Of a stretch of 64,000 bases of DNA, positions 1-64,000 are shown piece after piece. Source of the DNA: a virus. Position 1 is the first letter of the stretch; each line of letters begins with the position of its first letter. The stretch lies in the UHGV virus genome UHGV-0132465; one strand, written 5' to 3'. The translations under genes were made by a program, and so were the position numbers. The notes beneath the pieces were generated by a model. That model was given only the letters and a program-made list of their open reading frames with translations. It had not been told where the DNA came from and ran no database searches.

Positions 1-192
1 GTATGACCCGTCAAGAGGATTTCCTTCCCCATCGATGCAGCCAGAAGCTCTGGCTGGATAGGTTTCAGACTGGAATGGGCAATGGAAGGCAGGATTATAG
101 GGTTCGGTTCTATAGGTGCTATGCTTCCTGGTGACCAGCAGTATGATCTGGAAGCTTATGCAACCTTTTCTCGTTAATAAAGAGGTAAATAA

Positions 193-222
193 AAAAGGGG
201 GCCGCTTGGCCCCTTTCTTTTT
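193..222. terminator. bidirectional intrinsic terminator (GGGGCC-GCTT-GGCCCC hairpin flanked by A-run and T-run)
   Basis: perfect 6-bp GC stem with T-tract on both strands; lies downstream of minus-strand gene 227-427. Confidence 0.6.
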
Positions 223-226
223 ATAA

Positions 227-427
227 TTAGTAATATTTCCAACACGACCCATCTTCAGACGGCTGGACACGCTTACCTTCATGATCGACATAGGTGTAAC
301 CACAGCCTTCACAGATAACAGGGGCCGCATAACCTTCCTTCCACTGGTCTTCTGTGATCAGTCCTTTCAGATCTCCACAGTCACGACCAAACAACTCTTC
401 AGAACAGTCTTTACAAAAATCAGCCAT
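227..427 (-). CDS. small Cys-rich protein (66 aa), zinc-ribbon-like CxxC pairs
   Basis: ORF-track ORF; CKDC and CEGC motifs. Confidence 0.5.
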   Translation of the reverse strand: MADFCKDCSEELFGRDCGDLKGLITEDQWKEGYAAPVICEGCGYTYVDHEGKRVQPSEDGSCWKYY

Positions 428-430
428 TTC

Positions 431-913
431 TCAGTCCTCGCATTTAACAAATTTTTCTACAGATCCACCAAGCACAGCTTGTTGTTTGATGGCACTTTCT
501 TCATCATAGTGGATAGACTTATGTTCCGTACCTCCAAACTTGCCTGTGTGGAAGGTGTGCACCCAAATCTCTTTAGGAAGGGATTTATTCTCTTCTTCCA
601 CCAACTCCCACATTCCCCATAAGTGATCTGTGATATCTCTGATGAAATATCCCTCGCCGAGGTTTGTATTCACACTGTAGGCCGATTCGTGATCTCCGCA
701 AATATAACGGAAGGCAGTGTACTCTTTCCCTGGCGTGAAGTGGGTATCCATTAGTATGGCTGTTAAAGAATTAGGGTCTCGAAATCCCAAAAACTTTAGT
801 TTAACAATTTCGACGTTCACACTTGCAAGATTATCCATGACAATCTCCTCTGCTTGGTTGATGAGATAATCATATATAAATCTGGTGTTGATGTCAAGCT
901 TAATTTTAAGCAA
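431..913 (-). CDS. hypothetical protein (160 aa)
   Basis: ORF in co-oriented compact block; no recognisable domain. Confidence 0.5.
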   Translation of the reverse strand: MLKIKLDINTRFIYDYLINQAEEIVMDNLASVNVEIVKLKFLGFRDPNSLTAILMDTHFTPGKEYTAFRYICGDHESAYSVNTNLGEGYFIRDITDHLWGMWELVEEENKSLPKEIWVHTFHTGKFGGTEHKSIHYDEESAIKQQAVLGGSVEKFVKCED

Positions 914-1001
914 TTTGAGAGGGTATTTTATTTAGAGAGGTAATCACACAGAGGTAGGTAGTTTATGAAGGCACAGGCCTCGTTTGAGGCCTTAAAACAG
1001 A

Positions 1002-1382
1002 TTATGACGATTTGACGTAGCGCTCTGACAAAGCTGGGAAGCCAAAAGCAGCACCTACACTACCGTACGCTATCCACCATTGAAGTTCATCGTGACACCA
1101 TTTTCCGATCAGAAAGGTGCTGGGGTAGCGAGTTAATATTTTGGCATAAGCTTTAGGGTCTGCATCCTCTGGGATAATGATGCTTGGAACATCTTTGTTA
1201 TGACCACAGCAGCAGTTTAGAGTTTTCAATCCTGCCGCCCATAGGCTCATGATAGGCTTAGCCATGCACTTATCAAGGCACACACGTTTTTTGCCGTCAC
1301 GGAGCTTTTTAGGCACATCAACGATAACATTTTGATGCTTGGCACCTTTCACTTTCCAATTATAGGATTTACACTTGCACAT
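1002..1382 (-). CDS. Cys-rich hypothetical protein (126 aa)
   Basis: ORF in co-oriented block; CxC, CLDKC and CCCGH cysteine clusters. Confidence 0.5.
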   Translation of the reverse strand: MCKCKSYNWKVKGAKHQNVIVDVPKKLRDGKKRVCLDKCMAKPIMSLWAAGLKTLNCCCGHNKDVPSIIIPEDADPKAYAKILTRYPSTFLIGKWCHDELQWWIAYGSVGAAFGFPALSERYVKSS

Positions 1383-1579
1383 TTAATCAGTCTCCATCTA
1401 GAAAGCAATACTTTACTTAAAATCTTTGTCACCTATTACGATTGCACGAATCCACTCATTGTGATGTTCAATGGCGGTAAGGTGTAACATAATGCAGTGA
1501 TTGTCATTACTAAACACGGTACGGTAAGCTTTAGCAGCACCATGATATAACTTCCACATTAAGTAATGATACCTTCGTT

Positions 1580-2059
1580 TCATGGCTCTTTCTCCGGTTC
1601 AGGATCTGGGTAATCTTCAATAATAAAAGGCCATCCATTACGCTTTGCGTCAGACTTATATTTAATCTCCTTCATTGCAAACTCTAACTGATTCTTAGCA
1701 GGAATGCAAGCCGGAGAATCATCCACCCATATGTCAGGGTAGATATCAAACTGTGCTAGGTAGGCTGCCTTCTGCACACCGCCTGTGTAGAACACACCTA
1801 CGTCCAACTCCTTGCGCCAATACTCGATGTCCACGTTGTCTTGAGTGATGAATCGGGAAGTCACAAGGTATACTGTCCACCCTTCCTTTTTCAAGTCCTT
1901 AATCAGGCGGGAGAAGATGAAAGGACTCGCATTAAATGTTCCATCAAAGTCAATGGCAATGATGTGTGTGCCGTGGCGAGTCTCATATGGGTTGCTCGTG
2001 GTGAGATTGCTGTAGTTAAAAGGGACTTCTTCCCCGCAGTAGCTGTAGTCCATATTCAC
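1580..2059 (-). CDS. HAD-superfamily phosphatase-like protein (putative nucleotidase)
   Basis: IAIDFDGTF (DxDGT motif I), LVTSR and WVDD motifs in HAD order. Confidence 0.5.
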   Translation of the reverse strand: MNMDYSYCGEEVPFNYSNLTTSNPYETRHGTHIIAIDFDGTFNASPFIFSRLIKDLKKEGWTVYLVTSRFITQDNVDIEYWRKELDVGVFYTGGVQKAAYLAQFDIYPDIWVDDSPACIPAKNQLEFAMKEIKYKSDAKRNGWPFIIEDYPDPEPEKEP

Positions 2060-2331
2060 ACCTTCTCGTTGATAAATTTACGGGCGGTTTGGTGAGTTGT
2101 TTCTGCTGTCTTCAGAATGATATTAATTTTATCGTCAAGATCATTCATCTCAGCAGTTAATTCAGGGATCTCTCCGGCATGCATGGTGAAATCATACATA
2201 GACATACCCAGGATCTCATTGATTCGGCGGTTGCATTCTGCAGCACGCTGATTCATTTTCCAAGCTAACACCAGAGCCTCTTGCGTAGCCTCCAGCGCAA
2301 AGTCTAATACGTCAGCTTCTTCTTTCGTCAT
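2056..2331 (-). CDS. hypothetical protein (91 aa)
   Basis: ORF in co-oriented block, 4-nt overlap with downstream gene. Confidence 0.45.
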   Translation of the reverse strand: MTKEEADVLDFALEATQEALVLAWKMNQRAAECNRRINEILGMSMYDFTMHAGEIPELTAEMNDLDDKINIILKTAETTHQTARKFINEKV

Positions 2332-2386
2332 CTCAGTCTCTCTTGTTGTATTGTTGGTAGGTGCATGAACACCTTATAGCTCACTT

Positions 2387-2953
2387 TTATTCAAACTGCA
2401 ATAGCAAGTCCACCACCGCACTAGGTCTGTCAACAAATTCCCCAGGCCCACATGCCCATAGAGGATATCCGTCAACATACCGCCATATCCAACCTGCAGT
2501 GTGGAGCTCAAGTAGGGCAGTGCCGTCCTTACTGTCAACCACTCTTTCCCATAGTGTTGGGCAGCGAAGCTTGAGAATCGGGTCCCCACCCTTATACCCG
2601 TCCATGTAGATACTCATTGCAAAGTTAAGCATCATCTTTTTGTGCACCGATCTTTTACTGAGGGTGCTCATCACTTCCTCTTTGTGAATGTTTGTAAGCT
2701 TCTCTTTGGCTATCCGTAGATCGTTGCAACCATTGTTCAGCAGATCTTCCAGGCACTTGATCCGAAGGTCATGAATGTCTTTGTCGTGTACCGTTGGTAC
2801 AGGGTCGTAGCGATAGAGCACCGTTGATACAAGGTTGCTCGGGTGTGGGTCTGACAGCAACCCATAACCCCAATACTCCTCTGTATCTGAAAGGACAAGA
2901 CACCCAATGTCTCTGTCAAGCTTTCCTGTGTTGTAAGCCACATTGACCGCCAT
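2387..2953 (-). CDS. hypothetical protein (188 aa)
   Basis: ORF in co-oriented compact block. Confidence 0.5.
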   Translation of the reverse strand: MAVNVAYNTGKLDRDIGCLVLSDTEEYWGYGLLSDPHPSNLVSTVLYRYDPVPTVHDKDIHDLRIKCLEDLLNNGCNDLRIAKEKLTNIHKEEVMSTLSKRSVHKKMMLNFAMSIYMDGYKGGDPILKLRCPTLWERVVDSKDGTALLELHTAGWIWRYVDGYPLWACGPGEFVDRPSAVVDLLLQFE

Positions 2954-2955
2954 AA

Positions 2956-3201
2956 TTATAGCTCCACTAGCAAAGTGCTCTCAAAATGCCTCTCATGCAG
3001 ACCACTATAAGGAACCACTTCCACAACACCGTCGCGGATGTATGGAGTCATCATGGTGACATAATCACCGAACGGGTTGGCATTATCACTAACCACGACT
3101 ACATGCTGCCCCTCCTTGGCAGAGTGCCAGATAGATCTGCACTTCATCATGTGTTCGAGAGCGCCAGGTAAAATCTTGTTACGTTCTTTACGGGTCTTCA
3201 T
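2956..3201 (-). CDS. hypothetical protein (81 aa)
   Basis: ORF in co-oriented compact block. Confidence 0.45.
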   Translation of the reverse strand: MKTRKERNKILPGALEHMMKCRSIWHSAKEGQHVVVVSDNANPFGDYVTMMTPYIRDGVVEVVPYSGLHERHFESTLLVEL

Positions 3202-3647
3202 AACAGATATAGCTCCTTATGAAAGTGGGCTTTCAATTTCTCACCGAGAAACTTCTTGATACCTTCCTCTAAAGTGTTTTCGATGTAGTCCAGCTTAACT
3301 GCTTCAATAGACATATCATAGATCGCCAGCTCTAAGCTGTCAAGTCCCATCATAGCATGAACCATAAGATTTTCATCTTCAGATACATTCAGGGGACTTC
3401 CTATAACATCGGGAGGTAGAATAGTTTCCCAATTATTCTGGGCGGTAGATCTCCCGCCATCCACCTTACGTCTCAGCTCGAATGTATTCTTAGTGTAGAA
3501 CACTTCATAAGAGACGATACGACTGTCACTTTCATAATAGACGAAGTTCAAGTAGGAGCCTAGCCGCAGTCGGCAAACTTCTACCCCAAACCATTGTTTC
3601 TTATAGGAATTTAGGCTAATGCTGTCGCATTCACGTTTGCTCAACAC
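3198..3647 (-). CDS. hypothetical protein (149 aa)
   Basis: ORF in co-oriented compact block. Confidence 0.5.
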   Translation of the reverse strand: MLSKRECDSISLNSYKKQWFGVEVCRLRLGSYLNFVYYESDSRIVSYEVFYTKNTFELRRKVDGGRSTAQNNWETILPPDVIGSPLNVSEDENLMVHAMMGLDSLELAIYDMSIEAVKLDYIENTLEEGIKKFLGEKLKAHFHKELYLL

Positions 3648-3663
3648 GGCTCTCTCCTTTTTG

Positions 3664-3897
3664 TCAATCTTCGTAAATAATGATTTCTGCTTTAGGTTTT
3701 CGTGCTTTCAGGTCCAGCTCTATCCAGTGTACCATAGCTGTTTCAAGAAAAACAGCCTGGATGCATCCGTCTTCAGCGTGCCCTACCAGCATAACAAGAT
3801 CTTCACCTTCATCATCTGCATCACGAACATACAGAATCTCTCCAGATTCAAAGTCTTTCACAACCTGATTGCTGGATAATTTACGAATTTTTGCCAT
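3664..3897 (-). CDS. hypothetical protein (77 aa)
   Basis: ORF in co-oriented compact block. Confidence 0.45.
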   Translation of the reverse strand: MAKIRKLSSNQVVKDFESGEILYVRDADDEGEDLVMLVGHAEDGCIQAVFLETAMVHWIELDLKARKPKAEIIIYED

Positions 3898-3898
3898 A

Positions 3899-4162
3899 TC
3901 AGAAACCCTCTAAAAAGCTCTTGTAGAAAATAATCTCAGTATCCACACCAGTCACGATCTTGTCGTTCCTGATTTCATCTGTAAGATAGGTGTCAAAACG
4001 CAGCACCTGTGTGGTATTGTCACACATCCACTCGGCTGTTACCATGGCAAAAATCTTAGCATCTTCATTATCTGGTGTAAATGTTACCACCTCACCGCAT
4101 TTAAACTTTTCGATAGGTTGCGTGTTAGCTTTCGGTTCTGCAATAGTGATTTTTGTAGTCAT
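3899..4162 (-). CDS. hypothetical protein (87 aa)
   Basis: ORF in co-oriented compact block. Confidence 0.45.
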   Translation of the reverse strand: MTTKITIAEPKANTQPIEKFKCGEVVTFTPDNEDAKIFAMVTAEWMCDNTTQVLRFDTYLTDEIRNDKIVTGVDTEIIFYKSFLEGF

Positions 4163-4428
4163 TACTCTTCCTTCATAGTTTCACCAAATACTTCGATACG
4201 AGCGTCAAGCTCTGTTGCTTTCAGCTCCCCAACAAAATCTTTCAGTTCTTTCTCGTCAAGATCGTATGCCCACACACAAGATGAGCATGCAGATTTCACG
4301 ATTAGCAGTGTAGATACACGGCCTGACTCTGTAATCATGCTCACAATGGTTCCTACAGGGAACGTGTTGATAGCTTTTTTAACTGGGCGTTCAGCTTTAA
4401 TTACTACCTCTGTTGCCATAAATACCAT
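4162..4428 (-). CDS. hypothetical protein (88 aa)
   Basis: ORF in co-oriented compact block. Confidence 0.45.
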   Translation of the reverse strand: MVFMATEVVIKAERPVKKAINTFPVGTIVSMITESGRVSTLLIVKSACSSCVWAYDLDEKELKDFVGELKATELDARIEVFGETMKEE

Positions 4429-4434
4429 CCTCTC

Positions 4435-5895
4435 TTACTTAGCGTACTCGATTAATTCCACAGTTTTCCCAAAGCTCGGGATATAATTTTTATTATACCC
4501 TTCGGTGAGAACCCATAAAGTATCGTACTTTTTCCACTTGTTGTCAACAGCCTTTTGTTCAAAGTTATGCTCAAAGTATAGGTCGGTCAGGACGATGACA
4601 TCTTTTGCATTCGGTATATTGGCATCCAGATACTTGAACACGCAAGCAGCTGTTGTGCCCCATGTTGAGTGGATCTCATAGTTGATCATCTCATCTATGT
4701 TACCGCGAGTGTATACTTTAACCTCTCCAACCTCAGTTGACCAACAGAACATTGTAACCTTAAACTCTTTATACAGATTGCACAATCCGGTGATTTCATT
4801 GAACATTTTCTTTAAAGTTCTTTGAGAGATCGAGCCAGAAACGTCTAAAGCCACAACAATATCTATAGTGTTTTCCGGATTACGACCAGGAACAATAACG
4901 TGCTGGTTCTTGTTTATGGCCCCAACTTTTCGCATTGTGCTGGTCAAAGACCCAGATCGGCGACCAGGTTTTCTGTAGGTCAGTTCAGCCTTTCGTTTAG
5001 ACAACATGCGTTGCTTAATAATGTCTATATAGTTGATTACAGGCTTACCTCTGTTCTTGACGAACTCACGCACCGCCTCGGGGCAACGACCTCCGGAAGC
5101 TTGCATTGCTGCCTCCAGCATGTCACCAGAGTCCTGCATGGCCTGATCTTTATCAGATTGGCTGATTACAGGTTGTGGCTGATCATACCCCATAGCCTTT
5201 CCAAGATCATCACTGGTGCCACCGTTCCCGCTCATGTGATCATCGGTTTGTCGTTTATCTCCTTGAGAGTTCTCACCTTTACCGTTCTTACTTTTACCGT
5301 TATTCTGATCTCTTTGTTTATCGAGAACTGCATAGACGTTTTCAGCAATCCATCCATGAAACTTCATGTCGCAGTAGCAATTAGCTAAGAAGCCAAAAGG
5401 CTTACCTTTTACGAACGTAGTGCTTTTCCCCTTCGGGAAGAAAACACAAGGAGGCTTGCTAAAGTCAACCACAAGGCCTGTGTTGATAACGTGATCACAG
5501 GCAATATTGAACAGCTCCGGCTCAAAGCTTTTACCACGGACCAAATGATCGCAGATAATATGCCCCACCTCATGTGACAGAAGAAAGGCCACCTCTTTCA
5601 CAGATTTTGGAGAATAGAAAACCTCAGCCATCTCAAACTGCTCGTCAGTTAGAGAGGCTTTAAGAATGGTTTTGCGCTCATCTGCCAACCCCATAATAAA
5701 CTCAGGGCTGTAATAGATGCGTTTATGGTCTGTTGCCATAGTGGAGCACCATGTGTGGTTTTCTACGAACTGCAACCCTGATAACAGTGTGCCATAAAAC
5801 GGCAGCTTTTCAAGGAGATACATACGTGCAGCCTGCAACATTCTCAGGGCATCATCTTTTTGCGAGGCAATGATTTCTGAACTTCTGCTATCCAT
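4435..5895 (-). CDS. predicted metallopeptidase (HExxH) fused to von Willebrand factor A domain (DUF2201/COG3864-like)
   Basis: HEVGHIICDH zinc-peptidase motif followed by VALDVSGSIS MIDAS motif; start moved to second ATG (MDSRSSEI) because the first ATG sits inside a GGGGCC-AAT-GGCCCC hairpin and the second has a GGAG RBS. Confidence 0.7.
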   Translation of the reverse strand: MDSRSSEIIASQKDDALRMLQAARMYLLEKLPFYGTLLSGLQFVENHTWCSTMATDHKRIYYSPEFIMGLADERKTILKASLTDEQFEMAEVFYSPKSVKEVAFLLSHEVGHIICDHLVRGKSFEPELFNIACDHVINTGLVVDFSKPPCVFFPKGKSTTFVKGKPFGFLANCYCDMKFHGWIAENVYAVLDKQRDQNNGKSKNGKGENSQGDKRQTDDHMSGNGGTSDDLGKAMGYDQPQPVISQSDKDQAMQDSGDMLEAAMQASGGRCPEAVREFVKNRGKPVINYIDIIKQRMLSKRKAELTYRKPGRRSGSLTSTMRKVGAINKNQHVIVPGRNPENTIDIVVALDVSGSISQRTLKKMFNEITGLCNLYKEFKVTMFCWSTEVGEVKVYTRGNIDEMINYEIHSTWGTTAACVFKYLDANIPNAKDVIVLTDLYFEHNFEQKAVDNKWKKYDTLWVLTEGYNKNYIPSFGKTVELIEYAK

Positions 5896-5928
5896 TAAAA
5901 CTCCAGAAGGGGCCATTGGCCCCTGTCA

Positions 5929-6915
5929 TTATTTAACGTGTTTGAAAATACTCGCCAACTCGGTCATCGTCATGCGGGTGGTCTTCATAAGGTCTGTCAT
6001 AGCTTTTTCCATAATCGGTGATACTACCATGAAGTTACCTTTAGTGAAACCTTTGTTCCAATCGGTTACCAACAGAGGTTTGATTCCTGCCCCAAGACGC
6101 TCACCAGTTAAAGCACAGCATTTGCGGATGTACGCACTCTTAAATTGGCTGAAGGACAGATCAACTTTCATACCTGCATCGTAGAACGTTTGGCAATAGA
6201 AAGTGTAAGCCTTGGCAATCTCAACATCATCAGGCAGTGCAGGAACCTCTTCTGCAACCTCCTCTTCGACCTCCTGAGGCTCTTTTTCCTCTTCAAAGGG
6301 CTGTTGCACCATTTCTTCAATTTCTTCTGTCACAGGCTCGTTTACGATGTCTGAAATGTGTTTGTTGGCTGCACGCTCTGCCATGAAATTCTTAAAGTCC
6401 TGCATTGGTGACATATCTTCCTCCTCTTCGTCAAATAGTGCTAGTTTATCTTCTTCTGTCCCGTATTGCAAGATGAAATCTTCAAAAGTATATTCATCTT
6501 TTAATTCCTCCATCCTCTCTTCGCTCAGGTGGAGCATCATTTGTTGGACAATTTTTCGATCAGTTTTGTCCTTAATCAAGATTGCGGTCGTTTTATCTAC
6601 CAGACAATCCTTGAGAGAGTTGCACCGAAGTCCCACCACACAACAGTTATCAATTGCGTAAGGACCTTCATCGTTTATCCGCTCCAAAGATGGGTAGAAC
6701 GGATTCCCCAGCCCGTTTTCATCTGTGTGCATGTCAAAAGGAATAAGGGTGTAGTCGCATACCCCCTCTCCTAAAAGTTTTTTACCGAATAGGAGGTATT
6801 CTTCCCACGACAGGTCGAACACTATACCTCGTTTTCGGGCATTATTCTGTTTGCGTCTGTATTTTTTGAGCAGGCGTTCTAGCTCTTCTGGTGTATAATA
6901 TTTTTCAAGATTCAT
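5929..6915 (-). CDS. hypothetical protein with internal duplication and acidic linker
   Basis: two related segments (GIVFDLSWEEY... and KVDLSFSQFKSAY...) separated by a Glu-rich stretch; start chosen at MNLEKYY to avoid overlap with the divergent promoter region. Confidence 0.5.
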   Translation of the reverse strand: MNLEKYYTPEELERLLKKYRRKQNNARKRGIVFDLSWEEYLLFGKKLLGEGVCDYTLIPFDMHTDENGLGNPFYPSLERINDEGPYAIDNCCVVGLRCNSLKDCLVDKTTAILIKDKTDRKIVQQMMLHLSEERMEELKDEYTFEDFILQYGTEEDKLALFDEEEEDMSPMQDFKNFMAERAANKHISDIVNEPVTEEIEEMVQQPFEEEKEPQEVEEEVAEEVPALPDDVEIAKAYTFYCQTFYDAGMKVDLSFSQFKSAYIRKCCALTGERLGAGIKPLLVTDWNKGFTKGNFMVVSPIMEKAMTDLMKTTRMTMTELASIFKHVK

Positions 6916-6946
6916 GAGTTGTCTCTTGTGCTCTGTAGGTGAAGAA

Positions 6947-6975
6947 ATCTTATCAAGTGCCTCGACAGATGTCAA
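6947..6975 (-). promoter_or_regulatory. sigma70-like promoter for the minus-strand block (TTGACA-17-TAAGAT)
   Basis: consensus -35, 17-bp spacer, -10-like hexamer about 25 nt upstream of the 6915 start. Confidence 0.5.
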
Positions 6976-6988
6976 CCTCAAAAACGTA

Positions 6989-7017
6989 TTGACTTTACTA
7001 TAAATCCACGATATAGT
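6989..7017 (+). promoter_or_regulatory. sigma70-like promoter for the plus-strand block (TTGACT-17-TATAGT)
   Basis: divergent from the 6947-6975 promoter; about 40 nt upstream of the 7058 ATG. Confidence 0.55.
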
Positions 7018-7057
7018 GCACCCATTCGAAAGAAAACGAACACAGGAGCACTTAATC

Positions 7058-7957
7058 ATGGCAAATCTTAACAGCTTTAGCACTCGGTGGAAACAAGATA
7101 TCACAACCAATCTCTCAGCAGGTGATATCCTTTCTGCAATTTACGAGGCTTTGGATGATAAAGCTACTTCAAAATCGGTTTGTACCAACCCGCTAATTCC
7201 TATAGTAATGAAGGTTATTGAGCGTAGGCTGGTATCCGGATCTGATAAGTGGACATATCTGGATAATGGAGGCCACACTTACTCCAATGGCTATGTCGAT
7301 ATAAAAGTAGAATATGCGGTATCATATCGCCGGAGCGGCTCTGTAACTTTCAACTTCTCTGGTGGTTTCCGATCTCTGGCAACTTCACCTTTTGTTTCCT
7401 CAGAGGAGAAGTTTGAACTTCCGTTCCTTTGGATGATGGCTAACGCGACAGGCAAAACCCCCGTAAGCATTCGCGTAAAATACAACTACAACGGATCTAG
7501 TAAGATCTATGCCGAGAGTGTCTCAGCAAGTTTTTATTTTGTGATGGGGGATGGAATCCTCAAACATATAAAGATGTGCGATATGCATGATGTTATAAAT
7601 GAAGTGACTGATAAGAATGTTCTGGTGAAGGATCTCAACAATTTTTATACACCTGGAGACTATTACGTCAACCGTCCACTGTGTATCTTTAATGCCGCAC
7701 ACCCTTTAGGTGAGTATCTGATCGCCAATAGCGATATTGCCAATAACCGCTTCGAGGTAGCAAGAGTGCAGAATGAGGTGTTGACATCTTGCAAGAGCGG
7801 TGATAAGTTTACCGAAGAAGAGATGGGTGTTTTAGAAATGATGGGATATAAGTGTAGCCTTTGGGTGGATGAGGTGTTTAATGACGGCATCTACGGACAG
7901 GGTATTTACCCGTTAAAGAAGTATACTGATTCCAGTCTAATTTACGCGGAGATTTGA
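7058..7957 (+). CDS. hypothetical protein (300 aa)
   Basis: ORF with CAGGAG RBS; start moved from 7016 to the RBS-preceded ATG. Confidence 0.55.
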   Translation: MANLNSFSTRWKQDITTNLSAGDILSAIYEALDDKATSKSVCTNPLIPIVMKVIERRLVSGSDKWTYLDNGGHTYSNGYVDIKVEYAVSYRRSGSVTFNFSGGFRSLATSPFVSSEEKFELPFLWMMANATGKTPVSIRVKYNYNGSSKIYAESVSASFYFVMGDGILKHIKMCDMHDVINEVTDKNVLVKDLNNFYTPGDYYVNRPLCIFNAAHPLGEYLIANSDIANNRFEVARVQNEVLTSCKSGDKFTEEEMGVLEMMGYKCSLWVDEVFNDGIYGQGIYPLKKYTDSSLIYAEI

Positions 7958-8232
7958 CTATGATGAAGTCATGTGGTAGTGTATATTATGTTGGTGAGAA
8001 TGTTCAGGCAGACAATGTGTGGAAATCCATTAAGTCCACCACCGACGATGCCTTCTTGAGTGGGTTATGTTTCCCAAATCCAGGAGACATTCTCCCCCAC
8101 TCCGGAGATTTTGTTGTCAACAAGACGGACGGTTATACCGTGTGCCTGATGGTTGAAAAAATCTTTTTAGACACTAGACACAATCACCGCCTTGTGTTAA
8201 AATTTCAAGAATGTAAAATGACAGTTGCCTAA
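7954..8232 (+). CDS. hypothetical protein (92 aa)
   Basis: ORF overlapping upstream stop by 4 nt. Confidence 0.45.
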   Translation: MTMMKSCGSVYYVGENVQADNVWKSIKSTTDDAFLSGLCFPNPGDILPHSGDFVVNKTDGYTVCLMVEKIFLDTRHNHRLVLKFQECKMTVA

Positions 8233-8244
8233 GGAGGCCTACCA

Positions 8245-8601
8245 ATGTCTAAAGTTACTTATCGTGCAGCTATTTACTGCAATGAGCAACCAATCAACAG
8301 TGATGGTCACTGCTTTTTTAAAGAAAATCAGTTGGGCTGTATTGCCCTCCTTGATGAAGGGGAAGGGTATATGATTGCATTGACAGGGTTTGAGCCTGAA
8401 GCCTTGGAAGCCAATCTGGACTACCTGGTAGAGAAGGGTGCTGCAGACTTGGTTGCCAATGGCCTCTCTATAGGCCTTGAAGAAGTGGAGCGCTTCATGG
8501 GCAATTACCGTGTAGTGCGTGAGTTTACTATCGAGGTGGAAACTCCAGAGTGGGGTAGCACTGAAACTAATGCTGAAGAAAAAGAAGAGGGGGTAGAATA
8601 A
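8245..8601 (+). CDS. hypothetical protein (118 aa)
   Basis: ORF with AGGAGG RBS. Confidence 0.5.
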   Translation: MSKVTYRAAIYCNEQPINSDGHCFFKENQLGCIALLDEGEGYMIALTGFEPEALEANLDYLVEKGAADLVANGLSIGLEEVERFMGNYRVVREFTIEVETPEWGSTETNAEEKEEGVE

Positions 8602-8858
8602 TGAAAGTACAGATCTTGACCAATGCCGAGAAGATGTTTATTGAAGATACGCCTTTTGAAACTGGTGAGCTACAGTTTGTATATTTTGTTGACTTAGATA
8701 AGGTTTTTCCTGCGCTGAATTTAGGCTTGGAGAAAGTACCTTATAAAACCCTGTGCCAGGTTGTCCGTGCCTTAGCGGCAGATGGGGAGTTCCACACCCT
8801 TGAAGATATTCAGACCTATGGGTATCTTGAACTGCAACGAGAAGAAGAGGTGGATTGA
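8601..8858 (+). CDS. hypothetical protein (85 aa)
   Basis: ORF in co-oriented compact block. Confidence 0.45.
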   Translation: MKVQILTNAEKMFIEDTPFETGELQFVYFVDLDKVFPALNLGLEKVPYKTLCQVVRALAADGEFHTLEDIQTYGYLELQREEEVD

Positions 8859-9241
8859 TAATGGCCCAGTGGAAGACAACAGTTGACCTTCATGATCAGT
8901 GGTTAGGACGCATAGCTGAAGACGGGAAACTGGTAGAGTGGGACAACAAGCATGTTAGCGAGTTGGCAAGTATTGTGGCTGGCAAGTTACGCTCCAAGTT
9001 CCCTGAACAACTGGATCCTGATAGTTCAAAGTTCGATCCTGAGTTGGAGGATGTTGTATACTACTTCGATACCGTTGATGACTACGACGCGTGGTTTGCA
9101 GCACTGGAGCTTTACCCACAAGGCTCTGCTATGCGCCAGATGGAAGAAGATTATCCTCCGTGTGAGCAATTCAATAGTGCAATGACTTGCCTCTATGATT
9201 GGGCAGATAAGAACCTTGTCTGGATTCGGACTGCATTCTAG
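8855..9241 (+). CDS. hypothetical protein (128 aa)
   Basis: ORF in co-oriented compact block. Confidence 0.5.
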   Translation: MIMAQWKTTVDLHDQWLGRIAEDGKLVEWDNKHVSELASIVAGKLRSKFPEQLDPDSSKFDPELEDVVYYFDTVDDYDAWFAALELYPQGSAMRQMEEDYPPCEQFNSAMTCLYDWADKNLVWIRTAF

Positions 9242-9285
9242 TGGGCAGGAATGGCGGCAAGGATGCTGCTTAAGGAGCAGTAGAT

Positions 9286-9555
9286 ATGTTATACCAGCAG
9301 TACGAACTTCATGCAGAAAAAGAATTAAATTTTGACAGAGATATTCACAGATATTATTATGGGAAAGTTAGAGGTCAAGCAAGAAAGTGTACTCCAACAC
9401 TCTTTTATGCCAGCAGACGACTAGCGCCAGAAGAGGCAACAGCAGAAAGGGTTGCGTACAACTGGAGAGTCACGTATGATATTGACAGATCCGATGTGAT
9501 ATCTGTTTTGGAAAACTTTGAAAACACTTACACACAAGTAGAGGACTTTTACTAA
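9286..9555 (+). CDS. hypothetical protein (89 aa)
   Basis: ORF in co-oriented compact block. Confidence 0.45.
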   Translation: MLYQQYELHAEKELNFDRDIHRYYYGKVRGQARKCTPTLFYASRRLAPEEATAERVAYNWRVTYDIDRSDVISVLENFENTYTQVEDFY

Positions 9556-10739
9556 TGTCAAGAAATGTATTCGAAAGTGGTCAAATCACTGTCCGCGAGT
9601 TGCCAGCTATTATTCAATTTGCCCAGCGTCATAACCGATCTGTCCTGATTTTAGGACCGATGGGTGTGGGAAAGAGCCAGGTGATGAAGCAGATTGCTGA
9701 TAATATGTTCGGTGAGCGAGATGACAACCTGGTTGACGTGCGGCTGTCAGATAAAGATCCTGCTGACTTATCCGGACTGCCTATCCCTGTAGAGTCAGAT
9801 GGAACTACACGTACAGTGTTTGCAATTCCAGAATTTTGGCCTGCAGATCCGAACTGGAGCGGAATTATCTTTCTGGATGAGCTTACTCATGCAGATAACT
9901 ACCTGCAGAAGGTTGCAATGCAAATTATGCTCGACAACAAGTGCGGCACCTATGCATTTCCTAAGGGCTCTGTTTTTGTAGCTGCAGGTAACCGTGCTAC
10001 AGATGGTGCTGTTCTTTCAGCGCTCGAAGCCCCTCTGGCTAACCGCTTTATCATTGTAGAAGTTACAAGCAGTGCAGAGGTATTTATTGAGGACTACGCA
10101 TTCCTTAATGGTGTACACTCCTCTGTAATTGGATATCTGAAAAGAGTTCCATCAGCTATCGATAATTATGAGGCTATGGCTGAGATTAATTGTCCATCTT
10201 TTGCCACACCGCGATCTTGGGTTGCTGCATCTGACATCTTGCACGATTTTGACAGCGGTATTATTTCTGACGCTATGGCTCGTGTTCTTCTGCAAGGTGC
10301 TATTGGTCACACTGCAGCGGTGGAAATCTGGACCTACCACACTAAGAAACGAAACTTGCCAGAAATCGGTCGGATTATGGCAGGGGGTTGCAAAGAATAT
10401 GTAGGTCCTAAGCAGCCAGATATCTTGTGGATTCTTGGGTCTGAAGGTTGTATTGCTATTCGGAATATGATGGAAAATGCAAGTGTCTCGGACGAAGACC
10501 TTGTTAGCTGCGTGGCAAACTTCCTCGATTTCCTTTGGGAAAATTTCAAAGATGAAAACCGAGACTTTGTATTCTCAGTCTTTATGGCGATGATGAAACC
10601 AAACGCTCTAGGAAATGCCTTGCTTATTGGTAAAGGCAGGGACAAGATCGTTGCTCAGCTGATCAAAGCATACCCAAACCTGATGAAGATTGTAAAAGAG
10701 TTTGGTGAAGAGTTTAGCGCCATTTTAGCTAAAGCTTGA
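9555..10739 (+). CDS. MoxR-type AAA+ ATPase (AAA_5-like)
   Basis: Walker A LILGPMGVGKSQ, Walker B IIFLDELTHAD, size and layout typical of MoxR/CoxD ATPases. Confidence 0.65.
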   Translation: MSRNVFESGQITVRELPAIIQFAQRHNRSVLILGPMGVGKSQVMKQIADNMFGERDDNLVDVRLSDKDPADLSGLPIPVESDGTTRTVFAIPEFWPADPNWSGIIFLDELTHADNYLQKVAMQIMLDNKCGTYAFPKGSVFVAAGNRATDGAVLSALEAPLANRFIIVEVTSSAEVFIEDYAFLNGVHSSVIGYLKRVPSAIDNYEAMAEINCPSFATPRSWVAASDILHDFDSGIISDAMARVLLQGAIGHTAAVEIWTYHTKKRNLPEIGRIMAGGCKEYVGPKQPDILWILGSEGCIAIRNMMENASVSDEDLVSCVANFLDFLWENFKDENRDFVFSVFMAMMKPNALGNALLIGKGRDKIVAQLIKAYPNLMKIVKEFGEEFSAILAKA

Positions 10740-10748
10740 GGAGGTTGT

Positions 10749-11129
10749 ATGGCTAAAGCAGGTAAGAGGGGAAACTACCTGGTGATATTGACCGAGGAGC
10801 CGGAGAAGGAGTACGAATGCAGCTCCACTTGCGTGATCGATATCCGAGAAAAAGATGTAGATGAAATCTGGTTTAAAATATTGGACGCTTGCGACAGCAG
10901 TGACTATTTCTTCATCTATGTCAACGATAAAGCGGGGTTCTTCCATGACGATGGTGAGTTACCGTATGAAATCTATGAACTTGTAGAGGCTTGCCATCGT
11001 GGAGATGCGGAGTTGTTTGGTCTACGGCTGAAAAGCGGTAAATTCTTCTATCAAGATGAATGCATGAATCTTCACAACTTCGTAGAGGGGACTTGCAACG
11101 ATGGAGAGATTTTGGCACACTACGATTAA
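10749..11129 (+). CDS. hypothetical protein (126 aa)
   Basis: ORF with GAGGAGG RBS. Confidence 0.5.
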   Translation: MAKAGKRGNYLVILTEEPEKEYECSSTCVIDIREKDVDEIWFKILDACDSSDYFFIYVNDKAGFFHDDGELPYEIYELVEACHRGDAELFGLRLKSGKFFYQDECMNLHNFVEGTCNDGEILAHYD

Positions 11130-11178
11130 TTTCTAAGACACACCCCGCTTCGGCGGGGATTTTCTATTTGGAGTTATT

Positions 11179-11679
11179 GTGAAAATTAAGATCTTTGCTA
11201 TTATTTTGAGCGCATTTTTATCGCTGCCTGTTGTTGCAGCACCAAAACAAAAAGTGTATCACACCTGCAAGCCGTCTGATACTAAGGAAAACATTCTGGC
11301 ATGCAATATCTACAGGGAGGCTAGAGGGGATGGCACGATGGGTATGCTGGCATCTGGGTTTGCCACACTAAACAGGAAATCTCACCCCAAATACCCAGAC
11401 ACTATAAGAAAGATTGTCTACCAACCTAACCAGTTTTCGTGGACAAACCACGGCAAAACTTTTAAGGTGACAGAAAAAGATTCATGGGATCACGCTAAAA
11501 GTCTTGCAAAGATGCTTCTAAAGGTCTATAATAACAACCATGTTGCATACATGGCTATGGATATAACAGGTGGAGCAACACACTACCATACAACAAAAGT
11601 ACGACCGAAATGGGCAAAAAAGATGCAGAGGACAGCTCAATTCGGGAGTCATATCTACTACAAGGAGCGCAATAAATGA
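11179..11679 (+). CDS. secreted SleB/CwlJ-family cell-wall hydrolase-like protein
   Basis: N-terminal signal peptide MKIKIFAIILSAFLSLPVVAA; NIYREARGD ... NR ... QPNQFSW ... HYH pattern characteristic of Hydrolase_2; GTG start with GGAG RBS. Confidence 0.7.
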   Translation: MKIKIFAIILSAFLSLPVVAAPKQKVYHTCKPSDTKENILACNIYREARGDGTMGMLASGFATLNRKSHPKYPDTIRKIVYQPNQFSWTNHGKTFKVTEKDSWDHAKSLAKMLLKVYNNNHVAYMAMDITGGATHYHTTKVRPKWAKKMQRTAQFGSHIYYKERNK

Positions 11680-13658
11680 TTGTAAACAGCAATGAAACTA
11701 AAGCGGTGCTAACTGGGAATATGGAGGTAACCAGGGGATCAATTTCTCTGAACAAAGAGACTTTTGGGCTAATCATCAAAGGGATTTATGAAGATAAGGT
11801 ACTGGCAAGCTGCCGTGAACCGATCTTCAATGCTGTGGACTCCCATGTTGAGTCTGGACGGGGTGATGTTCCGATCATCATTCACTCCCCTACAGACCTT
11901 GAACCATACTTCTTTGTGCAGGACGTTGGATTAGGCATGTCAGAAGAGATGGTCCGCAACACCTTCATGAACCTCGGAGAGTCAACCAAGCGCAACAGCA
12001 ACGCTCTGGTAGGCAATAAAGGTGTTGGTTCAAAGGCCCCGTTCAGTATGGTGGACACTTTCGATGTAATCAGTGTGCACAACGGTGTGGAAAGCACATA
12101 CCTATTGTTCTTGGACCAGGGTATCCCAAATGTCACCAAGATCCGTGAGCGGAAGACTGAAGAGCACAATGGGGTAAAAGTTCAGTTTCATGTTAAGAAA
12201 GAGCATGTTCTGAAATATCGCACCGCTATTGCATCATGCCTGCGCTATGCAAAATTTCCGTTCACTGTCACCGATCCGATGACGAGCAAGATGCTGGAGG
12301 GGGACAAAGTAGAGGCGCAGTATTATTATGAAAAAGATGGTTGGAAGATGACCATCCTGAAGGGCTACACCAGCTCTGACGAGAGTCGTGTGGTAATGGG
12401 TCACCAACCTTATCGTTCTAAGTTCCTGGAGACACTAACAGATTATCCTGCAATTTGTGTAGAGATCCCTATCGGAGATTGCAATATTAACCCAGGGCGT
12501 GAATGGACCATAGAAGGTCACGACGATGGTGGATTCCAAGAGCGTTTGGAAGCTTTTGTCAAAGAAGGCATTCGCCTTCGTGGAGCAGAAGTTGTTGCAG
12601 AATTGGAGACAGCAAAAACATCCTCAGAAGCACGCGAGATGATGAAGAACAGCGGAGTGTTCGGGCACATCTTCGGTAAGAATTTTATGTATGACCGCTG
12701 GGAAGAAACAGGGCTAGGGAATTTGGGAGACTGCGAGATCTTCGCAGGTGGCTTAAACAAAGGCCGCATAGGCTACTCTTGTTACGGAAAGGTAGAATTC
12801 CTACGGGGAATCTATTTAGTATTTAACGACGGAGACGGAAAATACAACCGGAATAAATGTAACTACTTAAGCGAGATTACCGGACGCAACGTTTTCTATT
12901 GCCGTAACACGGATCTGGTGAAAGAGTTTAAAGAGGCGGCACACCATCCGTTTTTTGCAGATACGGTCAAATTGTTATCGGAGCTTCCACGCCGACCTAC
13001 GAAGAAAGGTGAAACCAAAACCCGTTATGAGCCCGGTTATTGGGTTAAAAAACTTGAGAAGGATGGTTACTTCCGCCGTGAGCGTATTACTAAGGCAGAG
13101 TTCAGGAAGATTAAGCACTGCATTCCTTATGAGGGAGATATTCAACGTGGAAGTTGTTGGCTGGGACAAATGAGTAACATCTACCAGCAAGATTATGACC
13201 GTGTTCGTGCGGCACTCCAGATTCCTGAAGGGGAAGACCTATACCTAGTATCGGAATCTCGCCTGCTTTGGACTGATCCTGATTGCCAGTATGTTACAGA
13301 GAAAAATGTGGAACATTTGTTGAAAGAGGATGCTTGGAAATTCTTACTAACTCGCGCAGCAAATGAAACTTCATATGACAGCCTGTACAGACAGTTAGGT
13401 AAAATTATCCCCATGCAGGATTTTGGAAATTATCGGCCACATTTCCACAAGTGGGAAGGTAGCACCACGTGGAAGTACGGTGAGCTAAATCATCGTGCCA
13501 AAATCTTAATCGCCAACCGGGTTAAGTGCGGGAAGGCCTATATTGCAAGATTGGAAAAGAAATATCCACTTTTGAAGCATGTAGGCTTGAAATATTGGGA
13601 CACTCCTGCTATGATTGAATACCGTGAACTGATTGATACAAAGAATAACATCAAATAA
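11676..13658 (+). CDS. rIIA: rIIA-like protein with N-terminal GHKL ATPase domain
   Basis: GHKL boxes NAVDS, DVGLGMS, GNKGVGSKAPF...DTFDVIS resembling T4 rIIA; immediately upstream of an rIIB homologue. Confidence 0.7.
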   Translation: MIVNSNETKAVLTGNMEVTRGSISLNKETFGLIIKGIYEDKVLASCREPIFNAVDSHVESGRGDVPIIIHSPTDLEPYFFVQDVGLGMSEEMVRNTFMNLGESTKRNSNALVGNKGVGSKAPFSMVDTFDVISVHNGVESTYLLFLDQGIPNVTKIRERKTEEHNGVKVQFHVKKEHVLKYRTAIASCLRYAKFPFTVTDPMTSKMLEGDKVEAQYYYEKDGWKMTILKGYTSSDESRVVMGHQPYRSKFLETLTDYPAICVEIPIGDCNINPGREWTIEGHDDGGFQERLEAFVKEGIRLRGAEVVAELETAKTSSEAREMMKNSGVFGHIFGKNFMYDRWEETGLGNLGDCEIFAGGLNKGRIGYSCYGKVEFLRGIYLVFNDGDGKYNRNKCNYLSEITGRNVFYCRNTDLVKEFKEAAHHPFFADTVKLLSELPRRPTKKGETKTRYEPGYWVKKLEKDGYFRRERITKAEFRKIKHCIPYEGDIQRGSCWLGQMSNIYQQDYDRVRAALQIPEGEDLYLVSESRLLWTDPDCQYVTEKNVEHLLKEDAWKFLLTRAANETSYDSLYRQLGKIIPMQDFGNYRPHFHKWEGSTTWKYGELNHRAKILIANRVKCGKAYIARLEKKYPLLKHVGLKYWDTPAMIEYRELIDTKNNIK

Positions 13659-13668
13659 GGAGACCAAG

Positions 13669-14874
13669 ATGATTTTCATCTACGAACATTTCAAAACTCG
13701 TAAAGAAGCACGTGACCGCCGTGCAGAGCTTGAGAAGAAGGGTTTCACATGCGCTATTGAGAAAGGTAACACAACCTGGACACTGGCAGTGGGTGCCCCA
13801 GAGTTGTTCGATCCTGACCGTGACAGCGTCTGCTACACCCGTGAGGATTTTGAAACCCGTGAAGAGGCCCGTTTATTTCGATATGGGCTGGAAGATAACG
13901 GTAAGTACGCCATGATCTTAGACTTAGGAGAAGGTTCCGTTAAACGTTGGAGCGTGGTATATCCACTGTGTGTTGTTCACGGTGTAGGGTTCACCGGGGT
14001 AGCAATCAAATCAGAAGAGCCTTCGGTAGAAGTCAAAGATCCGGTGCTGGAGGTGGTGAGTAGTGTGTCTCAACAACAGACCCGAAGCATCGAGCCTTTG
14101 GTGGTTATTTGCGGGGAACTCCTCCAGATCACCTGCAACGAAGGTATTTTTGAAATTCGCCGCAGTGAAAGTGAGGAAGTTTACCAGAAAGTCTTCGACC
14201 ATATCTCTGTTCAGGAATATGACGAGGCAATTGGTGAAATCCTTGTCTGGTTGGAACGCAAGAATGAGTTCACTACACTTGCAGACAACCTAATCATGAA
14301 AGATGGTAAGCTCTACTACTACGGTGTAGAGATGCGATCCACCATTGCAAAGAAAATTGAGAAAGATTATGCAGACGGAACACTGGATGACCGCTATGTG
14401 AAATTCCTCGTTCGCCTGCTACGCAATCCTTCTGCAAAATCTGTAAACATGCTCTACGATTTTATGCAGGCAAACGACATTCAGATTGCAGAAGATGGTC
14501 GAATCATTTGCTACAAAGGGGTTCAGTTTAACGGCGACAAGTGGGTGGATTGGCACAGTGGTAAAGTCCCACAATACCAGGGAGCTTTTGTATCCATGCC
14601 TCGTAACTTTGTAGAGGATGATCCGGAAGCTGCATGCTCTTATGGTCTGCACTGTGCCAGCAAAGAGTATGCAAAGAGCTACGGCACTGTGATGACGGTT
14701 ATGGTTGACCCTGCCGATGTAGTCAGTGTACCTTACCAACACAACAGCGCTAAGTGCCGTGCATGCCGCTACGAAATCGTAGTAGCTCCAGAATCGCGCA
14801 AAGATGGAGACCCAATCGAGTACGTGGTTGACCGCGACGGTAACACTATCGACATTATCTACGAGGAGGCGTAA
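13669..14874 (+). CDS. rIIB: rIIB-like protein
   Basis: C-terminal half aligns by eye with T4 rIIB (NPSAKSV..LYDF..ANDI.I.EDG, MPR..VEDDPEAACSYGLHCASKEY, VDPADVVSVP...AKCRACRYEIV); start set at RBS-preceded ATG. Confidence 0.8.
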   Translation: MIFIYEHFKTRKEARDRRAELEKKGFTCAIEKGNTTWTLAVGAPELFDPDRDSVCYTREDFETREEARLFRYGLEDNGKYAMILDLGEGSVKRWSVVYPLCVVHGVGFTGVAIKSEEPSVEVKDPVLEVVSSVSQQQTRSIEPLVVICGELLQITCNEGIFEIRRSESEEVYQKVFDHISVQEYDEAIGEILVWLERKNEFTTLADNLIMKDGKLYYYGVEMRSTIAKKIEKDYADGTLDDRYVKFLVRLLRNPSAKSVNMLYDFMQANDIQIAEDGRIICYKGVQFNGDKWVDWHSGKVPQYQGAFVSMPRNFVEDDPEAACSYGLHCASKEYAKSYGTVMTVMVDPADVVSVPYQHNSAKCRACRYEIVVAPESRKDGDPIEYVVDRDGNTIDIIYEEA

Positions 14875-16244
14875 TGGAAAAAGGGCAGTACGATGTAGGC
14901 ACAGATGCTGCCCTTGTTGCAATCATGAGTGGTGAGAATGTCTTCGTAAGCGGACCTGGTGGGACCGGGAAGACATATCTTATCAACATGATCCAGTCCA
15001 TGTATGGAGACTCTTGCATAACGGTTGCCCCGACAGGGGTAGCCGCTTTAAACGTTAATGGAGCAACAGCTCACCGAACTTTCGATCTTGCCGCAGGTGT
15101 GAGCATGGAGTCAGACTGGACAGCGATAAGGGCAAAAACAGCAAAGCCTCTGAAAAGCAAGGCATTTACCATTCTAATTATCGATGAAATCTCTATGATC
15201 CGTGCTGACAAGTTCATAGAGATGGATAGAAAACTCCGCTTTCTTCGGAAAAATGACAAACCTTTCGGAGGCATTCAGGTGCTATTGTTTGGAGATTTCT
15301 ACCAAGCACCTCCAGTTGTCTCTTCCATGGAGAAGGAAGCCTACTTCAACTTCTACCACACAGACCTGTGTTGCTATACAGAATCCTGGGAGGATCTTAA
15401 TCTTCACAACATAGCCTTAGTAGACCAGTTCCGTCAGGAATCTGTTCGCTTCGCCACAATGTTGAACTGTGTTCGTGAAGGCCGTCGCATAAAAGAGGTT
15501 GTGGCAGAGCTTAACACCCGTTGCTATCATGGTGGTGTCCCAACAGATGCCTTGACCATCTGTGCCACCAATAAGCAAGCAGAGGAGGTGAACAGACGTT
15601 TCTATGATGCCATCAAGGCCCCAGAGAGGACCTACATTGGTAAAATGAAAGGTAAGTTCCCTTCCACACTGCCTGTGGAGCAGGAAATGAGGCTGAAGAT
15701 AGGTATGAAGGTTATGATAACCTCAAACGATGTTGACCCTACTCATAAAGTTCCGTATTATGTCAACGGGACACGTGCCACAGTGGTAAAATTCAAGACC
15801 AAATCCGTGGTAGTTGAGCTAGAAGACGGAACACAGGTTGAAATTGAGCCGAGATTGTGGGAGAATAACGAGTACAAACCTTCCCAGAGGTACAATATTG
15901 CCGAAAGGAAGATGGAGAAGTTTATAGAGAGGGTTGTGATCGGATCTTATGAGCAACTTCCTTTGAAATCTGGGTACGCAGTAACATCGCATAAAAGTCA
16001 AGGACTTACGTTAGATTGTTACAACCTAGACCTCGGAAAGAACGGAGCTTTCTCTCCCGGAATGACGTATGTTGCCTTGAGTCGGGTTAAGACGATACAA
16101 GGAATAAACTTGTTGCGTCCATTAAGAGAGGTGGATATTATTGTTGACCCGAGAGTCGTAGAGTTTTATAATACAACTTTCCCTGGCTTAGACGAGAAAG
16201 TCAGGAAAGATTTTGAAACTAGAGCAGAAAAGGGGGACGTATGA
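14874..16244 (+). CDS. dda: Dda/RecD/Pif1-like SF1 DNA helicase
   Basis: Walker A SGPGGTGKTY, APTGVAA, Walker B IIDEISMI, VTSHKSQGLTLD and YVALSRVKT motifs. Confidence 0.85.
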   Translation: MEKGQYDVGTDAALVAIMSGENVFVSGPGGTGKTYLINMIQSMYGDSCITVAPTGVAALNVNGATAHRTFDLAAGVSMESDWTAIRAKTAKPLKSKAFTILIIDEISMIRADKFIEMDRKLRFLRKNDKPFGGIQVLLFGDFYQAPPVVSSMEKEAYFNFYHTDLCCYTESWEDLNLHNIALVDQFRQESVRFATMLNCVREGRRIKEVVAELNTRCYHGGVPTDALTICATNKQAEEVNRRFYDAIKAPERTYIGKMKGKFPSTLPVEQEMRLKIGMKVMITSNDVDPTHKVPYYVNGTRATVVKFKTKSVVVELEDGTQVEIEPRLWENNEYKPSQRYNIAERKMEKFIERVVIGSYEQLPLKSGYAVTSHKSQGLTLDCYNLDLGKNGAFSPGMTYVALSRVKTIQGINLLRPLREVDIIVDPRVVEFYNTTFPGLDEKVRKDFETRAEKGDV

Positions 16245-16579
16245 GTTTGTGGAGAAATATAGTTAACTACGTGTGCGGTAATCCAAATCCTGAAGAGAAG
16301 GATGTTGTGATTCACGATTTTACTAAAAGATCTCGTGAAAAAGACCTCCTGCTAACAAAGGTGATCGATAAAGACCCTATAGGGGACTGGGCAGGGTTTG
16401 CGTTTACATCTGACAAATACACCTTTAACAAAGGTGACTACCTTGTTGTGGATTTTAACGAAGACATCGAGGGTGCTGAACCTTACTATCAGACCCTTAT
16501 CGTTGCAGAGTGTGTTGAGCTCTCTGCAAACATGCATAGTTTGATTCTTTTTGAGCTTGACTCTGAAGACCTTGAGTAG
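16241..16579 (+). CDS. hypothetical protein (112 aa)
   Basis: ORF overlapping upstream stop. Confidence 0.5.
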   Translation: MSLWRNIVNYVCGNPNPEEKDVVIHDFTKRSREKDLLLTKVIDKDPIGDWAGFAFTSDKYTFNKGDYLVVDFNEDIEGAEPYYQTLIVAECVELSANMHSLILFELDSEDLE

Positions 16580-16639
16580 TAAGATGTGAGTCTAAAGGGG
16601 AGGAGTTCCTCCCCACAAAAACTAAGGAAGCACTAAACG

Positions 16640-16942
16640 ATGAAACGTTATAAACCATACACTTTTGAAATCGATTTCGAACTTGACGATATGCTTACTG
16701 TGGAGGCTCAGGCAGTTGTCCAGTTGCCAGACCCGGAGTGCCGTGATTCTGATGTTGATTATTACGGATTTAGACAAATTACCGATGTGCATGTTTACCA
16801 CAACGGTGAAGAGGTGGACTTCCACCAACTGCCAAACGATATGCGCCACTCGATTTACAAACGGGCAGCACGTGAACTAGAGTCCTATCTGGATGCAGCA
16901 ACAACAGCGGCTGCATTTGCTGAAGAGACAGGAGGTTTCTAA
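16640..16942 (+). CDS. hypothetical protein (100 aa)
   Basis: ORF with AAGGAAG RBS. Confidence 0.5.
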   Translation: MKRYKPYTFEIDFELDDMLTVEAQAVVQLPDPECRDSDVDYYGFRQITDVHVYHNGEEVDFHQLPNDMRHSIYKRAARELESYLDAATTAAAFAEETGGF

Positions 16943-17337
16943 TGATTACAGATGTGAAGATTATCCAATACCACCTAACCAAATTAGAAGATGCTGAAAA
17001 AGAGCTTTCAGAAGTTCTGAACAGTGGGTATACTTTACTGACATGCTCCTGTTCAGACACATACATTGTGTGGACACTTGCTAAGAAGGAAGAACCAGCC
17101 GGAATCTTGGTGCCAAACCCTAAGATTATTAGTGAGGTGGACTACTACTCTCAAGATGGCCTGCCAGAAGGCTGGGAAGCATGGGAAGGTGGTGAAAACC
17201 CTGCACCAGGTAAGTGGGTAAAATACAAACTACGTAGCGGTGCACAGTATGCTGACTACTCTGATGACCTAGACTGGAGTCACTCTTCACCAGGATCATC
17301 TGCAAGTGCATATGATATTGTTGCTTTTCAGGAATAA
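16942..17337 (+). CDS. hypothetical protein (131 aa)
   Basis: ORF in co-oriented compact block. Confidence 0.5.
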   Translation: MITDVKIIQYHLTKLEDAEKELSEVLNSGYTLLTCSCSDTYIVWTLAKKEEPAGILVPNPKIISEVDYYSQDGLPEGWEAWEGGENPAPGKWVKYKLRSGAQYADYSDDLDWSHSSPGSSASAYDIVAFQE

Positions 17338-17349
17338 GGAGAGAGTGTT

Positions 17350-17832
17350 ATGTCAGATTTTATGTGGAAGGTAGGTTATGCCTCTCCTGAAATGTGTGAG
17401 GCTTGCTTTGTGAAAATAGGCCGCGAGGATATTGACAAAGTGATCCTTAAGTTTCGTGATGTGTCTGTAATCGGCAACCGAGTTCTTAAGCACTTAAAGA
17501 ATCTGAAGCTCACCAAGAAGAAGTTCTTCGGACTTTTCGAAGAGAAAGTTGATGCTTGGACCCATTGCATTCAGGAAGCTAAATCTCACTACAGTGCTAT
17601 CGTTACTCCGGAACGGGTAGCCAAGATGGAAGGATTCATCAACAGCACGGAGTTTGAGTGCCTAAAGGCTGCCCTTGATAGCTATCCAAAGTGCCTCAAA
17701 CACCTTGACAAGTATGTAGAAAAGGATGGTGAAATGTATCTCACCCTAGACGCATACTATGAGATGCAAGAAATTTTAAATTTAGATTTGACATTGGTAT
17801 CTACCGAGTATACAATAGGTATCCGGGTTTAA
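17350..17832 (+). CDS. hypothetical protein (160 aa)
   Basis: ORF with AGGAGAGAG RBS. Confidence 0.5.
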   Translation: MSDFMWKVGYASPEMCEACFVKIGREDIDKVILKFRDVSVIGNRVLKHLKNLKLTKKKFFGLFEEKVDAWTHCIQEAKSHYSAIVTPERVAKMEGFINSTEFECLKAALDSYPKCLKHLDKYVEKDGEMYLTLDAYYEMQEILNLDLTLVSTEYTIGIRV

Positions 17833-17838
17833 CACTAG

Positions 17839-17865
17839 GCCCTGCCCGAAAGGGTGGGGCTTTTT
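17839..17865 (+). terminator. intrinsic terminator (GCCCTGCCC-GAAA-GGGTGGGGC + T5)
   Basis: GC hairpin with GNRA loop followed by TTTTT; identical copy at 27998. Confidence 0.7.
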
Positions 17866-17883
17866 GCATTAGGAGACAGCAAA

Positions 17884-18648
17884 TTGAAATTTATCTACAA
17901 AGAACACTACCACAAAGGTGTTGTGTGGAGTCTATTTGACGGGTCTGGTGGTGCAGTTATTGACTGGGCAAAAGCTGGGTACCTGTGCCTGTGCTTTAAT
18001 GCAGAAGGTGCTGACCACGGTAGTTATGCAGAGGTGATAACCGATCATCCTAACATTCACTATGTGGATTATTGGATTGATCCATGGTTCCCTCAAGAAA
18101 CTTTTTGCATGTATCCAGCTCCAGACTTTATTCTTGCATTTCCTCCGTGCACGCATTTAGCAGTATCCGGAGCTGCACACTTTAAGAAAAAGCTGGCTAA
18201 GGATCCTCTGATCCAAATTAATGCTGTGAAAGATGCTCGGGTTGCAGAAGAGTTGGGAGAGATTTACGATTGCCCGTGGCATGTAGAGAACCCTGTAGGA
18301 GTTATGTCAACACTGTGGCGAAAACCTGATTACCGTTTTCATCCTTCGGATTATGGCGGGTATTTACCAGAGGATGATGTAAACCCATGGTTTCCTGAAT
18401 TTATAGCTCCACGTGATGCCTACCCAAAAATAACTTGCGGTTGGATAGGTAATGGATTTATAATCCCCGCCACAAAACCTGTCCCGCAAATAGTTGATGC
18501 GGTTAGCGGTTATTCCATGCAACACGCTAAGCTAGGTGGAAAGAGTGCAAGGACGAAGATGATTCGAAGCCTTACACCACGTGGCTGGGCAAGAGCTGTA
18601 TTCTTAGCAAACGAGCCTGCAGTAAGGAGAAGAATTAATGGGCAGTAA
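17884..18648 (+). CDS. C5-cytosine DNA methyltransferase-like protein (compact, no obvious target-recognition domain)
   Basis: LFDGSGG (motif I-like), FPPC (motif IV-like Pro-Cys), HVENPVG (motif VI-like ENV) in canonical order; start proposed at TTG 17884 after AGGAG RBS because the ORF-track GTG lies in the terminator stem. Confidence 0.5.
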   Translation: MKFIYKEHYHKGVVWSLFDGSGGAVIDWAKAGYLCLCFNAEGADHGSYAEVITDHPNIHYVDYWIDPWFPQETFCMYPAPDFILAFPPCTHLAVSGAAHFKKKLAKDPLIQINAVKDARVAEELGEIYDCPWHVENPVGVMSTLWRKPDYRFHPSDYGGYLPEDDVNPWFPEFIAPRDAYPKITCGWIGNGFIIPATKPVPQIVDAVSGYSMQHAKLGGKSARTKMIRSLTPRGWARAVFLANEPAVRRRINGQ

Positions 18649-20716
18649 ATTCATGGCATCTGCATACAACCGTTTCGGTGAGCCAAACCCGAAAGCAACT
18701 AAGTATAAAAGTGGGGGAAGTGTGAAACGAGACTATCGTGATGAAAAAGAAGTTGAAACTGTAGAGACTGTTTTAGAAAATACTAAAATTGTCCCTGTTC
18801 CACAACAAAATATTGGACTGATGGCTGCACAATATTTTGGTGTACGATCATCGCTATCTCAAGAGGATGGTGTAACTGTTACTGCCACCTACTTCCCGTA
18901 TTATGACCGCTACGGTAATCTATCCGGCTTTAAAAAGCGGGACTGGACAATCCCTAAAGAGCAAAGGGGCCATTTCTCGGTTGTTGGCATAGTAAAGGCC
19001 AACTCCCAAATGTTTGGTCAAAAGCTGTGTGCATCCTCCAACAACCGTAAGCAGATTAACGTTTGTGAGGGAGAAGGTGATGTTATTGCAGCATGGCAGG
19101 CTGCATATCAGGTGCAAGTAAAAGGAATTCTCACCAATGCTAAAGCCCCAGCGAAGGTGAAGCAGTGGGCTAAAGAGGTCCAGGATGGGATCGATGCAGT
19201 TATCAACGGCGGCGATCTTGCAGGAAAACCCTGCCTACCTTTTGTTGGAATTAACTGCGGGTGTGCAAACGCAGTAGACACTTTTGCGAACAATGAGAAA
19301 TTTATCCGTAGCTACGGAACAGTGGTCCTTGCAATGGACAACGATGCAGCTAACGAGGTAGAGAAGCAAAAACACGTTATCAAAGGTGTTGAAGCCACAC
19401 ATAATATCGCAGCATTTTTGATGGCTGATAACGTTTACCACGTGGAATACCCAGGTGAGGTAAACGACCCTGATGGTGTAAAAGATATTCGTGACATGCT
19501 GAAGGCTAAAAAGCTGGAAGATATTGTCAACATGTTCCGTCACCCAGTCAAATATGTGCCTGATGCTGTATCTGATTTAGAAGACTTCTCCATTGAATCT
19601 CTTCGTAAGAAGACTTCCAATGGCGTGGATATTAGTGCAGAGTTCCCTAAACTGCAGAAGATGCTGAAAGGACTCCACAAAGGCACCTTGATGATGCTGA
19701 CAGGCCCGTCTGGCGGTGGTAAAACAACTGTAGCCAAGAAGCTGGAACATTGCATTGCAAGATACTTGATGGATCCAACATGCCCTAAAGCTGATGATTA
19801 TGAAGAGGATGATCGCCTGTGCCTGATTCACCTTGAAGAGGATCCTGAGGAAGCAATCAACTCTCTGTACGCTAACCAGCTGGGGTTTGATGTTAAAGAG
19901 TTTGTTGAAGACCCCAGTCAGTTCCTGACCGATCAGGAGCACGCTGAGATTCATCAATCTTGGGCCAAGGCCGGAAAAATCAAAGTGTTCAAGCATTTCG
20001 GCTCCATCCCTGTAGATGAGCTGATCACTAAGCTTAAACAAATGGTGTGCCTGTATCACTGCCGTTACATTGTGCTGGATCACTTGTCTATGGTGATTTC
20101 AGGGCTTAATGTTAAGGATGAGCGTAAAGAGCTTGACATGGCTATGACTCAACTAGCCGCGTTCTGTAAGCAGTTTAATGTGTTTATCTTGGTGATTGCT
20201 CACCTGAAGCGCACAGAGATTGTACCTCCGAAGGATAAGGATGGAAATCCGTTACCTTTCTGGTACCCTGTACGAAAAGAGAACCTTCGTGGTAGTGCCG
20301 GATTGGAGCAACTTAGCTGGGTGGTTGTCGGGGTAGAGGCAGAGGAGATGGTGGATCGTTCCCGTGGACGTGTCCGACTGGTAGGTCTTAAAAACCGCCC
20401 AGCAAAAACCTTAGGTATTGCAGACACTCTAGTTATGGATCCCCACACAGGCAAGTTCCATGATGCCAGCAACTGGTACTGGGACAAAGAAATGCAGATG
20501 TTTACAGACGGGGAAGGTGGGGAGGTTGTTTGGAGACCTCAGGCTATGTTTGAGGATCAGGAGCATGCAGTTGTAGAAACACCTGTAGGCAAGGTTGTGG
20601 CTGATAAGGTTATAACCCCTGCTGTTAACCCTGTTGACACACAGGAAGATCTTCAGTATGATGATCCGTCCTCTAACCACGTTCCTGGTTTTGAAGACGA
20701 CGAAACACCTTTTTAA
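18638..20716 (+). CDS. bifunctional primase-helicase (TOPRIM + DnaB-like helicase)
   Basis: TOPRIM-like CEGEGD and MDNDAANE; Walker A GPSGGGKTT; Walker B-like IVLDHLS. Confidence 0.85.
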   Translation: MGSKFMASAYNRFGEPNPKATKYKSGGSVKRDYRDEKEVETVETVLENTKIVPVPQQNIGLMAAQYFGVRSSLSQEDGVTVTATYFPYYDRYGNLSGFKKRDWTIPKEQRGHFSVVGIVKANSQMFGQKLCASSNNRKQINVCEGEGDVIAAWQAAYQVQVKGILTNAKAPAKVKQWAKEVQDGIDAVINGGDLAGKPCLPFVGINCGCANAVDTFANNEKFIRSYGTVVLAMDNDAANEVEKQKHVIKGVEATHNIAAFLMADNVYHVEYPGEVNDPDGVKDIRDMLKAKKLEDIVNMFRHPVKYVPDAVSDLEDFSIESLRKKTSNGVDISAEFPKLQKMLKGLHKGTLMMLTGPSGGGKTTVAKKLEHCIARYLMDPTCPKADDYEEDDRLCLIHLEEDPEEAINSLYANQLGFDVKEFVEDPSQFLTDQEHAEIHQSWAKAGKIKVFKHFGSIPVDELITKLKQMVCLYHCRYIVLDHLSMVISGLNVKDERKELDMAMTQLAAFCKQFNVFILVIAHLKRTEIVPPKDKDGNPLPFWYPVRKENLRGSAGLEQLSWVVVGVEAEEMVDRSRGRVRLVGLKNRPAKTLGIADTLVMDPHTGKFHDASNWYWDKEMQMFTDGEGGEVVWRPQAMFEDQEHAVVETPVGKVVADKVITPAVNPVDTQEDLQYDDPSSNHVPGFEDDETPF

Positions 20717-20774
20717 TGTTTAACCAAGAGTGGGAGGGGTAGTACAACCGCCTCCCCTTTAAGGAGAACTGTAT

Positions 20775-23552
20775 ATGAGTATGTGGTCTTTCGATTTTGA
20801 GGCCTCTGGCCTGCTGGAAGATCCAGATCTTTATTATCACTGCGGTTTGTTTAAAGAGTTGAATAAGAACCGTTTTATGCTGTTCCTTCCTCTAAATGAC
20901 CGCACACACTACTCTGAAGAGGATGTGGAGAAAGCTAAGAACTTCATTCTGGCAAAGAAGACCCTTTATACAGATTTTGATGTTCGCATAGCAGATTTTT
21001 CAGAGTTGGAGGGTTGGCTTACAGGTAACTCAGACTGGTCACCTACAGCTTTGAACTGTCATAACTGCTACAGCTACGACTTTATGCTGATGGAGAGATT
21101 ATCCGGTATTCATTTTGATATGTTCCGTGATCCTAAATGCATGGGAACTATCAACGACCACCAGGTTAATCTGTTTGATACGTTAGCGATGAGTCGAATC
21201 TTGTGGCCTGACCGCCCTTTGCCAAAAGGTTGTCCGGACGCAGTATTCAATCCAGTTACCAAGAAAATGCAGCCTGTTGGACCTCATGGTCTTATGGCAT
21301 GGGGCTATGCCCTTGGTAACCAGAAAGTTCAAATCGATGACTGGCGTGAGCTTCCGCTGTGGAAGTATGTGGATCGTGTGTTCGAGGACGTTATCATTCA
21401 GGAGTTGCTCTGGAAGGAGTTGGTAGCGGAATCAAAAGGTGTATTCTACGGCAAATCTGACATGCAGAACTTTATGTACGATCCTGCCAAAGAGAAGCCG
21501 AAAGGCTTCAAGAAGATCACCTGGAAGAACGCATTACGCCGAGGCATGTTACAGCACTTCCTGATGGAGCTGCAGGCTCGACAGGGGGTGTATTTCGACA
21601 TAGATGGGGCTATTGCTTTACGTGACCGTTGCGATGCGTGGATGAAAGAGATCGCTGATCGTGTTGAACCACAACTTCCTTTAAAAGAGCTATCAATGTC
21701 TCAGCGGCCTAAGTTTCCTGAAAAGCCGTTTAACCAGGATGGGACAATCTCCAATAATGGTTGGAAATGGTTAAAAGACAAGCTTGGCTACCCTGTAGAC
21801 ATGAGTGCTTTAGAGTTCAAAGCTCCTCCTAAGCGAGCATTTACCTCCACAGGGGATGTAAGTAAGATGGGGATAAAATGGTGTGAAGAGATGGGCTGTA
21901 AAGACCCCGATAAGATGGCTGATTTCTTAAGGGGGTATATCAAAGGAACTTCTACACCACACCCTTTACCTAAAGAGCTGATGGATCAGGCGATAAGTGA
22001 CCTACAGCAGAAGCGAATGCCTGACTGCAAGATACCTATGAAAATCAGCAATCAGGACGACATCAAGCGATACCTGATCAGTGCTGGTTGGCTCCCAACA
22101 ATGTGGAGAACTAAGGATGTAACTAAGGACAGCAAGAAGAAAGCTTTACCTGATGCAGATGTTGATGCACGAGTATATGCATATATGGACGAGCTTTTGG
22201 AGTCAGAGTATTGTGACCTAATTATCAACTTCTGGAACAAAACTGATGCTAAGTTTCAGACAACTGTACATAAGTTCAGAAGCTTCCCTAACTCTGAAAG
22301 AATTAAAAAGGAAGTGTTCGGGAAAATACGTAGAAAAGCCAGAGCGCTTATTACTTCTCCGCAACTGAAAGATACGTTTGGACACCTATGTCCGAATCTT
22401 GAAAAATTGAACGGAGAGATGGCTAAAGATATCGTTTTGTGGTTATCATTGCGAAACCGCAGATCGGTCCTTGATCCAATCAAGGAAGATAAGGTCGATA
22501 CTGGTCTTCTTAATCATCCACGTTTGAAGATTGACCACAAGCTTCCTGCTAAAAGTTCTGGATTAACAAACACTTCCAGACAGAAACATAGTATTTGTGC
22601 AAACATGCCTAAACCATCTCCTAAAGTGGTTATGGGTAAAGAGATGCGTAGTCTGTGGGGTGTTCCTCCGGGATACTTTGAGATCGGTATTGACGGATCC
22701 AACTTAGAGCAACTCATCGGGGCCTGGGGTGCCTTTGAGTTTGACAACGGTCTGTATTATGATGTTGTAAGTAACGGGGACGCGCACCAAAACAATGCTG
22801 AGGCATATACAAAAGTAGCAGGTAGAGAGGTGTCTCGTAACGATGGTAAACCTATCACGTATGGGGTTATGTATGGGGCACAAAAAGATAAAGTTGCAGA
22901 TATGCTGGATATCTCTCCAGAACTGGGGCAGAGAGTAATTGATGCTCTCTGGGATGCCAACCCAGGTCTTAAGGGGCGCAAAGAGGATCTGGAGAAATTC
23001 TGGGAAGCAACAGGTAAGAAATTTATCTACTCTTTTGACGGGCATGCCATTTGGACCCGCTCTAAACACTCTTTGCTTAATGCATATCAGCAAAATGGCG
23101 GTGCATCGTTGTGCGACTTGGTCGGAATCCTCATGCACCACCAAATGGTGAAGCGTGGATGGTATGATGAAGGTGTTCGTCGTATTATTTATTACCATGA
23201 CGAATATCAGCTTCAAGTGCCTGACACCCCTAAGTATAAAACTGTATACACCTTCGACACAATTGAAGAGCTGGAAACATTTAAGGCCAAGCAGGAGGCT
23301 AAACTTCATGTGTTCGACGGTCATAAGTACAAAAAGGCACGCAAGGATGAGGATGGAAACGAAGTGGTTGACAAGGACGGAAATACGGTATATGATCCTA
23401 TCTTGAATGATGACGGAAAGCTTGAACTTATCTGGAGCCCTGTGGGCGAAATGGTGGTGCATTGCTTCTGGCAGGCTTCTAAAATGATGGGCGTTCCGTT
23501 CCAGATCACAGGTGAATACTTGTGCGGTCGTAACTGGGGCGATTGTCACTAA
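20775..23552 (+). CDS. family A DNA polymerase with 3'-5' exonuclease domain
   Basis: FDFEASGL exo motif; motif B R..K....YG (REVSRNDGKPITYGVMYG); motif C YYHDEYQ; AAGGAG RBS. Confidence 0.9.
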   Translation: MSMWSFDFEASGLLEDPDLYYHCGLFKELNKNRFMLFLPLNDRTHYSEEDVEKAKNFILAKKTLYTDFDVRIADFSELEGWLTGNSDWSPTALNCHNCYSYDFMLMERLSGIHFDMFRDPKCMGTINDHQVNLFDTLAMSRILWPDRPLPKGCPDAVFNPVTKKMQPVGPHGLMAWGYALGNQKVQIDDWRELPLWKYVDRVFEDVIIQELLWKELVAESKGVFYGKSDMQNFMYDPAKEKPKGFKKITWKNALRRGMLQHFLMELQARQGVYFDIDGAIALRDRCDAWMKEIADRVEPQLPLKELSMSQRPKFPEKPFNQDGTISNNGWKWLKDKLGYPVDMSALEFKAPPKRAFTSTGDVSKMGIKWCEEMGCKDPDKMADFLRGYIKGTSTPHPLPKELMDQAISDLQQKRMPDCKIPMKISNQDDIKRYLISAGWLPTMWRTKDVTKDSKKKALPDADVDARVYAYMDELLESEYCDLIINFWNKTDAKFQTTVHKFRSFPNSERIKKEVFGKIRRKARALITSPQLKDTFGHLCPNLEKLNGEMAKDIVLWLSLRNRRSVLDPIKEDKVDTGLLNHPRLKIDHKLPAKSSGLTNTSRQKHSICANMPKPSPKVVMGKEMRSLWGVPPGYFEIGIDGSNLEQLIGAWGAFEFDNGLYYDVVSNGDAHQNNAEAYTKVAGREVSRNDGKPITYGVMYGAQKDKVADMLDISPELGQRVIDALWDANPGLKGRKEDLEKFWEATGKKFIYSFDGHAIWTRSKHSLLNAYQQNGGASLCDLVGILMHHQMVKRGWYDEGVRRIIYYHDEYQLQVPDTPKYKTVYTFDTIEELETFKAKQEAKLHVFDGHKYKKARKDEDGNEVVDKDGNTVYDPILNDDGKLELIWSPVGEMVVHCFWQASKMMGVPFQITGEYLCGRNWGDCH

Positions 23553-23603
23553 TGTAAACTATCAACACACGGAAGTGTTGTTAGACAAAGAGAGGAGACT
23601 TTT

Positions 23604-23888
23604 ATGGTAGTAGAACCAACAAAAACATTTACCTCCATGACTATCCCTGTCATTATGCAGGTAGAGTGCGTTCAGGTGTCCCAAGTGTGGCCCGGTACTA
23701 AAATTCCAACAGGGCCTGATTTCTTTCAGGTCGGCAAAGTGTATAATGTCTGGAAGGCACCGGATTGTTACCCTTTCATTAAAGATGACCGTGGAATGTT
23801 ATGGTATCTGGGGAATGATTTGACACTGCATCTTGGAAATGCTATTATTGCAGTGTTCCGGCTCAACAAGAAGGAGACAGATCAATGA
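23604..23888 (+). CDS. hypothetical protein, tandem paralogue 1 of 3
   Basis: shares GKVY...DD.G..WY motif with the next two ORFs. Confidence 0.5.
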   Translation: MVVEPTKTFTSMTIPVIMQVECVQVSQVWPGTKIPTGPDFFQVGKVYNVWKAPDCYPFIKDDRGMLWYLGNDLTLHLGNAIIAVFRLNKKETDQ

Positions 23889-24112
23889 CAACTTTGGTTA
23901 AAGCTACGTTTGTAGAAGAAAAGATGACAGACCTGTCATTCTTTGAAGAAGGTAAGGTCTACAAGGTTTATTACGATAAGGATCGCAGGAACAATATGAT
24001 CGAAGACGAGGACGGTATCTCCTGGTATATCTCCCATCTGGCAAATGGTGAGTATCATATCTATGGGACCACCCTACTTGCCAAGTTTGTAGTTGTTGAA
24101 GAGGATCTATGA
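23885..24112 (+). CDS. hypothetical protein, tandem paralogue 2 of 3
   Basis: overlapping stop/start; shared motif. Confidence 0.5.
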   Translation: MTTLVKATFVEEKMTDLSFFEEGKVYKVYYDKDRRNNMIEDEDGISWYISHLANGEYHIYGTTLLAKFVVVEEDL

Positions 24113-24303
24113 AAGTAAAGTATCTGGCTGAAGGTATGAGTAGGTATTTTACCCTTGGGGAAGAGTATTGGCCCTTCACGGAAAATGGAGATGTATACGT
24201 GAAGGATGACCAAGGTGTGCCGTGGTTTCTGCACCATAATGGGTTGGGATATTCCATCTACTGCGGTGCGGTGAACAACACAACCCTTGCAGAGTTTGTA
24301 TAG
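24109..24303 (+). CDS. hypothetical protein, tandem paralogue 3 of 3
   Basis: overlapping stop/start; shared motif. Confidence 0.5.
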   Translation: MKVKYLAEGMSRYFTLGEEYWPFTENGDVYVKDDQGVPWFLHHNGLGYSIYCGAVNNTTLAEFV

Positions 24304-24313
24304 AGGAGGTAGA

Positions 24314-24685
24314 ATGTTAGTAAAAGGTACCCACACAGTCAAGCAACGTATTGAAGTTGAGATTGATGACTGCGAGCTGAAGCATATTTTACAGTCATGC
24401 TCCAACGTTTTGCTCCTCAGTATTCTCCAGGAGCGAGCGGAGAACGAGTTCTTAAATGCACTGGCAGGCCGCCCCGGTGACTTCTGTGTGCGTAAGCGTG
24501 GTGACAACAAGTCATGGTTGTGGGAAATCGATGCCGACTGGGATTACCACAAAAATGAGGGTATAGATGAGCCTATTCGTGAATTGACAGACAAAGAGAT
24601 TCAGATGTACAATGAAGTTTGTCATTGGGCAAAACGCCAACAAATTTACCTCGACCCTGTGTGGCTGATTGAAAATAGCCATTGA
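24314..24685 (+). CDS. hypothetical protein (123 aa)
   Basis: start set at ATG after GAGGAGG RBS. Confidence 0.5.
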   Translation: MLVKGTHTVKQRIEVEIDDCELKHILQSCSNVLLLSILQERAENEFLNALAGRPGDFCVRKRGDNKSWLWEIDADWDYHKNEGIDEPIRELTDKEIQMYNEVCHWAKRQQIYLDPVWLIENSH

Positions 24686-24760
24686 CAAGAAGTAAGATTA
24701 GATATAAGATGCTTCACACAAACAGAGCGTTGATTTCAAATAATTAAGGAGACCTCCAAG

Positions 24761-25015
24761 ATGAAAATCACTTTGAAGCCAGAATGCGTTGCAAATGACC
24801 GAGCTTTTAAAGATTGCACAGTCGGTGCAATTTATGAAGCAGAGTTTTGTGAGAATCCCCTGGTAAAAGCCCTTCTGGAAGAAGGGGCCCCTTTATCACA
24901 AGAAGAGATTGATGAGCTGGAAAACTCAGCACAGTGCCTTACCTTTAAAGATGATGAAGGAGACTCTGTCTGGTGCACTGTTAATGAAGTAGTTTTTGTA
25001 AAACCTGAACATTAA
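24761..25015 (+). CDS. hypothetical protein, paralogue pair A
   Basis: shares DRAFKDCT...KDDEGD motif with 25079-25351. Confidence 0.5.
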   Translation: MKITLKPECVANDRAFKDCTVGAIYEAEFCENPLVKALLEEGAPLSQEEIDELENSAQCLTFKDDEGDSVWCTVNEVVFVKPEH

Positions 25016-25018
25016 TAC

Positions 25019-25047
25019 TTGACAACAGTGATGGGGCCTAATATAAT
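25019..25047 (+). promoter_or_regulatory. sigma70-like promoter (TTGACA-17-TATAAT)
   Basis: perfect consensus hexamers with 17-bp spacer upstream of 25079. Confidence 0.6.
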
Positions 25048-25078
25048 GGCCCTATCAAAACGAAAGGAGACCACAGCA

Positions 25079-25351
25079 ATGACCAAACAATATCAACGAA
25101 TTAAAGCCAAGGTTAAGCCAGACTATCTGGAGAAGGACTCTGCTTTTCGGGACTGCACAGCAGACAAAATTTACACAGGGGCCGTCCTGCTAAACGATGA
25201 ATTTGAAGTGGATGTGCTAGGTAAGGAGGCTACTATCAAGGATGACCAGGGAGATTATGTTTGCTGCACCACACGTGAGCTAGAAATCTTAGAATACTTC
25301 GGTGAAATCTTCACCTCTCTTGATGATTACTTAGATGACGAGGCAGAGTGA
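25079..25351 (+). CDS. hypothetical protein, paralogue pair B
   Basis: start at ATG after AAGGAG RBS; DSAFRDCT...KDDQGD motif. Confidence 0.5.
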   Translation: MTKQYQRIKAKVKPDYLEKDSAFRDCTADKIYTGAVLLNDEFEVDVLGKEATIKDDQGDYVCCTTRELEILEYFGEIFTSLDDYLDDEAE

Positions 25352-25752
25352 TGAAAAACATTTGGGATATTAATATCTTTGAAGCCTCTGAGCTTGACGG
25401 TGCCGATGGGGTTATTATAGTTTCTGATGGAAAGGCAACACTGACCTCTGGACTGACCTATGAGGACACTACCTACGCACTGGGAGATCTTGCCTTGTTG
25501 AAATCAACAGGTGACTCTCTGGAAGAACGTCTGCAAGGATTTGCCTTTAAAGAAGGCACAAGCACCACACTGATGTGCACTACACGCACTGTTCAGTTGG
25601 GCAACGGGGTCTATATGGTCATTGCAGTGTGCCCCAAATTTAGCAACATCAATAAAGATGATGCTGACGCTGTCAACGACGTGGTTGTCCTCTTCGTTGG
25701 TGACGCTATGGCAGATCTGATGAATGCAGGAGAAGCAGCAAATGAAGACTGA
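25348..25752 (+). CDS. hypothetical protein (134 aa)
   Basis: ORF in co-oriented compact block. Confidence 0.5.
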   Translation: MMKNIWDINIFEASELDGADGVIIVSDGKATLTSGLTYEDTTYALGDLALLKSTGDSLEERLQGFAFKEGTSTTLMCTTRTVQLGNGVYMVIAVCPKFSNINKDDADAVNDVVVLFVGDAMADLMNAGEAANED

Positions 25753-26044
25753 AAACATCAACCCAACAGGATTCTTGAAAGTATACCGTGAACTGCTGTA
25801 TACTACAGAAGATAGTGTTCTAGAGTATCCAGAATATCTTTTGCTGTATAAGTATCTACAGGAAGCTGGTGAAAATCTACCAGTTAGTGCAGAAGGCGGT
25901 CCGAACTGGATATACAGCGCATGGAGAAAGGTTGACATTCTCCCAGATCCAGGAAAAGATATGGTAGTTTGGCAGCTTATCAACAACATCGGGATTCCAA
26001 TCTTTGATGAGGCTGTTAAAATCTATTTTGAACTTGACGATTAA
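25742..26044 (+). CDS. hypothetical protein (100 aa)
   Basis: start at ATG after GGAGAAG RBS, overlapping upstream stop. Confidence 0.5.
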   Translation: MKTENINPTGFLKVYRELLYTTEDSVLEYPEYLLLYKYLQEAGENLPVSAEGGPNWIYSAWRKVDILPDPGKDMVVWQLINNIGIPIFDEAVKIYFELDD

Positions 26045-26061
26045 TATCAGGAGACCTTAAG

Positions 26062-26307
26062 ATGGCTGAAGTAGTTGCTCGCGCAGGACAGAAAGTACGT
26101 TGTGTTGAAGTTGGTTTCGGCGGCAAAGGTTGCCAGAACCTAACACAAGGTAAGGAATACGCTGTTATTTCTGGTGGTGGCGATAAGAGCATTGTGTTCG
26201 ATGACCATATTCTGGATGTTGAAAACTTTGAAATAATTGACGATGATGGTGATCCGATCACCTGCCTGCTGAACGGGAGTTGGGGTACTTTCGAAGTAAT
26301 TGGCTAA
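26062..26307 (+). CDS. hypothetical protein (81 aa)
   Basis: ORF with GGAGAC RBS. Confidence 0.5.
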   Translation: MAEVVARAGQKVRCVEVGFGGKGCQNLTQGKEYAVISGGGDKSIVFDDHILDVENFEIIDDDGDPITCLLNGSWGTFEVIG

Positions 26308-26390
26308 CAAATACCTGTTGTAATTTGCAGAAGGAGATGCTAAAATGGTGTCTCCTTCTATGTTGTTCAAATAAAATCGGAGATTCCATA

Positions 26391-26756
26391 ATGGAACAAA
26401 TGAACGATCAAGCGTCGGTTGCGATGAACGAGCAAGAACAACCTCAAGAATTTTTCTTAGGGTTAAGTAAAGATCAAGTGTCTCTTCTGCTAGTGCTTTC
26501 TTCTTTCATGGGAAGACTTCAGGAGCTTACACAACAGCCAGAGGCTGAACAATTATTCCAGGCTCTGCGTGAAGAAGAAAAATATCGTCGTTTGGACTAT
26601 GCCTTAGGTTGGGTAGCTCAACAACGAGATATGCTGATGGCCCTCTCTGGGACCACAAGTTTTGCAATGGGCCTGTTGGCTCAAGTTCAGGACAAATTAA
26701 TTCAAGCAGGGTTTGCACACACGGCAAACACTAACGAAGAACAAGGAGATAAATAA
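26391..26756 (+). CDS. hypothetical protein (121 aa)
   Basis: start at ATG after GGAGA RBS. Confidence 0.5.
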   Translation: MEQMNDQASVAMNEQEQPQEFFLGLSKDQVSLLLVLSSFMGRLQELTQQPEAEQLFQALREEEKYRRLDYALGWVAQQRDMLMALSGTTSFAMGLLAQVQDKLIQAGFAHTANTNEEQGDK

Positions 26757-27982
26757 TGAGCGTTATTCAACAATTCGCTAACCCGATGAATCCGCGTGAA
26801 ACTGTTTTACTGGCTCACGGCATGATTAAACGTGTCAGCATCAAGCCTATCAAAGGTGCTGATCCTACAACAGGTATTAAAACCACTGTGTGGCAAGGTA
26901 AGAAAATTGAATCCAGCCACACCATCTCTTTACTGATTTCTGAACTGGATTCCTCTGATAACCTGCTTCAAGGTGGTGAAGAAGTTTGGATCAGTATGGG
27001 TGATAAGCTGCTTAAACCGGGTCATCAAGACTCTGTCTCTGTTAAAATTGATGACAAGTGGGAAACTGTAACGCCAGGATGGATCGTAAATATCCCTTTG
27101 AAGGCAAACGAGCATAACGGTAAGACCTATTACAAAGGCTCCCTGGCTAAGATGGTCAAGCTGGGTGCAGGAGAGGCTCCAGCAGCGACTCAGCAGCAAA
27201 AACAGCAACAAGGTGCACAATCACAAGGCCAGAAGCAGAAACCTCAGCAGAATGCCAATCAGGACGTTTTACGCATCTATGGCGATGTGACTCAGATTGT
27301 TGGCAACGTGGTTACTGTCAATGATCACAAGATTGGTGAAGGTGCTATGGTTGTCTCTGATGAGCAGCTTAAAGACCTGGTGGTAGGTGGTCGTGTTGCA
27401 GCTATTGTTGACAAAGACACCGGGAATATTATCAGCGGTTTTAAAGCCTACCCCCCAAAGGCAGAGAACAGCACTCAAGGCTCTGGTGGTAAGCGTAAAT
27501 CTTCTTATGATCCTATCGGTGTAGAAACAGGGCATAGCATCAATGCGTTGCAAATCATCCTGGATCGCGGGTTTAAGGTAGACAATCCTTTAGACGTGGC
27601 TAAAACACTACACGTTGTCACCATTGAGCTTAAGAAAGAGTACGCTCAAGCCACCAACCGAACTGAAGATGAAGTAGGTGCCAGTGTTGGTAATGCGGTA
27701 TTGAACGCTTGTCGCCGTATTGACAAGAAAACGAAAGTTGACGATTTTGCAGTAGCAATTACTGCAGAAGCAAAAGATGTCTTGACTAATCTTGCTGAAC
27801 CGTTGTATGATTGGATCAAGAACGGTGCTGGGGCCACTGACCATCAAGAACCTCAAGCTGCCAAACAGGAGGCCGCTCCACAGCAAAACACTGTAGACGC
27901 TCCTCCTGTAGATGATGGGGAAGACGACCCTATGGATCAGAATCCAGCACAGTACGCCTTTGATGATGACATTCCTTTTTAA
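26756..27982 (+). CDS. ssDNA-binding-protein-like protein with Gln-rich linker and E. coli SSB-type C-terminal tail
   Basis: ends in AFDDDIPF, matching the E. coli SSB C-terminal DDDIPF tip; Gln-rich low-complexity linker; N-terminal fold not recognisable by eye. Confidence 0.55.
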   Translation: MSVIQQFANPMNPRETVLLAHGMIKRVSIKPIKGADPTTGIKTTVWQGKKIESSHTISLLISELDSSDNLLQGGEEVWISMGDKLLKPGHQDSVSVKIDDKWETVTPGWIVNIPLKANEHNGKTYYKGSLAKMVKLGAGEAPAATQQQKQQQGAQSQGQKQKPQQNANQDVLRIYGDVTQIVGNVVTVNDHKIGEGAMVVSDEQLKDLVVGGRVAAIVDKDTGNIISGFKAYPPKAENSTQGSGGKRKSSYDPIGVETGHSINALQIILDRGFKVDNPLDVAKTLHVVTIELKKEYAQATNRTEDEVGASVGNAVLNACRRIDKKTKVDDFAVAITAEAKDVLTNLAEPLYDWIKNGAGATDHQEPQAAKQEAAPQQNTVDAPPVDDGEDDPMDQNPAQYAFDDDIPF

Positions 27983-27997
27983 CATCTAGTTAACATA

Positions 27998-28025
27998 GCC
28001 CTGCCCGAAAGGGTGGGGCATTTTT
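27998..28025 (+). terminator. intrinsic terminator, second copy of the 17839 hairpin
   Basis: identical GCCCTGCCC-GAAA-GGGTGGGGC stem-loop followed by T-run. Confidence 0.7.
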
Positions 28026-28044
28026 GTATAAGGAGGCCTGAAAA

Positions 28045-28461
28045 ATGACATTAGAAGATATCATTGTTAAACCTGAGAACTATGACCAATACAATCTATC
28101 AACTCAATCTGTGGACCTTGGATGCGCCACTGTCAGTGCGTGGCTGGTTAACGGAAAAGAGCTGGATAAATGCTTAGAAGCTCACATAACTGTTAACAAG
28201 TTCCTTGATGAAAATACTCACTGGCTTGAGGGTGCAGGTGTATACGCTTCGTGGCTAGAGAGTATGGGATTTGACTACCAATCTGAAGAGGGGTGGTGGA
28301 GCTATCTGGCTATCTGTCCGGAGACGTTGCAATGCTTCATGAAATATTCTGAGGATTTGGAGTACCGGGCGGTGGTTGACAGTGCTATTGCCCGTTATAG
28401 CCGCAAACCTTTTTCCCACGACATTAAAACTGTGGGAGAATTTGTTGAAGTTTTCTGTTGA
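28045..28461 (+). CDS. hypothetical protein (138 aa)
   Basis: ORF with AGGAGG RBS. Confidence 0.5.
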   Translation: MTLEDIIVKPENYDQYNLSTQSVDLGCATVSAWLVNGKELDKCLEAHITVNKFLDENTHWLEGAGVYASWLESMGFDYQSEEGWWSYLAICPETLQCFMKYSEDLEYRAVVDSAIARYSRKPFSHDIKTVGEFVEVFC

Positions 28462-28557
28462 CACAGGTTGTAAGGTGTGCAATTATAACCTTGTTGAGCT
28501 GGAGGATGTGATGAACGAAGAAAACTGGGATGTGTAACTAACAGGAGGCCACTGCCC

Positions 28558-28755
28558 ATGATTTATCGAATCCGTGTGAGAGAAGATGCACCAGGTTGTT
28601 ACTTTGACTGGCGTGGGTGGTGGTTTCTCCACCCAATGGATGGACTCACAGATAGAATGCTAGATGCTGCCCTTTACACAGATACTGACATAGAGTATAA
28701 TCTTTACTTGAAGGATGGTATCGATAACGGCCTGTTTGAAGCAATTCCTGCGTAA
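28558..28755 (+). CDS. hypothetical protein (65 aa)
   Basis: ORF with AGGAGG RBS. Confidence 0.45.
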   Translation: MIYRIRVREDAPGCYFDWRGWWFLHPMDGLTDRMLDAALYTDTDIEYNLYLKDGIDNGLFEAIPA

Positions 28756-28820
28756 GAGAATGTGATCGCCATGTTTTATGATCTTCCTGTAGCACCACCT
28801 ATTGATCCTGGAGAACTACG

Positions 28821-29246
28821 ATGATTTATGAAATGCCAAAACTGATTCGTGACGATGCACGAAACGCCCACACCTTTATTATGGGCAAGCGCATGGATAT
28901 TATTTGTCACAAAGACTTCTGGGAAGGGAGCTACTTCACAGAATATTTTGGAAAAATGGATGATGGCCTACTGATCCAGTTTTACACCGATGCGGAAAAC
29001 AACATTAGTTGGGAGTTCGAGACCGAAGATATCCATAAACTTTTCACCTTCCTAGACATTAAGGTTAAGGCCAAGTTTGAAGAAGGTGAGTGCGACGATT
29101 GTGGATTTTATGAGGTAACAGATTTCTATCTTCCGAGCGGTAAAAACCTTTACTATGAAAGCCACTTCGGTAACTCCAATATGCCACAGTGCTGGACTGA
29201 GTTTTTTGAAATTGTGGAAGAGGAGCTGGAATATCGTGATTATTGA
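28821..29246 (+). CDS. hypothetical protein (141 aa)
   Basis: ORF in co-oriented compact block. Confidence 0.5.
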   Translation: MIYEMPKLIRDDARNAHTFIMGKRMDIICHKDFWEGSYFTEYFGKMDDGLLIQFYTDAENNISWEFETEDIHKLFTFLDIKVKAKFEEGECDDCGFYEVTDFYLPSGKNLYYESHFGNSNMPQCWTEFFEIVEEELEYRDY

Positions 29247-29694
29247 TACTGTGGAGGGAGATTTAATCTCCCTTTTTAAGAGCGGTGCTGGTCACCTGAT
29301 CCACGGTTGTAACTGCTTCCACACAATGGGTAAGGGTGTAGCGAAACAGATTGCCCGTGAGTTCCCTCAAGCATTGGAAGCTGATAAAATGACTATGCAC
29401 GGTTGCCTAAGTAAACTGGGCGCGTTCTCCCGCTGGGAGCACTTATCTCCGAGAGGTATTGTCTACGGAATAAATCTGTATACTCAGTTCTACCCAGGGC
29501 CTAATGCTGAATATTTCTCAATACTGAAAGGCTTTGAGCGAGTCAATGAAGTATTTGAGGGGTCGATTTTACCATTCTACATCCCTAAGATCGGGTGCGG
29601 CATAGGTGGTTTGAAGTGGGAACATGTAGAGGACATTATTAACCTTGCCACTTTTGATATAGATATTATCGTGGTGGAGTACAAAGAGTGTTGA
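29236..29694 (+). CDS. TARG1/OARD1/DarG-like macrodomain protein (putative ADP-ribose hydrolase)
   Basis: GDLISLF...HGCNCFHTMGKGVAKQIAREFP and IPKIGCGIGGLKWEHVEDII align by eye with human TARG1 (GDLFA...[38 protein letters not shown]); GTG start after GGAG. Confidence 0.7.
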   Translation: MIIDTVEGDLISLFKSGAGHLIHGCNCFHTMGKGVAKQIAREFPQALEADKMTMHGCLSKLGAFSRWEHLSPRGIVYGINLYTQFYPGPNAEYFSILKGFERVNEVFEGSILPFYIPKIGCGIGGLKWEHVEDIINLATFDIDIIVVEYKEC

Positions 29695-29748
29695 CAGCTA
29701 TATTTTAAGGTGGTATAGTCACCACAACGATTAAGACAGAGGAGCACT

Positions 29749-29949
29749 ATGGAGACTAAAATCTTAATTCTAGCTGTGATAGATACAACAGAAGGAGCCA
29801 TGTTTGAATCTGCAGGAGGGTATTTCTACCTGCCCTACGGAAAAAGAACTTCCGAGCCGAGTAAAGATTCAATCCTCAAAGTGTTCCCGTGTGCTTTCTG
29901 GCTGGAGATCCTGGTAGAAGATTGCAGAGGATTGGGGAGAGAATTATGA
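29749..29949 (+). CDS. hypothetical protein (66 aa)
   Basis: ORF with GAGGAG RBS. Confidence 0.45.
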   Translation: METKILILAVIDTTEGAMFESAGGYFYLPYGKRTSEPSKDSILKVFPCAFWLEILVEDCRGLGREL

Positions 29950-30140
29950 GAAACAAGAAAGAGCTTTACTCTGGTGAGTGGATAAACGATCAACAGGTAG
30001 GAGAGGTAACCTGCTTCCGGTGCTTTACTCGGTACAATCTTAAAACTGCACCAAAAAGTGTTCCAAAGACTGATGGTTATTACATAAAAGAACCTCATTG
30101 CCCAAAATGCAAATGCCGAGTATACTGGAGTAACCTGTAA
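29946..30140 (+). CDS. zinc-ribbon protein (64 aa)
   Basis: CFRC ... CPKCKC cysteine pairs; ATGA stop/start overlap. Confidence 0.5.
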   Translation: MRNKKELYSGEWINDQQVGEVTCFRCFTRYNLKTAPKSVPKTDGYYIKEPHCPKCKCRVYWSNL

Positions 30141-30203
30141 AAGGTTGACATCTGAAAACTGCGGTGTATAATATAAACATAAACTAGCAGAGAGGGATAA
30201 ATT

Positions 30204-30395
30204 ATGGTAATTTTTAATCGAGACGGTATCATAGTTAGACAGCACCCATTCCTTGAATACTATCAAGTTGAGCAATGGTGTTACGGGGATTGCAGTCATT
30301 CCTATGGGCAAAGTTGGGGATATCGAACAGTTTTTGAATCAACAAATCTTGATAAAGTAAAACAGAAAGTCTTAGAACTTCTTAACAACAAGTGA
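30204..30395 (+). CDS. hypothetical protein (63 aa)
   Basis: ORF with GAGAGGG RBS. Confidence 0.45.
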   Translation: MVIFNRDGIIVRQHPFLEYYQVEQWCYGDCSHSYGQSWGYRTVFESTNLDKVKQKVLELLNNK

Positions 30396-30405
30396 GTATT
30401 ATACT

Positions 30406-30738
30406 ATGGTAACATTAGAAAGACGTAAAGCTATCGCCGCCACACTGGCAGATATCTTTTGGGATTGCAATTTAAAAGATACTCGAAATTGTGGCGCATC
30501 TGTAGATGTATTATTTCCACGACCTACCATTATTGCGATGGGTAACCTGCTGGATACAGTTACAGGTGCATGGGATAAGGAGGGCGGTTTCTATATCTGG
30601 CAACCTGTCTACGGAGCCTGGAAAGAGGTAAGAGGCGCTGATGACTTTGGGCCTACAGCCGCTAAGATGGATGGTTGGAAAATTTATGTTGGGAACGATA
30701 TGAAGCTGAAAGGTGAGATTGTTTACTGGTTACCTTAA
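30406..30738 (+). CDS. hypothetical protein (110 aa)
   Basis: ORF in co-oriented compact block. Confidence 0.5.
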   Translation: MVTLERRKAIAATLADIFWDCNLKDTRNCGASVDVLFPRPTIIAMGNLLDTVTGAWDKEGGFYIWQPVYGAWKEVRGADDFGPTAAKMDGWKIYVGNDMKLKGEIVYWLP

Positions 30739-30758
30739 TAAAACGCAGGAGATAAAGT

Positions 30759-31004
30759 ATGAACAAAGGGTGGACATTTGTAGACGGCGTTAAAAACATG
30801 CCTCTCGGAAAGTATATCGTAGCCATGGCTGACGAGAATGGTAATGTGGATTTCGGAGTTTGCGAGATTGTTCTTGCAGGATCTGGTGACTATGCCCACA
30901 AAACTGGGATAATTAACGGTCATTTCTACTTTGATTACAACCCTGTTGTGGCGTATATGGCTATGCCAGAGTTAGAGCTCCCAAAGGAGGGTGCAGATGT
31001 TTAA
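30759..31004 (+). CDS. hypothetical protein (81 aa)
   Basis: ORF with AGGAG RBS. Confidence 0.5.
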   Translation: MNKGWTFVDGVKNMPLGKYIVAMADENGNVDFGVCEIVLAGSGDYAHKTGIINGHFYFDYNPVVAYMAMPELELPKEGADV

Positions 31005-31194
31005 GCTTAAATCTGCATGGAACATTGCTGTGGGTGATGAGATCCGCATTCCGGGTGGGAAGACCGTTATGAAGATATCCCGTATTGAATACGAAGGCGA
31101 CCGTGTATTCCACATCTTTGCAGAAGATGGTCGGGAAATTTATGTACAAGCAGGCTCTCACATCTATATCCGTAAGAAAGGGGGTGACAAATGA
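30991..31194 (+). CDS. hypothetical protein (67 aa)
   Basis: ORF with AGGAGGG RBS. Confidence 0.45.
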   Translation: MQMFKLKSAWNIAVGDEIRIPGGKTVMKISRIEYEGDRVFHIFAEDGREIYVQAGSHIYIRKKGGDK

Positions 31195-31520
31195 CAGAGA
31201 TCATTATTTCAACTGCAGGGTATGTATTCCTGACAATCATTGCTCTGACCATTTTGGTGGCGGTATATGGATTTGTTATTCTACCTATTCTTGAGACAAT
31301 TAGTTTGTGTCGGTGTTGGAGAAAGGCTTACGGTCCACAGCCGTGGAGGGACTGGCCCCACCTGGTTCGCATAGCGTTCTCTTATGCTTATGATCACGCC
31401 AGCAGTGCATGCATAACCGGGTATCACGCTCACAATTGGAACTGGGAAGGGTTGGGTAGATGGAATGTTATAAAGACCATACCTCTACGTATGCACAAGC
31501 CTAAAAACAAAGACAGTTGA
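31191..31520 (+). CDS. hypothetical membrane protein (109 aa)
   Basis: hydrophobic N-terminal segment; ATGA overlap with upstream stop. Confidence 0.5.
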   Translation: MTEIIISTAGYVFLTIIALTILVAVYGFVILPILETISLCRCWRKAYGPQPWRDWPHLVRIAFSYAYDHASSACITGYHAHNWNWEGLGRWNVIKTIPLRMHKPKNKDS

Positions 31521-31550
31521 TACTTGAAAATCCCTGGCACATCAAGTATA

Positions 31551-31583
31551 AGGAGGATTTCTAAAATGGATTTCCTCCTTTTG
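31551..31583 (+). terminator. candidate intrinsic terminator (AAGGAGGA ... TCCTCCTT stem + TTTT)
   Basis: 8-bp inverted repeat followed by T-run after last gene of the block; could alternatively be RBS plus start of a 35-aa hydrophobic ORF (31566-31673). Confidence 0.4.
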
Positions 31584-31832
31584 ATATTTTACCTGGCCGG
31601 ATATTTTAAAATCCTTAGAAAATCAGAAAATGGATCGAAAACTAAAATGGATTTTTCAAGACAGGCGCGATAAGATGTGCTGCTCATTCTATCGTTCGCA
31701 CCGTACTTTAAGTCACTATTCCAGATTTTCCGCACATACTCTCACCCTTCTACCAGAACTTTCCCAGCTTACCTCTGACCTTTTATAACAATAAGTCCAT
31801 TATTATCAGAAAGTTTCGGCACATCTCTCTCG

Positions 31833-32010
31833 GTACTCGATCTGTTTTTCATTTCAAAGACCTGATTTTCTGAAAATTTTTCTCGATAAATTTCTTAGTA
31901 CTCGATCTGTTTTTCGTTTTCTGAATCAGATTTTCTGGAAATCGTTCCGGCGCTCGACCTAAAATTTTTGGGGACGAAATCGATTTTTCGTTTTCAGAAA
32001 TGGATTTTTA
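31833..32010. repeat. three spaced direct repeats (GTACTCGATCTGTTTTTC and derivative) with adjacent AT-rich tract
   Basis: exact 18-bp repeat at 31833 and 31898, degenerate third copy near 31980, about 65-bp periodicity, in an ORF-free 600-bp region. Confidence 0.6.
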
Positions 32011-32161
32011 AAATTTATATATGGGAATATTTTATTGGATATTGTTTTATAGGAAATTGTTACGGAGGGTAATTAGCATGCTAATTAAATTTATTAAATG
32101 CGAGGAGTTCTCATTTAGAATTTTGAATGATAATCATTCTCGTTTGCAGAATAACGGGCAC

Positions 32162-32313
32162 CCCCGGTGATTGTCTCCCGGCCCCTGTTGCCCCGGCTTG
32201 TTATTATAGTATCACACAGGACAAAGAAAGCAAGGATTTTTTGCATGAATTTTTAAACGATAATGATAACAGTTCTCATCTCATGCAACGCCCATCCCCG
32301 GTGGTTGTCTCCC
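32162..32313. repeat. GC-rich island with two direct repeats CCCCGGTG(A/G)TTGTCTCCC
   Basis: 18-bp repeats at 32162 and 32296 with one mismatch; all six frames open because of composition, no RBS. Confidence 0.5.
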
Positions 32314-32541
32314 CCGTCACCGGTGCCTGCCGTCCTTCCGATAAGTATATTGTGCCACCTAGCGGGGCCGCTGTCAACACCTTTTCAAAAAATTTTCTAA
32401 CCTGGTTCGTCCACCGCCGCAACCTGGCGGGGCCAACCATGCCGGGGGGCAAAATTATAAAAGTGGTTGCGCCTGGTCCTGAAAGGCAGTATAAAAGAAT
32501 CAGGAAAGAGAGATACCCAACAAGGCGAGGAGGAAAATAAA

Positions 32542-32712
32542 ATGAAAGGTAAAAATAAAAAAGATATCTCAATGAACTGCAAGGATATTAATGCAAAACG
32601 TGAAAAAGCGGCCCGTGATGCCCTGGTCAACTGGTTGGACTATGAAAAAAGGATGGTTGAAGCTGCAGGAGCTGCCGCCGGAGCTTTTTACCCTAAAAAT
32701 AATTTAAGATAG
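32542..32712 (+). CDS. small basic protein (56 aa)
   Basis: ATG after GAGGAGG RBS; first gene of the small-gene array. Confidence 0.45.
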   Translation: MKGKNKKDISMNCKDINAKREKAARDALVNWLDYEKRMVEAAGAAAGAFYPKNNLR

Positions 32713-32801
32713 CTATTGACAACGTGGCGAGTAACCTGGTATTCTTATCCACAAGATGAACAACACCGCTACACCATGCAGCTAACAGAGAGGAAAACAG
32801 C

Positions 32802-32999
32802 ATGAACGCATACGGCATTAAAGTACGTCGCAATATTCGCCAGGTGGTCACCGATCAAATGGTTTGCCGGGTGGATGTAACCATCAACAATGGGCAAGGT
32901 CTTTATAAATTCCGTCGCGGTCAGAGCTATACCCGGCAACAGCTTAATCGTTGCGCCCTGACAAAAGGACAGATCAACCACTGGTTTAATAAAAAATAA
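32802..32999 (+). CDS. hypothetical protein (65 aa)
   Basis: own promoter-like element and RBS. Confidence 0.5.
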   Translation: MNAYGIKVRRNIRQVVTDQMVCRVDVTINNGQGLYKFRRGQSYTRQQLNRCALTKGQINHWFNKK

Positions 33000-33003
33000 G
33001 TAT

Positions 33004-33032
33004 TGACATATAGTCCGACACCAAATACACTA
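33004..33032 (+). promoter_or_regulatory. sigma70-like promoter (TTGACA-17-TACACT)
   Basis: consensus -35 and spacing upstream of 33064. Confidence 0.55.
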
Positions 33033-33063
33033 AAAGCACAAAAGACACTGAGAGGATAAAATC

Positions 33064-33462
33064 ATGAAAACCACTACCTTTAATTTTGATAATGCGGACT
33101 TTTCTTTTTCTGATGTCAAGAACTGCCGTCGTGATCGTGGATTTTACAAGGCTTATAATCTGGTGGGCCTGGACGATGACAATAATTTGCACGAAGTAGC
33201 TGAGATCCGGTATTATGCCGCCGCCAGCGGGAACACTCAATACTGCGTTTTTTGGATTCACGACAACAAGAACAATAAGTACGGTTATACTGGCGGGAAG
33301 GCGAGCGGTCACGGTTACGATAAAGCTAATGCAGCACTTGAGAGCGCATTAAATGCTATGGGGATCACTGCCAACGGCTGGATCTATGAAGAAGAGTTTT
33401 TGTCGGCACTTGCTAACCACCTGGGCTATAAAAAGCACATTGTAACATGCGCCCACGAATAA
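33064..33462 (+). CDS. hypothetical protein (132 aa)
   Basis: ORF with GAGAGG RBS. Confidence 0.5.
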   Translation: MKTTTFNFDNADFSFSDVKNCRRDRGFYKAYNLVGLDDDNNLHEVAEIRYYAAASGNTQYCVFWIHDNKNNKYGYTGGKASGHGYDKANAALESALNAMGITANGWIYEEEFLSALANHLGYKKHIVTCAHE

Positions 33463-33468
33463 AAATTG

Positions 33469-33497
33469 TTGACACGCTGCAAAATTCAAGTAAACTA
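33469..33497 (+). promoter_or_regulatory. sigma70-like promoter (TTGACA, -10 TAAACT)
   Basis: consensus -35; -10 resembles the one inside the 45-bp repeated element. Confidence 0.5.
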
Positions 33498-33506
33498 ATC
33501 ACAAAA

Positions 33507-33525
33507 GGCGGGAAACATTCCCGCC
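33507..33525 (+). promoter_or_regulatory. 5'-UTR stem-loop GGCGGGAAACATTCCCGCC
   Basis: perfect 7-bp GC stem between promoter and RBS; near-identical copy at 36060. Confidence 0.6.
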
Positions 33526-33544
33526 AACACAAAGGAAAAAGATC

Positions 33545-33949
33545 ATGAATAAGAACGTACGCCGCATCATGAACGAGCTGGCAAACGATGAAAAAATTAT
33601 TGACATGCATTTGATCAACATTTGCCGCCGTTGTGTAACATATAACAACCGCGCCGCAAAAGCGCGTGAGATGAACGCAAAAGGCACCTTAAAGCCCTTC
33701 CAGGTGGTGGTAAAGGCCATTAAAGATGTAACTAATACGGCAAACCAGGTACAGGGGAACACCAACGAGAGTACCAGTATTGATCCGGCTTACATCATGA
33801 AACGGATCCGGACCTGCAAGAACAAAGAGCAAGTGTATAACGTCATAGACTGGTTGGATTCCATGGGCGACGTGGTGTACAATAGGTTTTCTGCAGCTAT
33901 CGAGATCCAGCTTGACAGGTTGGACGGGAAAGTACTGAAAACTTACTAA
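33545..33949 (+). CDS. hypothetical protein (134 aa)
   Basis: ORF with AAAGGAAAAAG RBS. Confidence 0.5.
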   Translation: MNKNVRRIMNELANDEKIIDMHLINICRRCVTYNNRAAKAREMNAKGTLKPFQVVVKAIKDVTNTANQVQGNTNESTSIDPAYIMKRIRTCKNKEQVYNVIDWLDSMGDVVYNRFSAAIEIQLDRLDGKVLKTY

Positions 33950-33951
33950 GT

Positions 33952-33996
33952 TTATTTTTAGATGGCCTTGACTCCAGGGCCATCAATAAAGTAAAC
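33952..33996 (+). repeat. 45-bp conserved intergenic element, copy 1 (TTATTTTTAGATGGCCTTGAYTCCAGGGCCATCAATAAAGTAAA)
   Basis: contains inverted repeat GATGGCC/GGCCATC and promoter-like TTGAYT ... TAAACT; copies at 34582 and 38318. Confidence 0.7.
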
Positions 33997-34029
33997 TAAT
34001 CTCAGTTAAGCGAAAAAGGGGGCTTTAAG

Positions 34030-34149
34030 ATGAGCACTACACGCCAATACACAAAGGTAACTATTATCGTTTGCGTTGTCGGTTACATCCTGGCGCAAAT
34101 GTTAATGAGTAGCGCTAACAGTTTTGCAAAATTTTTCTTAAATTTTTAA
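34030..34149 (+). CDS. small hydrophobic peptide (39 aa)
   Basis: RBS-preceded ATG; predicted single transmembrane segment; below ORF-track cutoff. Confidence 0.35.
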   Translation: MSTTRQYTKVTIIVCVVGYILAQMLMSSANSFAKFFLNF

Positions 34150-34176
34150 TTGACAAGCTAACTTAGATTGATATAC
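34149..34176 (+). promoter_or_regulatory. sigma70-like promoter (TTGACA-16-TATACT)
   Basis: consensus hexamers upstream of 34229. Confidence 0.55.
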
Positions 34177-34228
34177 TTAAACACGTAAACGGGAAAACTT
34201 CCCAGAACACACAAAAGGAGAAAACATT

Positions 34229-34579
34229 ATGAATACTTCCATCACTATGACCGCCGAAGAAAAAGCCCTGCAGATCGCCGCTCTGAAAAAACAGATTGCA
34301 GAACTTGAAGACAAGATCGACAATTTTGAAATCGACGAAGACAAATACGACGATAAATATGATGAATGGCTAGACGAAATCTATGGCGAAATTATGATCG
34401 GTTGTATCTCTTTTCTTCCGTCGCATATCCTCAAAGAGCTAGATCCTATCGCTTACCGCTGTGGCTTTAGTGATTATATTGATAGCCTAGATATTGAAGA
34501 TGACGAAGACTATCAGGAATTGCAAGCGGAGCTTGAAGAAGTGAAAGAAGAGCTTGCAGAACTGGAAGAAAACGAGTAA
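34229..34579 (+). CDS. acidic hypothetical protein (116 aa)
   Basis: ORF with AAGGAGAAAA RBS; Asp/Glu-rich. Confidence 0.5.
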   Translation: MNTSITMTAEEKALQIAALKKQIAELEDKIDNFEIDEDKYDDKYDEWLDEIYGEIMIGCISFLPSHILKELDPIAYRCGFSDYIDSLDIEDDEDYQELQAELEEVKEELAELEENE

Positions 34580-34581
34580 GC

Positions 34582-34626
34582 TTATTTTTAGATGGCCTTG
34601 ATTCCAGGGCCATCAATAAAGTAAAC
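34582..34626 (+). repeat. 45-bp conserved intergenic element, copy 2
   Basis: near-identical to 33952-33996. Confidence 0.7.
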
Positions 34627-34668
34627 TTTACACTGTTAACACTGAACTAATACAGAGGAGTTAAAACC

Positions 34669-34914
34669 ATGGCCGCACTAATTACCAAATATTATGCCCC
34701 TACCAACACCAAAAGCGCCCGTATCATGGTAAAAGGCTTCGGACGTAAAAAGGTTTACACCTGGGATTATTCCCTAGACATGGAAGACAACTACACCAAC
34801 GCAATGACCGATTTTATTAATGATCTGAATAAACAGATCTTGACCGACTACAAAGTGACCGATATTGCCTACGTCGGGGAAGGCGGGATCTGTTTTGTAG
34901 GCATTGTGAAATAG
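34669..34914 (+). CDS. hypothetical protein (81 aa)
   Basis: ORF with GAGGAG RBS. Confidence 0.5.
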   Translation: MAALITKYYAPTNTKSARIMVKGFGRKKVYTWDYSLDMEDNYTNAMTDFINDLNKQILTDYKVTDIAYVGEGGICFVGIVK

Positions 34915-34989
34915 TTATTTTTTCGGTGGTCCTGGCTGCAGGGCCATCTATAAAGATAATTTATTAACACCATGAAAGGAGAAAGTAAC

Positions 34990-35343
34990 ATGATCAGCGG
35001 TGCAAGTTTTATCATTGGCGCTATTGCTACGGCTTTAATTGTAAACAAGATCCAATCCAAAAACGAAAAAGAGAGCAACGCCTTTACAGAATACCCATTT
35101 TGGGTATTCAACGACAACGAAGACTATATAATCAAGTACAAGGATGAGAAGGGCGACCAGGTAACACCACGACCGATCCCGGCTTACAAGATGCAAGAAA
35201 CACTATACCGCCTAAAGGCTGGAGGCGCAAAAATCGTAGACTTTTGGGGATATGATTGCAAGGATCAGGAGGTTATAAAACGGCGTATCCGTGCGATTCA
35301 GGCAAATATTGAAATCAGTAAAGGGGGAAGTTATGAAAATTAA
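34990..35343 (+). CDS. hypothetical membrane protein (about 117 aa)
   Basis: start at ATG after AAAGGAG; N-terminal hydrophobic segment. Confidence 0.5.
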   Translation: MISGASFIIGAIATALIVNKIQSKNEKESNAFTEYPFWVFNDNEDYIIKYKDEKGDQVTPRPIPAYKMQETLYRLKAGGAKIVDFWGYDCKDQEVIKRRIRAIQANIEISKGGSYEN

Positions 35344-35530
35344 TTTCGAAAAAATTGTAAAGCGCCCTCATGATTCCGAAGAGTTGCCGAAACGCCGCCA
35401 GCGTAACAATAAACTGAATAAGCCAAAAAGGTTTGGGAAGATCTGGCGGAATCACTATGATCGCAAATTACCGGGCCTGCTTTTGGAACGTGAACGACAG
35501 GCAGAACGATACCGCCATAAAGACAAATAA
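35333..35530 (+). CDS. small basic protein (65 aa)
   Basis: ATG after AAGGGGGAAG RBS; Arg/Lys-rich. Confidence 0.45.
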   Translation: MKINFEKIVKRPHDSEELPKRRQRNNKLNKPKRFGKIWRNHYDRKLPGLLLERERQAERYRHKDK

Positions 35531-35538
35531 CAACCAAC

Positions 35539-35566
35539 GCCCCGCCATTGTGCGGGGCTTTTTATT
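35539..35566 (+). terminator. intrinsic terminator (GCCCCGC-CATTGT-GCGGGGC + T-run)
   Basis: 7-bp GC stem followed by TTTTTA. Confidence 0.65.
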
Positions 35567-35711
35567 TCTATCCCGCCGATAGCGCCCCTGGTTGGCCCCA
35601 CAAGCCCCCTAAAAGCCCCTACCTATGCAATCCCCTTTCTTAACCTGAAAACAGCGCCCAGGGCCGTTTTATGGCGTTAAAAATATTATTGACAGTGATT
35701 TTATTTAAAGC

Positions 35712-35739
35712 TTGACATCTTAAACAGGTTAGATATACT
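35712..35739 (+). promoter_or_regulatory. sigma70-like promoter (TTGACA-16-TATACT)
   Basis: consensus hexamers upstream of 35772. Confidence 0.55.
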
Positions 35740-35771
35740 AACCACATCAAAGAGAGAAAGGAGTAAACGCC

Positions 35772-36032
35772 ATGCGTAAATTAAAAAATTTTGATAAGGT
35801 TGATGTTGTCCTGAATAATTTTTACTACTGCAACAACAAGGCCATTTGGTGGCGTGATAGTTCCACCGATAAAGTCAAGGCGCGCTTTCTCCAGGGGCAC
35901 TGGCAAGGCCGCCCAGTGATTAAAATCATGGGGCAATTGGCAGCGTTTAAAAATTGCCGCCGTGTTGATGACGTTGAAGAGATTTTAAACATTTTGCGCC
36001 ACAATAATTTAAAAAATAGCGTTGACAAGTAA
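35772..36032 (+). CDS. hypothetical protein (86 aa)
   Basis: ORF with AAAGGAG RBS. Confidence 0.5.
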   Translation: MRKLKNFDKVDVVLNNFYYCNNKAIWWRDSSTDKVKARFLQGHWQGRPVIKIMGQLAAFKNCRRVDDVEEILNILRHNNLKNSVDK

Positions 36033-36049
36033 ATCTAGATAAGTATACT
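36022..36049 (+). promoter_or_regulatory. sigma70-like promoter (TTGACA-16-TATACT)
   Basis: consensus hexamers upstream of 36107. Confidence 0.55.
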
Positions 36050-36059
36050 TAAACACACA

Positions 36060-36078
36060 GGCGGGAAAACTTCCCGCC
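36060..36078 (+). promoter_or_regulatory. 5'-UTR stem-loop GGCGGGAAAACTTCCCGCC
   Basis: perfect 7-bp GC stem about 10 nt after the -10 element; paralogous to 33507. Confidence 0.6.
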
Positions 36079-36106
36079 ACTAACAAAGAAAATAGGAGAA
36101 AATATC

Positions 36107-36730
36107 ATGACCACCGTTAACATTACCACAGGTTACAATTTATCTTTCGACGTGCTGACCGATGAACAAAAAGAAAAAGCTATTGAAATGGTCCGCGAAA
36201 GAGAAGAACACAGCGGGGATAACTTTTTTGCAGAAAGTGTAATTGAAGACTATAAAGAATATATCTTTCCAGAGTATGGCCTTGAAGATACCAAGGTACA
36301 TTGGTCCGGCTTTTGGTGCCAGGGTGACGGCGCGTCAATCAGTGCGGAAAACGTGGATTTAGAAAAATTCTTGCGTAAAGTCAAGTCTCTGACTAAATTC
36401 CGCTCAATTCGTCACTTGTTCGGCACAATGCACGATGGCGAGCTATCCGCAAGTGTTGAGCGTGATCCATATAGCCGCTATAGTCACGAAAACACTGTAA
36501 GCGGGTACATCGATACTACATGGCTAGACCTGACAGCCAAGCAAGAAAGTAAGGTTGAAGAGCTGGAAGAGTTGATCACCGAGACGGTGCGGGAGCTATC
36601 CCGCAAGGTTTACGTAGACCTGGAGCAAGCTTATCTTGAACAATTTACTACCGAAAACCTGATCGGCCTTATCGAGGCCAATGATTGGCGGTTTGATGTG
36701 GATGAATATGGCGAGATGACTTTTTCATAA
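36107..36730 (+). CDS. hypothetical protein (207 aa)
   Basis: ORF with AGGAGAAAA RBS. Confidence 0.55.
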   Translation: MTTVNITTGYNLSFDVLTDEQKEKAIEMVREREEHSGDNFFAESVIEDYKEYIFPEYGLEDTKVHWSGFWCQGDGASISAENVDLEKFLRKVKSLTKFRSIRHLFGTMHDGELSASVERDPYSRYSHENTVSGYIDTTWLDLTAKQESKVEELEELITETVRELSRKVYVDLEQAYLEQFTTENLIGLIEANDWRFDVDEYGEMTFS

Positions 36731-36818
36731 ATAAAGTGTTGCAATAACCTAAAAACCTGCTATATTAAAACTCAAGGGGCAAGACGTTTGCCCCACACAA
36801 AACAAAGAGGAAAACATT

Positions 36819-37199
36819 ATGAAAAGCACCACTAAAGCCATTGACACCGTTATGTTTAACCTGGTTACCTTTCGTGAGGATATGAAAGATCTTCCACGTG
36901 AAACAGTGTGCGATCACATCGAAAACTATCGCAAACTGATCAAACAACTGCCTTTAAAACGTGACCAATATGCGGCTAACGCTATGCTTAACGCCATGAT
37001 CAAAAAGATGATCCAGTGTGATTTAACTCTGGCCTATGATTATGCAGGCGGTCGTTTTGCAGTATACAATCAGCCCGTGCCCGGTATGAGCACCACTGAA
37101 GAATTGCACGCGTTAAATCTAAAACAAGATGTATGGGATAGCATGCCCCGCGTGGTGGTGTGGGCAGAAAGCGGAAAGATTTACGGCGATAATTTTTAA
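36819..37199 (+). CDS. hypothetical protein (126 aa)
   Basis: ORF with AAGAGGAAAA RBS; upstream UTR hairpin GGGGCAAGACGTTTGCCCC. Confidence 0.5.
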   Translation: MKSTTKAIDTVMFNLVTFREDMKDLPRETVCDHIENYRKLIKQLPLKRDQYAANAMLNAMIKKMIQCDLTLAYDYAGGRFAVYNQPVPGMSTTEELHALNLKQDVWDSMPRVVVWAESGKIYGDNF

Positions 37200-37266
37200 T
37201 CAGGTAACAGGCGGCGGCATATTTGCCGCCTTATTGTTAAGCAGAATTGTAAGAGAGGTACACAGA

Positions 37267-37638
37267 ATGGAATTTATTATTTTGGCTGTATTAGTTGCCT
37301 TGTTCAACGCCTGGATAGCTGGCAAAACAGGTAGATCCGCTTTTCTATGGTTTGTTATATCTATTTTCCTGGGAGTGGTTGCAACCATTGTATTAGTTAT
37401 CCTTGCAATTGTTGACAAGGATAATAATAAGAAAGGTAAAGTATTTTCCGACCTGTATGACGCTCAAACTTTTGTTAACGCCTATTATAGTGATCTTCCG
37501 GTCTCCTTGCGCTGCAGCCTAGCGCAACAAGTTTTCGATGAAGCTAAAACCAGAGAACAGGCCCATGAAATATGTCTAACCGAGGCAGATCGCCTATTCG
37601 AGAGGAATAGAAAATATGTGGACCAGCCGTTTAAATAA
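37267..37638 (+). CDS. hypothetical membrane protein (123 aa)
   Basis: start at ATG after GAGAGG; two predicted transmembrane segments. Confidence 0.5.
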   Translation: MEFIILAVLVALFNAWIAGKTGRSAFLWFVISIFLGVVATIVLVILAIVDKDNNKKGKVFSDLYDAQTFVNAYYSDLPVSLRCSLAQQVFDEAKTREQAHEICLTEADRLFERNRKYVDQPFK

Positions 37639-38113
37639 TGCCACGTTAATTAATCCCTTTAGTGAAGATTTGAAGCCAGCGGCCTGGCGTGAGGGATTCA
37701 ACACAGAAAGATTTATTTTCAGGCCTGACCTTGAGGAATTTTATAACAATGGATCGAACAACGACAGAGATAATTTTTCTTGTAATGTGCGTGGTGATAA
37801 TACTCCTGGGGGCCATTACAAACCACGTCACTGCTAACAGGAGGAAAGGGGGAGACGATGACAACCAAGGATAAGCCCCGCACCGATAAGGTGCGCCGTG
37901 TTATGGTATGGCTTGAGATCATCGCCCTTGAAATATTGTTAGGCGTAGGGATGTACTTTATCGCTGTAAGTAACTGATAACGGCCCCCAATCCCTGGGGG
38001 CTTAACTTTTTCAAAAATTTTTCTTCTAGGGTGTTGCAATCCGGTCCGGAATATGGATAATAACAATCAACGGGGAGCAATCCCCACCACAAAGACTAGA
38101 AAGGAGAAACAAA

Positions 38114-38314
38114 ATGAGTAACAATATCCGCGTTATTAACTTCAAAAAAGAAGAAAAAATTGCCGTGCTGATTGACGGTCAAGAAATCTTTAAAGGTGAT
38201 TATGAAGATCATCAAACGGCGATTAGTATCACTCGCGTGATTGGTTACCATAATTTTTACCCTCAAGGCGCTGAGGCAGCAGTAAAACGAATTAAAGAGA
38301 TTGTAGGCCTGTAA
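38114..38314 (+). CDS. hypothetical protein (66 aa)
   Basis: ORF with AAAGGAGAAA RBS; upstream UTR hairpin GGGGAGCAATCCCC. Confidence 0.5.
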   Translation: MSNNIRVINFKKEEKIAVLIDGQEIFKGDYEDHQTAISITRVIGYHNFYPQGAEAAVKRIKEIVGL

Positions 38315-38317
38315 AAT

Positions 38318-38361
38318 TTATTTTTAGATGGCCTTGATTCCAGGGCCATCAATAAAGTAAA
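38318..38361 (+). repeat. 45-bp conserved intergenic element, copy 3
   Basis: near-identical to 33952-33996. Confidence 0.7.
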
Positions 38362-38399
38362 TTTAAACCCTGTTAAAATAATCAGTGCAAAAAGGAGTA

Positions 38400-38717
38400 A
38401 TGATCATGTTTATCCAGGCTAATAATCTTTATTTCTTTGATGGTCAGATCGTAGACGGCGTGGAGGTGGAAATCACTGGGTGCCCTGGCGGTCAGGTTAT
38501 GACTTTTCGGAATAATGCCTTTGATGATTCTCATATCGTTATGAGAATGGAAGTTAGTAAGCTGGATGATAAGAAAACATTGATTGACTATTCCGTCAAA
38601 GATCATCCAGACTACCACATGATCTATGGTGATTTGTGCATTGTTGACCGTGACAAGGTGAACGGCATTGTTATAGCCATTGTGAACGATGTTTTCTCTG
38701 AGTATTCCGGCAAATGA
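38400..38717 (+). CDS. hypothetical protein (about 105 aa)
   Basis: ATG after AAAGGAG; exact start (38400 or 38406) uncertain. Confidence 0.5.
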   Translation: MIMFIQANNLYFFDGQIVDGVEVEITGCPGGQVMTFRNNAFDDSHIVMRMEVSKLDDKKTLIDYSVKDHPDYHMIYGDLCIVDRDKVNGIVIAIVNDVFSEYSGK

Positions 38718-38928
38718 TGCAAAATAAGGCCCCTGGCAGGGCCTGCAGCGATATAATCACATAAAGGCTATGCGGTTGCATGGCCTTTATTATTTTAGCG
38801 TTACAGCTGCCCCCAAGGCGCTTAAAAAATTTTTAAAGAAGTACTTGCATCAAGCCCCACAATATGGATAATAAGAGTTGTCGAGGGGGCTATGCCTCCA
38901 ATCATTAACAGAAACAGGAGTTAAAACT

Positions 38929-39213
38929 ATGGCTATTGTTACCGCTGGCGATGTAGTAGAAATGGAAGCAAAATACTTAAAAGCGGGTATGCATATCCTA
39001 CGGAATGATCAAGAGTTATTATTAACGATGGTCGACTATAATCCCGGCCAGGATTATCCAAGCATCGACTACTTTTTTGAGTATGTTGATGAAGAGTTGA
39101 AAGAGGATGAGGCCTATTGCGGTGAGTTCTGCAACTTCTTTTGTCCTGATGAGGTTGTAAAGGTTATTTATCAACCTGGCGTAGCTTTCCCGCTGCACGC
39201 TATCAATAAATAA
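38929..39213 (+). CDS. hypothetical protein (94 aa)
   Basis: start at ATG after ACAGGAG RBS. Confidence 0.5.
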   Translation: MAIVTAGDVVEMEAKYLKAGMHILRNDQELLLTMVDYNPGQDYPSIDYFFEYVDEELKEDEAYCGEFCNFFCPDEVVKVIYQPGVAFPLHAINK

Positions 39214-39268
39214 ACCTGGCGGGGCCGAAAAGGCCCCCAATTATGAAAATAAAGATAGGTTAATCATC

Positions 39269-39502
39269 ATGATGGAACAAATTAAACGCGCCGAGGCTAT
39301 TAATGGCAATGTGATCTATTCTGTCAGCAAAAACGAAAAAGGCGTACCATATGCGGCGGTAATAGTACAGCCTGACGGCGATTATTGGCTTACTGTGTAC
39401 GGCGCGTATTCTTTCGGTCGTCCAGTGCATGATAAAATTTTGAAAGTAGCTAACCCTACGGGGAAGAATATCACGGCAGAAAAATTTTTTGAAAATAATT
39501 GA
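39269..39502 (+). CDS. hypothetical protein (77 aa)
   Basis: ORF in co-oriented block. Confidence 0.45.
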   Translation: MMEQIKRAEAINGNVIYSVSKNEKGVPYAAVIVQPDGDYWLTVYGAYSFGRPVHDKILKVANPTGKNITAEKFFENN

Positions 39503-39574
39503 CATGACCGCCTGAAAGTGTAGTATATAAATCAAAGGGCAAGCCCCGCCAACCACAAAGAGGATAAAAAAATC

Positions 39575-39754
39575 ATGGCTATTATTGCAAAGACCGAGAT
39601 TGCAGGTTTAGATTCTATTCTCCTGGCATATGAGGAAGCTATAGAAATGTATGTGGTTTCCTATGGTGAGTATATCCGTGAATATACATCTATTGATCTG
39701 GCTTTTGAATGTTATATCCGCCAGGTAAATAAAGCATATGATGATTATCGTTAA
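39575..39754 (+). CDS. small protein (59 aa)
   Basis: own TTGACA promoter, UTR hairpin and AGAGGA RBS; below ORF-track cutoff. Confidence 0.4.
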   Translation: MAIIAKTEIAGLDSILLAYEEAIEMYVVSYGEYIREYTSIDLAFECYIRQVNKAYDDYR

Positions 39755-39845
39755 AATAGTTTGACAACAAACAACTATCTAACAAAGCATAATACATAAG
39801 GTGGTAGAATGATCCGCCACCTGGAACAAAGAAGAGGTAAACACC

Positions 39846-40091
39846 ATGAAAAGCAATAAAGGTTATAACGGTCACAAAAACAAAACTCATTGGAATGTAA
39901 GCCTTTGGATTAATAACGATGAATCATTATACTTATACGCTGTAGGCTTAATAAATGAGTGCGGCAATAAAGATAAAGCGGCGGATCTAATGTGCTACAG
40001 ATTAAAACAGGACGGAATCACTCATACACCTGATGGTTTCAAGTATAGTAAAACTGCAATCCGTGCCGCTATGGTAGGAATGAAACACTAA
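39846..40091 (+). CDS. hypothetical protein (81 aa)
   Basis: ORF with AGAGG RBS; upstream UTR hairpin. Confidence 0.5.
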   Translation: MKSNKGYNGHKNKTHWNVSLWINNDESLYLYAVGLINECGNKDKAADLMCYRLKQDGITHTPDGFKYSKTAIRAAMVGMKH

Positions 40092-40165
40092 AAGCACATA
40101 GCCGCCTTACCCTGGGGCTGTGGTAGCGGCCCCATGAATAAGGTTACTAACAAAGAATAGAAAAC

Positions 40166-40270
40166 ATGAAACAGAAATTAATTGATGCGGTAATCCTGGT
40201 TATTGCCCTGGGTATTGGCCTGATTGCAACCATGGCTAATATGATCTTGTCTTCCAACGGTATCGGATAA
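40166..40270 (+). CDS. small hydrophobic peptide (34 aa)
   Basis: RBS-like purine tract; predicted single transmembrane helix. Confidence 0.3.
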   Translation: MKQKLIDAVILVIALGIGLIATMANMILSSNGIG

Positions 40271-40279
40271 GGTGGGCAA

Positions 40280-40495
40280 ATGATCACCAACAAAACAGGC
40301 AAAACAGAATTTTTACGCAACTTGCAGATCGGCAAGCCCGAGATCTGGTATTGCACTAAAACACCACGTGACGAAATGAAAGACTTCACCGCCACGCTGC
40401 AACGGGTAAAGATATCTATCACGCAGAAAAAAGCCTTGATAGTGGTTGAAGGTGAGATCCCTCAAGCCGTTGTTATAATTGAGCGTACAGCATAG
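40280..40495 (+). CDS. hypothetical protein (71 aa)
   Basis: ATG after AAGGTGGG RBS. Confidence 0.45.
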   Translation: MITNKTGKTEFLRNLQIGKPEIWYCTKTPRDEMKDFTATLQRVKISITQKKALIVVEGEIPQAVVIIERTA

Positions 40496-40586
40496 TTTAA
40501 TTTATACAGATACCCGAAAATTAACCAACAAAGCATAAACAGGCGGTTACCGCCGCCTTAAACGTAGCAGAAAGAGGATAGACAAC

Positions 40587-40871
40587 ATGAAAAAGATGAT
40601 CGCAGTGGTTGCCCTGGTTGTTGGACTTAATGCGCCTGTAATGGCTAAAGAGCTGGCAAAAGAGGTTGATCTAACGGATATCCATGCCGTCAATCAAATC
40701 GGGGTTACTTATCGCTTATGCCTTGCCGCTAAAACTTTTAATGACGGTACAACAGAGTACTACGGATTCGAGGGTATCCGGTGCGGTGAGCTTGCTCGCG
40801 ACCTTAAGGAAGATCCAGACCTGGAGGATCTGCCCATCACCGTAAACGGTAAAGCTTACGTAAACCGTTAA
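40587..40871 (+). CDS. secreted hypothetical protein (94 aa)
   Basis: signal-peptide-like N terminus MKKMIAVVALVVGLNAPVMA; AGAGGA RBS. Confidence 0.5.
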   Translation: MKKMIAVVALVVGLNAPVMAKELAKEVDLTDIHAVNQIGVTYRLCLAAKTFNDGTTEYYGFEGIRCGELARDLKEDPDLEDLPITVNGKAYVNR

Positions 40872-40873
40872 CC

Positions 40874-41008
40874 ATGAGAAAGATGATCATCACCTTGGGG
40901 ATTGTGGCGGGATTGCTGGCGCTCTTTCCCCTTATGGTTAGGTATGTGCTGATCAGTGTTGTCCTGGTAGTCAGCGATCTAATGTTATATATTAACTCAT
41001 TGTTTTAG
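40874..41008 (+). CDS. small hydrophobic peptide (44 aa)
   Basis: immediately follows upstream stop; two hydrophobic stretches. Confidence 0.3.
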   Translation: MRKMIITLGIVAGLLALFPLMVRYVLISVVLVVSDLMLYINSLF

Positions 41009-41016
41009 GTGGAATA

Positions 41017-41208
41017 ATGACAGCAGAAGAAGTTAAAAAAGTACTGGCAGTACTACGTTACCATAATCATTGTAAGGTGAAGAATGATCCTGATTATCTC
41101 GATTCATCCCTTGAAGAGGATACACTACAAGCCATAAGTAACATGCAAGAATTGCTAAAGCGCATGACAGAGAAAAACCGACCGGACTACATAGGCGAAA
41201 AAATATAA
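41017..41208 (+). CDS. hypothetical protein (63 aa)
   Basis: ATG after AGGTGGAA RBS. Confidence 0.45.
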   Translation: MTAEEVKKVLAVLRYHNHCKVKNDPDYLDSSLEEDTLQAISNMQELLKRMTEKNRPDYIGEKI

Positions 41209-41419
41209 TCCTTATTGACTAGAAAACAGGGCTTGCAATGGTCCTGTTTTTTGTTATACTTATTCCACGGCAGGCACCTGGCGACGGGGGGAGACAATCA
41301 CCGGGCCTGCCTGTCATATAAGAACTATAAAAACCGTTGACATCTGCCAGGGGGTGGGGTAACATTTATCTTGAAGGGGCAAAAGTGCCCACACAACAAC
41401 CAGAAGAGAGGAAAACATT

Positions 41420-41692
41420 ATGTCAAGCTGGATTAATCAAGAAGTCGAATCACGTTTTAATGCTATCTGGGATCTCGTAGAAAAAGAGGACGGAACATCA
41501 AGCCCCTACCTCAACAATTTGGAATTCCATTTTGTGGAAGCGATGAACGCAGAACATGATCACGAAGGTGGCGCGGATGAGTTCGCTAAAGGTTATGGCT
41601 TTAACAATGCCAACGAAATGATCGAGTCGGTTGTACTCCAAGCCGAGGAAGATTATCAATTAAAAACGCTTGAATTCTGCCGCCGCAAGTAA
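41420..41692 (+). CDS. hypothetical protein (90 aa)
   Basis: own TTGACA promoter, UTR hairpin GGGGCAAAAGTGCCC, AGAGAGG RBS. Confidence 0.5.
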   Translation: MSSWINQEVESRFNAIWDLVEKEDGTSSPYLNNLEFHFVEAMNAEHDHEGGADEFAKGYGFNNANEMIESVVLQAEEDYQLKTLEFCRRK

Positions 41693-41752
41693 TAAGATAA
41701 TGACAAGGGCCGAAAGGCCCACTAATCAGAACCGCACAAAGAGGAAAACATC

Positions 41753-42016
41753 ATGAAACGTCTTGATCAGCTCAAATTAGTTCAATATATGGCTTATCGT
41801 GTTCTTGAAGTACAGAAAGGCAGCAAAAAAGAAGTTTGCGAGAAAGCGTACAAGATCTTTACTCGCAAAAAAGACGATTGGATGTTACGCCAGACTAAAA
41901 AGGCTGACATCTTGGGGTACCTGGAAGAAGAGATCCGGCTTGAAGAACAAGAAGAGATCCGCCGTAGTGAGGCAGATTATCAGGCAGCTTGGGAAAACTG
42001 GATGAGCAACAAATAA
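41753..42016 (+). CDS. hypothetical protein (87 aa)
   Basis: UTR hairpin GGGCCGAAAGGCCC then AGAGGAAAA RBS. Confidence 0.5.
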   Translation: MKRLDQLKLVQYMAYRVLEVQKGSKKEVCEKAYKIFTRKKDDWMLRQTKKADILGYLEEEIRLEEQEEIRRSEADYQAAWENWMSNK

Positions 42017-42158
42017 TACAACAAGTTACATGGTCAGGGGCAATAAAGCCCCTTGATCACACAAAAATTATGCTATCCTTGTTGACAGAGATCGGCAGTT
42101 TTGCTATATTCTTTTTGAAGGGCAGTTGTAAGAAAATTAACTAAGAGGTAAAAACACC

Positions 42159-42578
42159 ATGAACATTAAATCTGATAATCCGGCATATAGCTTTGATAAC
42201 GCTTTTTGTCACGGTCCGGCGGCGAAAGGATTCGAAATCGATGGTAAACTAATTATTGTCAATGTTGACGGGGAAGAGGTTGCAGTATATCCGGTGGCAG
42301 ACGTTAAAAGCCGTCTACAATGCCGCATCGATGTTACCGCCTACCAGCTTGATCCGGTCCGGGTAGTTGCCCTGGTCCTGGAAGAAGAAATTAAAGCAAT
42401 GCACCACAGCAACAAGTTTATTGGTGACGCTCAAGATAATATGCAGGTATGCCGCTATAAAGTTAATGAAGTGCTTAAAGAGTACGGCTATAAGGATTTA
42501 ATGATCAAGCGTGATGAAAAATTCCGCTACCGTAACGACCTGGCAAATCGGATTTTTGAAATATACGAATCATTATAA
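42159..42578 (+). CDS. hypothetical protein (139 aa)
   Basis: ORF with AGAGG RBS; last gene of plus-strand array. Confidence 0.5.
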   Translation: MNIKSDNPAYSFDNAFCHGPAAKGFEIDGKLIIVNVDGEEVAVYPVADVKSRLQCRIDVTAYQLDPVRVVALVLEEEIKAMHHSNKFIGDAQDNMQVCRYKVNEVLKEYGYKDLMIKRDEKFRYRNDLANRIFEIYESL

Positions 42579-42596
42579 TTTCTTAACTGAATTATC

Positions 42597-42623
42597 AAGG
42601 GGCTTAAAGGCCCCTTTCTTTTT
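42597..42623 (+). terminator. intrinsic terminator (AAGGGGC-TTAAA-GGCCCCTT + TCTTTTT)
   Basis: GC hairpin and T-run after last plus-strand gene. Confidence 0.7.
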
Positions 42624-43208
42624 GTCTGCTCTTCTCCTACCATAAACGGCCCTACCTGGCAAGTGGAATAATTGACTAGCCATCAATCCCACACACTGTA
42701 TAAATATACATGGAAAATAACTATTGCATAATTTTTCATTGTGTGGTAGCAAGGCCATTTTTACCCGTTTTCTCTCCCAAAATTGCACGTAATGCCGCTA
42801 TTGCACAAAATTTAACCTGATGCACATCTTCAACATCTTGTCAATAACTAAAAATCTTTATAAGTCATACACTTACACAACCATAAAGCCGTGTTCTACG
42901 TGAAAAATCGAGTATAACTATAGCCGCCAGATCTCAGAATTTACGTACGTTCACCATTCTATAGCCTGCAAAGTATTTATTCCAACCACAGAATAACGGA
43001 ATAGTCAATACCTGCATAAAATAATTATTCGTGTAAACTGCATAACATAAATCAGCTCAGGTGTCAACATTTTTCGTAAGCAGTTCGAAATTGTCACGAT
43101 AAGTTATTATACACAAAGAAATCTTTAGTCGTCTAATGGTTACTATACATTACTAATCTGACTGGAATCATTAGATGACTAAGAGAAAGATAAGAAATAA
43201 TTAATAAT

Positions 43209-43518
43209 GTAATTGTTTTACCTGTAACAATAAGGCAACTATGCAAACGAATGGCATGGCGCGACGGAGTCGCGACATAATATAAAAGCAGTAACCATCA
43301 CCCCCGTGATAGTTTTTCTGCAATCTATTACTCAGATCATAGTTGCCTTGTATTTAGTTAATCATGACATAACAAGCAAGGCAACTATAGATCTTCTAAT
43401 AGTTGCCCTGCTTTTATATTATGTCATAGAAACGCCCGAAGGGGTGACCTAGTCACCTGGCATAGCCAGCGAAAGATTATTATCTTGTTAATTGTTTTCA
43501 TGCAAACGAATGTCATGG
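43209..43518. repeat. cluster of palindromes and iteron-like repeats (AAGGCAACTAT / ATAGTTGCC x4; GCAAACGAATGNCATGGC x2; GGTGAC-cta-GTCACC)
   Basis: multiple direct and inverted copies within 300 bp of an ORF-poor region between convergent gene blocks. Confidence 0.6.
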
Positions 43519-44268
43519 CTTATCATCTATGCGTGAACTATCCAGGCGTAAACAGTCTATGCGGGAACAATCTATACGGGAACAGTGAGGCATGCAATAG
43601 TAACAACTGTTATTGTATCCGGTGTGTTGAGTATGCCCGGTGTGTCACTATTATGTCACATTATGTCAGACAAGTTTTTCTCCTCTTTGTCAAGTGCTGC
43701 ATGAAAAATTTACAAACTGGTATGGTAGCATTTTTGCGGCCCTGTTTACATTCAGAAATGTATGTATAATCCTTGGTGTGTGGGCGTTTAGACGTCTGGA
43801 CGGTCAGAAGTCCGCAGGTCAATATCTAATCTATTGGTTGCTAACTATATCCCACACAAATAGTAAGAAATATAATTGTTATGTGCGTAAACAGTAACCC
43901 ATGTTATCAATCCCTGTATGTATCGCCAGTGGTGCGCATAATGGGTATTATGTTAAATTGCCCGTAATGATAACTATTCTCACAATGATAGGTATTCTCA
44001 TTCATCCCCACAAGATAGATTGCAAATGTTGTGCCACTGTGTGAACGGCCTGGTCTATTAATTTGCCTCACTGCCTCGATATTTGAGAATTATTATAAAA
44101 ATGAGAAGTATTCCCATTCCGTCCGCCTGGCAGCACTCCTGTAGGACAAGCACAAAATCGGGGCATAACTGACCTGTTCAGATATTTCTGGCTGACTCTT
44201 CAGGTCTGTGTGGGAAAAGCCAACCTCTCCGGCGGCGGGGTAGGGGTCAATTAAAAAATTTATGCGGT

Positions 44269-44325
44269 GTATGAAACCCTCTTCAGGCAAGGTGTGTATT
44301 ATGGTATGAAACCCTCTTCAGGCAA
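44269..44325. repeat. exact 22-bp direct repeat GTATGAAACCCTCTTCAGGCAA x2, 35 bp apart
   Basis: perfect duplication; flanked by related G-rich motifs at 44226-44250 and 44371-44396. Confidence 0.7.
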
Positions 44326-45084
44326 TGATATTTGTGGGTGTGATATTTGCTGGAAAGCCAGATATGACGGGACTCCCGGCGGGGCAGGGGTAGTACAGAC
44401 AGGGAAAATGTGGGGATGTAGTTGGGGAAATTGATCAGACAGGTAGAGTATGGAATATGTTATGAATATGTTAAATATGGAGGGTGAATATCTGTAGGAT
44501 TTGTGTGTAAAATCAAAGACTTAAGTGGTGTTGTGGTATTTTCTATAAATAATTCAAGTTTAATAGGTAATATTTGTCTCTATCCACTTTGTGTGGTAAA
44601 CAGATTTAGATGAAATTGGTTTACAAGTGTATACATAATATACAAATTAAAGATACAAGAAACCCCCCTCCCCCTTCGGCTACCATTCACCTTTTCCTCT
44701 GACTGGTACTTAAACACTTATTCAGACTCTTCAGGTTATCACCCATATACTATATGGCAGTGACTGGTGTCCTCCGGCCCCTCTTTCGTCACCCGTCCGC
44801 TTCGCCAAGCTAATGCCATAGCCAAATGTTCGGTTGTTCACCCTGTTCACTCAGGTGTATCTCCATACCCCTTCAAACCGAAGAGAACAGAAAACCCGAA
44901 TTACTCGGTAAAAGAAAAGAGAAGAACTTAATTTTATCAAGATAGGCAAGAATGTCAAGGGATGACTGCTCACTAAACAAGCAAACAGTCATGTGTGGTA
45001 GGTAAGTGATTGTAGTGGTGGAAAATTTAGTTGAAAGATGTGTTATAGTGCTCCCAGCACTTTAGCCGGGCAGCTAATTGTGTG

Positions 45085-45300
45085 TCAGTCCAGAGGTTCA
45101 TCCTCCACTTCACTGAAATCAATGTTCATGGTCTCTTCCCAACCATCGATCTCAGCACAAGAGTGAAGTTCTTTAGGGTTTACTCCCAAAGCCTCAGCAA
45201 CAGAGTCTATATTTAACACCTCTGGCAGGTATGATTCATCAAATTCAAGGTAAATCAGGCCACGAGTGTTGTCAGCCCCACCAAATATTTCTATTTTCAT
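45085..45300 (-). CDS. small acidic protein (71 aa), MK(I/V)-family member
   Basis: ORF with GGAG RBS; starts MKIEIF like several downstream paralogues. Confidence 0.5.
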   Translation of the reverse strand: MKIEIFGGADNTRGLIYLEFDESYLPEVLNIDSVAEALGVNPKELHSCAEIDGWEETMNIDFSEVEDEPLD

Positions 45301-45419
45301 GAAATCTCCTCTGGAAATGAGAGTGTGAACAGGGTTATACGTTCCAATATGATGGAATTATGCACGTTTGCCTCTTCAGGCCATGCTTTAGCATGATAAA
45401 CTTATGTGGGCTCGGTGCT

Positions 45420-45632
45420 TCATAGTCTCCCACCTCTGAACTCTTCGTGCTCAGGCATAATAGAGAACCAGATATCTACGATGTCTTCCCACGTTAGGTC
45501 ATCAGCCTCAGGATCTACCTGGAGCGAAGATGGAGAATCTTCAGAATCGAAGTTTTCCTCTTTCACTGGCTCAGCCAAGGGACATATGGTCACTCCTTTG
45601 GATGTCTCTTCAGATGCATGTGTGTTGATCAT
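45420..45632 (-). CDS. acidic hypothetical protein (70 aa)
   Basis: ORF in co-oriented block. Confidence 0.4.
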   Translation of the reverse strand: MINTHASEETSKGVTICPLAEPVKEENFDSEDSPSSLQVDPEADDLTWEDIVDIWFSIMPEHEEFRGGRL

Positions 45633-45939
45633 GTTCCACCCGTGAGTATTCCGGCAACAGCTGCTATGGACGTGATGATCATCAGGATCACCACTAAAAC
45701 CTCTGACAATGTTTTCATTGTGTATTCCATATTATCCAAACAATGTGTGGATATTATCACAGGAGCGGTAATGTGTCAACAGAAGCGCCGCGAGGGTTTG
45801 GTTAAAATCCGAGCGTATGGTGATTTGGGTCAAAACGGACGTGCGTTCTCGCTACGCTCGAAATAGAGAGTTGTTTACAGGCCGTCCTTAAACGCTCTGT
45901 AATAAGATTATCCATCTAAGGTATGCAATCGTGCACCAG

Positions 45940-45968
45940 ATAAAGAAAAGGACGCCACAGAGCGTCCT
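45940..45968 (-). terminator. intrinsic terminator on minus strand (AGGACGC stem + U-run)
   Basis: 7-bp inverted repeat followed on the minus strand by TTTTCTTTAT, just downstream of gene 45993-46304. Confidence 0.55.
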
Positions 45969-45992
45969 AGGTGCCTTAAATTTGATATTTTG

Positions 45993-46304
45993 CTATACCC
46001 ATGAGGGCTTGTCCAGGTTGGAGTAACTGAAAGGGGTCAAAAGGTGACTGTCAAAATCTTTCAAACTGTCCAGATCTTTTTCCTCGTCCTGACACCATCT
46101 GTGTCTACATTTATTGTTGTAGTGCATGGAATGCATAGCGTTCTGCAACTTAATAGGCACAAGTGATTCAGGAGTAGATAGAATTGTTGGGTATGCCAGG
46201 ACTATCTCAAACAATGGAAACACATCGAAACTGAAGTCTATTTCTGCTGAGGTTGCTGGCATATAGGAGTATTTAGCTGTCGTTGTAGACATAATCCACC
46301 TCAC
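45993..46304 (-). CDS. hypothetical protein (103 aa)
   Basis: ORF in co-oriented compact block. Confidence 0.5.
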   Translation of the reverse strand: MRWIMSTTTAKYSYMPATSAEIDFSFDVFPLFEIVLAYPTILSTPESLVPIKLQNAMHSMHYNNKCRHRWCQDEEKDLDSLKDFDSHLLTPFSYSNLDKPSWV

Positions 46305-46633
46305 ACAGGCTTGATAATACCTTCACCGAATAACTCTTTATATTTAATCTTATCAGGATCCCACTCCTGGATAATTTCGAAGACAATATCCAGCCCGGGG
46401 ATAATCACTTCTCCAGTATCAAGTCTGGCAAGAACAAAACCGGAAGGTTGAATGGTTTCCCAGTTACGGCGATCAGAATAGAATACTTCGAAAATATCAC
46501 CAACCTCAATCCGTTTCTGTTGCTCAAGATGATCCAGGTTCTCTTTCATGCGGATGCAGCGTATTTTACGTGCAGGCCACAGGCCACCTGCATCACGTTC
46601 ATTTAGCTCTTTTACAGTAATCGGCATTAACAT
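46301..46633 (-). CDS. hypothetical protein (110 aa)
   Basis: ORF, 4-nt overlap with downstream gene. Confidence 0.5.
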   Translation of the reverse strand: MLMPITVKELNERDAGGLWPARKIRCIRMKENLDHLEQQKRIEVGDIFEVFYSDRRNWETIQPSGFVLARLDTGEVIIPGLDIVFEIIQEWDPDKIKYKELFGEGIIKPV

Positions 46634-46652
46634 CTCTGATCTCCTTCATAGG

Positions 46653-46682
46653 TAGTAAAAAGAGGGGCTTTGAGCCCCTCTT
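46653..46682 (-). terminator. intrinsic terminator on minus strand (AGAGGGGC-TTTGA-GCCCCTCT)
   Basis: 8-bp GC stem followed on the minus strand by T-run. Confidence 0.65.
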
Positions 46683-46687
46683 TGTCA

Positions 46688-46993
46688 TTATTCTACAGAG
46701 CGTTTGAACAGAATGTCTGCTTCAGACATGTGCTCAACCTCCTCTTCGATTTTAGCTCGACGTTTTTCAGCTTCGTAGCGGATATCGAACTCGGTAGCCA
46801 CCAATGACTTGATAAACTTAGGAGAATACAAGTGATCCTGTTTCTCGACAAGAATAATATCCTTGATAGCGTCTTTCAGATCTTTAATCTGAAGCTGAAG
46901 TTCCACCAGCTCTTCAATTGTTTTACGGAGGCGATCACGCTCTGCAATGTCAGAAGGAAGAGAGGTGAACAGTTCAACTTTAGATTTAGCCAT
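46688..46993 (-). CDS. hypothetical coiled-coil-like protein (101 aa)
   Basis: ORF; heptad-like charged sequence. Confidence 0.5.
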   Translation of the reverse strand: MAKSKVELFTSLPSDIAERDRLRKTIEELVELQLQIKDLKDAIKDIILVEKQDHLYSPKFIKSLVATEFDIRYEAEKRRAKIEEEVEHMSEADILFKRSVE

Positions 46994-47021
46994 AGTAAGA
47001 GTCTCCTTATATTGTTTTAAA

Positions 47022-47273
47022 TTAGCGTTCTACAAAAATACCGTTCAGTTCGATAACCAGGAATTTCTGGTCTTCACTATCGTCACGTGCCAGCACCTCA
47101 CAGACGTAACGGTCATCTCCGTCATCATCGCAGTCAAATACAAGGCTGAGGACTTTATCATGATAAACCTTCGCCACTACCGCCTCGTAAGTGTTGCCGA
47201 TTGTGAATCCAAGATAGTCCCCGATGCATTTGACAACAACATGGTCGCCAGCATTTAAGTCAATCTTCGCCAT
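47022..47273 (-). CDS. hypothetical protein (83 aa)
   Basis: start moved to ATG after AAGGAG RBS. Confidence 0.5.
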   Translation of the reverse strand: MAKIDLNAGDHVVVKCIGDYLGFTIGNTYEAVVAKVYHDKVLSLVFDCDDDGDDRYVCEVLARDDSEDQKFLVIELNGIFVER

Positions 47274-47400
47274 TACTGTGCTCCTTGGGTGATAATATGG
47301 TATGTAAAACTTTAACCAGAGATGTGAATAACGCCCCAAAACACACAGATAGCGCTAAAACGGATAAGGCCATCATTAAAGCTTCAGTAAAATCAGTCAT
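47260..47400 (-). CDS. small hydrophobic protein (46 aa)
   Basis: ATG after AAGAGGTGAGGA RBS; hydrophobic core; below ORF-track cutoff. Confidence 0.35.
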   Translation of the reverse strand: MTDFTEALMMALSVLALSVCFGALFTSLVKVLHTILSPKEHSNGED

Positions 47401-47428
47401 TCCTCACCTCTTGTTAGTAACTATACTA

Positions 47429-47692
47429 TCATTTATCTTTGCCGTCAAGAACTTTTTTAAATCTCTCAGGAATATCTCCTGTTCTTAGATAGTTCATGAC
47501 CTCACAAGGTTCCCACTTAAACTTCTTACACAGCAGGGCGGCTGAGATTGTCTCATTGCGAAAAGAAAGGATATCAATATCCCACTCTGAGAACCCTAAT
47601 TTCCGAAGAGTGGCTATAGAAATCCTCACAGCAACCCAACAAGAGAGGCACGCAACAAACGCTACTGCTACAACCCACACCAAGATGTTCAT
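47429..47692 (-). CDS. hypothetical membrane protein (87 aa)
   Basis: N-terminal hydrophobic segment. Confidence 0.5.
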   Translation of the reverse strand: MNILVWVVAVAFVACLSCWVAVRISIATLRKLGFSEWDIDILSFRNETISAALLCKKFKWEPCEVMNYLRTGDIPERFKKVLDGKDK

Positions 47693-47781
47693 ACAGCCCC
47701 CTTAATGAAATACAAGACATAGTGCCAAGGTCACTATCCCGCAAATAATTAACAGTGTCGTTGCAACCTTGGCAAGATTTA

Positions 47782-48069
47782 TCATAGCGTCTCTAAAATT
47801 TCATACCCTTCGGGTCGGAAAACAAGCCACTCAGGTGCTCCATTTGGTCGATACGCTTTATACAGAACAACCTGATCTCGGCACATACACATTGCTACAT
47901 AGTTTTCATCCACACCTGCAGCCTGCATTGCATCTTCTTCTCCGGCAACCGCTTTGCTTACAACTTCCTTGGTAGGCAGGTGGGCGATCAGCTCGTCACC
48001 ATCGTTAATTCCAAAATGGCTGAGTTCTCCATTGGTGTCTTTAATCTTGATCTTAACCAAATCTTTCAT
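47782..48069 (-). CDS. small acidic protein (95 aa), MK-family-like
   Basis: ORF in compact block; ends YEILETL. Confidence 0.5.
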   Translation of the reverse strand: MKDLVKIKIKDTNGELSHFGINDGDELIAHLPTKEVVSKAVAGEEDAMQAAGVDENYVAMCMCRDQVVLYKAYRPNGAPEWLVFRPEGYEILETL

Positions 48070-48398
48070 TAGTCTTCCCCCAAGTTCAAAGGTCCTAAGA
48101 TCTCATATGCCAGATTAGAAGTTACCAGAGGATCTTCTGCATCTTTAGTATTATACCACCCGTGAATAACCAGAGTCCCACTTTGCTTCATGTCTAACTG
48201 GAACTGTTCTGCCGTTTCCTCATCCATCTCCAAGATCTCCATGAGGTATTTGATGTTAGGAAGGTATGCAGCTGTTACAGTCCCCTCTACTAGGCCTTCA
48301 GGCCAACCTACATCCGGATGACAAGTAGGGACCAGAGAGGTCAGCTTGATAGTGTATGCTTTTTCTGCACGAGCCTTCAGTAACGGATCAATTTTCAT
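48069..48398 (-). CDS. small acidic protein (109 aa)
   Basis: ORF abutting neighbours. Confidence 0.5.
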   Translation of the reverse strand: MKIDPLLKARAEKAYTIKLTSLVPTCHPDVGWPEGLVEGTVTAAYLPNIKYLMEILEMDEETAEQFQLDMKQSGTLVIHGWYNTKDAEDPLVTSNLAYEILGPLNLGED

Positions 48399-48748
48399 TA
48401 TTCTTCCTCCTCTTCGGTGCCTGCTTCCAGTAGTAAGTTAAGAACATCTTCAGCAGAAGGTTCGTAGAACTCTTGGCCTTCGTTGTCGATGATACGATAG
48501 TCATCACCACGAATAATCAGAGGATCGTTATCAAAACCTTCAAGACCTTTAACAACGACAACACGGTCGATTGCCATCATTGTAAGAACTTTATCAACAT
48601 CTTCCTCTGCCACACCATACTGCAGCAGGATGTCTTTGGTAGGAGGAACAGCATCAACCACAACACCGTTACCAAAACCTTCCGGAAGTTTAGCTAAAAT
48701 ATCTTCCGGAACCGCATTCATATCAAAACCTGTGATCTCTACTTTCAT
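48398..48748 (-). CDS. small acidic protein (116 aa)
   Basis: ORF abutting neighbours; poly-Glu C terminus. Confidence 0.5.
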   Translation of the reverse strand: MKVEITGFDMNAVPEDILAKLPEGFGNGVVVDAVPPTKDILLQYGVAEEDVDKVLTMMAIDRVVVVKGLEGFDNDPLIIRGDDYRIIDNEGQEFYEPSAEDVLNLLLEAGTEEEEE

Positions 48749-49009
48749 TTACAGCACCTCTTCGTCAACTACTTCATAAAAATGGCTTGGGATTGCAATG
48801 GCGTTCTCGCCTTCACCTAAGAACACTGTCCCACTAACGATTAACATTAGAAGAACGTCTGCGATACCTTCCTCGGGTACGTTGCCAAAACCTTTAATCA
48901 GCTCGTAGGTTGGAAGATTTACCTCTAAGATGTCACCATCCTTAGAACGGAAATCAACACCGTCCTGAATCTCTGCCGTTTCAAGGTTTTTCAATTTAAT
49001 CTTCATCAA
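48749..49009 (-). CDS. small acidic protein (86 aa), MKIK family
   Basis: MMKIKLKNLE start, EVVDEEVL end as in paralogues. Confidence 0.5.
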   Translation of the reverse strand: MMKIKLKNLETAEIQDGVDFRSKDGDILEVNLPTYELIKGFGNVPEEGIADVLLMLIVSGTVFLGEGENAIAIPSHFYEVVDEEVL

Positions 49010-49085
49010 TCAGTCTCCTGTCTTGTTAAGATGGAGGTATTATTGCACACAGGGTTGGTGTTGTCAACACCTGTGTGGCATAAAA

Positions 49086-49481
49086 TTACTGAAATAGTGC
49101 AGATAAATTACCTTCTGGTGGGAACTTATCTGCCAGGAATGGGGTTAGAACAGTGGCCTTCTGAATATCAGGGGTCCACTCATTGTTCAGAACATCCCAG
49201 TAGTACGCAATGTTACTGTGTGGGTGCCGCATTACGAACTTTTTCCCTTCGTAGTCAGTTGAAACCTCTACAGAAGAAATAACAACAGAGTCTTCAAGGG
49301 TTTCTTCATAGAAAGATCCACCCTCAAATTTCCAACGAGATGCAAGAGCTCCTGCCTTGAACGCTGCAGATAACGGACTGTCTGCAAGAACATACATTTC
49401 TTGCACTCTGTCACTGCGATCTTTGCTTCTTACATTGTATACAGTATCCGAGCTATACTCAACACGGTATAGACTTACCAT
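49086..49481 (-). CDS. hypothetical protein (131 aa), paralogue of 51288-51686
   Basis: shared FV(M/I)(R/V)HP.S...(Y/H)YW(D/N)....(E/K)WTP motif. Confidence 0.55.
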   Translation of the reverse strand: MVSLYRVEYSSDTVYNVRSKDRSDRVQEMYVLADSPLSAAFKAGALASRWKFEGGSFYEETLEDSVVISSVEVSTDYEGKKFVMRHPHSNIAYYWDVLNNEWTPDIQKATVLTPFLADKFPPEGNLSALFQ

Positions 49482-49813
49482 TACCTAACCTCCTCAATAA
49501 CTTCCACATCTGAACCCACCACAAATGCAAAAGGGCAGGTTTCATGAAAGATATCCGGATCTCCACCAAGCTTGCTAACTATCTCTCCACCACTAATAAA
49601 CACAAGCTCACCAATATTCATCAGATTGCTAAAATAGTAGCCATAATGATTGAAGAATGCAGCTGGGTCAGGTAGACTGGTGGCCTCAAGCTCTACATTG
49701 CTTGAGATCACTTTCTTATCATACCCTCTCGCCTTTTGAGATGCAAGATCTGCAGAGTCTTCAGGAGACCGGAGATGCACAGGAATTGTTTCACCAATAA
49801 AGCGTACTTTCAT
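49481..49813 (-). CDS. small acidic protein (about 110 aa), MKV family
   Basis: start moved to MKVRFIGE after GGGGTGAG RBS; ends EVIEEVR. Confidence 0.5.
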   Translation of the reverse strand: MKVRFIGETIPVHLRSPEDSADLASQKARGYDKKVISSNVELEATSLPDPAAFFNHYGYYFSNLMNIGELVFISGGEIVSKLGGDPDIFHETCPFAFVVGSDVEVIEEVR

Positions 49814-49817
49814 ATTC

Positions 49818-50081
49818 TCACCCCACAATCATAGCTTCAAAAGGTGTCATAAACGAATAAACAGCATCATCATCTGCTTCAGGGAATGCCCCCAAAGACT
49901 TTATGTCTGATCCCTTGACAAATACAAGGTTTTGATCAAAAGCTTCTTGGGGATCAATCCGATACATATCTCGTAGGATATTGCTTACCTCCTCATCAAG
50001 AGGTGAGTATGCTGTGCACGTTTTTCCAATCAAGCTTTGAGAATCAGGGTATCCACCTGAAGTTTTAAAATAAACAATCAT
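49818..50081 (-). CDS. hypothetical protein (87 aa)
   Basis: ORF in compact block. Confidence 0.45.
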   Translation of the reverse strand: MIVYFKTSGGYPDSQSLIGKTCTAYSPLDEEVSNILRDMYRIDPQEAFDQNLVFVKGSDIKSLGAFPEADDDAVYSFMTPFEAMIVG

Positions 50082-50172
50082 ATAGTATCACCTCTGGCAA
50101 GAGATGGGGATTCCTTTCCCACAAATAATTACAAACCTTCCTTATCGAGGAAGCATGCTAATCCAAGCAGGA

Positions 50173-50442
50173 TTATTCCTCTACAATCTCATACACATCA
50201 GGAGTTACAATCAACTCTTCTCCGTTACCCGGTGCAACAAACACCACCAAGCCTTCAGGTGTGTGCTTTTTAGCCATCTCGATAACATCTTCTCGCAGAG
50301 CTGGCTCCATCAGATCAAAGCCTTCACCCAGGGCATCACGAACCACCTTCATATAGTCCACTGGTTGTGCTTCAACAATCATGCCTTCAACCAGTCCACA
50401 GTTTTTGTCTGCCAGCTCAGTTTTGAATAATTTAATTTTCAT
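50173..50442 (-). CDS. small acidic protein (89 aa), MKIK family
   Basis: MKIKLFKTEL start, YEIVEE end. Confidence 0.5.
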   Translation of the reverse strand: MKIKLFKTELADKNCGLVEGMIVEAQPVDYMKVVRDALGEGFDLMEPALREDVIEMAKKHTPEGLVVFVAPGNGEELIVTPDVYEIVEE

Positions 50443-50468
50443 TTAGAGGTCTCCTCAATTATTTGATA

Positions 50469-50570
50469 TTAATAGCCGTAACCTAACACATTAACTACAA
50501 CTACGATTGCAAACATAATTTCAAAGCATGCAATCTCTACATTTGGGACTAATTTCTTAATCATACCCAT
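50469..50570 (-). CDS. small hydrophobic peptide (33 aa)
   Basis: ATG after GGAGAATGAGGTG RBS; single hydrophobic helix. Confidence 0.3.
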   Translation of the reverse strand: MGMIKKLVPNVEIACFEIMFAIVVVVNVLGYGY

Positions 50571-50579
50571 TGTAGCACC

Positions 50580-50897
50580 TCATTCTCCAAAGTCAATCTT
50601 TACTTTGCCTTTCCCCTTACCTTTCTTTCCACCACATTTAGCCAACTGACGTGCTGCAACATCTACCATACGGTCAGTTGCCTCGTAAGCATCACTGCCT
50701 TTAGCTTTGGCAATAACTTCTTTTCCGGAAGTGTCAAAAATGAACGCCATAACTTCCTGGTGATCATTTTCAACTTTTACACTCACACGTGCATAGTTGG
50801 CAGAGGGGTGCAAACGCTCCAGCTTAGACATTTTGTGGGAAATGAAAGACACCATACCTTCAGTGATTTCTACGTTGCCAGTGATTTCAATTTGCAT
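50580..50897 (-). CDS. hpf: ribosome hibernation promoting factor / RaiA (YfiA)-family protein with Lys/Gly-rich tail
   Basis: MQIEITGNVEIT...KLERL...A.VSVKVE N terminus and ...ATD...DVAARQL.K matching E. coli HPF by eye; extra C-terminal GGKKGKGKGKVK tail. Confidence 0.8.
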   Translation of the reverse strand: MQIEITGNVEITEGMVSFISHKMSKLERLHPSANYARVSVKVENDHQEVMAFIFDTSGKEVIAKAKGSDAYEATDRMVDVAARQLAKCGGKKGKGKGKVKIDFGE

Positions 50898-50979
50898 AAC
50901 GTGTTCCTTTTAAAGAAGAGGGAACCAAACCCTCTTTGAAAACAATGATACTAAATCTGAAGCGTTGTGTCAACAGTTT

Positions 50980-51270
50980 TTACAGCTTGTCGTCGATAGT
51001 TTTTAAAATATCCACAGCAAGATCTGCCATTTTTCGAACATACTCTGCAAACTCAACAGGATCCTTGATCAAAGAATTCACAGGGTCGTACCCTAGAGCG
51101 TTCAAAATGGCTGCAGCATCTACAACCTTCTCATCATTTGCGAAGATCTCTCCATCAAACTTGTAGGTCCATTTTGAGTCAATCTTGGCAGAGAAGGATT
51201 GGTCAACGCTTGTTACACCATCCTTTTTAAACTCTCCAGTGTTATCAGTGTCCAGAACTAAATCCATCAT
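50980..51270 (-). CDS. hypothetical protein (96 aa)
   Basis: ORF in co-oriented compact block. Confidence 0.5.
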   Translation of the reverse strand: MMDLVLDTDNTGEFKKDGVTSVDQSFSAKIDSKWTYKFDGEIFANDEKVVDAAAILNALGYDPVNSLIKDPVEFAEYVRKMADLAVDILKTIDDKL

Positions 51271-51287
51271 GTTAGTACCTCACTGTT

Positions 51288-51686
51288 TCAGTCTAGCTTT
51301 TCTTCAACAACCCCATAACTTGGGGCAGAGTCAAGAGCTTTCTGGTTTAAAAGTGGCGTAGCAGAATCTGCAAACGGTGTCCAAGTTTTTGTTCTGGCAT
51401 TCCAGTAATGCTTCACTCTGGAATCTGGATGCACTATAACAAAAACTTTTTCACTTGTCAACACATTAATTTCTTCTACACCCTTGCTGATAATTTCTCC
51501 GTCATAGCCACCAGTCTGGTATCCTTCGTACCAGGTTCTTGCATATGCATAGCCAGCCTGCCAGCATGCAGCCTCCTCCGAGGTGGAGACTACGTAGAAG
51601 TCTTTCTCAAATTCTGGGATACGCCCTTGCTTTACGCTCCAAGACCCGCGAATTTTCATTGTAACTTTGAACAGTTTATTTTTCAC
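51288..51686 (-). CDS. hypothetical protein (132 aa), paralogue of 49086-49481
   Basis: shared motif with 49086-49481. Confidence 0.55.
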   Translation of the reverse strand: MKNKLFKVTMKIRGSWSVKQGRIPEFEKDFYVVSTSEEAACWQAGYAYARTWYEGYQTGGYDGEIISKGVEEINVLTSEKVFVIVHPDSRVKHYWNARTKTWTPFADSATPLLNQKALDSAPSYGVVEEKLD

Positions 51687-51698
51687 AACGGTTACCCC

Positions 51699-51953
51699 TC
51701 ACAGCTCTACAATCTCTGCATCTGACCCTGCCCCAAAGGCATAATAGGATTCTTCCCCGAAATAATATTCCGGTGCACCAGCAGCGATCAGGTCTGATCC
51801 CAAGATAAACACCACGTTGTGGCCTACATAACTGTGATGTTGCCGCACAGGATCATCCCACGGCAACCCTTCAAAGTATACCGCAGGAACGACCTTTCCA
51901 TTCAGGAAGGATTGTCCCAAGTAGACGTTAGAATCAAGAATTTTAACCTTCAT
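51699..51953 (-). CDS. small protein (84 aa), MKVK family
   Basis: MKVKILDSNVYLGQ ... SDLIAAGA ... EIVEL. Confidence 0.55.
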   Translation of the reverse strand: MKVKILDSNVYLGQSFLNGKVVPAVYFEGLPWDDPVRQHHSYVGHNVVFILGSDLIAAGAPEYYFGEESYYAFGAGSDAEIVEL

Positions 51954-52170
51954 TCTCGTCCTCCACTATCTCTACATCCTCACCAAGGGCAAAGTTGTAG
52001 GTCCACTGACTGTCAAAGCAGTCCTGAGATGCACCAGCGGCAATAAGATCTGCACCTTTTATTTTTAAAAGGTCAGGATAATCTTCGTTAGGGATAGCGG
52101 TAAACACTTTCCCCACTAAGGGCTCCTGACCAATATAGAAGCTTGAATCTAAAACTTTAACTTTCATCAA
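51943..52170 (-). CDS. small protein (75 aa), MKVK family
   Basis: MMKVKVLDSSFYIGQ ... ADLIAAGA ... EIVED; tandem to 51699-51953. Confidence 0.55.
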   Translation of the reverse strand: MMKVKVLDSSFYIGQEPLVGKVFTAIPNEDYPDLLKIKGADLIAAGASQDCFDSQWTYNFALGEDVEIVEDENEG

Positions 52171-52451
52171 CGGTCTCCCTCAGGCGGTTGTGGAACGTAA
52201 ACACTGTTACGAATCTCGTCAGCAGTGTAGTAACAAGTTTTCCCCTCTCTGCCCCTGGCAGCAATGTATTCAGCTATACCAATAAGTGCCATAGCCTTGG
52301 TGGCGTATCTCTTAAGCTCGTTAGCTCCCCAGCAAAATCTCTGCCAAAACGGTATGAAACCGAATAGGTACACCTTCTGTTTCACTATCCAATAAGTTCC
52401 TTTACAGATCACTTTAAACTCTGCAGCACTATTGCTAACACCATTGCTCAT
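52167..52451 (-). CDS. hypothetical protein (94 aa)
   Basis: ORF, 4-nt overlap. Confidence 0.5.
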   Translation of the reverse strand: MSNGVSNSAAEFKVICKGTYWIVKQKVYLFGFIPFWQRFCWGANELKRYATKAMALIGIAEYIAARGREGKTCYYTADEIRNSVYVPQPPEGDR

Positions 52452-52463
52452 TATCTTCTCCTT

Positions 52464-52748
52464 TTATTTTTCTGGGTTTGGCAGATATTGCACATTGGCA
52501 GGAGGAACACCGGATAGCTCCCAAACAACCATAGTGCTGTACCCTGGCACACTTCTAACATTTAAAAGAGTAGGAGCACCAACACATTTAAACTTCCTTT
52601 TCCCAAATCCGTTCTCCATCATAACCCAGTATCCGGTATCCTGATCACCGGGAATTTGTGTTCCATCATCGTCCACCCAGCGGACGGTCCATTTCGATAC
52701 AGCAACGGCTCGGTATTTAAACTTTTTAAACCACTCAAACAGTTTCAT
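52464..52748 (-). CDS. hypothetical protein (about 94 aa)
   Basis: start moved to MKLFEWF after GAGG RBS. Confidence 0.45.
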   Translation of the reverse strand: MKLFEWFKKFKYRAVAVSKWTVRWVDDDGTQIPGDQDTGYWVMMENGFGKRKFKCVGAPTLLNVRSVPGYSTMVVWELSGVPPANVQYLPNPEK

Positions 52749-52932
52749 CTTCAGCCTCGCTTGGCAGCCCTTCCATTTTGACATACCGGAAAGTGTTGCC
52801 GTAATAGTTGATCCATGACATCAGCTCACTTTCTTGCTCTTCCTCTGGGATGGACTCTCTAACGCTGACAAGTTTTAAGAAAACCCAATCACAATCCACC
52901 CCCATCCTACCAGACAGACAATAGTGCTTCAT
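52735..52932 (-). CDS. hypothetical protein (65 aa)
   Basis: ATG after GGGAGGG RBS; 14-nt overlap with downstream gene. Confidence 0.4.
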   Translation of the reverse strand: MKHYCLSGRMGVDCDWVFLKLVSVRESIPEEEQESELMSWINYYGNTFRYVKMEGLPSEAEDETV

Positions 52933-52950
52933 AAAACCCTCCCGCCTGGT

Positions 52951-53145
52951 TTAGAATATTGCTTCTTCCATTGCACCTGAGAGCAACAAAGAGGTAATCT
53001 GGCTAACATTCATCTCAGACTCCACTTCCTCTCCTTTGAAAGGTTCGCGGCAGAATAGGACTGTTTCAGGATTTTTACTTCGAACAATATAATACAAATC
53101 ATTCAAAGTGTTGTAGTAATAAGTGTTAAAATGTAAGTTTTTCAT
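52951..53145 (-). CDS. hypothetical protein (64 aa)
   Basis: ORF in compact block. Confidence 0.4.
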   Translation of the reverse strand: MKNLHFNTYYYNTLNDLYYIVRSKNPETVLFCREPFKGEEVESEMNVSQITSLLLSGAMEEAIF

Positions 53146-53429
53146 TTTCTAGTCCCCTTTTTAGATTTTTGTGCAGAAACGCTTTCTGCAATACGAGACA
53201 GGCGTTCTTCTGAAGCTTTACCTACCCCAGGTTTCTTGAGCGGGTTATCTTTATGACCGCAATCCAATTGGATGCTAGATACATCCCCAACCTTGTAAGT
53301 CAATTCTAGCAAAAGGTTGTCGTCCTTGTCAAATGTTTTTACGATAAATTTTTTATCGTCCTCCTTAACTTCATATCTAGTACCTGCAGTATACAGCATG
53401 GTGCCATCAGCGTAGGATATCCAGATCAT
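53142..53429 (-). CDS. hypothetical protein (95 aa)
   Basis: ORF, ATGA overlap. Confidence 0.5.
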   Translation of the reverse strand: MIWISYADGTMLYTAGTRYEVKEDDKKFIVKTFDKDDNLLLELTYKVGDVSSIQLDCGHKDNPLKKPGVGKASEERLSRIAESVSAQKSKKGTRK

Positions 53430-53773
53430 TGCACCTCCTTCTGCTGCAACAGCATCAACTCTTTGTTGGAAATCTTTACTGCTGTCTTTATTGTCCCATC
53501 TTCACGGAACCACGACCAGAATTCTACAGTATCACCACTATCAAGCAAGGCATGACCATGGTAAAAATCTTTGTCCTTAGACAGTTTCTCATCTATATCT
53601 GCATCGACACATTCGTGATCCATAGCATTCTGCCTGAATGCATCGGTTATGCCAATGCACGCCTTACTCTCAAGGCTGGTATACCCAATATCTTTTAATT
53701 CAGTTTCCCAAGTCCAGTATCCTACAAAAGCTACAACAGCCACCCACATTAATATAGATTTAATCTTTGACAT
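53426..53773 (-). CDS. membrane-anchored hypothetical protein (115 aa)
   Basis: N-terminal hydrophobic helix ILMWVAVVAFVGYW. Confidence 0.5.
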   Translation of the reverse strand: MSKIKSILMWVAVVAFVGYWTWETELKDIGYTSLESKACIGITDAFRQNAMDHECVDADIDEKLSKDKDFYHGHALLDSGDTVEFWSWFREDGTIKTAVKISNKELMLLQQKEVQ

Positions 53774-53833
53774 TCTCTCTACCTCTTTCTTAGTTTATTT
53801 AGTTATGGCACATCCTTTGTGCCATAATGCACA

Positions 53834-54295
53834 TTACTTAAACAACAGTTCAAAATAGTGCAAAATTAACAGAAGTTGAATTACGCCTAGCACAACTGCA
53901 AGTATGTTGATCTTAGAATCAAAAAACTTCTTAACTTTTACCCTAAAAGGCTCCTTAATGTCCTTTACGATCCTATTTATAGATGATTTCATATCCCTGA
54001 TTACCATCCTAAACATTAGAGACGGATCTTCCTTCTCTGTAACGGAATCGAAAACATACTCTCTTCGGTCATAAGGACCTCCAGATCTGCGTATTAACCT
54101 CTCCACAGATACCTCGTACGACACACCTGTAACGTAATCATCTATGACAAGTAGTGACGGGTCTTTATCGTCCAAAGGTATCAAAGTTATCTTTCCAGAT
54201 TTTGTTAAAATTTCTCCTTTTTCAAGCAGTGTGTACCAATGCTCTCTACCAAGGTTGTTGAGGCACGTTTTTACATATTTAACAAACATCGTCAC
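53834..54295 (-). CDS. hypothetical protein with C-terminal transmembrane segment (153 aa)
   Basis: ORF; hydrophobic C terminus. Confidence 0.5.
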   Translation of the reverse strand: MTMFVKYVKTCLNNLGREHWYTLLEKGEILTKSGKITLIPLDDKDPSLLVIDDYVTGVSYEVSVERLIRRSGGPYDRREYVFDSVTEKEDPSLMFRMVIRDMKSSINRIVKDIKEPFRVKVKKFFDSKINILAVVLGVIQLLLILHYFELLFK

Positions 54296-54477
54296 CCCTC
54301 ATCGCACGTCTGATATAGCCATTCTATGAAATCTTGATACCACTCTCCCTCTGAGCGCTCCGTAGGCCAATAATCTTCCCCCTCTCTTGCATTAAAATCT
54401 GAGTATTCAACTTTCCACTCCTTTACCAGCTCGTGGAGAAGGTTTTCAGCCTGTTCTAAGGATTTATTTTTTGTCAT
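54292..54477 (-). CDS. hypothetical protein (about 61 aa)
   Basis: start moved to ATG after AGGGGA RBS. Confidence 0.4.
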   Translation of the reverse strand: MTKNKSLEQAENLLHELVKEWKVEYSDFNAREGEDYWPTERSEGEWYQDFIEWLYQTCDEG

Positions 54478-54712
54478 TACTGTCCCCTTTTTCAAGATAA
54501 TTATACATCAGCGCCGCGCCACCTAAAATGGCTACCAGCAGTAATACCCCAGAGAGCATTTCAATAAACATGGCTTGAAACATTAGAAGGCCCCCTAATT
54601 TCACGCACCATTTTAAATACATATTCTTTTCCCATAAAGGTGCCCGGCTAAGATCTGCGTAGAATGCAATCTCTTTAAGAACAGTATAAACAGTTTTAGG
54701 TGCGGTATCCAT
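54464..54712 (-). CDS. hypothetical membrane protein (about 82 aa)
   Basis: start moved to MDTAPK after AAAAGGAGAG RBS; two hydrophobic segments. Confidence 0.45.
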   Translation of the reverse strand: MDTAPKTVYTVLKEIAFYADLSRAPLWEKNMYLKWCVKLGGLLMFQAMFIEMLSGVLLLVAILGGAALMYNYLEKGDSNDKK

Positions 54713-54932
54713 CCCTACTCTCCTTTTTCCCCTTACGGATATTCTTGTGGTAATCAACTAGGCACATTATTACGATGAAGATAACAACAGGCCAAAAGGG
54801 CGCAGCAGTGATGATGGTGATAAAATCATCAAACTTCACCCTTCGTGTAGACACGATGCATATACCTGCCAAGATTACTGCTGTTAGAACAGCTACTACC
54901 AGGTAACCTATCAGCACAGCATCTATACTCAT
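54696..54932 (-). CDS. hypothetical membrane protein (78 aa)
   Basis: two hydrophobic segments. Confidence 0.45.
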   Translation of the reverse strand: MSIDAVLIGYLVVAVLTAVILAGICIVSTRRVKFDDFITIITAAPFWPVVIFIVIMCLVDYHKNIRKGKKESRDGYRT

Positions 54933-54950
54933 TGGCTCCTCCTTTGTAGG

Positions 54951-55496
54951 TTAAATTGTACACTGCAGGTGGTTGCCGAGGGTGTCAAGAAAATTATCCC
55001 GTTCTTTCTCAGAGTTTTCATGGGTGTAGCTGAAAAACATATCTAGAATAACCTTATTGATATATTCCAGCTCCTCTGTGTTCAGGTACTTAGCAGGATC
55101 TACAATGACATCCCAAATATCATACAAACCGCACTCATGATACCCCCAACGCCGCTCAATTGTCAAACTGAGCGGCAAATCTTTACCATCACAAACAACC
55201 TTCCATCTGCAGATGTTGGTATCTGGACGTACCTGTGTACGGTATACCTGTACAAAATCCAATTTGAATTGGAGGTACTCGTCATACAATTTAAGTACAA
55301 AACTCTCGATTTGTGGAGATACTTTTGCAGCAAACTGTGCGTATTTGTACTTGCACTGGATGATCTTTCTGCGTTTTGCAGTTAAATTTTTTGCAGCCAG
55401 TTGTTCTTCAGTGTACCTCCACCTACGATCAACAAACGCAACAGGGTCTTTGTCCCCATAGAGGTCTTCCCAGTTAATCAGAAGCATACCTGCCAC
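54951..55496 (-). CDS. hypothetical protein (181 aa)
   Basis: ORF in co-oriented compact block. Confidence 0.5.
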   Translation of the reverse strand: MAGMLLINWEDLYGDKDPVAFVDRRWRYTEEQLAAKNLTAKRRKIIQCKYKYAQFAAKVSPQIESFVLKLYDEYLQFKLDFVQVYRTQVRPDTNICRWKVVCDGKDLPLSLTIERRWGYHECGLYDIWDVIVDPAKYLNTEELEYINKVILDMFFSYTHENSEKERDNFLDTLGNHLQCTI

Positions 55497-55726
55497 TCCT
55501 CCACAACTTCAAGGCCTTTGCCGCCTCGTTCTGGTAGATTACTTAAAGACAGGTAATACGTATAGTCAGGAGAGATCCTGCCAGACTCTGCACCTGCAGC
55601 TAGTAAATCTTTTCCCTTAACCATGACAACATTATCGTTTGCAGATAGCCGTTTTGCTTCCACAATTTTACCAACGCAGTCAACCAAGGAAGGGTACCCT
55701 AAATCTGTAAGAAATTTAACTTTCAT
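55478..55726 (-). CDS. small protein (82 aa), MKVK family
   Basis: MKVKFLTDLGYP ... KDLLAAGA motif. Confidence 0.55.
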   Translation of the reverse strand: MKVKFLTDLGYPSLVDCVGKIVEAKRLSANDNVVMVKGKDLLAAGAESGRISPDYTYYLSLSNLPERGGKGLEVVEEWQVCF

Positions 55727-55765
55727 GCTACCTCCTGCTTTTACCGTCCCTGGTAAGATAAATTA

Positions 55766-56164
55766 TTACTGAACAGATCGCGGAGCTGGGAAGGATAACT
55801 CTTCTAAAGAGAAGATTTCATTTCCCACAATCCATGTTGCCGGATCATCCGGGTTGACTGGATAGATAATCATCACCTCGTCCGTGTTACATACTCGCTT
55901 TTTACCTGTGGAGTTATCAGCAACTAGCATGCGAGGCTCTTCAGAGATACACAAGTATCCACCACGTCCAACTGTCCCTTCTACAGGATCCTGGCCTTTT
56001 ATCACGATGAATATCTTCTCTCCTGAGGTGATATTACCTTGCACACTCACCGTTTGACCAACCTTGGATGTGCCAATCTTAGTGACTTCGAACATTACAT
56101 CACGGATAACTGTTGCATAGTTACCAGAGACTTTCTTACCTTCTTCAGTAATCTCAATCTTCAT
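55766..56164 (-). CDS. hypothetical protein (132 aa)
   Basis: ORF in co-oriented compact block. Confidence 0.5.
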   Translation of the reverse strand: MKIEITEEGKKVSGNYATVIRDVMFEVTKIGTSKVGQTVSVQGNITSGEKIFIVIKGQDPVEGTVGRGGYLCISEEPRMLVADNSTGKKRVCNTDEVMIIYPVNPDDPATWIVGNEIFSLEELSFPAPRSVQ

Positions 56165-56433
56165 AATCTAGGCTCCTTAAATGAATCTATATAGTCAATT
56201 AAATCCCAAGCATCCCTATGACCTGTCAGAGGGTATACTTCTCCAAGAGGGATCATAGCAATAAGCCTATCAAAAACCCAGTCTGGACGCAACATTTTAT
56301 GATGATATTCCCACTCACCTTCCACAGATTTTTTCTGAGTGATCAGAATCTCTGTGTAGTGTTTTGCCTGTCTTGAGTAAATTGAAAATGACTTATACAT
56401 AGATGACCCCCTCTTGTTGAAAACAAAATACAC
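56161..56433 (-). CDS. hypothetical protein (90 aa)
   Basis: ORF, 4-nt overlap. Confidence 0.5.
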   Translation of the reverse strand: MYFVFNKRGSSMYKSFSIYSRQAKHYTEILITQKKSVEGEWEYHHKMLRPDWVFDRLIAMIPLGEVYPLTGHRDAWDLIDYIDSFKEPRL

Positions 56434-56435
56434 TA

Positions 56436-56720
56436 CTACCAGGTCACTGTCAAGTAGGCAACTGTGTTATTTTTCTCCGGGGAGATGCCAACAACATCCA
56501 CCTGCAGACCTCCTGCCCTCAAATCCCCAACGATGTGTGGGAAGTAGTCTGAGAGGTGTGATGGAAGATTTATCGAAAATCCGCATCCCAGAAAGCCTGC
56601 TAACGCCTTATTTTGTATCTCCCCTACAATCGCATCATAAATGGAGTTAAGCTCGTCAGGGAGAGTTACAGGACGTTTTAGCGCTAACTGGTGCAACTTG
56701 TCCTTAGCACTCATTTTCAT
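56436..56720 (-). CDS. hypothetical protein (about 94 aa)
   Basis: start moved to MKMSAKD after GGAGG RBS to abut the upstream gene. Confidence 0.5.
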   Translation of the reverse strand: MKMSAKDKLHQLALKRPVTLPDELNSIYDAIVGEIQNKALAGFLGCGFSINLPSHLSDYFPHIVGDLRAGGLQVDVVGISPEKNNTVAYLTVTW

Positions 56721-57250
56721 TTCAAGTCTGCCTCCGGAGGTGCCAACCACATAAATGGTGGTAGGTCTAAACGGTTCTTCTTGTCCCACACAAAATATGC
56801 ATATGCTTGCCCGTCAGTTCTGCCATTCGATTGGAATGATGGACGCTTAGATATTGTGATCACAGTGGTAGGGGCATTATCAAGCCACCATTCAAATCTG
56901 GCCTTGCTTTCCAGAAAATTAAGACGCAAAAGCATAATAACTACGTCGGCATCTTTCAACGCCTTGTCCACAAACTCACGAGCCAGGCTGTACGGCGGGT
57001 TGGTGATAATACAGTCAACATGGTTGTATTCTGTATTCAGATAGTCAACACCTTCTTGGATTTCTCCCCATGCAGATCCTAACGGCATACGGGAGTAGAA
57101 CACACCTGAGGCGCTATTCCTGCAAGGCTCCAAATAGGTCCAATCTTCTGGGAACGGAATGAGGTCATACAACCCTTCTGCACACCACTCTGGTGTCACA
57201 TATTCATCATAGGCGTTACGTTGTTCGTCAGGTTTTCTAGCACAAGTCAT
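56717..57250 (-). CDS. phage Dam-family DNA N6-adenine methyltransferase
   Basis: YVTPEW...LEPC... then CIITNPPYS (NPPY catalytic motif), size about 177 aa as in small phage Dam proteins. Confidence 0.65.
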   Translation of the reverse strand: MTCARKPDEQRNAYDEYVTPEWCAEGLYDLIPFPEDWTYLEPCRNSASGVFYSRMPLGSAWGEIQEGVDYLNTEYNHVDCIITNPPYSLAREFVDKALKDADVVIMLLRLNFLESKARFEWWLDNAPTTVITISKRPSFQSNGRTDGQAYAYFVWDKKNRLDLPPFMWLAPPEADLK

Positions 57251-57261
57251 GCAAATCTCCA

Positions 57262-57290
57262 GATCATAAAAGCCCTCCGAAGAGGGCTTT
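57262..57290 (-). terminator. candidate intrinsic terminator on minus strand (AAAGCCCTC-UUCG-GAGGGCTTT)
   Basis: 9-bp stem with UUCG loop downstream of the ClpP-like gene. Confidence 0.5.
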
Positions 57291-57301
57291 AAGATTAATG
57301 T

Positions 57302-58351
57302 TTAAGCTTCTTCGATAATTCCTGCGCCCAGGATTTTTTCATTGAGCTCTTTTGCTGTTTTAATAATATTGTCCACCAGACGCTTGCGGGTCTTATCTTT
57401 AACCTGAACTTCTTCACCTCCGTTCAGGGTGGTTTTCAATTGGGACAAAATGTCCTGAAGCTCTACCACAGAGAATCGCTGCAGATCTTCCGAGGTAATC
57501 TCACTCAGTGCAATCTTAACGGTCTCACCACTCTCCATCTGCAGATTCAGGAACACAGTGTGAACATCACCTTTCATACCATTTGCTTTTGCAGACTCAA
57601 CAGCGTGAACCAGCTCGTCCAGAGATGTGCATTGGTGAATCTCTGGCAGGCCTGCTTCGCCTAGCACACCTTCTTCATCACTTTTTGCCAAAAGCTTTTT
57701 CGGTTTCTGCCCATTCTGAATGCGCTGAATGTTTTCATCGTCCAGAATGATAGCACCAGTTCGAGCTGCCAGCTCTTCTCCATCCAACCACACTTCTCCA
57801 CCAGCCGTGATGGATGCGATCTCATCTTCTGTCAGAACCCCACCGTAGTATTTTTCGATCAGGCGTTCAAAACGTTTCTTCCAGTAGTTGACCTGAGTAT
57901 TCATGTTCACACCGTTGCCATAGGTGCCACCTTGATAGTAGTGGAACATAAACTCTGTGTCCGGAGCCACAGTTCGTTCTTTGCAACCCAGCCATAAGAT
58001 TGTTCCTGCTGAGCAGCACATCCCTTCAGCGTGTACAACAACGCTTGCCTGAGACTCGCGGAATGCCTGCAAATACGCCATGGCAATGTGGACGCAACCA
58101 CCAGGGCTGTTAACAATTACACGGATACTTTCTTCCGGCTGTGCCATACGAATTGTTTGCAAACGGGACATATGATCCTGCAAATCATCAAGATCGTCAA
58201 TATAAAGCACGTGGTCAACAACTGGCGTTGGGTAGCTGTATGTTTCCATAATACCACCAGGCATACCAAACATTTTATTACTCATCGGTTCGAAGCCGTT
58301 CTGTTTTTCTTTCATGCCGTGTACCATGGTGCTGCGAGGTGTTAAATTCAT
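57302..58351 (-). CDS. ClpP-family serine peptidase with C-terminal extension
   Basis: VNSPGGCVHIAMAYL and GMCCSAGTIL matching ClpP nucleophile region; 349 aa. Confidence 0.8.
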   Translation of the reverse strand: MNLTPRSTMVHGMKEKQNGFEPMSNKMFGMPGGIMETYSYPTPVVDHVLYIDDLDDLQDHMSRLQTIRMAQPEESIRVIVNSPGGCVHIAMAYLQAFRESQASVVVHAEGMCCSAGTILWLGCKERTVAPDTEFMFHYYQGGTYGNGVNMNTQVNYWKKRFERLIEKYYGGVLTEDEIASITAGGEVWLDGEELAARTGAIILDDENIQRIQNGQKPKKLLAKSDEEGVLGEAGLPEIHQCTSLDELVHAVESAKANGMKGDVHTVFLNLQMESGETVKIALSEITSEDLQRFSVVELQDILSQLKTTLNGGEEVQVKDKTRKRLVDNIIKTAKELNEKILGAGIIEEA

Positions 58352-58411
58352 GTGAGGTCCTTAATGTTGGAAAGTTAAAAGCGATCTATTTAAACCTGAT
58401 TCTCATTTACT

Positions 58412-58723
58412 TTATTTAGCAATTACCATGGAATACTTACAATTGTCAGAAGCATCACAGGTCAACGATTGCCAGTCTACCACATACCACGTGTCATTGT
58501 CAACAATTACTTTATCCCCTGTTCTGTAAAATGTGTTGCTTTCAATAACACGGGACTCAGTGAAGAATCGGTGTCTTCGCTCACGTAGTAGCGCCAAGTT
58601 GATTATGTTACCACCGCTGTCCTTAATCCACACATTCTTGTATCCTTTGTTTGCCAAAATTGTCTCACCGTTATAGACAAATAGGCAGTATATCTTATTC
58701 AGTCTCTCTTGTATTGTAGCCAT
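58412..58723 (-). CDS. hypothetical protein (103 aa)
   Basis: ORF with AAGGAG RBS and own promoter. Confidence 0.5.
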   Translation of the reverse strand: MATIQERLNKIYCLFVYNGETILANKGYKNVWIKDSGGNIINLALLRERRHRFFTESRVIESNTFYRTGDKVIVDNDTWYVVDWQSLTCDASDNCKYSMVIAK

Positions 58724-58748
58724 ACTGTCATTCTCCTTGTTTTGTTCG

Positions 58749-58777
58749 ATAATACCTAAAACTTATCTGTTTGTCAA
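58749..58777 (-). promoter_or_regulatory. sigma70-like promoter on minus strand (TTGACA-17-TATTAT)
   Basis: consensus hexamers about 25 nt upstream of the 58723 start. Confidence 0.55.
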
Positions 58778-58822
58778 TAATTGTTTTAGATATTTAAGGG
58801 TGGAATAACCACCCTTTTTGTA

Positions 58823-59611
58823 TTACTCGGAAACAGGCGTCCAAATATGATTTGCACGATCCTTAATAAGATTGAGTGCAATCTGACGACCCAACCCGGA
58901 ACGAACGACATCATCTGGGCTATCAAAGCTAATCATCCCAACCTCAGGATCTGGATGACGAGTAAAGAAATCCGTTACCCATGCAAGCCCAGACTTACCA
59001 GGGATGTCACGTTGGCTATTATCACCCATGATTACAAGTGTGGCCTGATCAGAGATCCTTGTGATAATTGACAACATCTCTTCAGGGTTAGTTTGCTGTG
59101 CCTCGTCAATTAGGACAAAGCATCGCTCATCGAAACTACGACCACGAATGCTTTCAACTTCACAGATCTCGATACGACTGTTCTGACCATCTCCCAGCAT
59201 TGCGGCAAAAGCACCTTTGCCAACACGACGACAAATCGTGTCCATCATGCTTCGGAGATAGGGCCACAGTTTCTGCATTGCGTTTCCAGGTTTAAACCCT
59301 GAAGTCTTTCCTGTCTGAACGTAAGGGCGTGCAACAATGATCTTATCAATCTCGTTCTTACGCAAAAGATCACCTGCATATGCGGATGCCATGAATGTCT
59401 TACCGGATCCAAACACACCGTTTACAATAATAATCTTACGCGATCCTAGATAATCAAGATACTTTTGCTGCTTTTTGTTCATTGGTCTGAGAGCTGGAGC
59501 TGTGTGCTCTCGTTCGTCAGCAAATTTCTCAGCAGCCTTACGCAGACGATCAGATTTGCGAGCCTCTTTGGCTTCATCACGCATGCGTTTTGTTTCTTTA
59601 GCTCGACCCAT
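58823..59611 (-). CDS. phoH: PhoH-like ATPase
   Basis: Walker A GVFGSGKTF, Walker B CFVLIDEAQ, LVIMGDNSQ; 262 aa. Confidence 0.9.
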   Translation of the reverse strand: MGRAKETKRMRDEAKEARKSDRLRKAAEKFADEREHTAPALRPMNKKQQKYLDYLGSRKIIIVNGVFGSGKTFMASAYAGDLLRKNEIDKIIVARPYVQTGKTSGFKPGNAMQKLWPYLRSMMDTICRRVGKGAFAAMLGDGQNSRIEICEVESIRGRSFDERCFVLIDEAQQTNPEEMLSIITRISDQATLVIMGDNSQRDIPGKSGLAWVTDFFTRHPDPEVGMISFDSPDDVVRSGLGRQIALNLIKDRANHIWTPVSE

Positions 59612-59649
59612 GTTGGGACTCCTTTCAGATTGAGATGTGTCAAGAACTT

Positions 59650-60000
59650 CTACTGCAACAGTTTTTCAATAGCCGCTTCCATGCTGCTTGCAACAGCCTG
59701 AACTCGGATATTCATCTCTTCTTGGCGGATCAGCTCCTTAAGCTCTTTAACGGTGAATTCTTTGGAGAAACCTTCCACCATAATCTTGTGCAAGGCTTCT
59801 TGCGTGTCTACTTGCAAGAACTTTTCCAGTTTGTTGGCAGAGGCCTCTAAATCGGCCCGAATACGTGGGTCATCTGTTCGGTTCAGCATTAGGCGTAAGC
59901 CATCAAGATTGGTAGAAATAGCGTCTGCATGTTGAGTAACCAACCGTGGCAAAATGAGATCTACAAACTTACTGGCTAAATCAATACGCTCTTGTGTCAC
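59650..60000 (-). CDS. hypothetical protein (116 aa)
   Basis: ORF (GTG start) in co-oriented block. Confidence 0.45.
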   Translation of the reverse strand: MTQERIDLASKFVDLILPRLVTQHADAISTNLDGLRLMLNRTDDPRIRADLEASANKLEKFLQVDTQEALHKIMVEGFSKEFTVKELKELIRQEEMNIRVQAVASSMEAAIEKLLQ

Positions 60001-60172
60001 TGTTGCACCCCCTCTTCATCTCCATGATATTTCTTTTCACGCTTGTGTTTTTTCTTAAGCTCAAGCGCAATCTCTTTCTTGTACGCCTTCTTCAAGGCTT
60101 TTTTAGCCATTTGGCACCTCCTCTGCTTTCATTACGATAATTATAACCAACTTACCAAAGCTTTGTCAACGA

Positions 60173-60646
60173 TTAGTCAACCTGAACCCAACCGCCTGCT
60201 ACCTTTTTAAACATTCTTTGGTTATCGCTGCCTCGGAATGGTTTCTTTGTTGGTAAATCTTTTACATACTTGCCATCAATGATGATATCAGCCAGCTCAA
60301 GAACATCACTAGAGATATGCTCAAATGTGAACCCAGTATACACAAGAATAGTTTTCTTGTCACCAAACTTTTCCTTAATTCTCCTCATAAGTTTAATAAT
60401 ACCGGGCTCATTATACGTAGCCAAAGGCTCTCCACCAAGCAAAGAAATACCGCATATAGATTCATTGTCTAAATCTGACAAAATTCTCTGCAAATCTTCT
60501 TCGGTGAATTCTCTTCCCTTATCTTTTGACCAAAATGCTTGATTAAAGCAACCAGGACAAGCGTGTGGGCACCCAGATACCCACAAGGCCGTCCTGAGAC
60601 CTGGCCCTTCGGTGTAGGATATTTCTGTGTATCCGACAATATTCAT
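60173..60646 (-). CDS. nrdG: anaerobic ribonucleotide reductase activating protein (radical SAM)
   Basis: GPGLRTALWVSGCPHACPGCFN cluster, GGEPL, YTG, RGS.NQ matching E. coli NrdG. Confidence 0.9.
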   Translation of the reverse strand: MNIVGYTEISYTEGPGLRTALWVSGCPHACPGCFNQAFWSKDKGREFTEEDLQRILSDLDNESICGISLLGGEPLATYNEPGIIKLMRRIKEKFGDKKTILVYTGFTFEHISSDVLELADIIIDGKYVKDLPTKKPFRGSDNQRMFKKVAGGWVQVD

Positions 60647-60759
60647 AAGTACTCCGCATCACATTTAGGACAATGCCAAATAAAATCGTCCAGTGCCTTG
60701 CACCAACGAAGATTGCAATGACAACCACACTTGCAAATTTTATAAATACCTGACGACAT
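60643..60759 (-). CDS. small zinc-ribbon protein (38 aa) between nrdD and nrdG
   Basis: ATG after AGGAGGTG RBS; CKCGCHC ... CPKC cysteines; stop overlaps nrdG start (ATGA); below ORF-track cutoff. Confidence 0.45.
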   Translation of the reverse strand: MSSGIYKICKCGCHCNLRWCKALDDFIWHCPKCDAEYL

Positions 60760-60822
60760 ACTGCACCTCCTAGTTTACTGTGTAACAACAATATGCCACA
60801 TCCTTGTGGCTTTTGTCAAGTA

Positions 60823-62946
60823 TCAGCAACCACAGCTTCCGTAGTGCTTAACCCGTTCTATAACTTCCGCTTGCTTACCTTTGTTGTAAGGTCGGGAGTT
60901 TGGACTGGACAGATACCCAGATACACGTCTAATCACACTGATCGTTCCATCTTCATGGTTTCCGCACTCTGGGCATACAAAGCCTTTAGCTGTTGCACTG
61001 AACTCACCAGAGAATCCACACTTAAGACATTTATCCACAGGTTGGTTAATACCAAAATACATAATGTGTTTATACCCGAAATCGACAAGGGATTCCAAAG
61101 CATCCAGGTTGTTTTTCAGGTTAGGTGTTTCTATGTATCCAATGTTGCCGCCAGAAGAGATCATAGCAAAACCTTCCTCATACTTCCACTTGTCAAAAGG
61201 TGAGCTATTGATCCACACGGGTTGGTGGAAACTGTTGGTAAGGTATTCGTGCTCGTGCTTCAACACTTCAGGATATTCACGATCTAGACATGTTGCAGCC
61301 TTATAGCACAAGCTCTCTGAAGGAGTGCCGTACAAGCTGAATGCCAGACCACTTTCTTTTTTGTACCGATCACAAGCGTCTTTCATGTGTTGAAGGATCC
61401 CAAGAGCTAAGGACTTGTCTCCCTCTCTGCCTAAAATCTGGCAGGTTTCATACACACCAATATACCCAATACTTATGGAAGCATACCCGTCATAGAAGAG
61501 TTTATCAATACTCTCTTCAGGATCCAGGCGAGCAAGGGCCCCTTCACACCACATGATGGGGTTCTGCCCTGCCTTTGTTCCTTTTAGACGGTTAACCCTT
61601 ACAAGGTGAGCCTCGTATGCCAGATCCAAGTACTCGTCAAGAACTGCAAAGAAATCAACACCTTCCGTTTTAGCTTTTGCCGCAATCATTGGTAGGTTAA
61701 GGCTAACAACACCTAAGTTGAATCTGCCAAGGTATTTCTCCTCTCCTGTTTCCAAGTCATTGTATTTGCTAAGAAAACTCCGGCAACCCATGCTTGTGAC
61801 ATTACCTTCTGTTGAACCTGTCACTTTTCTATTTAGTGGTACAGATACGAAGTCAGGATAAATCCGCTCTGCAGAGCATTCCAGAGCTAATCGTTTCAAA
61901 TCATAGTTAGGATCCCCGGGGTTCATGTTGATACCCTCCTCCAGGAAGAACAGCACCTTAGGGAACACAGGTGTGATACGTTCTTCACCAAGACCCATTT
62001 TGTGGACTTTCAGGTAGTTTTTGGTAATCATTCTACCAAAGATTGAGGTATCCAGTCCTAAACTTAATGTGATGAATGGGGTTTGCCCGTTGACAGAAGT
62101 TAACGTATTGATTTGGTATAGCAAAGTTTGCATACTATCAAACACGTCTTTATCCGTCATTTGCATTGCAACAGTCTCAGCATCAGGCAACCATTGTTCC
62201 TGACAAAATTTAAGATTCTTCTCATAGGTTGCTTCAGCATACTGCGCCAGATAATGATCAATATGGCTCATGGTCTGACCACCATATTGAGCACTAGCTA
62301 CTGCACTAGAGATTTGGCTGAGGATTGTTGTTGCAACCCCTATTGACTTCGGCTTACTGACATGGGCGTTGCCAATGTTGAATCCGTTTTCCAGCATATC
62401 CGGATAATTCACCAAACAACAGTTTGTTAACGGACTGATCAGATAGTCAAGATCATGCACATGGATGAATCCCTTGTTGTGCTCTTCGGAGACACGATCT
62501 GGCAGTATCTGTGTTGATGCAAGGTGTTTGCTAAGGATACCTGCAAGCAGGTCACGATGAGTATGTACATGATTAGTGGGCTTATTTGCGTTTTCTTTTG
62601 TAAATTCATCACAAGTTCGATCCAAGAAGCCACTAATATCTGCAAGCAGTTTTCCACCTGCCTCTCTGTTATTATCTCTTGTCTGTCTATACTGGATATA
62701 TTCTCTGGCTGCACATTTTAAACCCATATCCATAAGAGCATCTTCAACAAGGATATGGATATTTTTTACAGAGATCGTGCACTGGTCGGTTGGTAGATTG
62801 TTGGCAACAACTTCATTAACCGCACAAGCGATCCGGTAAGCTTCTTCTTCAGTATGCCCAGATTCAAGTAAGGCGGACTCTGCCGCCTTGATTACCTTAA
62901 CTCCGTTATAGACCTCTTCTCTACCGTCCCGTTTTACAACTTTCAC
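60823..62946 (-). CDS. nrdD: anaerobic ribonucleoside-triphosphate reductase (class III)
   Basis: N-terminal ATP-cone MKVVKRDGREE; C-terminal CxxC zinc site and glycyl-radical motif RRVSGYL. Confidence 0.9.
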   Translation of the reverse strand: MKVVKRDGREEVYNGVKVIKAAESALLESGHTEEEAYRIACAVNEVVANNLPTDQCTISVKNIHILVEDALMDMGLKCAAREYIQYRQTRDNNREAGGKLLADISGFLDRTCDEFTKENANKPTNHVHTHRDLLAGILSKHLASTQILPDRVSEEHNKGFIHVHDLDYLISPLTNCCLVNYPDMLENGFNIGNAHVSKPKSIGVATTILSQISSAVASAQYGGQTMSHIDHYLAQYAEATYEKNLKFCQEQWLPDAETVAMQMTDKDVFDSMQTLLYQINTLTSVNGQTPFITLSLGLDTSIFGRMITKNYLKVHKMGLGEERITPVFPKVLFFLEEGINMNPGDPNYDLKRLALECSAERIYPDFVSVPLNRKVTGSTEGNVTSMGCRSFLSKYNDLETGEEKYLGRFNLGVVSLNLPMIAAKAKTEGVDFFAVLDEYLDLAYEAHLVRVNRLKGTKAGQNPIMWCEGALARLDPEESIDKLFYDGYASISIGYIGVYETCQILGREGDKSLALGILQHMKDACDRYKKESGLAFSLYGTPSESLCYKAATCLDREYPEVLKHEHEYLTNSFHQPVWINSSPFDKWKYEEGFAMISSGGNIGYIETPNLKNNLDALESLVDFGYKHIMYFGINQPVDKCLKCGFSGEFSATAKGFVCPECGNHEDGTISVIRRVSGYLSSPNSRPYNKGKQAEVIERVKHYGSCGC

Positions 62947-63221
62947 TTTTTCTCTCCAAAACCATTCTTAACAAAAGAGATGAAATCGTCAGCACCACCT
63001 ATGTGGACACTATCAAGGTTGCTTTCCAAGAAGATCTGAGGCAACGTTCTGGGAACAAATGGACTACACTTCTCAATAAGCTCTTCTTTTGTGTATCCTT
63101 CACCGAGCGTCTTGTATACGAAAGGTATACCTTTGCTTGCTGCAAATTCTTTTGCTCTTACACAATGTGGGCAGTTATCCTTACCGTAGATGATAATGAA
63201 AAAAGATTTTTCACAGCTCAT
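62943..63221 (-). CDS. glutaredoxin / NrdH-like redoxin
   Basis: CPHC active site in IYGKDNCPHCVRAKE; 92 aa; adjacent to RNR genes. Confidence 0.75.
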   Translation of the reverse strand: MSCEKSFFIIIYGKDNCPHCVRAKEFAASKGIPFVYKTLGEGYTKEELIEKCSPFVPRTLPQIFLESNLDSVHIGGADDFISFVKNGFGEKK

Positions 63222-63224
63222 GTA

Positions 63225-64000
63225 TTAAAACTCCCAAATTTCTTCTTCAGCGTCATTAACAGTTGTGTTGACGCGATAGTCGGTGTTAGACATTTCCTGG
63301 TTAGCCGTCTGTTGCAGTGAAGGTTTCATCCACACCTGCATAAACGGTAACGGGTCTTTTGTTGGCGGCACAAAGTCTTTGTCGATGTTATAGTAATCAT
63401 AAATCGGTGAACAGTTATAGTCAACCCATTCTTTAAGTAATGGTGAGTTAAGCCCTATAATCGCCCTTCCTTCGCTGAAAATATAGTCACTCCAACCGTA
63501 CTCCTTGATCCGTACTTCGTCAAGAATCTCTTTTAACTCTCCCTTAATCTCAAGAAAGCTTTGCTCCCATGTAGGATCATCAAGCAGGATATCGATGATA
63601 GCAAAATCACCTTTCGAATGCAGCATCTCATCAAGCATAATTTTTTGAACGAGTTGTGCAACTTGAACAAAAATACCTTGCTCAGCTACTGCGAACGTAC
63701 ATGCAAAACTTGCAATAAACTCAATACTCTCTAGAGCTAAAAGTGCAAAAAGTGCTCTAAGGATACATTTCCGTACAACATCTTCTTCAACACTGGAAGG
63801 ATCCAGTCGGTATTTTGCACCAATAACCTCAAGCTCTTGCATATATTTGACAATAACTCCAGACCTGCTTAGCACGTTCTGGTTTTCCTGAATCTCTTCT
63901 ATAATCTCACGAGCATTAGGAAGGCATTGTCTAACAATCTCTGAGTAAGTTAGTGCATGAAGAACCTCGATCTCAGACTGCTTCATCAACAAGGTGAAAA
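63225..64000 (-). CDS. nrdB: class I ribonucleotide reductase small subunit, C-terminal part (gene continues beyond window end)
   Basis: LESIEFIASFA...DE..H di-iron/ferritin-like pattern; ORF open to window edge, so the ORF-track M at 63992 is probably internal. Confidence 0.7.
   Translation of the reverse strand, partial: FTLLMKQSEIEVLHALTYSEIVRQCLPNAREIIEEIQENQNVLSRSGVIVKYMQELEVIGAKYRLDPSSVEEDVVRKCILRALFALLALESIEFIASFACTFAVAEQGIFVQVAQLVQKIMLDEMLHSKGDFAIIDILLDDPTWEQSFLEIKGELKEILDEVRIKEYGWSDYIFSEGRAIIGLNSPLLKEWVDYNCSPIYDYYNIDKDFVPPTKDPLPFMQVWMKPSLQQTANQEMSNTDYRVNTTVNDAEEEIWEF

Follow-up and report, generated by a model that had tools for sequence, protein, structure and literature searches.

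A predicted two-OB-fold protein with an E. coli SSB-type tip as the probable single-stranded DNA-binding protein of Vequintavirus phages

Single-stranded DNA-binding proteins with docking tails

In phage T7, as established by the Richardson laboratory, gp2.5 and gp4 each carry an acidic tail that ends in phenylalanine and docks on the polymerase. The gp2.5 protein contains one OB fold, has no helix bundle and ends in ...GDF. [quoted passage not shown] Pockets known to accommodate the SSB-Ct recognise the free carboxylate of its last phenylalanine, and RecO is a protein that binds the SSB tip and does not carry one. Phage HK620 encodes a canonical, tetrameric SSB, the last six residues of which (NDYPPF) are needed to recruit the phage-encoded Sak4 annealase (PMC5928155).

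The closest described protein is Bas52_0087 (QXV84166.1) from the BASEL collection phage Bas52 (RudolfGeigy, MZ501102), which has been shown genetically to be needed to trigger the reverse-transcriptase defence DRT10 (UG17) (bioRxiv 10.64898/2026.04.29.721553, 30 April 2026). Bas52 mutants that escape DRT10 map to this gene and carry D252V or Y351C, and supplying the wild-type protein in trans leads to stronger restriction; expressed alone, the protein is non-toxic and insufficient to trigger the defence (bioRxiv 10.64898/2026.04.29.721553). Furthermore, overexpression of SbcB (exonuclease I) weakens DRT10, for which the authors propose a competition with SbcB (bioRxiv 10.64898/2026.04.29.721553). 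Phold and AlphaFold2 predict that Bas52_0087 consists of two OB-fold domains, a four-helix bundle, a disordered region and an FDDDIPF C-terminal tip, with both D252 and Y351 at the predicted oligomerisation interface (bioRxiv 10.64898/2026.04.29.721553).

The gene, its predicted architecture and its family

The window analysed here, a stretch of 64,000 nucleotides (UHGV-0132465), comes from a Vequintavirus (rV5-like E. coli myophage) genome, and such genomes are ~137 kb in size. All features given below lie on its plus strand. An earlier note on this DNA had pointed out a 408-aa ORF at 26756-27982 that ends in AFDDDIPF, and both the ORF translation and a comparison with the E. coli SSB record confirm it. 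The gene begins with an ATG that overlaps the stop of the upstream ORF (TAATG) and is preceded, 7 nt upstream, by the Shine-Dalgarno sequence AAGGAG (26743-26748). Its TAA stop codon is genuine, as an intrinsic-terminator-like hairpin of 9 bp (7 of them G-C), followed by a T-run, lies directly 3' of it (27998-28029).

At the DNA level, the gene has matches of 95-97% identity in 116 phage records, almost all of them from Vequintavirus, and every one of these records labels it 'hypothetical protein'. The encoded protein is the ortholog of Bas52_0087, bas48_0087 and naswa_116, and it is identical to Bas52_0087 at 398 of 408 positions (98%) in a gap-free alignment, where the ten substitutions leave the escape positions untouched and D252, Y351 and the FDDDIPF tip are retained. 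The object and essentially the same interpretation are thus already published for this near-identical ortholog. What is added here is the status of the protein as the lone detectable SSB in a complete related genome, the family-wide conservation of its tip, a natural domain swap, the paired tails of the SSB-like protein and the helicase, and a 15-residue peptide that caps the tip in some alleles.

In a PHROGs search, residues 1-408 match the functionally unannotated phrog_4477 (E = 6.5e-172), and 60 unnamed relatives, with identities as low as ~30%, were retrieved from 5.8 billion proteins. A Pfam search with the whole protein yielded two chance-level matches at E <= 10, and neither the SSB profile PF00436 nor the SBB_T7 (gp2.5) profile PF21265 matched it. 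Similarly, PDB sequence searches with the whole protein and with profiles of its N- and C-terminal domains gave zero matches, Pfam, PHROGs and PDB searches with profiles of the first OB fold and the helix bundle returned nothing informative beyond phrog_4477, and tblastn of E. coli SSB against the window matched the protein in its tail only.

An AlphaFold2 model built on a 34-sequence alignment contains three confident domains (residues 1-140, 170-233 and 253-355) with disordered joints between them, and our independent models agree with the architecture predicted for Bas52_0087 in the preprint. The first domain (OB1, residues 1-140, 26756-27175) is all-beta and is predicted to adopt an SSB-type OB fold; it includes the motif NEYNGKTYY and the nearly invariant E119, K123 and Y126. 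When OB1 is modelled alone, its top structural matches are genuine SSBs, which settles the doubt, raised in the earlier note, that the N-terminal 150 residues are not recognisably OB-fold. It is followed by a disordered linker (residues 141-169, 27176-27262; pLDDT < 50 at 141-168) that is variable in length across the family and contains 13 glutamines among its 29 residues. The Gln-rich, low-complexity stretch noticed at the outset is therefore real, but it lies between two OB folds and does not form the SSB-like linker in front of the tail for which it had been taken. The second predicted OB fold (OB2, residues 170-233, 27263-27454) is a minimal b1-b2-b3-helix-b4-b5 barrel, which is missing in short family members, and leads through a short, basic, disordered linker (residues 234-250, 27455-27505; pLDDT < 50 at 237-249) into the helical part of the protein.

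The predicted four-helix bundle (residues 251-356, 27506-27823; pLDDT 87-94) comprises helices 253-270, 278-300, 304-321 and 328-355, and is the most conserved module of the family, with G255, G259, H260, N263 and G312 among its conserved residues. In the model, D252 is found just before helix 1 and Y351 within helix 4, and the bundle is proposed to be the oligomerisation domain. The C-terminal remainder is a disordered acidic, Pro- and Gln-containing linker (residues 357-401, 27824-27958; pLDDT < 50 at 359-408), hypervariable in the family, that ends in the tip FDDDIPF (27959-27979); residues 357-408 together contain 13 Asp/Glu versus 1 Lys/Arg. The structural matches of the whole-protein model are almost exclusively OB folds, nothing significant being found by Foldseek against the PDB (best E = 0.032), and structure comparison shows that the OB fold is superposable on that of SSB. 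The bundle has no significant structural match, RecO included, and weak matches to the Bcl-2 family were dismissed as noise. Of the two possibilities left by the earlier note, the predicted OB folds and the SSB-first matches of OB1 thus favour a divergent phage SSB, while an unrelated protein finds no support, since two copies of a nucleic-acid-binding fold are predicted.

The protein belongs to a helix-bundle family of 134 representatives at 50% clustering (from 1.84 billion proteins). Most members are 250-300 aa long and consist of one OB fold, the bundle and the tail, which makes the two-OB form the elaboration. The window protein shares with the phrog_4477/Bas52_0087 group its full-length homology and the OB1-OB2-bundle-tail-tip architecture with D252 and Y351. 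In one member, P0178, OB1 is replaced by a Pfam SBB_T7 (gp2.5) domain (51.1 bits, cut-off 27), which is followed by a recognisable helix bundle and a ...DDDEEIPF tail. P0178 is the only member of the family with an SBB_T7 match, and its domain swap implies that evolution has joined the bundle-plus-tail cassette to an established phage SSB core. The 'SSB' labels given by depositors to short relatives were discarded as independent evidence, since the PHROG SSB matches cover the tail only (residues 266-305 of P0056).

This swap, together with the structural matches, also bears on whether the protein might be a recombination mediator or annealing protein that loads or replaces a recombinase on ssDNA, its tail mimicking SSB for access to SSB-coated DNA, which is very unlikely. 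The combination of an OB fold and a helical domain is reminiscent of RecO, and the annotation of the genome shows neither a recombinase nor an annealase. However, RecO scores no better than generic OB folds, genuine SSBs come first for OB1, the bundle resembles neither RecO nor anything else significantly, the core to which the bundle-plus-tail cassette has been swapped in nature is an SSB of the gp2.5 type, and RecO itself is a reader of the SSB tip.

When compared to E. coli SSB and PF00436, the window protein has in common the SSB-type OB fold seen in structure comparison, a disordered linker that ends in an acidic D-D-D-[IL]-P-F tip, as is typical of bacterial SSBs, and an identical C-terminal heptapeptide, whereas sequence similarity is undetectable outside the tail. 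Unlike E. coli SSB, it has two predicted OB folds per chain and a four-helix bundle, through which it is proposed to oligomerise instead of through the OB-OB contacts of a tetramer. Two OB folds per chain are also found in the Deinococcus/Thermus SSBs, which differ from it in the features described above. The likeness to T7 gp2.5 lies in an essential phage SSB (by way of the ortholog), a Phe-ended acidic tail that recurs on the phage's own helicase-primase, a polymerase of family A, and the one family member with a gp2.5-type OB core; the single OB fold of gp2.5, its lack of a bundle and its unmatched profile set the two apart, as does its GDF ending, in place of the ...IPF of the window protein. 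The HK620 SSB is a distant relative in kind, and its partner, a recombinase, is absent in the window phage, yet it provides a precedent for phage SSB tails that serve phage proteins.

The replication module and its paired acidic tails

The gene lies in the replication module, downstream of and on the same strand as rIIA/rIIB, a PIF1-type helicase, two methyltransferases, the primase/helicase and the polymerase, and a run of small ORFs follows the family A DNA polymerase gene. A 660-aa GHKL ATPase encoded upstream has the look of a topoisomerase subunit and proved to be rIIA. The DnaB-like primase/helicase (18638-20716) is followed by the family A DNA polymerase (20775-23552), which scores 31.8 bits with Pfam DNA_pol_A, below the curated cut-off of 34.3, and is annotated as such in relatives. 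No SSB annotation is present in the complete genome of Bas48, and a six-frame search of that genome with the E. coli SSB OB domain and T7 gp2.5 gave zero matches at E <= 1. Recognition of the protein as an SSB would fill the vacant place in the replisome of this phage group.

Transposon insertion data are in line with such a role. In the HIDEN-SEQ data on the Vequintavirinae phage Bas54, bas54_0087 (423 aa, in the orthologous position) is classed as Essential, with 8 of 57 TA sites hit, as are the primase/helicase (9 of 117) and the polymerase (0 of 150) (bioRxiv 10.1101/2025.11.20.689424). In the same data set, the small flanking genes are mostly Non-essential, bas54_0083 shows Reduced fitness, bas54_0086, the counterpart of the window ORF that overlaps the start of the SSB-like gene, is Intermediate, and the adjacent homing endonuclease is Non-essential (32/37) (bioRxiv 10.1101/2025.11.20.689424). 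The listing of the ortholog as essential, with E. coli K-12 as the host, is more readily explained by a core role in replication than by an accessory function in manipulating the host.

The C-terminus of the window protein reads ...NPAQYAFDDDIPF followed by the stop, and that of E. coli SSB, as read from the database record WP_000168305.1, reads ...NEPPMDFDDDIPF, the last seven residues being shared. In the six frames of the window, this protein is the sole ORF that ends with the pattern [DE][DES][DES]?[IVLM]PF. P407 and F408 are invariant in 34 family members with identities down to 30%, and their conservation is still at least 90% in an alignment of 119 sequences whose columns average 13% identity. 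PF is the ending of 91 of 130 distant representatives; a further 9 end in F and ~10 in PW, and most of the others are truncated fragments. The retention of P407 and F408 next to a hypervariable linker indicates that the tip is under selection, and on the strength of these alignments the acidic Pro-Phe tip is a family hallmark. It occurs as DDDIPF, DDDLPF, DDDVPF and DDLPW, variants which we take to resemble the SSB tips of different bacterial groups, and some relatives share their last 12 residues with the host SSB (EPPMDFDDDIPF). A recent capture of the tail from the host ssb gene can be ruled out, as 4 of the 7 codons for the shared FDDDIPF differ from those of E. coli ssb.

A second acidic tail of this kind is found in the same module, where the primase/helicase ends in ...GFEDDETPF. 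Its FEDDETPF segment (20690-20713) is probably the functional partner motif of the SSB tail, and 112 of 120 primase/helicase homologs, with identities as low as 42%, likewise have an acidic tail that ends in PF. Moreover, only two six-frame segments of the complete Bas48 genome end in acidic ...PF, those of the SSB-like protein and of the primase/helicase. These paired tails and their parallel in T7 gp2.5 and gp4 suggest that the reader of the tails is phage-internal, and, by analogy with T7 gp5, the family A polymerase, which is essential in Bas54, is the candidate reader of both.

Taken together, the gene most likely encodes the phage's own essential ssDNA-binding protein, part of a T7-style replisome, to which we assign a probability of about 0.72. 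While the sequence features, predicted folds, conservation within the family, gene context, orthology to the DRT10 trigger and the essential status of the ortholog are shown, we infer that ssDNA is bound, that the bundle oligomerises the protein and that the tail has the partners named here. The SSB would work in the replisome together with the DnaB-like primase/helicase and the family A polymerase, the two OB folds of one chain would bind ssDNA, the four-helix bundle would assemble the protein into oligomers, and the long, acidic, disordered tail would display FDDDIPF as a docking peptide. With T7 gp2.5 and gp4 as the model, the most likely docking site of the tip would be the polymerase or the helicase of the phage. 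Its identity to the tip of the host SSB makes host SSB clients, exonuclease I for instance, probable further partners; we place roughly even odds on each of these two classes of partner. DRT10 may then sense the oligomeric, ssDNA-bound form of the protein.

Capped tips and alternative roles of the tail

Some family members extend past IPF by ~15 residues with the consensus AP[IV]GLQY....[HY][AV][IL], a motif of which no description was found in the searchable literature. In Vequintavirus, the capped allele accompanies a ~640-bp homing-endonuclease gene that is inserted exactly between the IPF codons and the terminator, with the endonuclease ATG inside the extension in a different reading frame (DrSchubert, Bas54), and these alleles carry many substitutions in the final ~45 nt of the host gene, the pattern expected if homing was accompanied by co-conversion. 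The capped allele is present in ~39 phage records (matches of at least 90% identity) versus 116 records of the Vequintavirus type, and Bas50 and Bas54 have a capped tip, whereas the tip is free in Bas48, Bas52 and the window. The same extension also ends the canonical SSB of the lambdoid phage mEp235, an OB-fold protein of a Vibrio phage, and the primase/helicase of Klebsiella phage DP, and no endonuclease annotation was found beside it in any of the three. The view that the cap is the mere 5' edge of a homing endonuclease is consequently true locally (DrSchubert, Bas54) and refuted as a general explanation. Across these phages, the conserved cap residues are kept through synonymous codon changes, so the cap is a peptide under selection, not a scar.

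The cap invites an extension of the SSB reading, in which the tail would be an adaptor with two uses and the cap its on/off switch. The Pro-Phe tip would link both the SSB and the primase/helicase with the polymerase of the phage and would also capture host clients such as exonuclease I. The cap, which could be cleaved off by a protease as a pro-peptide or could be a further docking motif, would be regulatory and set the exposure of the tip, and thereby the triggering of SSB-sensing defences like DRT10. As a complete scheme, this is unlikely. Since SSB-Ct pockets take up a free terminal carboxylate, and since capped alleles are viable and the capped Bas54 gene is essential, an exposed tip is not needed for the essential function, and a tip that is dispensable in this sense weakens the engagement of host clients as the main job of the protein.

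The latter point weighs upon the proposal that the protein is chiefly a decoy or hijacker, whose many copies of the host SSB tip titrate or redirect exonuclease I, RecQ, PriA, Pol III chi and others, and thus shut down host DNA maintenance or protect the ssDNA ends of the phage. Accessory host-manipulation genes are typically dispensable under laboratory conditions, but in the HIDEN-SEQ data the ortholog is essential on E. coli K-12 in the laboratory, like the polymerase and the helicase. The match to the host tip, over seven residues here and over the last 12 in some relatives, speaks for a decoy, and so does the observation that SbcB dosage counteracts DRT10, from which a competition with SbcB was proposed (bioRxiv 10.64898/2026.04.29.721553). 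Nevertheless, the two predicted OB folds, the location in the replication module and the lack of any other detectable SSB in the genome all argue for a replication protein, alleles with a buried tip are common and include the essential gene of Bas54, expression alone is non-toxic, and the similar tail of the primase/helicase points to a phage-internal reader, which renders a decoy quite unlikely.

Alternatively, the tail could be purely autoregulatory, folding over the DNA-binding cleft to adjust its affinity in the manner of T4 gp32 and T7 gp2.5, in which case its identity to the host tip would reflect convergence on a handy acidic-aromatic peptide and would involve no host partner. Such a tail would accord with its excess of 13 acidic residues over 1 basic residue, with the four differing tip codons, which leave no recent host capture visible, and with the viability of the capped alleles. 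However, the terminal Pro-Phe has survived hundreds of millions of sequence-years of divergence next to a freely varying acidic linker, for which a specific pocket is a better explanation than bulk charge, the tip variants presumably follow the SSB tips of different bacterial groups, and the genetic link to SbcB points to a partner. A purely autoregulatory tail is accordingly quite improbable, and a phage SSB whose tip docks on a partner is preferred.

To conclude, a host-type tip on a phage SSB will be unsurprising to specialists, and the residual value of the locus lies in its biochemistry, the paired SSB/helicase tails and the unexplained cap peptide. The natural free-tip and capped-tip alleles of the BASEL collection represent a ready-made test of the role of the tip. 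The rV5-like phages are used for biocontrol and therapy, and public records leave this protein 'hypothetical'. Phage SSBs are emerging as a common alarm for bacterial immunity, as in Retron-Eco8, Hna, DARNA and DRT10, and the present protein is the Vequintavirinae example; if its tail does bind host exonuclease I, this would give a mechanistic account of how DRT10 couples host ssDNA metabolism to infection. Finally, the paired ...PF tails suggest that the tail-docking logic of T7 reaches a large, unrelated lineage of myophages.

The acidic tails of the primase/helicase and the SSB-like protein

The DnaB-like primase/helicase encoded on the + strand of the window (18638-20716) carries an acidic C-terminal tail, ...GFEDDETPF (codons 20690-20713). 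An acidic ...[TSCE]PF end is found in 112 of the 120 proteins in the set of primase/helicase homologs, including those of Vibrio phages at 42-46% identity, and in the whole genome of the relative Bas48 acidic ...PF ends are confined to the primase/helicase and the SSB-like protein. This pairing of tails parallels that of gp4 and gp2.5 in phage T7.

A peptide and an endonuclease gene behind the tip

In some alleles of the SSB-like family, the ...PF tip is directly followed by a conserved 15-residue peptide, AP[IV]GLQY....[HY][AV][IL], which is preserved via synonymous changes and would bury the terminal Phe carboxylate of the tip. It is carried by the DrSchubert (Bas50) locus (L005:2001-2700) and three further loci (L006:1066-1572, L007:1021-1572 and L008:1-1563), and is absent from the window, where the stop of the SSB-like gene lies at 27980. 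Canonical SSBs from lambdoid and Vibrio phages have the same peptide, as do primase/helicases, and the searchable literature holds no description of it.

About one third of Vequintavirus genomes have a free-standing gene for an endonuclease here, placed precisely after the IPF codons and before the terminator of the SSB-like gene. In DrSchubert this is bas50_0089 (L005:2056-2679), and the insertion point corresponds to window position 27979/27980. The inserted endonucleases, which have a Cys-rich N-terminus, carry the annotation homing endonuclease or endonuclease VII. The adjoining ~45 nt of the SSB-like gene are heavily substituted, which is consistent with co-conversion. In Bas54, the endonuclease next to the SSB-like gene is non-essential according to HIDEN-SEQ transposon data (bioRxiv 10.1101/2025.11.20.689424).

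Neighbouring ORFs and a candidate origin or control region

The small ORF upstream of the SSB-like gene (26280-26756; annotated form about 26391-26756) overlaps its start in a TAATG, which suggests that the two are translationally coupled. A Pfam search with this ORF gave zero matches. The HIDEN-SEQ supplement (bioRxiv 10.1101/2025.11.20.689424) assigns its Bas54 ortholog to the essentiality class 'Intermediate', and one resampling comparison there gives it a log2 fold change of -3.81. A 179-aa ORF at 29155-29694, labelled hypothetical in relatives, has a Macro-domain match (Pfam PF01661, E = 2e-7) and is possibly an ADP-ribose-processing counter-defence enzyme.

The stretch at ~42600-45900 is devoid of any ORF of at least 100 aa and coincides with a strand switch of transcription and GC skew. 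It contains an AT-rich patch (GC 0.33 at 42800-43199), a perfect 18-nt inverted repeat (43274/43408), a perfect 22-nt direct repeat (44269/44304) and four copies of the 9-mer ATAGTTGCC, two per strand and all within 43234-43407 (0.45 expected by chance). Because the equivalent intergenic region of Bas54 has zero transposon insertions (HIDEN-SEQ, bioRxiv 10.1101/2025.11.20.689424), this stretch is a candidate for a replication origin or a divergent control region.

Database labels and a natural chimera

A few depositors have labelled short family members 'single-stranded DNA-binding protein' (H45, H48 and H52, phage records from Justusliebigvirus/Phapecoctavirus relatives). These labels are right by luck and not through detection of a DNA-binding domain, since the PHROG SSB profiles that could back them align with nothing but the tail, the final ~40 residues. 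The metagenomic member P0178 (327 aa) is a natural chimera, in which the four-helix bundle of this family and an ...EEIPF tail follow a T7 gp2.5-type OB domain (Pfam SBB_T7 at residues 30-171). This chimera shows that the bundle-plus-tail cassette can be exchanged between SSB cores.

What the first reader, a model, noticed from the sequence alone, without database searches (positions are those of the whole stretch)
29236..29694. Phage-encoded TARG1/DarG-like macrodomain as a candidate counter-defence against DNA ADP-ribosylation
The 152-aa product carries the two most diagnostic TARG1/OARD1 segments (GDL..LF...HGCNC.HTMGKGVAKQIAREF and IPKIGCGIGGLKWEHV). This macrodomain clade includes the DarG antitoxin, which reverses DarT ADP-ribosylation of thymidine in ssDNA. 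DarTG is an anti-phage system, so a phage copy sitting among replication genes (polymerase, SSB-like, helicases) is a plausible anti-DarT factor. Alternative: it reverses protein ADP-ribosylation by host or phage ART enzymes.
Basis: partly seen in the sequence, partly recalled or inferred. Interest (0 to 1): 0.8.

Follow-up and report, generated by a model that had tools for sequence, protein, structure and literature searches.

The report
Phage anti-DarT macrodomain (T4 AdfM ortholog)

Summary
The ORF is real: window 29236-29694 (+), GTG start, 152 aa, in a Vequintavirus (rV5-like) coliphage. It is a macrodomain of the TARG1/DarG/Poa1p/SCO6735 (ALC1-like) class: Pfam Macro is above its cut-off, the AF2 model has pLDDT 96.8, and the top Foldseek hits are TARG1, DarG and Poa1p.

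The TARG1 Lys/Asp dyad and the DarG catalytic Lys are absent. An invariant Gln84 occupies that site, as in SCO6735, a proven thymidine-ADP-ribose DNA hydrolase whose Q85A mutant is dead.

The protein is a full-length homolog of T4 Tk.4 (41% identity, E 7e-43; 70% to RB49 Tk.4) and shares its HGCNCFHTMG and NLYTQFxPGPN signature. A 2025 preprint named Tk.4 AdfM: it was the only T4 gene required on DarTG2 hosts. PhiKZ gp104, a Lys-type macrodomain, was independently shown to remove DarT2 marks from DNA.

A sister clade, Adpp, is an ADPR-1''-phosphate phosphatase inside NARP1 operons. This phage lacks NARP1 and the query groups with Tk.4 (89% bootstrap), so that rival is weaker but not excluded.

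It is a new member of a known kind, of low to moderate interest.

The parts
29236..29694 (+). Macrodomain gene: 152 aa, GTG start, TGA stop at 29692-29694. It is an ortholog of T4 tk.4 (adfM).
   Evidence: ORF and translation. Pfam Macro. 41% identity to T4 Tk.4 and 70% to RB49 Tk.4. AF2 pLDDT 96.8.
29221..29226 (+). Shine-Dalgarno sequence GAGGAG, 9 nt upstream of the GTG start.
   Evidence: Read directly from the sequence.
29311..29313 (+). Codon for Asn26, the conserved macrodomain active-site Asn. It is equivalent to SCO6735 Asn27 and to PhiKZ AdfM Asn23.
   Evidence: Invariant in 92 homologs. Alignment with the references. Mutating the equivalent Asn reduces activity in PhiKZ AdfM, DarG and SCO6735.
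29485..29487 (+). Codon for Gln84. It occupies the position of TARG1 Lys84, DarG Lys80 and SCO6735 Gln85.
   Evidence: Invariant in 92 homologs. Profile and MAFFT alignments. SCO6735 Q85A is inactive.
29584..29610 (+). The P117-K-I-G-C-G-I-G-G125 loop, which is the diphosphate-binding glycine-rich loop. The TARG1 Asp125 equivalent is Gly124.
   Evidence: P117 and G120 are invariant; I119, G122 and G125 are at least 90% conserved. Alignment to TARG1 PRIGCGLDR.
28821..29246 (+). Upstream 141-aa ORF of unknown function (phrog_8157). Its stop overlaps the macro start by 11 nt, so the two are probably co-transcribed and translationally coupled.
   Evidence: It is not related to T4 Vs, which precedes tk.4 in T-even phages.
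28673..28701 (+). Sigma-70-like promoter candidate (TTTACA-17-TATAAT, 11 of 12 matches) that could drive ORF 28821 plus the macro gene from the host RNA polymerase, i.e. early.
   Evidence: Consensus scan. The -10 hexamer is conserved in rV5_ev147, but the site lies inside a coding region, so conservation is weak evidence.

Best explanation
The gene encodes a stand-alone (orphan-antitoxin-like) macrodomain ADP-ribosyl glycohydrolase of the T4 Tk.4/AdfM type.

Proposed mechanism: the gene is expressed from host-type promoters early in infection, within the replication and accessory gene block. The enzyme binds the ADP-ribose moiety that a host DarT2 toxin attaches to thymidine in single-stranded phage DNA (TNTC motifs). 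It hydrolyses the base-ribose bond, restoring unmodified DNA so that replication and packaging can proceed.

Catalysis would use the Lys-independent, Gln-dependent mechanism described for SCO6735. There, Gln84 (with Asn26) positions the distal ribose and an activated water. This differs from the Lys nucleophile of TARG1 and the catalytic Lys of DarG.

Shown here: the fold, the class, the active-site make-up, orthology to T4 Tk.4, orphan status and the absence of NARP1. Inferred: the substrate (thymidine-ADP-ribose on ssDNA), the biological target (DarTG2) and the timing of expression.
For: 1. Macrodomain of the ALC1-like class: Pfam; profile against PDB with SCO6735, DarG, BT1257, TARG1 and Poa1p at 1e-14 to 5e-18; Foldseek TM 0.75-0.79.
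2. The only NCBIfam and PADLOC hits are DarG (2e-12 and 2e-14), covering the macrodomain part only.
3. Full-length homology to T4 Tk.4 (41% identity, E 7e-43) and RB49 Tk.4 (70%). The three share the signature HGCNCFHTMG plus NLYTQFxPGPNxEY with an 8-residue loop. The Tk.4 trio excludes NARP1-linked proteins, SCO6735, BT1257 and TARG1 in 89% of 200 bootstraps.
4. T4 tk.4 was the single HIDEN-SEQ hit on DarTG2, and its knockout sensitises T4.
5. Gln-type chemistry is competent on thymidine-ADP-ribose DNA: SCO6735 cleaves it and protects against DarT, and Q85A is dead. N26 and Q84 are invariant in 92 homologs.
6. A second, Lys-type phage macrodomain (PhiKZ gp104) removes DarT2 marks in vitro and in vivo.
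7. Orphan status: no DarT or any Pfam domain in 10 neighbours, and the protein is too short for DarG's C-terminal DarT-binding domain.
8. In one T4-like contig a Tk.4-type macro gene abuts a NADAR gene, the anti-DarTG1 domain.
9. Sigma-70-like promoters flank the gene.
Against: - No experiment exists on this protein or on any Vequintavirus. The Bas54 (Vequintavirinae) transposon library was not reported as screened on DarTG2.
- The T4 evidence is genetic, comes from a preprint, and the enzymatic step was inferred there too.
- 41% identity does not guarantee the same substrate.
- The wider family contains Adpp, a proven ADPR-1''-phosphate phosphatase that also carries the Gln. TARG1-like enzymes are promiscuous, acting on protein Glu/Asp-ADP-ribose, O-acetyl-ADP-ribose and U-ADP-ribose RNA.
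- The query lacks the longer Lys-bearing mobile loop that SCO6735 uses for DNA binding.
- Bootstrap support for a single monophyletic YTQ family is low, at 32%.
Confidence: 0.62

Rival explanations
1. It is an ADPR-1''-phosphate phosphatase (Adpp/Poa1p-like). It would convert the ADPR-1''-P made by RES-domain NAD+ phosphorylases (aRES defence) or by other pathways into ADP-ribose. On this reading it is a small-molecule counter-defence or metabolic enzyme, not a DNA repair enzyme.
For: - The family is annotated 'phosphatase / Poa1p_like'.
- Poa1p is among the top sequence and structure hits and shares the IH-x-CNC motif.
- Homologs at 27-34% identity sit between Adps and Namat in Vibrio phages Achelous, K460 and 5P1b.
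- The Vibrio phage Gary protein of this operon type dephosphorylates ADPR-1P and is needed against aRES.
- The Gln is shared by both clades.
Against: - Adpp is useful because it feeds NARP1. Neither Adps nor Namat is detectable in the window or in the 97%-identical complete B9-1 genome (best tblastn E 0.24, against 8.5e-18 for the macro control; annotations).
- The query groups with T4 Tk.4, not with NARP1-linked proteins (89% bootstrap).
- It lacks their 12-15-residue loop and GCGLAGG motif.
- None of 7 metagenomic contexts of YTQ-type homologs has NARP1 genes.
- T4, which also lacks NARP1, needs Tk.4 against DarTG2.
Confidence: 0.17
2. It reverses ADP-ribosylation of proteins or RNA rather than DNA. 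Possible targets are host ART defences that modify mRNA (CmdTAC-like) or phage proteins. It might also erase marks written by a phage ART.
For: - TARG1 removes Glu/Asp-linked protein ADP-ribose, SCO6735 acts on protein substrates as well, and TARG1, DarG and SCO6735 remove uracil-linked ADP-ribose from RNA.
- Recurrent RNA ligase and kinase genes lie near homologs in uncultured phages.
Against: - No ART domain was found among the large ORFs of the window or among the neighbours.
- The TARG1 Lys/Asp dyad used for protein Glu-ADP-ribose is absent.
- The only genetic phenotype known for the ortholog is DarTG2-specific.
Confidence: 0.12
3. It is a non-catalytic ADP-ribose (or ADPR-derived signal) binder or sponge, for example sequestering ADPR-based immune signals.
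For: Macrodomains are high-affinity ADP-ribose binders. rV5_ev147's annotation calls it an 'ADP-ribose binding module'.
Against: - Strict invariance of the catalytic-site Asn26 and Gln84 across 92 homologs argues for catalysis.
- Characterised relatives (SCO6735, Adpp, PhiKZ AdfM) are enzymes.
- There is no evidence of the oligomeric sponge architecture.
Confidence: 0.04

Closest known systems
T4 Tk.4 = AdfM (anti-DarT factor Macrodomain), HIDEN-SEQ preprint 10.1101/2025.11.20.689424
   Same: - Stand-alone phage protein of about 150 aa, alignable end to end (41% identity, E 7e-43).
- Identical signature motifs (HGCNCFHTMG; NLYTQFxPGPNxEY; P[KR]IGxGIG) and the same Gln at the catalytic position.
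- Same clade in the tree.
- Both phages lack NARP1.
   Different: - Different phage family (Vequintavirinae versus Straboviridae) and different neighbours (T4: vs-tk.4-tk.3; here: lineage-specific unknown ORFs).
- 59% of residues differ.
- No phenotype has been measured for the Vequintavirus protein.
SCO6735 (Streptomyces coelicolor; PDB 5E3B) and BT1257 (2FG1/2AFC)
   Same: - Best profile-sequence match in the PDB (5e-18).
- Gln replaces the catalytic Lys, and neither TARG1 dyad residue is present.
- SCO6735 hydrolyses thymidine-linked ADP-ribose on ssDNA and neutralises DarT.
   Different: - Only about 28% identity.
- SCO6735 has a 5-6-residue longer mobile loop carrying Lys89 and Lys93, which help bind DNA. 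The query has the short loop typical of DarG and TARG1.
- SCO6735 is a cellular protein, not a phage one.
DarG antitoxin macrodomain of DarTG2 (PDB 5M3I, 5M31; NCBIfam NF048014)
   Same: Same macrodomain class. It gives the only NCBIfam and PADLOC hits and the best single-sequence PDB hit (4e-7). The presumed substrate (thymidine-ADP-ribose ssDNA) is the same.
   Different: - No C-terminal DarT-binding domain (152 aa versus about 340; 47 bits against a 250-bit cut-off).
- No adjacent darT.
- The catalytic Lys80 is replaced by Gln.
PhiKZ gp104 = AdfM (Cell Rep 2026, PMC13309987)
   Same: A phage-encoded stand-alone macrodomain, proven to remove DarT2 ADP-ribose from DNA and to protect the phage. 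The Asn (N23 there, N26 here) is conserved.
   Different: Only 23-24% identity (E 2e-5). It is a Lys-type (PTKDNW) DarG-like active site, is imported into the phage nucleus, and was probably acquired independently.
Adpp of NARP1-AP (Vibrio phage Gary; preprint 10.64898/2026.01.28.702374) and yeast Poa1p
   Same: Same broad phage macrodomain family (27-34% identity to NARP1-linked members), Gln at the same position, and the shared H-x-CNC motif.
   Different: - Adpp lies inside Adps-Adpp-Namat operons, which are absent from this phage.
- It has a longer post-Gln loop and a GCGLAGG motif.
- Its substrate is the free metabolite ADPR-1''-phosphate.
Human TARG1/OARD1 (PDB 4J5R)
   Same: Best structural match (Foldseek E 5e-10, TM 0.78/0.85). 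It also removes thymidine-linked ADP-ribose.
   Different: The catalytic Lys84/Asp125 dyad is absent (Gln84 and Gly124 here). Identity is 24-26%.

Membership tests
Macro domain superfamily (Pfam PF01661) | Score above the Pfam gathering threshold, and a macrodomain alpha/beta/alpha fold | tested here: met
   32 bits against a cut-off of 22, E 1.3e-7, covering profile positions 1-118 of 118. AF2 pLDDT 96.8; 170 PDB macrodomain matches at E<=1e-3.
ALC1-like / TARG1-like macrodomain class | Closest sequence and structure relatives are TARG1, DarG, Poa1p and SCO6735 rather than MacroD, PARG or viral Mac1 types | tested here: met
   Profile against PDB: class members score 5e-18 to 1e-14, while nsp3 Mac1 scores 2e-3. 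The top 21 Foldseek hits are class members, apart from one designed protein.
TARG1 (OARD1) proper | Catalytic Lys84/Asp125 dyad | tested here: not met
   Lys84 aligns to Gln84 and Asp125 to Gly124. Gln84 is invariant in the family.
DarG antitoxin (DarTG2; NCBIfam NF048014) | Score above the equivalog cut-off, i.e. macrodomain plus C-terminal DarT-binding domain | tested here: not met
   47.1 bits against a cut-off of 250. The match covers profile positions 3-143 of 338 only, and the protein is 152 aa.
DarG antitoxin (DarTG2; NCBIfam NF048014) | Encoded next to a darT toxin gene | tested here: not met
   Ten flanking ORFs have no Pfam hit at all, and all belong to phage-specific PHROGs of unknown function.
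DarG antitoxin (DarTG2; NCBIfam NF048014) | Catalytic Lys80 in the PTK(K)HW motif | tested here: not met
   Aligned to LYTQFYP; Gln is in place of Lys.
AdfM, T4 Tk.4 type | Full-length homology to T4 Tk.4 and membership of its clade | tested here: met
   41% identity over 153 columns, E 7e-43. 70% identity to RB49 Tk.4. The trio excludes NARP1-linked proteins, SCO6735, BT1257 and TARG1 in 89% of bootstraps.
AdfM, T4 Tk.4 type | Signature motifs: HGCNCFHTMG, YTQ plus an 8-residue loop (FxPGPNxEY), P[KR]IGxGIG | tested here: met
   Alignment. The motif census finds YTQ/8 in 69 of 112 sequences, including the query, T4 and RB49.
AdfM, T4 Tk.4 type | Required for phage growth on DarTG2-expressing hosts | not testable with these tools
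   Shown for T4 only. The Bas54 library was not reported on DarTG2.
AdfM, PhiKZ gp104 type | DarG-like Lys-type active site and close homology to gp104 | tested here: not met
   24% identity, E 2e-5. gp104 has PTKDNW, while the query has YTQFYP.
Adpp (NARP1-AP ADPR-1P phosphatase) | Encoded within or next to an Adps-Namat (NARP1) operon | tested here: not met
   No Adps or Namat in the window or in the complete B9-1 genome (best E 0.24). Annotation tables agree.
Adpp (NARP1-AP ADPR-1P phosphatase) | Sequence features of NARP1-linked members (Y[G/A]Q, 12-15-residue loop, GCGLAGG) | tested here: not met
   The query has YTQ, an 8-residue loop and GCGIGG.
Adpp (NARP1-AP ADPR-1P phosphatase) | ADPR-1''-phosphate phosphatase activity | not testable with these tools
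   A biochemical assay is needed. Activity cannot be excluded from sequence.
SCO6735/BT1257 type | Gln at the catalytic position, together with the conserved Asn | tested here: met
   Q84 aligns to Q85 and N26 to N27.
SCO6735/BT1257 type | Extended mobile loop with Lys89 and Lys93 | tested here: not met
   The loop is 8 residues, against 13-14 in SCO6735 and BT1257.

The most novel reading that the evidence does not exclude
The Tk.4-type Gln macrodomains may be dual-purpose erasers. The same active site would both remove ADP-ribose from thymine in ssDNA (anti-DarTG2) and dephosphorylate or deconjugate free ADPR derivatives such as ADPR-1''-phosphate (the Adpp activity). If so, AdfM and Adpp, named independently by two labs, would be one enzyme family whose members counter two mechanistically unrelated defences. 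The Vequintavirus protein would then protect against more than DarTG2, possibly including a still-unknown ADP-ribosylating system of E. coli.
Probability: 0.15. Interest if true: 0.55.

Novelty: new member of a known kind. Interest (0 to 1): 0.27.

Why it matters
If confirmed, it would extend the AdfM counter-defence from T-even and jumbo phages to Vequintavirinae. These are broad-host-range coliphages used in therapy cocktails and O157 biocontrol, so the result would help predict which hosts carrying DarTG2 they can still infect.

The comparison also surfaces a point the two recent preprints do not connect. T4 AdfM and the NARP1-associated phosphatase Adpp belong to one Gln-type macrodomain family, found in about 2,800 of 50,697 phage records. 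The two can be told apart by a short loop signature and by genomic context. That gives a practical rule for annotating the thousands of genes now labelled 'phosphatase' or 'macro domain protein'. It also raises a testable question about substrate specificity.

The concept itself, a phage orphan DarG-like macrodomain against DarT, is already established, so the finding is confirmatory rather than surprising.

Tried and rejected
- **Alternative start.** The ATG at 29155 (179 aa) was rejected: it overlaps the upstream ORF by 92 nt and has no homolog support.
- **Reverse strand.** It has multiple stops.
- **TARG1-type catalysis.** Rejected because the Lys/Asp dyad is absent.
- **Bona fide DarG.** Rejected: no C-terminal domain and no darT neighbour.
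- **Upstream 141-aa ORF as a T4 Vs homolog.** No similarity (E 14).
- **Neighbour functions.** Pfam returned nothing, and PHROGs returned only unknown-function families.
- **ART, NADAR or NAD-salvage genes.** None among the 20 larger ORFs of the window. Small ORFs were not scanned, and a divergent NADAR such as AdfN-Bas60 could be missed.
- **NARP1 in the Vequintavirus genome.** Absent.
- **Literature searches.** 'phage-encoded macrodomain' and 'NARP1' + 'macrodomain' returned nothing. The relevant papers use 'Macro domain' or 'AdfM'.
- **Scripts.** Two failed on file layout, and a Biopython bootstrap timed out.
- **First NJ tree.** It placed the Lys-type long branches (DarG, PhiKZ gp104, 5P1b_0177) inside the YTQ group. 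I treated this as long-branch artefact and repeated the analysis without them. Deep branching of the family stays unresolved: monophyly of all YTQ proteins has only 32% support.
- **NADAR-macro adjacency.** It recurred in only 1 of 7 contexts, so it is anecdotal.
Full report
**Observation.** Window 29236-29694 on the + strand reads through 152 codons to a TGA, while the opposite strand is full of stops. A GAGGAG Shine-Dalgarno lies 9 nt upstream of the GTG start, and the start overlaps the stop of the preceding 141-aa ORF by 11 nt. The same 459-nt gene is annotated in phage rV5_ev147. T4 and RB49 homologs align from residue 1, so the GTG start is preferred over the ATG at 29155. The quoted peptide segments are present.

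**Source.** The window is a Vequintavirus (rV5-like) coliphage, 97% identical over this region to Escherichia phage B9-1. GenBank records already label the gene 'macro domain protein', 'phosphatase' or 'O-acetyl-ADP-ribose deacetylase'. The B9-1 record starts it at an internal Met, giving 122 aa and removing the active-site Asn.

**What kind of protein it is.**
- Pfam Macro is above threshold (32 bits against 22), and PHROG 335 'phosphatase' matches at 1e-60.
- The only hits in NCBIfam and PADLOC are to DarG (2e-12 and 2e-14). They cover only the macrodomain part and fall far below the equivalog cut-off (47 against 250 bits).
- A single-sequence search of PDB sequences gives the M. tuberculosis DarG macrodomain as best hit (4e-7).
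- A profile of 92 homologs hits SCO6735 (5e-18), DarG (1e-17), BT1257 (2e-17), TARG1 (5e-17) and Poa1p (1e-14), well ahead of coronavirus Mac1 at 2e-3.
- The AlphaFold2 model is very confident (pLDDT 96.8, pTM 0.91). Its best Foldseek matches are TARG1 (TM 0.78/0.85), Poa1p, DarG, BT1257 and SCO6735.

The fold and the class (ALC1-like / TARG1-like) are therefore confirmed.

**Active site.** Both residues are absent. TARG1 Lys84 and DarG Lys80 align with Gln84 (LYTQFYP), and TARG1 Asp125 aligns with Gly124. Gln84 and Asn26 are invariant across 92 homologs.

This is not a dead enzyme. SCO6735 has Gln85 at exactly this position, and its Q85A mutant is inactive. SCO6735 nevertheless cleaves thymidine-linked ADP-ribose on ssDNA and protects cells from DarT (PMC9411070). 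The protein is thus a Gln-type member of the class.

**Orthology to a characterised phage protein.** A tblastn search against 50,697 phage records finds homologs in 2,810 of them. Among them are RB49 tk.4 (70% identity) and T4/T2 tk.4 (41%). Direct comparison with T4 Tk.4 gives 41% identity over the full length, E 7e-43.

The HIDEN-SEQ preprint (10.1101/2025.11.20.689424) reports tk.4 as the single T4 gene depleted on a DarTG2-expressing host. It shows that a clean knockout sensitises T4, and it names the gene adfM. Independently, PhiKZ gp104 was named AdfM and shown to remove DarT2 marks from DNA in vitro and to be needed against DarTG2 (PMC13309987). gp104 is only 24% identical to the query and is Lys-type.

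The analogous NADAR-based AdfN counters DarTG1. Some Vequintavirinae relatives (Bas60-62) carry one.

**A real rival.** While inspecting homolog loci I found the homolog of Vibrio phage Achelous lying between a PRPP-synthetase-like gene and a Nampt-like gene. Phages K460 and 5P1b show the same arrangement. This is the NARP1-AP operon of Osterman et al. (preprint 10.64898/2026.01.28.702374). Its Macro-domain protein Adpp (Vibrio phage Gary) is a Poa1p-like ADPR-1''-phosphate phosphatase that lets NARP1 overcome the RES-domain defence aRES. One broad phage macrodomain family thus has two experimentally supported functions.

**Discriminating the two.**
1. *Context.* Neither Adps nor Namat is detectable in the window or in the complete B9-1 genome. 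The best tblastn E is 0.24, whereas the macro control scores 8.5e-18 (annotations). Larger ORFs of the window carry no ART, NADAR or NAD-salvage domains.
2. *Sequence.* The query, T4 Tk.4 and RB49 Tk.4 share HGCNCFHTMG, YTQ followed by an 8-residue loop (FxPGPNxEY), and P[KR]IGxGIG. NARP1-linked proteins have Y[G/A]Q, a 12-15-residue loop and GCGLAGG, resembling SCO6735 and BT1257.
3. *Phylogeny.* In 200 NJ bootstraps the query/T4/RB49 trio excludes NARP1-linked proteins, SCO6735, BT1257 and TARG1 in 89% of replicates. The query is closer to T4 Tk.4 than to any NARP1-linked protein in 86.5%. Deeper structure is unresolved (32% for monophyly of all YTQ proteins), and a first tree misplaced the Lys-type long branches.
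4. *Uncultured relatives.* Seven long contigs carrying YTQ-type homologs have no NARP1 genes. In one T4-like contig the macro gene directly abuts a NADAR gene.
5. *Frequency.* About 15% of 859 NARP1 operons in 20,185 genomes carry Adpp, whereas about 5.5% of all phage records carry a family member. Most members therefore lie outside NARP1 operons.

**Context and expression.** The gene lies in a long same-strand block downstream of a PIF1-like helicase, a helicase/primase and a DNA polymerase. It sits among small lineage-specific ORFs of unknown function. Strong sigma-70-like promoters occur at 28673-28701, at 29691-29719 (overlapping the stop codon) and at 30145-30172. For the 29691 site, the hexamers are conserved in rV5_ev147 while the spacer has diverged. 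This fits transcription by host RNA polymerase early in infection, when a counter-defence enzyme would be needed, but it remains inference.

**Mechanism proposed.** The protein would be made early and would bind the ADP-ribose that host DarT2 places on thymidine in ssDNA at replication forks. It would hydrolyse the N-glycosidic link using the Gln84/Asn26 water-activating mechanism of SCO6735 rather than a Lys nucleophile. That would restore replication-competent DNA. Having no C-terminal DarT-binding domain, it would act only enzymatically.
- Shown: fold, class, active-site composition, orthology, orphan status, absence of NARP1.
- Inferred: substrate, target system, timing.

I put 0.62 on this explanation, 0.17 on an Adpp-like small-molecule phosphatase role, 0.12 on protein or RNA de-ADP-ribosylation (TARG1-like enzymes also remove uracil-linked ADP-ribose from RNA), and 0.04 on a non-catalytic binder.

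**Novelty and score.** The gene is annotated as a macro domain protein in public records. rV5_ev147's annotation even links it to a T4 gene cluster. Its T4 ortholog and an analogous PhiKZ protein are published as anti-DarTG2 factors, and bioinformatic surveys have noted DarG-like macrodomains in viruses.

What is new is modest. It comprises the assignment of the Vequintavirus protein to the Tk.4/AdfM clade and the recognition that T4-type AdfM is a Gln-type (SCO6735-like) enzyme. It also includes a sequence-and-context rule separating AdfM-type from Adpp-type members of one family. This is a new member of a known kind, with interest about 0.27.

Noticed in passing
window 26756-27982 (+): A 408-aa protein (phrog_4477, unknown function, no Pfam hit) is Gln-rich in the middle. 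It ends in ...FDDDIPF, identical to the C-terminal tip of E. coli SSB that recruits SSB-interacting proteins. It may be the phage SSB or an SSB-tail mimic. A strong intrinsic terminator follows at 27998-28019.
   Followed up: partly
window 29691-29719 and 30145-30172 (+): Two near-perfect sigma-70 promoters lie here: TTGACA-17-TATAGT with a TG extension, overlapping the macro gene's stop codon, and a 12/12 TTGACA-16-TATAAT. For the first, the hexamers are conserved in rV5_ev147 while the spacer has diverged, suggesting a functional early promoter for the downstream small genes.
   Followed up: partly
L001 13327-13695 (phage B9-1, OQ420740.1 106527-106895): The GenBank CDS for the macro domain protein of B9-1 starts at an internal Met, giving 122 aa. 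This cuts off the first 30 residues, including His23 and the active-site Asn26. It is probably a start-codon mis-annotation, since rV5_ev147 carries the full 152-aa call.
   Followed up: yes
L011 1917-2357 and 4001-4471 (Vibrio phage 5P1b): This phage has two different macrodomain genes flanking its Adps gene. One is a Gln-type Adpp-like protein next to Namat. The other is a Lys-type (QTKYHW) DarG/PhiKZ-AdfM-like protein upstream of Adps. One locus may thus combine an ADPR-1P phosphatase with a DNA de-ADP-ribosylase.
   Followed up: partly
L015 2307-4474 (T4-like metagenomic contig, Logan ERR9118886): RtcB, a NADAR-domain protein and a Tk.4-type macrodomain lie in a row, with the NADAR and macro genes abutting (3497-4000, then 4001-4474). 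This is a candidate combined anti-DarT1/anti-DarT2 cassette. The adjacency was seen in 1 of 7 contexts examined.
   Followed up: partly
L012, L013, L014 (metagenomic contigs); L005 (Achelous): RNA-repair-type genes (AAA_33 kinase, T4-type RNA ligase, metallophosphatase, PDDEXK nuclease) recur within a few kb of Tk.4-family macro genes in unrelated phages. This could be mere synteny of accessory regions, or a link to RNA repair or ADPR-1''-P metabolism. It remains unexplained.
   Followed up: no
L009 3722-4456 (Escherichia phage KMB37, Justusliebigvirus): Here the macro protein is annotated as 244 aa, with an N-terminal extension of about 90 aa. It directly follows a phosphoribosyltransferase and a HAD hydrolase, with no adjacent Nampt-like gene. 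This may be a variant NAD-related operon or a mis-called start.
   Followed up: no
window 4435-5916 (-) and 5929-7110 (-): A DUF2201 protein (putative metallopeptidase plus VWA-like domain) sits next to a 393-aa ORF with no Pfam hit. B9-1 labels this pair 'anti-sigma factor'. DUF2201 proteins usually pair with MoxR ATPases. The HIDEN-SEQ preprint reports a Bas54 MoxR ATPase gene (bas54_0063) as required against the predicted defence system DS-28. Whether this is the same locus was not checked.
   Followed up: no
window 56717-63992 (-): An ordinary nucleotide-metabolism and host-takeover block: a Dam-like methyltransferase fragment, a ClpP-like protease (349 aa), PhoH, the NrdG activase, anaerobic NrdD and the class I RNR small subunit.
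   Followed up: yes

Follow-up and report, generated by a model that had tools for sequence, protein, structure and literature searches.

What a stretch of phage DNA with spaced direct repeats and no evident gene does for its genome was the question raised by this locus. It lies in a 64,000-nucleotide window (the whole stretch analysed here) from an rV5-like coliphage (Vequintavirus), and an earlier note had proposed that its segment 31521-32130 is a candidate replication origin or regulatory locus. For rV5-like phages, which are widely used as therapy and biocontrol candidates, neither a replication origin nor a central control site has so far been defined. Skew analysis by the rV5 authors failed to reveal an origin (PMC3606486), and so there is no other assigned one. 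The analysis below indicated that the locus is one conserved, non-coding, cis-acting DNA module of about 0.9 kb, extending from 31518 to about 32415.

Extent, conservation and coding capacity of the module

In an alignment of 15 Vequintavirus sequences, positions 31833-32415 were the best-conserved part of the local 3.6 kb, with zero indels and 135 variable columns out of 582 (23%). Since about 53% of the third codon positions in four flanking genes and 77% of the columns in the adjacent spacer were variable, this segment is under purifying selection at the level of the DNA. The spacer, a fast-evolving stretch at 31661-31822 (122 of 159 columns variable, pairwise identity 0.67-0.74), was used as the local near-neutral yardstick. 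On the right, the module is bordered by variable, indel-rich DNA at 32421-32670 (pairwise identity 0.57-0.70 with gaps), within which no ORF was intact in more than three of the 15 Vequintavirus relatives.

The earlier description of 31521-32130 as free of ORFs was correct in that no genes lie there and too narrow in its limits, as the gene-free zone runs from 31518 to about 32540. The ORF at 32127-32540 (137 aa), which had apparently been taken as the next gene, is not one: its variable columns were flat over the codon positions (21:18:18), it was intact in 1 of 15 sequences, two relatives had a stop at codon 8, and the C-terminal ends differed. Its PHROG match is explained by earlier annotations only. 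The highly conserved continuation to about 32415 had also been missed, as had the Fur-box-type palindromes and the convergent promoter-like sites described below.

The ORFs of the region were intact in 0-9 of the 15 Vequintavirus sequences and had no third-position excess of variation (one exception: 32115-32246). The flanking genes, which served as controls, were intact in 15/15 and had a strong third-position excess, for example 23:13:59. The exception, a 43-aa ORF on the minus strand, was intact in all 15 Vequintavirus sequences, but its codon-position counts were 4:6:5, its start was not kept between genera, and it carried stops in three lineages. A 35-aa ORF at 31566 has a strong Shine-Dalgarno sequence, with AAGGAGGA lying 8 nt upstream of the ATG; it was intact in 3 of 15 sequences, and its Shine-Dalgarno sequence is an arm of a terminator-like hairpin.

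Searches for RNA genes were similarly negative. Decayed tRNA genes were considered because of a 'tRNA-Met/Ile' annotation in OY978796.1, and ARAGORN found none in that record or in the window. A conserved hairpin with a GGUGUUUGUCU loop, whose stems appeared by eye to covary, had folding energies no better than those of shuffles, and RNAalifold returned nothing for it. Rfam gave no match to the module at the gathering threshold or at E ≤ 1. For the GC-rich segment at 32153-32180, the RNAalifold consensus structure comprised 3 pairs at -1.55 kcal/mol, fold z-scores across genera were mostly between -1 and +0.6, and folding in the window was no better than that of shuffles (z = +0.85 and +1.03), with no coding signature in any frame. 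The module is thus without coding capacity and without RNA structure.

A search of 5,426 E. coli genomes for a host origin of the module yielded a single weak 28-nt match, and a plasmid collection yielded only a mis-filed phage genome. In the literature, we found no prior description of the module, no paper joining Vequintavirinae with iterons, and none containing the 16-mer used in the search.

Repeats, terminator-like hairpin and AT-rich tract

The left boundary is formed by three plus-strand GATAYTTK motifs (31518-31608), TGATACTTG at 31518 and GATATTTT at 31583 and 31601, the first of which overlaps the stop codon of the upstream gene at 31191-31520. Other genera carry two to four GATATTTG copies at the equivalent place, and their unrelated upstream genes end inside the first copy. 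Directly 3' of gene 31191-31520 lies the terminator-like hairpin, AAGGAGGA to TCCTCCTT followed by UUUUGAUAUUUU (31550-31592, plus strand), which combines a stable GC-containing stem-loop with a U run, as in Rho-independent terminators. Its folding energy of -15.5 kcal/mol (z = -3.0) was equalled by 1 of 200 shuffles, its sequence is nearly invariant in the 15-sequence Vequintavirus alignment, and phAPEC8 has an author-annotated terminator at the equivalent place. The terminator consensus scan overlooked this hairpin because its apical part exceeds the 8-nt loop limit of the scan. It is followed by a plus-strand run of short A-tract repeats of the GAAAATC and AAAATGGAT types (31609-31660, pairwise identity 0.88-0.90), and a homologous run, GAAATGGTTTT, is present twice in both PVP-SE1 and EC152.

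Beyond the spacer, the exact 18-bp repeat reported at 31833 and 31898 was confirmed: GTACTCGATCTGTTTTTC occurs exactly twice in the 64-kb window, on the plus strand only. Shuffling 31521-32130 300 times with dinucleotide composition preserved gave longest exact repeats of 9.8 nt on average and 14 nt at most, as against 18 nt in the actual sequence. The degenerate third copy was also recovered, at 31962-32008, with 72% identity to the second over 47 nt, and the start-to-start spacing of the three copies is 65 and 74-77 bp (third start at about 31977). The short motifs that had been said to recur are enriched in this region: GATTTTC has three of its six window copies here and AAATGGATT all three, and two of the seven window copies of GAAAATC fall in 31521-32130.

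All three copies are compound, on the plus strand. Repeat a (31823-31887) consists of box 1 GTACTCGATCTGTTTTTC at 31833-31850, box 2 CTGATTTTCTG and then AAAATTTTT; box 1 is kept in all Vequintavirus relatives, with a 2-nt variant in four. Repeat b (31888-31961) has box 1 at 31898-31915, box 2 CAGATTTTCTG and AAAATTTTT at 31961, and is nearly invariant in the 15 Vequintavirus sequences. The degenerate repeat c (31962-32010), GACGAAATCGATTTTTCG followed by ATGGATTTTTAAAATTT, is invariant among them. Inspection of both strands by eye gave no convincing sigma-70 promoter inside the three units.

Absence of the repeats from related phages had been named beforehand as evidence against the proposal; all 14 Vequintavirus relatives in the sample have them. 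Three similarly spaced copies (74-78 and then 63-67 bp) are present in most of the other genera sampled, the exceptions being an Aeromonas phage with two copies and the EC152 record, which starts inside the first repeat. With at least three direct repeats in one orientation at regular spacing, the locus has the repeat arrangement of an iteron-type origin. Across lineages, repeats of a CTCGATCG type and of a AAATTTAAAG type were observed. The repeat sequence is lineage-specific while count and spacing are constant (phAPEC8, for instance, carries AAAATTTAAAGTTTA units instead), as would be expected if the site co-evolved with its own binding protein. Repeat c and the last Fur-type box are 114, 144-147 or 154-156 bp apart, depending on the lineage, and these steps of about three helical turns and one suggest a single phased complex. 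The repeat core is unique to the module in that CTCGATC has three copies in 64 kb, two of them here, a rarity that suits a unique cis site. GATC itself is not enriched (3 copies versus 3.1 expected), and in several genera each repeat unit holds two GATCs about 21 bp apart.

The AT-rich stretch noted beside the repeats proved to be the most AT-rich DNA of the 64 kb: 31991-32098 contains the GC minimum of the window (17% over 60 nt and 21% over 100 nt, against 43% overall). Within it lies a perfect 18-bp palindrome, TAATTAGCATGCTAATTA, at 32070-32087. In PVP-SE1 and K45PH128C2 (Seunavirus and Mydovirus), the equivalent stretch is of mixed composition and not AT-rich.

Fur-type palindromes and promoter-like sites across genera

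Two Fur-box-type palindromes occupy 32097-32144, a degenerate copy at 32097-32115 and the main copy TTGAATGATAATCATTCTC at 32123-32141, whose palindrome register is 32126-32144. The main box shares 15 of 19 positions with the E. coli Fur 19-mer consensus GATAATGATAATCATTATC and 17 of 19 with AATGAGAATCATTCTCATT, the palindrome published as the Fur consensus of Xanthomonas (PMC1790865); at 32126, 17 of 19 positions agree with AATGAKAATCATTMTCATT. The consensus sequences were drawn from work on gamma-proteobacterial Fur-repressed promoters, including the Xanthomonas palindrome AATGAgAATcATTctCATT (PMC1790865) and A. baumannii sites (PMC3055841). The sites at 32123 and 32259 both scored 15/19 and no others in the 64 kb reached 15; Markov-simulated sequences held 0.45-0.5 sites of at least 15/19. 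The candidate boxes have the 19-bp palindromic form of the Fur-box consensus (9-1-9 or 7-1-7) and resemble binding sites of the host iron regulator Fur.

One to four such boxes were present at the equivalent position in every genus sampled, and the palindromes of PVP-SE1 and CR8 agree with the Xanthomonas consensus at every base. The window has a second large non-coding region with Fur-like boxes, at 43966-44118. Among 103 IMG/VR loci with the exact 17-mer, which include contigs unrelated to the window phage, 54 had at least two boxes within 400 nt and 13 had at least three. No Fur homologue was found in the 64-kb window with an approximate query sequence, and a search of the literature on Fur boxes in phage genomes returned nothing relevant.

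The main box overlaps the -35 element and spacer of a candidate rightward promoter, P_R (32123-32152, plus strand; TTGAAT, 18-nt spacer, CAGAAT). P_R is a weak match, with 8 of 12 consensus positions and a score of 5.85 versus a background 95th percentile of 6.1; 9 of 17 loci keep its sequence, and in the other 8 it is weaker or missing. Immediately to its right is the conserved GC-rich segment AACGGGCACCCCCGGTGATTGTCTCC (32153-32180), with 80-90% identity across subfamilies. Then follows a sigma-70-like candidate promoter on the minus strand, P_L (32206-32233), with a -35 TTGCTT at 32233-32228, a 16-nt spacer, TGA, and a -10 TACTAT at 32211-32206. From this arrangement, P_L transcription would start near 32199 and run into the boxes, the AT-rich tract and the repeats; there is no ORF downstream of it. 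In 13 of 17 loci, the end of the best minus-strand promoter site was 61-67 nt away from the box; TTGnnn and TAnnnT (or CAnAAT) were retained while the intervening bases diverged. P_L scores, at 5.9-7.6, do not stand out from a promoter-rich background with a 95th percentile of 6.8. The P_R and P_L starts are face to face, about 45 bp apart.

A second copy of this arrangement, unit B (32259-32377, minus strand), comprises the box GATAATGATAACAGTTCTC at 32259-32277 (15/19), a GC segment at 32287-32313 and a leftward candidate promoter at 32377-32349 (TTGACA at 32377-32372, 17-nt spacer, CACAAT at 32354-32349). This promoter matched 10 of 12 positions with a TG in the consensus scan and scored 7.6; the -10 variants in relatives, CAtAAT and CAaAAT, retain A2 and T6. 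The downstream genes have strong, independent sigma-70 promoters at 32716, 33003 and 33469. The consensus scan found no plus-strand terminator after P_R in the window; in other genera, P_R has a conserved terminator-like hairpin about 200 nt to its right, which suggests that a small RNA is encoded there.

The same ordered module (GATAYTTK repeats, three compound repeats of 65-78 bp, one to four Fur-type palindromes, conserved GC-rich segment, leftward sigma-70-like promoter at a conserved position) was also found in Seunavirus, Certrevirus, Mydovirus, Phapecoctavirus, a Serratia phage and Aeromonas phage 2L372X. The flanking genes are unrelated between genera, encoding an HNH endonuclease, NADAR, or small proteins of unassigned function. 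By sequence comparison, the module is therefore common to several groups of large virulent enterobacterial phages. A bolder idea, which we regard as a long shot worth stating, is that it is an ancient shared module of Vequintavirinae, Stephanstirmvirinae, Plateaulakevirus and at least one 347-kb jumbo contig, with Fur operators wired to an origin or early-control site. If so, replication initiation or the early programme would be gated by host iron status, or the Fur regulon would be taken over by amplified box arrays, and tandem Fur-box arrays would be cis-elements of a general class that has gone unnoticed in phages.

Origin, control region and other readings

From these features we infer protein binding, promoter activity, Fur binding and replication initiation at the module. 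Our leading reading, adopted tentatively and somewhat short of even odds, is a replication origin or origin-like assembly site into which transcription runs, with Fur-type gating. A phage-encoded, lineage-specific DNA-binding protein would occupy the three 65-78-bp compound repeats, each made up of box 1 GKWCTCGATC, another box at a distance of about two helical turns, and A/T tracts, and a wrapped complex would form beside the DNA that melts most readily in the region. P_L, some 200 bp rightward, served by host RNA polymerase and duplicated in this genus as unit B, would fire leftward, and its transcript would cross the GC-rich segment and Fur-type operators into the AT-rich tract and repeats. 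This transcription could open or prime the site for the T7-like replisome of the phage, and host Fur at the palindromes may gate it, or the opposing weak P_R, by iron status. The genes for a family A polymerase and a DnaB-like primase-helicase, a T7-like replisome, lie in the same gene block, 8-13 kb upstream.

The proposed organisation of iterons plus a DNA-unwinding element thus held in part. Direct repeats do lie beside an easily melted tract in gene-free DNA; on the other side, the units are 65-78 bp and not iterons of 17-22 bp, the AT-rich tract is not kept as AT-rich in Seunavirus or Mydovirus, and no initiator gene is linked. No consensus site for DnaA or IHF was present in the module. 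None of the neighbouring genes in the genera examined encodes an initiator, although one may lie elsewhere; the absence of a linked initiator gene follows from the differences in flanking genes between genera. The skew changes across the module (GC skew +0.124 to +0.073, AT skew +0.065 to +0.137) were modest and lie within a co-oriented gene block.

With the previously missed palindromes, convergent promoter-like sites and continuation to about 32415 taken into account, a regulatory role is about equal in plausibility to an origin. Fur-type boxes over a promoter and convergent promoters are classical features of regulatory regions, not of origins. The alternative of a transcriptional control region, an iron-sensitive or temporal switch instead of an origin, is accordingly a real possibility, nearly as likely as the origin reading, though we would not bet on it. 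The hairpin at 31550-31592 would end the upstream early operon, the repeats would be operator or activator sites for a phage regulator, and the Fur-type boxes would repress P_R, from which the small early genes downstream would be transcribed anew; the leftward P_L and its unit B copy would interfere with P_R or make antisense RNA. The terminator-like hairpin, the position of the box over the P_R -35 element and spacer as in classical Fur-repressed promoters, the face-to-face starts and the helical phasing of repeats and last box all agree with such a switch. Phased A/T tracts upstream of a weak promoter fit an activator or UP-type architecture, and the further Fur-like boxes at 43966-44118 and the terminator-like hairpin about 200 nt after P_R in other genera point the same way. 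However, P_R has no more than 8 of 12 matching positions and is missing or weakened in 8 of 17 loci, no plus-strand terminator follows it in the window, and the strong promoters at 32716, 33003 and 33469 already serve the downstream genes. Since the repeat core is confined essentially to the module, it cannot belong to a general temporal regulator.

The box arrays could alternatively act as a decoy, in which replicated copies titrate host Fur and derepress iron-uptake, ribonucleotide reductase or receptor genes, the repeats being unrelated or accessory. We consider this improbable. It would explain arrays of one to four boxes here and in relatives, at least two boxes in 54 of the 103 IMG/VR loci and more boxes in the second non-coding region, but it leaves the three repeats, the GC segment, the promoters, the fixed order and the phasing unaccounted for. 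Fur is abundant in E. coli, and a few sites per genome may not titrate it.

A packaging signal or genome-end site (pac, a terminal-repeat boundary or a T5-like injection pause), with terminase or an end-binding protein recognising the GATC repeats, is very unlikely. The repeat core contains GATC, and the paired GATCs about 21 bp apart in several genera resemble the Dam-sensitive hexamers of the P1 pac site. The start of the EC152 record falls within the first repeat, and the module would lie about 12 kb from an end if the ends were at 42.8-45 kb; yet the reported ends of relatives lie elsewhere, record starts near the module vary, and GATC is not enriched. The 514-bp terminal repeat of KPP-1 (PMC9862379) and the 342-bp repeat of BME3 (PMC12210895) map to the other non-coding region, equivalent to 42.8-45 kb of the window, which places the module away from mapped genome ends and argues against a terminus here, these being the ends of relatives and not those of the window phage itself. 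The 'non-coding' box on the rV5 map (PMC3606486) is most probably that other region.

Small protein genes that escaped recognition, or a gene for a structured non-coding RNA, with the repeats as a duplication of such a gene, can be set aside as hardly credible: annotators called various ORFs here (two with PHROG families), the minus-strand ORF 32115-32246 is intact in 15/15 and AAGGAGGA precedes the ATG at 31566 by 8 nt, but none of the ORFs has codon periodicity, those at 32127 and 31566 are intact in 1/15 and 3/15, the Rfam, tRNA and RNAalifold searches were empty, and the GC segment folds worse than shuffles.

The module is a concrete, unique and strongly constrained candidate for an origin or control site. 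For phage engineering, it could provide an ori fragment and mark a safe or unsafe insertion site, and dozens of records with spurious 'hypothetical proteins', or even 'tRNAs', at the module call for correction. The embedded Fur-type operators suggest that a strictly virulent phage ties its development to the iron physiology of the host, which would be a new form of host sensing.

Among known systems, the injection-stop-signal region of T5 is non-coding, lies near one end and contains repeats, palindromes and DnaA boxes. The module is likewise a large gene-free stretch of the early region that combines repeats and palindromes with host-factor boxes, and its distance from an end may be about 9% of the genome, but its boxes are Fur-type and there is no 10-kb terminal repeat. 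To our knowledge, no two-step injection is known for the rV5-like group.

The transcript-activated origins of T7 and T4 offer a second comparison, the T7 primary origin having promoters and an AT-rich tract, and T4 oriF and oriG a middle promoter with an unwinding element. Here, P_L points into the AT-rich tract and the phage encodes a T7-like replisome, and short terminal repeats with T7-type packaging were reported for a relative (PMC9862379). In contrast to these origins, the promoter is of the host sigma-70 type, no phage RNA polymerase or MotA-like factor was identified, and repeats and Fur-type boxes are added. As in the Fur-repressed promoters of gamma-proteobacteria (PMC1790865, PMC3055841), the boxes are in tandem, overlap a -35-like hexamer and reach 15/19 against E. 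coli. They differ in lying in a virulent phage genome with no iron-related gene downstream, and the best-supported nearby promoter fires towards the boxes, not from them.

A further likeness is to iteron-type origins, with repeats of 17-22 bp in lambda ori (bound by the O protein), P1 oriR, pSC101 and RSF1010 oriV. The compound units of the module number only three and are three to four times longer than classical iterons, it lies neither inside nor beside a recognisable initiator gene, its AT-rich tract is not kept between genera, and its host-factor sites are Fur-type, not DnaA, IHF or Fis. It nevertheless shares with these origins several regularly spaced direct repeats in one orientation beside the most AT-rich DNA of the region, uniqueness in the genome, lineage-specific repeat sequences and host-factor-type sites alongside.

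Gene-free module and conservation of its DNA

The gene-free module (31518 to ~32415) lies within a long series of small plus-strand early-type genes, at many of which a promoter scan found near-consensus sigma-70 promoters. The region was matched by 117-122 phage records at 82-95% identity, nearly all of them Vequintavirus, that is, rV5-like E. coli myoviruses of ~137 kb. One complete Vequintavirus genome is stored among the E. coli plasmids of PLSDB (CP057073.1, 137,565 bp). GenBank lists 16-19 sequences as phages of Campylobacter jejuni (MG0656xx, "Campylobacter phage") that barely differ from E. coli Vequintaviruses; these may have been mislabelled, or may point to carry-over or a carrier state.

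Every element that the earlier note had described in 31521-32130, as a candidate replication origin or regulatory locus, was present. The exact 18-mer GTACTCGATCTGTTTTTC occurred at 31833 and 31898 with no further copy in 64 kb, and the longest repeat in all 300 dinucleotide-preserving shuffles was at most 14 nt, compared with its 18 nt. The degenerate third copy belonged to a 47-nt repeat family that includes 31962-32008 (72% identical), the short motifs GATTTTC, GAAAATC, and AAATGGATT were all strongly enriched in the region, and the AT-rich stretch (31991-32098) had the minimum GC of the entire 64-kb window. The repeat core did not occur elsewhere in the 64 kb.

Annotations of related genomes were wholly discordant between the 109-aa gene ending at 31520 and the 65-aa gene at 32802. 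In an alignment of 30021-33630 with 14 relatives (15 sequences), scored for variable sites per codon position and ORF intactness, genuine genes had a third-position excess (e.g., 21:17:59 and 23:13:59) and were intact in 15/15; the ORFs of 31521-32700 carried no coding signature, with flat codon-position counts and disruption in many relatives. The 137-aa ORF at 32127, just beyond the right border of the region in the earlier note, was rejected as a gene due to its flat counts and a codon-8 stop in two relatives. The minus-strand 43-aa ORF at 32115-32246 (MQKILAFFVLCDTIIT...) was intact in all 15 Vequintavirus sequences and was rejected because it lacked codon bias, its start was not kept across genera, and stops occurred in three lineages.

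An RNA gene was dismissed because the region had no Rfam match (gathering thresholds or E <= 1), no tRNA genes, no consensus structure in a 14-sequence cross-genus alignment, and shuffle-level energies, the GC-rich core folding no better than shuffles (z = +0.85 and +1.03) and single-sequence fold z-scores being unremarkable. The sole significant fold was a hairpin at 31550-31580 (-15.5 kcal/mol, z = -3.0); with the U run behind it, it resembles a terminator for the upstream gene.

The non-coding block 31833-32415 was the best-conserved part of the 3.6-kb alignment, with a pairwise identity of 0.91-0.97 over most of its length. Since it had 23% variable columns versus ~53% at the third codon positions of four flanking genes and 77% in the adjacent spacer (31674-31832), contained no indels, and was followed by a sequence that was again variable and indel-rich (32421-32670), we conclude that this block is under purifying selection as a nucleotide sequence.

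Module architecture across genera

In other genera, whose coding DNA could no longer be aligned, a sensitive blastn search with the block still matched 32085-32242 at 70-90%. Loci were compared from Seunavirus (PVP-SE1, EC152), Mydovirus (K45PH128C2), Certrevirus (CR8, POP15), Phapecoctavirus (phAPEC8, anhysbys), Serratia phage Kashira, Aeromonas phage 2L372X, and several IMG/VR contigs. Every locus had a 0.7-1.4-kb gap within a plus-strand gene run, with like elements in like order. The series opens with two to four GATAYTTK motifs, of which the first runs over the stop codon of whichever gene is upstream. After these come a run of short A-tract repeats, a variable spacer, and three compound repeats (GGKWCTCGATCGrnTTTTC, ~20 nt, rATCGTATT, and an AnTn tract; 31823-31887, 31888-31961, and 31962-32010 in the window) with a spacing of 74-78 and then 63-67 bp. 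The palindrome AATGAKAATCATTCTCATT is next, present one to four times, and then CAGAAT with the conserved segment GGCA...GGTGWTTGTCTC and a sigma-70-like promoter on the minus strand. From genus to genus the flanking genes bore no relation to one another (HNH endonucleases, a NADAR protein, or function-unknown proteins), which shows the module to be conserved independently of them. HNH homing-endonuclease genes lie directly left of it in two distant phages, PVP-SE1 (gp204, L019 1393-1980) and 2L372X (2L372X_021, L023 1540-2211), and several unrelated upstream genes terminate within the first TGATATTTG motif.

The palindromes are of the Fur-box type. Those at 32123-32141 and 32259-32277 each matched the E. 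coli Fur consensus at 15/19 positions and were the only sites scoring at least 15/19 in 64 kb, and the equivalent site was the top match in every relative. In PVP-SE1 and CR8, the palindrome was letter-for-letter identical to the published Xanthomonas Fur consensus AATGAgAATcATTctCATT (PMC1790865), and similarity to A. baumannii Fur sites was also found (PMC3055841). No Fur homologue was found in the 64-kb window using an approximate query sequence. In Phapecoctaviruses, the repeat units differ (AAAATTTAAAGTTTA type), with the same palindromes and GC segment as in other genera; this retention of the boxes where the repeats diverged between phage lineages argues that a conserved host factor may recognise the boxes, and a factor specific to the phage the repeats. 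In the Klebsiella phage K45PH128C2 (OY978796.1; L017 2511-2664), an annotated "tRNA-Met" and "tRNA-Ile" overlap the boxes and GC segment, and are likely annotation artefacts since they lack ARAGORN support.

The exact 17-mer GAATGATAATCATTCTC was present in 103 IMG/VR viral contigs (L025-L127, e.g., L034/L061, L045, L047, L086/L118/L124, L112, and L126, with L029 from a 347-kb contig), often as tandem arrays. At least two Fur-like boxes within 400 nt were found in 54/103 and at least three in 13/103. The 17-mer also occurred in contigs unrelated to this phage, where the boxes often lay inside 40-50-bp tandem repeats. Tandem Fur-box arrays may thus be widespread as a phage cis-element.

To the right of the last box, the top-scoring sigma-70-like site of the minus strand ended 61-67 nt from that box in 13 of the 17 loci. 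TTGnnn, a spacer of 16-17 nt, TAnnnT, and often TGn were kept, although the actual bases diverged between loci. Individual scores were not exceptional, and the case for a promoter rests on this positional conservation. In the window, the predicted leftward promoter P_L comprises TTGCTT (32233-32228), 16 nt, TGA, and TACTAT (32211-32206). Vequintavirus carries a tandem second copy of box, GC segment, and leftward promoter (unit B, 32259-32377; predicted TTGACA-17-CACAAT, minus strand), and other genera have a different conserved element at this position. Both predicted promoters are oriented opposite to the flanking genes and aimed into the GC segment, boxes, AT tract, and repeats, and neither is followed by an ORF. 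On the plus strand, a weaker candidate directed rightward, P_R (TTGAAT-18-CAGAAT, 32123-32152), partly coincides with the box. A perfect DnaA box (TTATCCACA, 32745-32753) lies to the immediate right of the module and abuts the -10 of a promoter-like site (32716-32745); DnaA boxes are at chance level window-wide.

Genome ends and possible functions

A role as genome end was rejected, as the terminal repeats of KPP-1 (Mydovirus; 514 bp, backed by PhageTerm and a step in coverage; PMC9862379) and BME3 (342 bp; PMC12210895) map to another non-coding region, at the convergence of the plus and minus gene blocks, which corresponds to 42.8-45.0 kb of the window. This second, larger ORF-poor region (42800-45000) is 92-94% conserved in 122 records and mostly unannotated. 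As it shares the position of those repeats, it is a candidate site for the ends of the genome or for packaging. It contains Fur-like boxes at 43966, 43984, and 44100, an exact 22-bp repeat GTATGAAACCCTCTTCAGGCAA at 44269 and 44304, GATATTTG twice in 44328-44350, and a perfect 18-bp inverted repeat at 43274 and 43408. It is most probably the "non-coding" box of the rV5 paper.

The facts point to the module as a unique nucleoprotein assembly site. Its three repeats are phased and lineage-specific, with a core unique in 64 kb, and across loci the repeat-to-box distances (114, ~146, and ~155 bp) step by whole helical turns. Alongside the repeats lie the region's most easily melted DNA and host-factor boxes, a predicted promoter is directed at all of these, and the phage encodes a T7-like replisome. 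Genes for a PIF1-like helicase, a DnaB-like primase-helicase, and a family A DNA polymerase lie 8-17 kb upstream in the same gene block. The single most likely function, held tentatively and at somewhat less than even chances, is a replication origin, in which transcription aimed at the boxes, AT tract, and repeats would activate or prime initiation and the Fur-type boxes would gate it. Counted against an origin are the absence of a linked initiator gene and of DnaA and IHF sites in the module, the exceptional length of the repeat units, the lack of conservation of the AT tract in the other genera, and the small skew change. From 9555-31520 to 32800-42578, GC skew moved from +0.124 to +0.073 and AT skew from +0.065 to +0.137, a modest shift inside one co-oriented gene block of which different gene classes could be the simple cause.

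Ranked just below and almost as likely, although itself rather doubtful, is a transcriptional switch, in which a terminator and convergent antisense promoters would be combined with a restart promoter repressed by Fur and with repeats serving as regulator sites. In its favor, other genera carry a ~100-nt element (ACTACCGGCGATCCACC...GCCCCGCCTTTTCGCCGTGGGGTGGCG with a U-rich tail) just right of the leftward promoter, conserved across subfamilies (L019 2640-2745 in PVP-SE1; equivalents in L015-L022, L068, L072, and L105) and forming hairpins with some compensatory changes. There, P_R and this element, up to a terminator-like hairpin ~200 nt away, could yield a ~200-nt Fur-regulated small RNA; however, element and hairpin are absent in the window, where unit B takes their place.

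Regarding the favored origin, the authors of the rV5 genome paper analysed skew to locate one, and the only changes that they saw were linked to transcription (PMC3606486). No rep_origin feature was present among the matches listed, and our literature search on iterons in this subfamily, the box sequence, and Fur boxes in phage genomes found nothing relevant. Either kind of element, an iteron-type origin or an array of operators accompanied by host-factor sites, is a familiar one. With its long compound repeats, Fur-type boxes, convergent promoters, and conservation across phage subfamilies, the version found here is unusual and undescribed.
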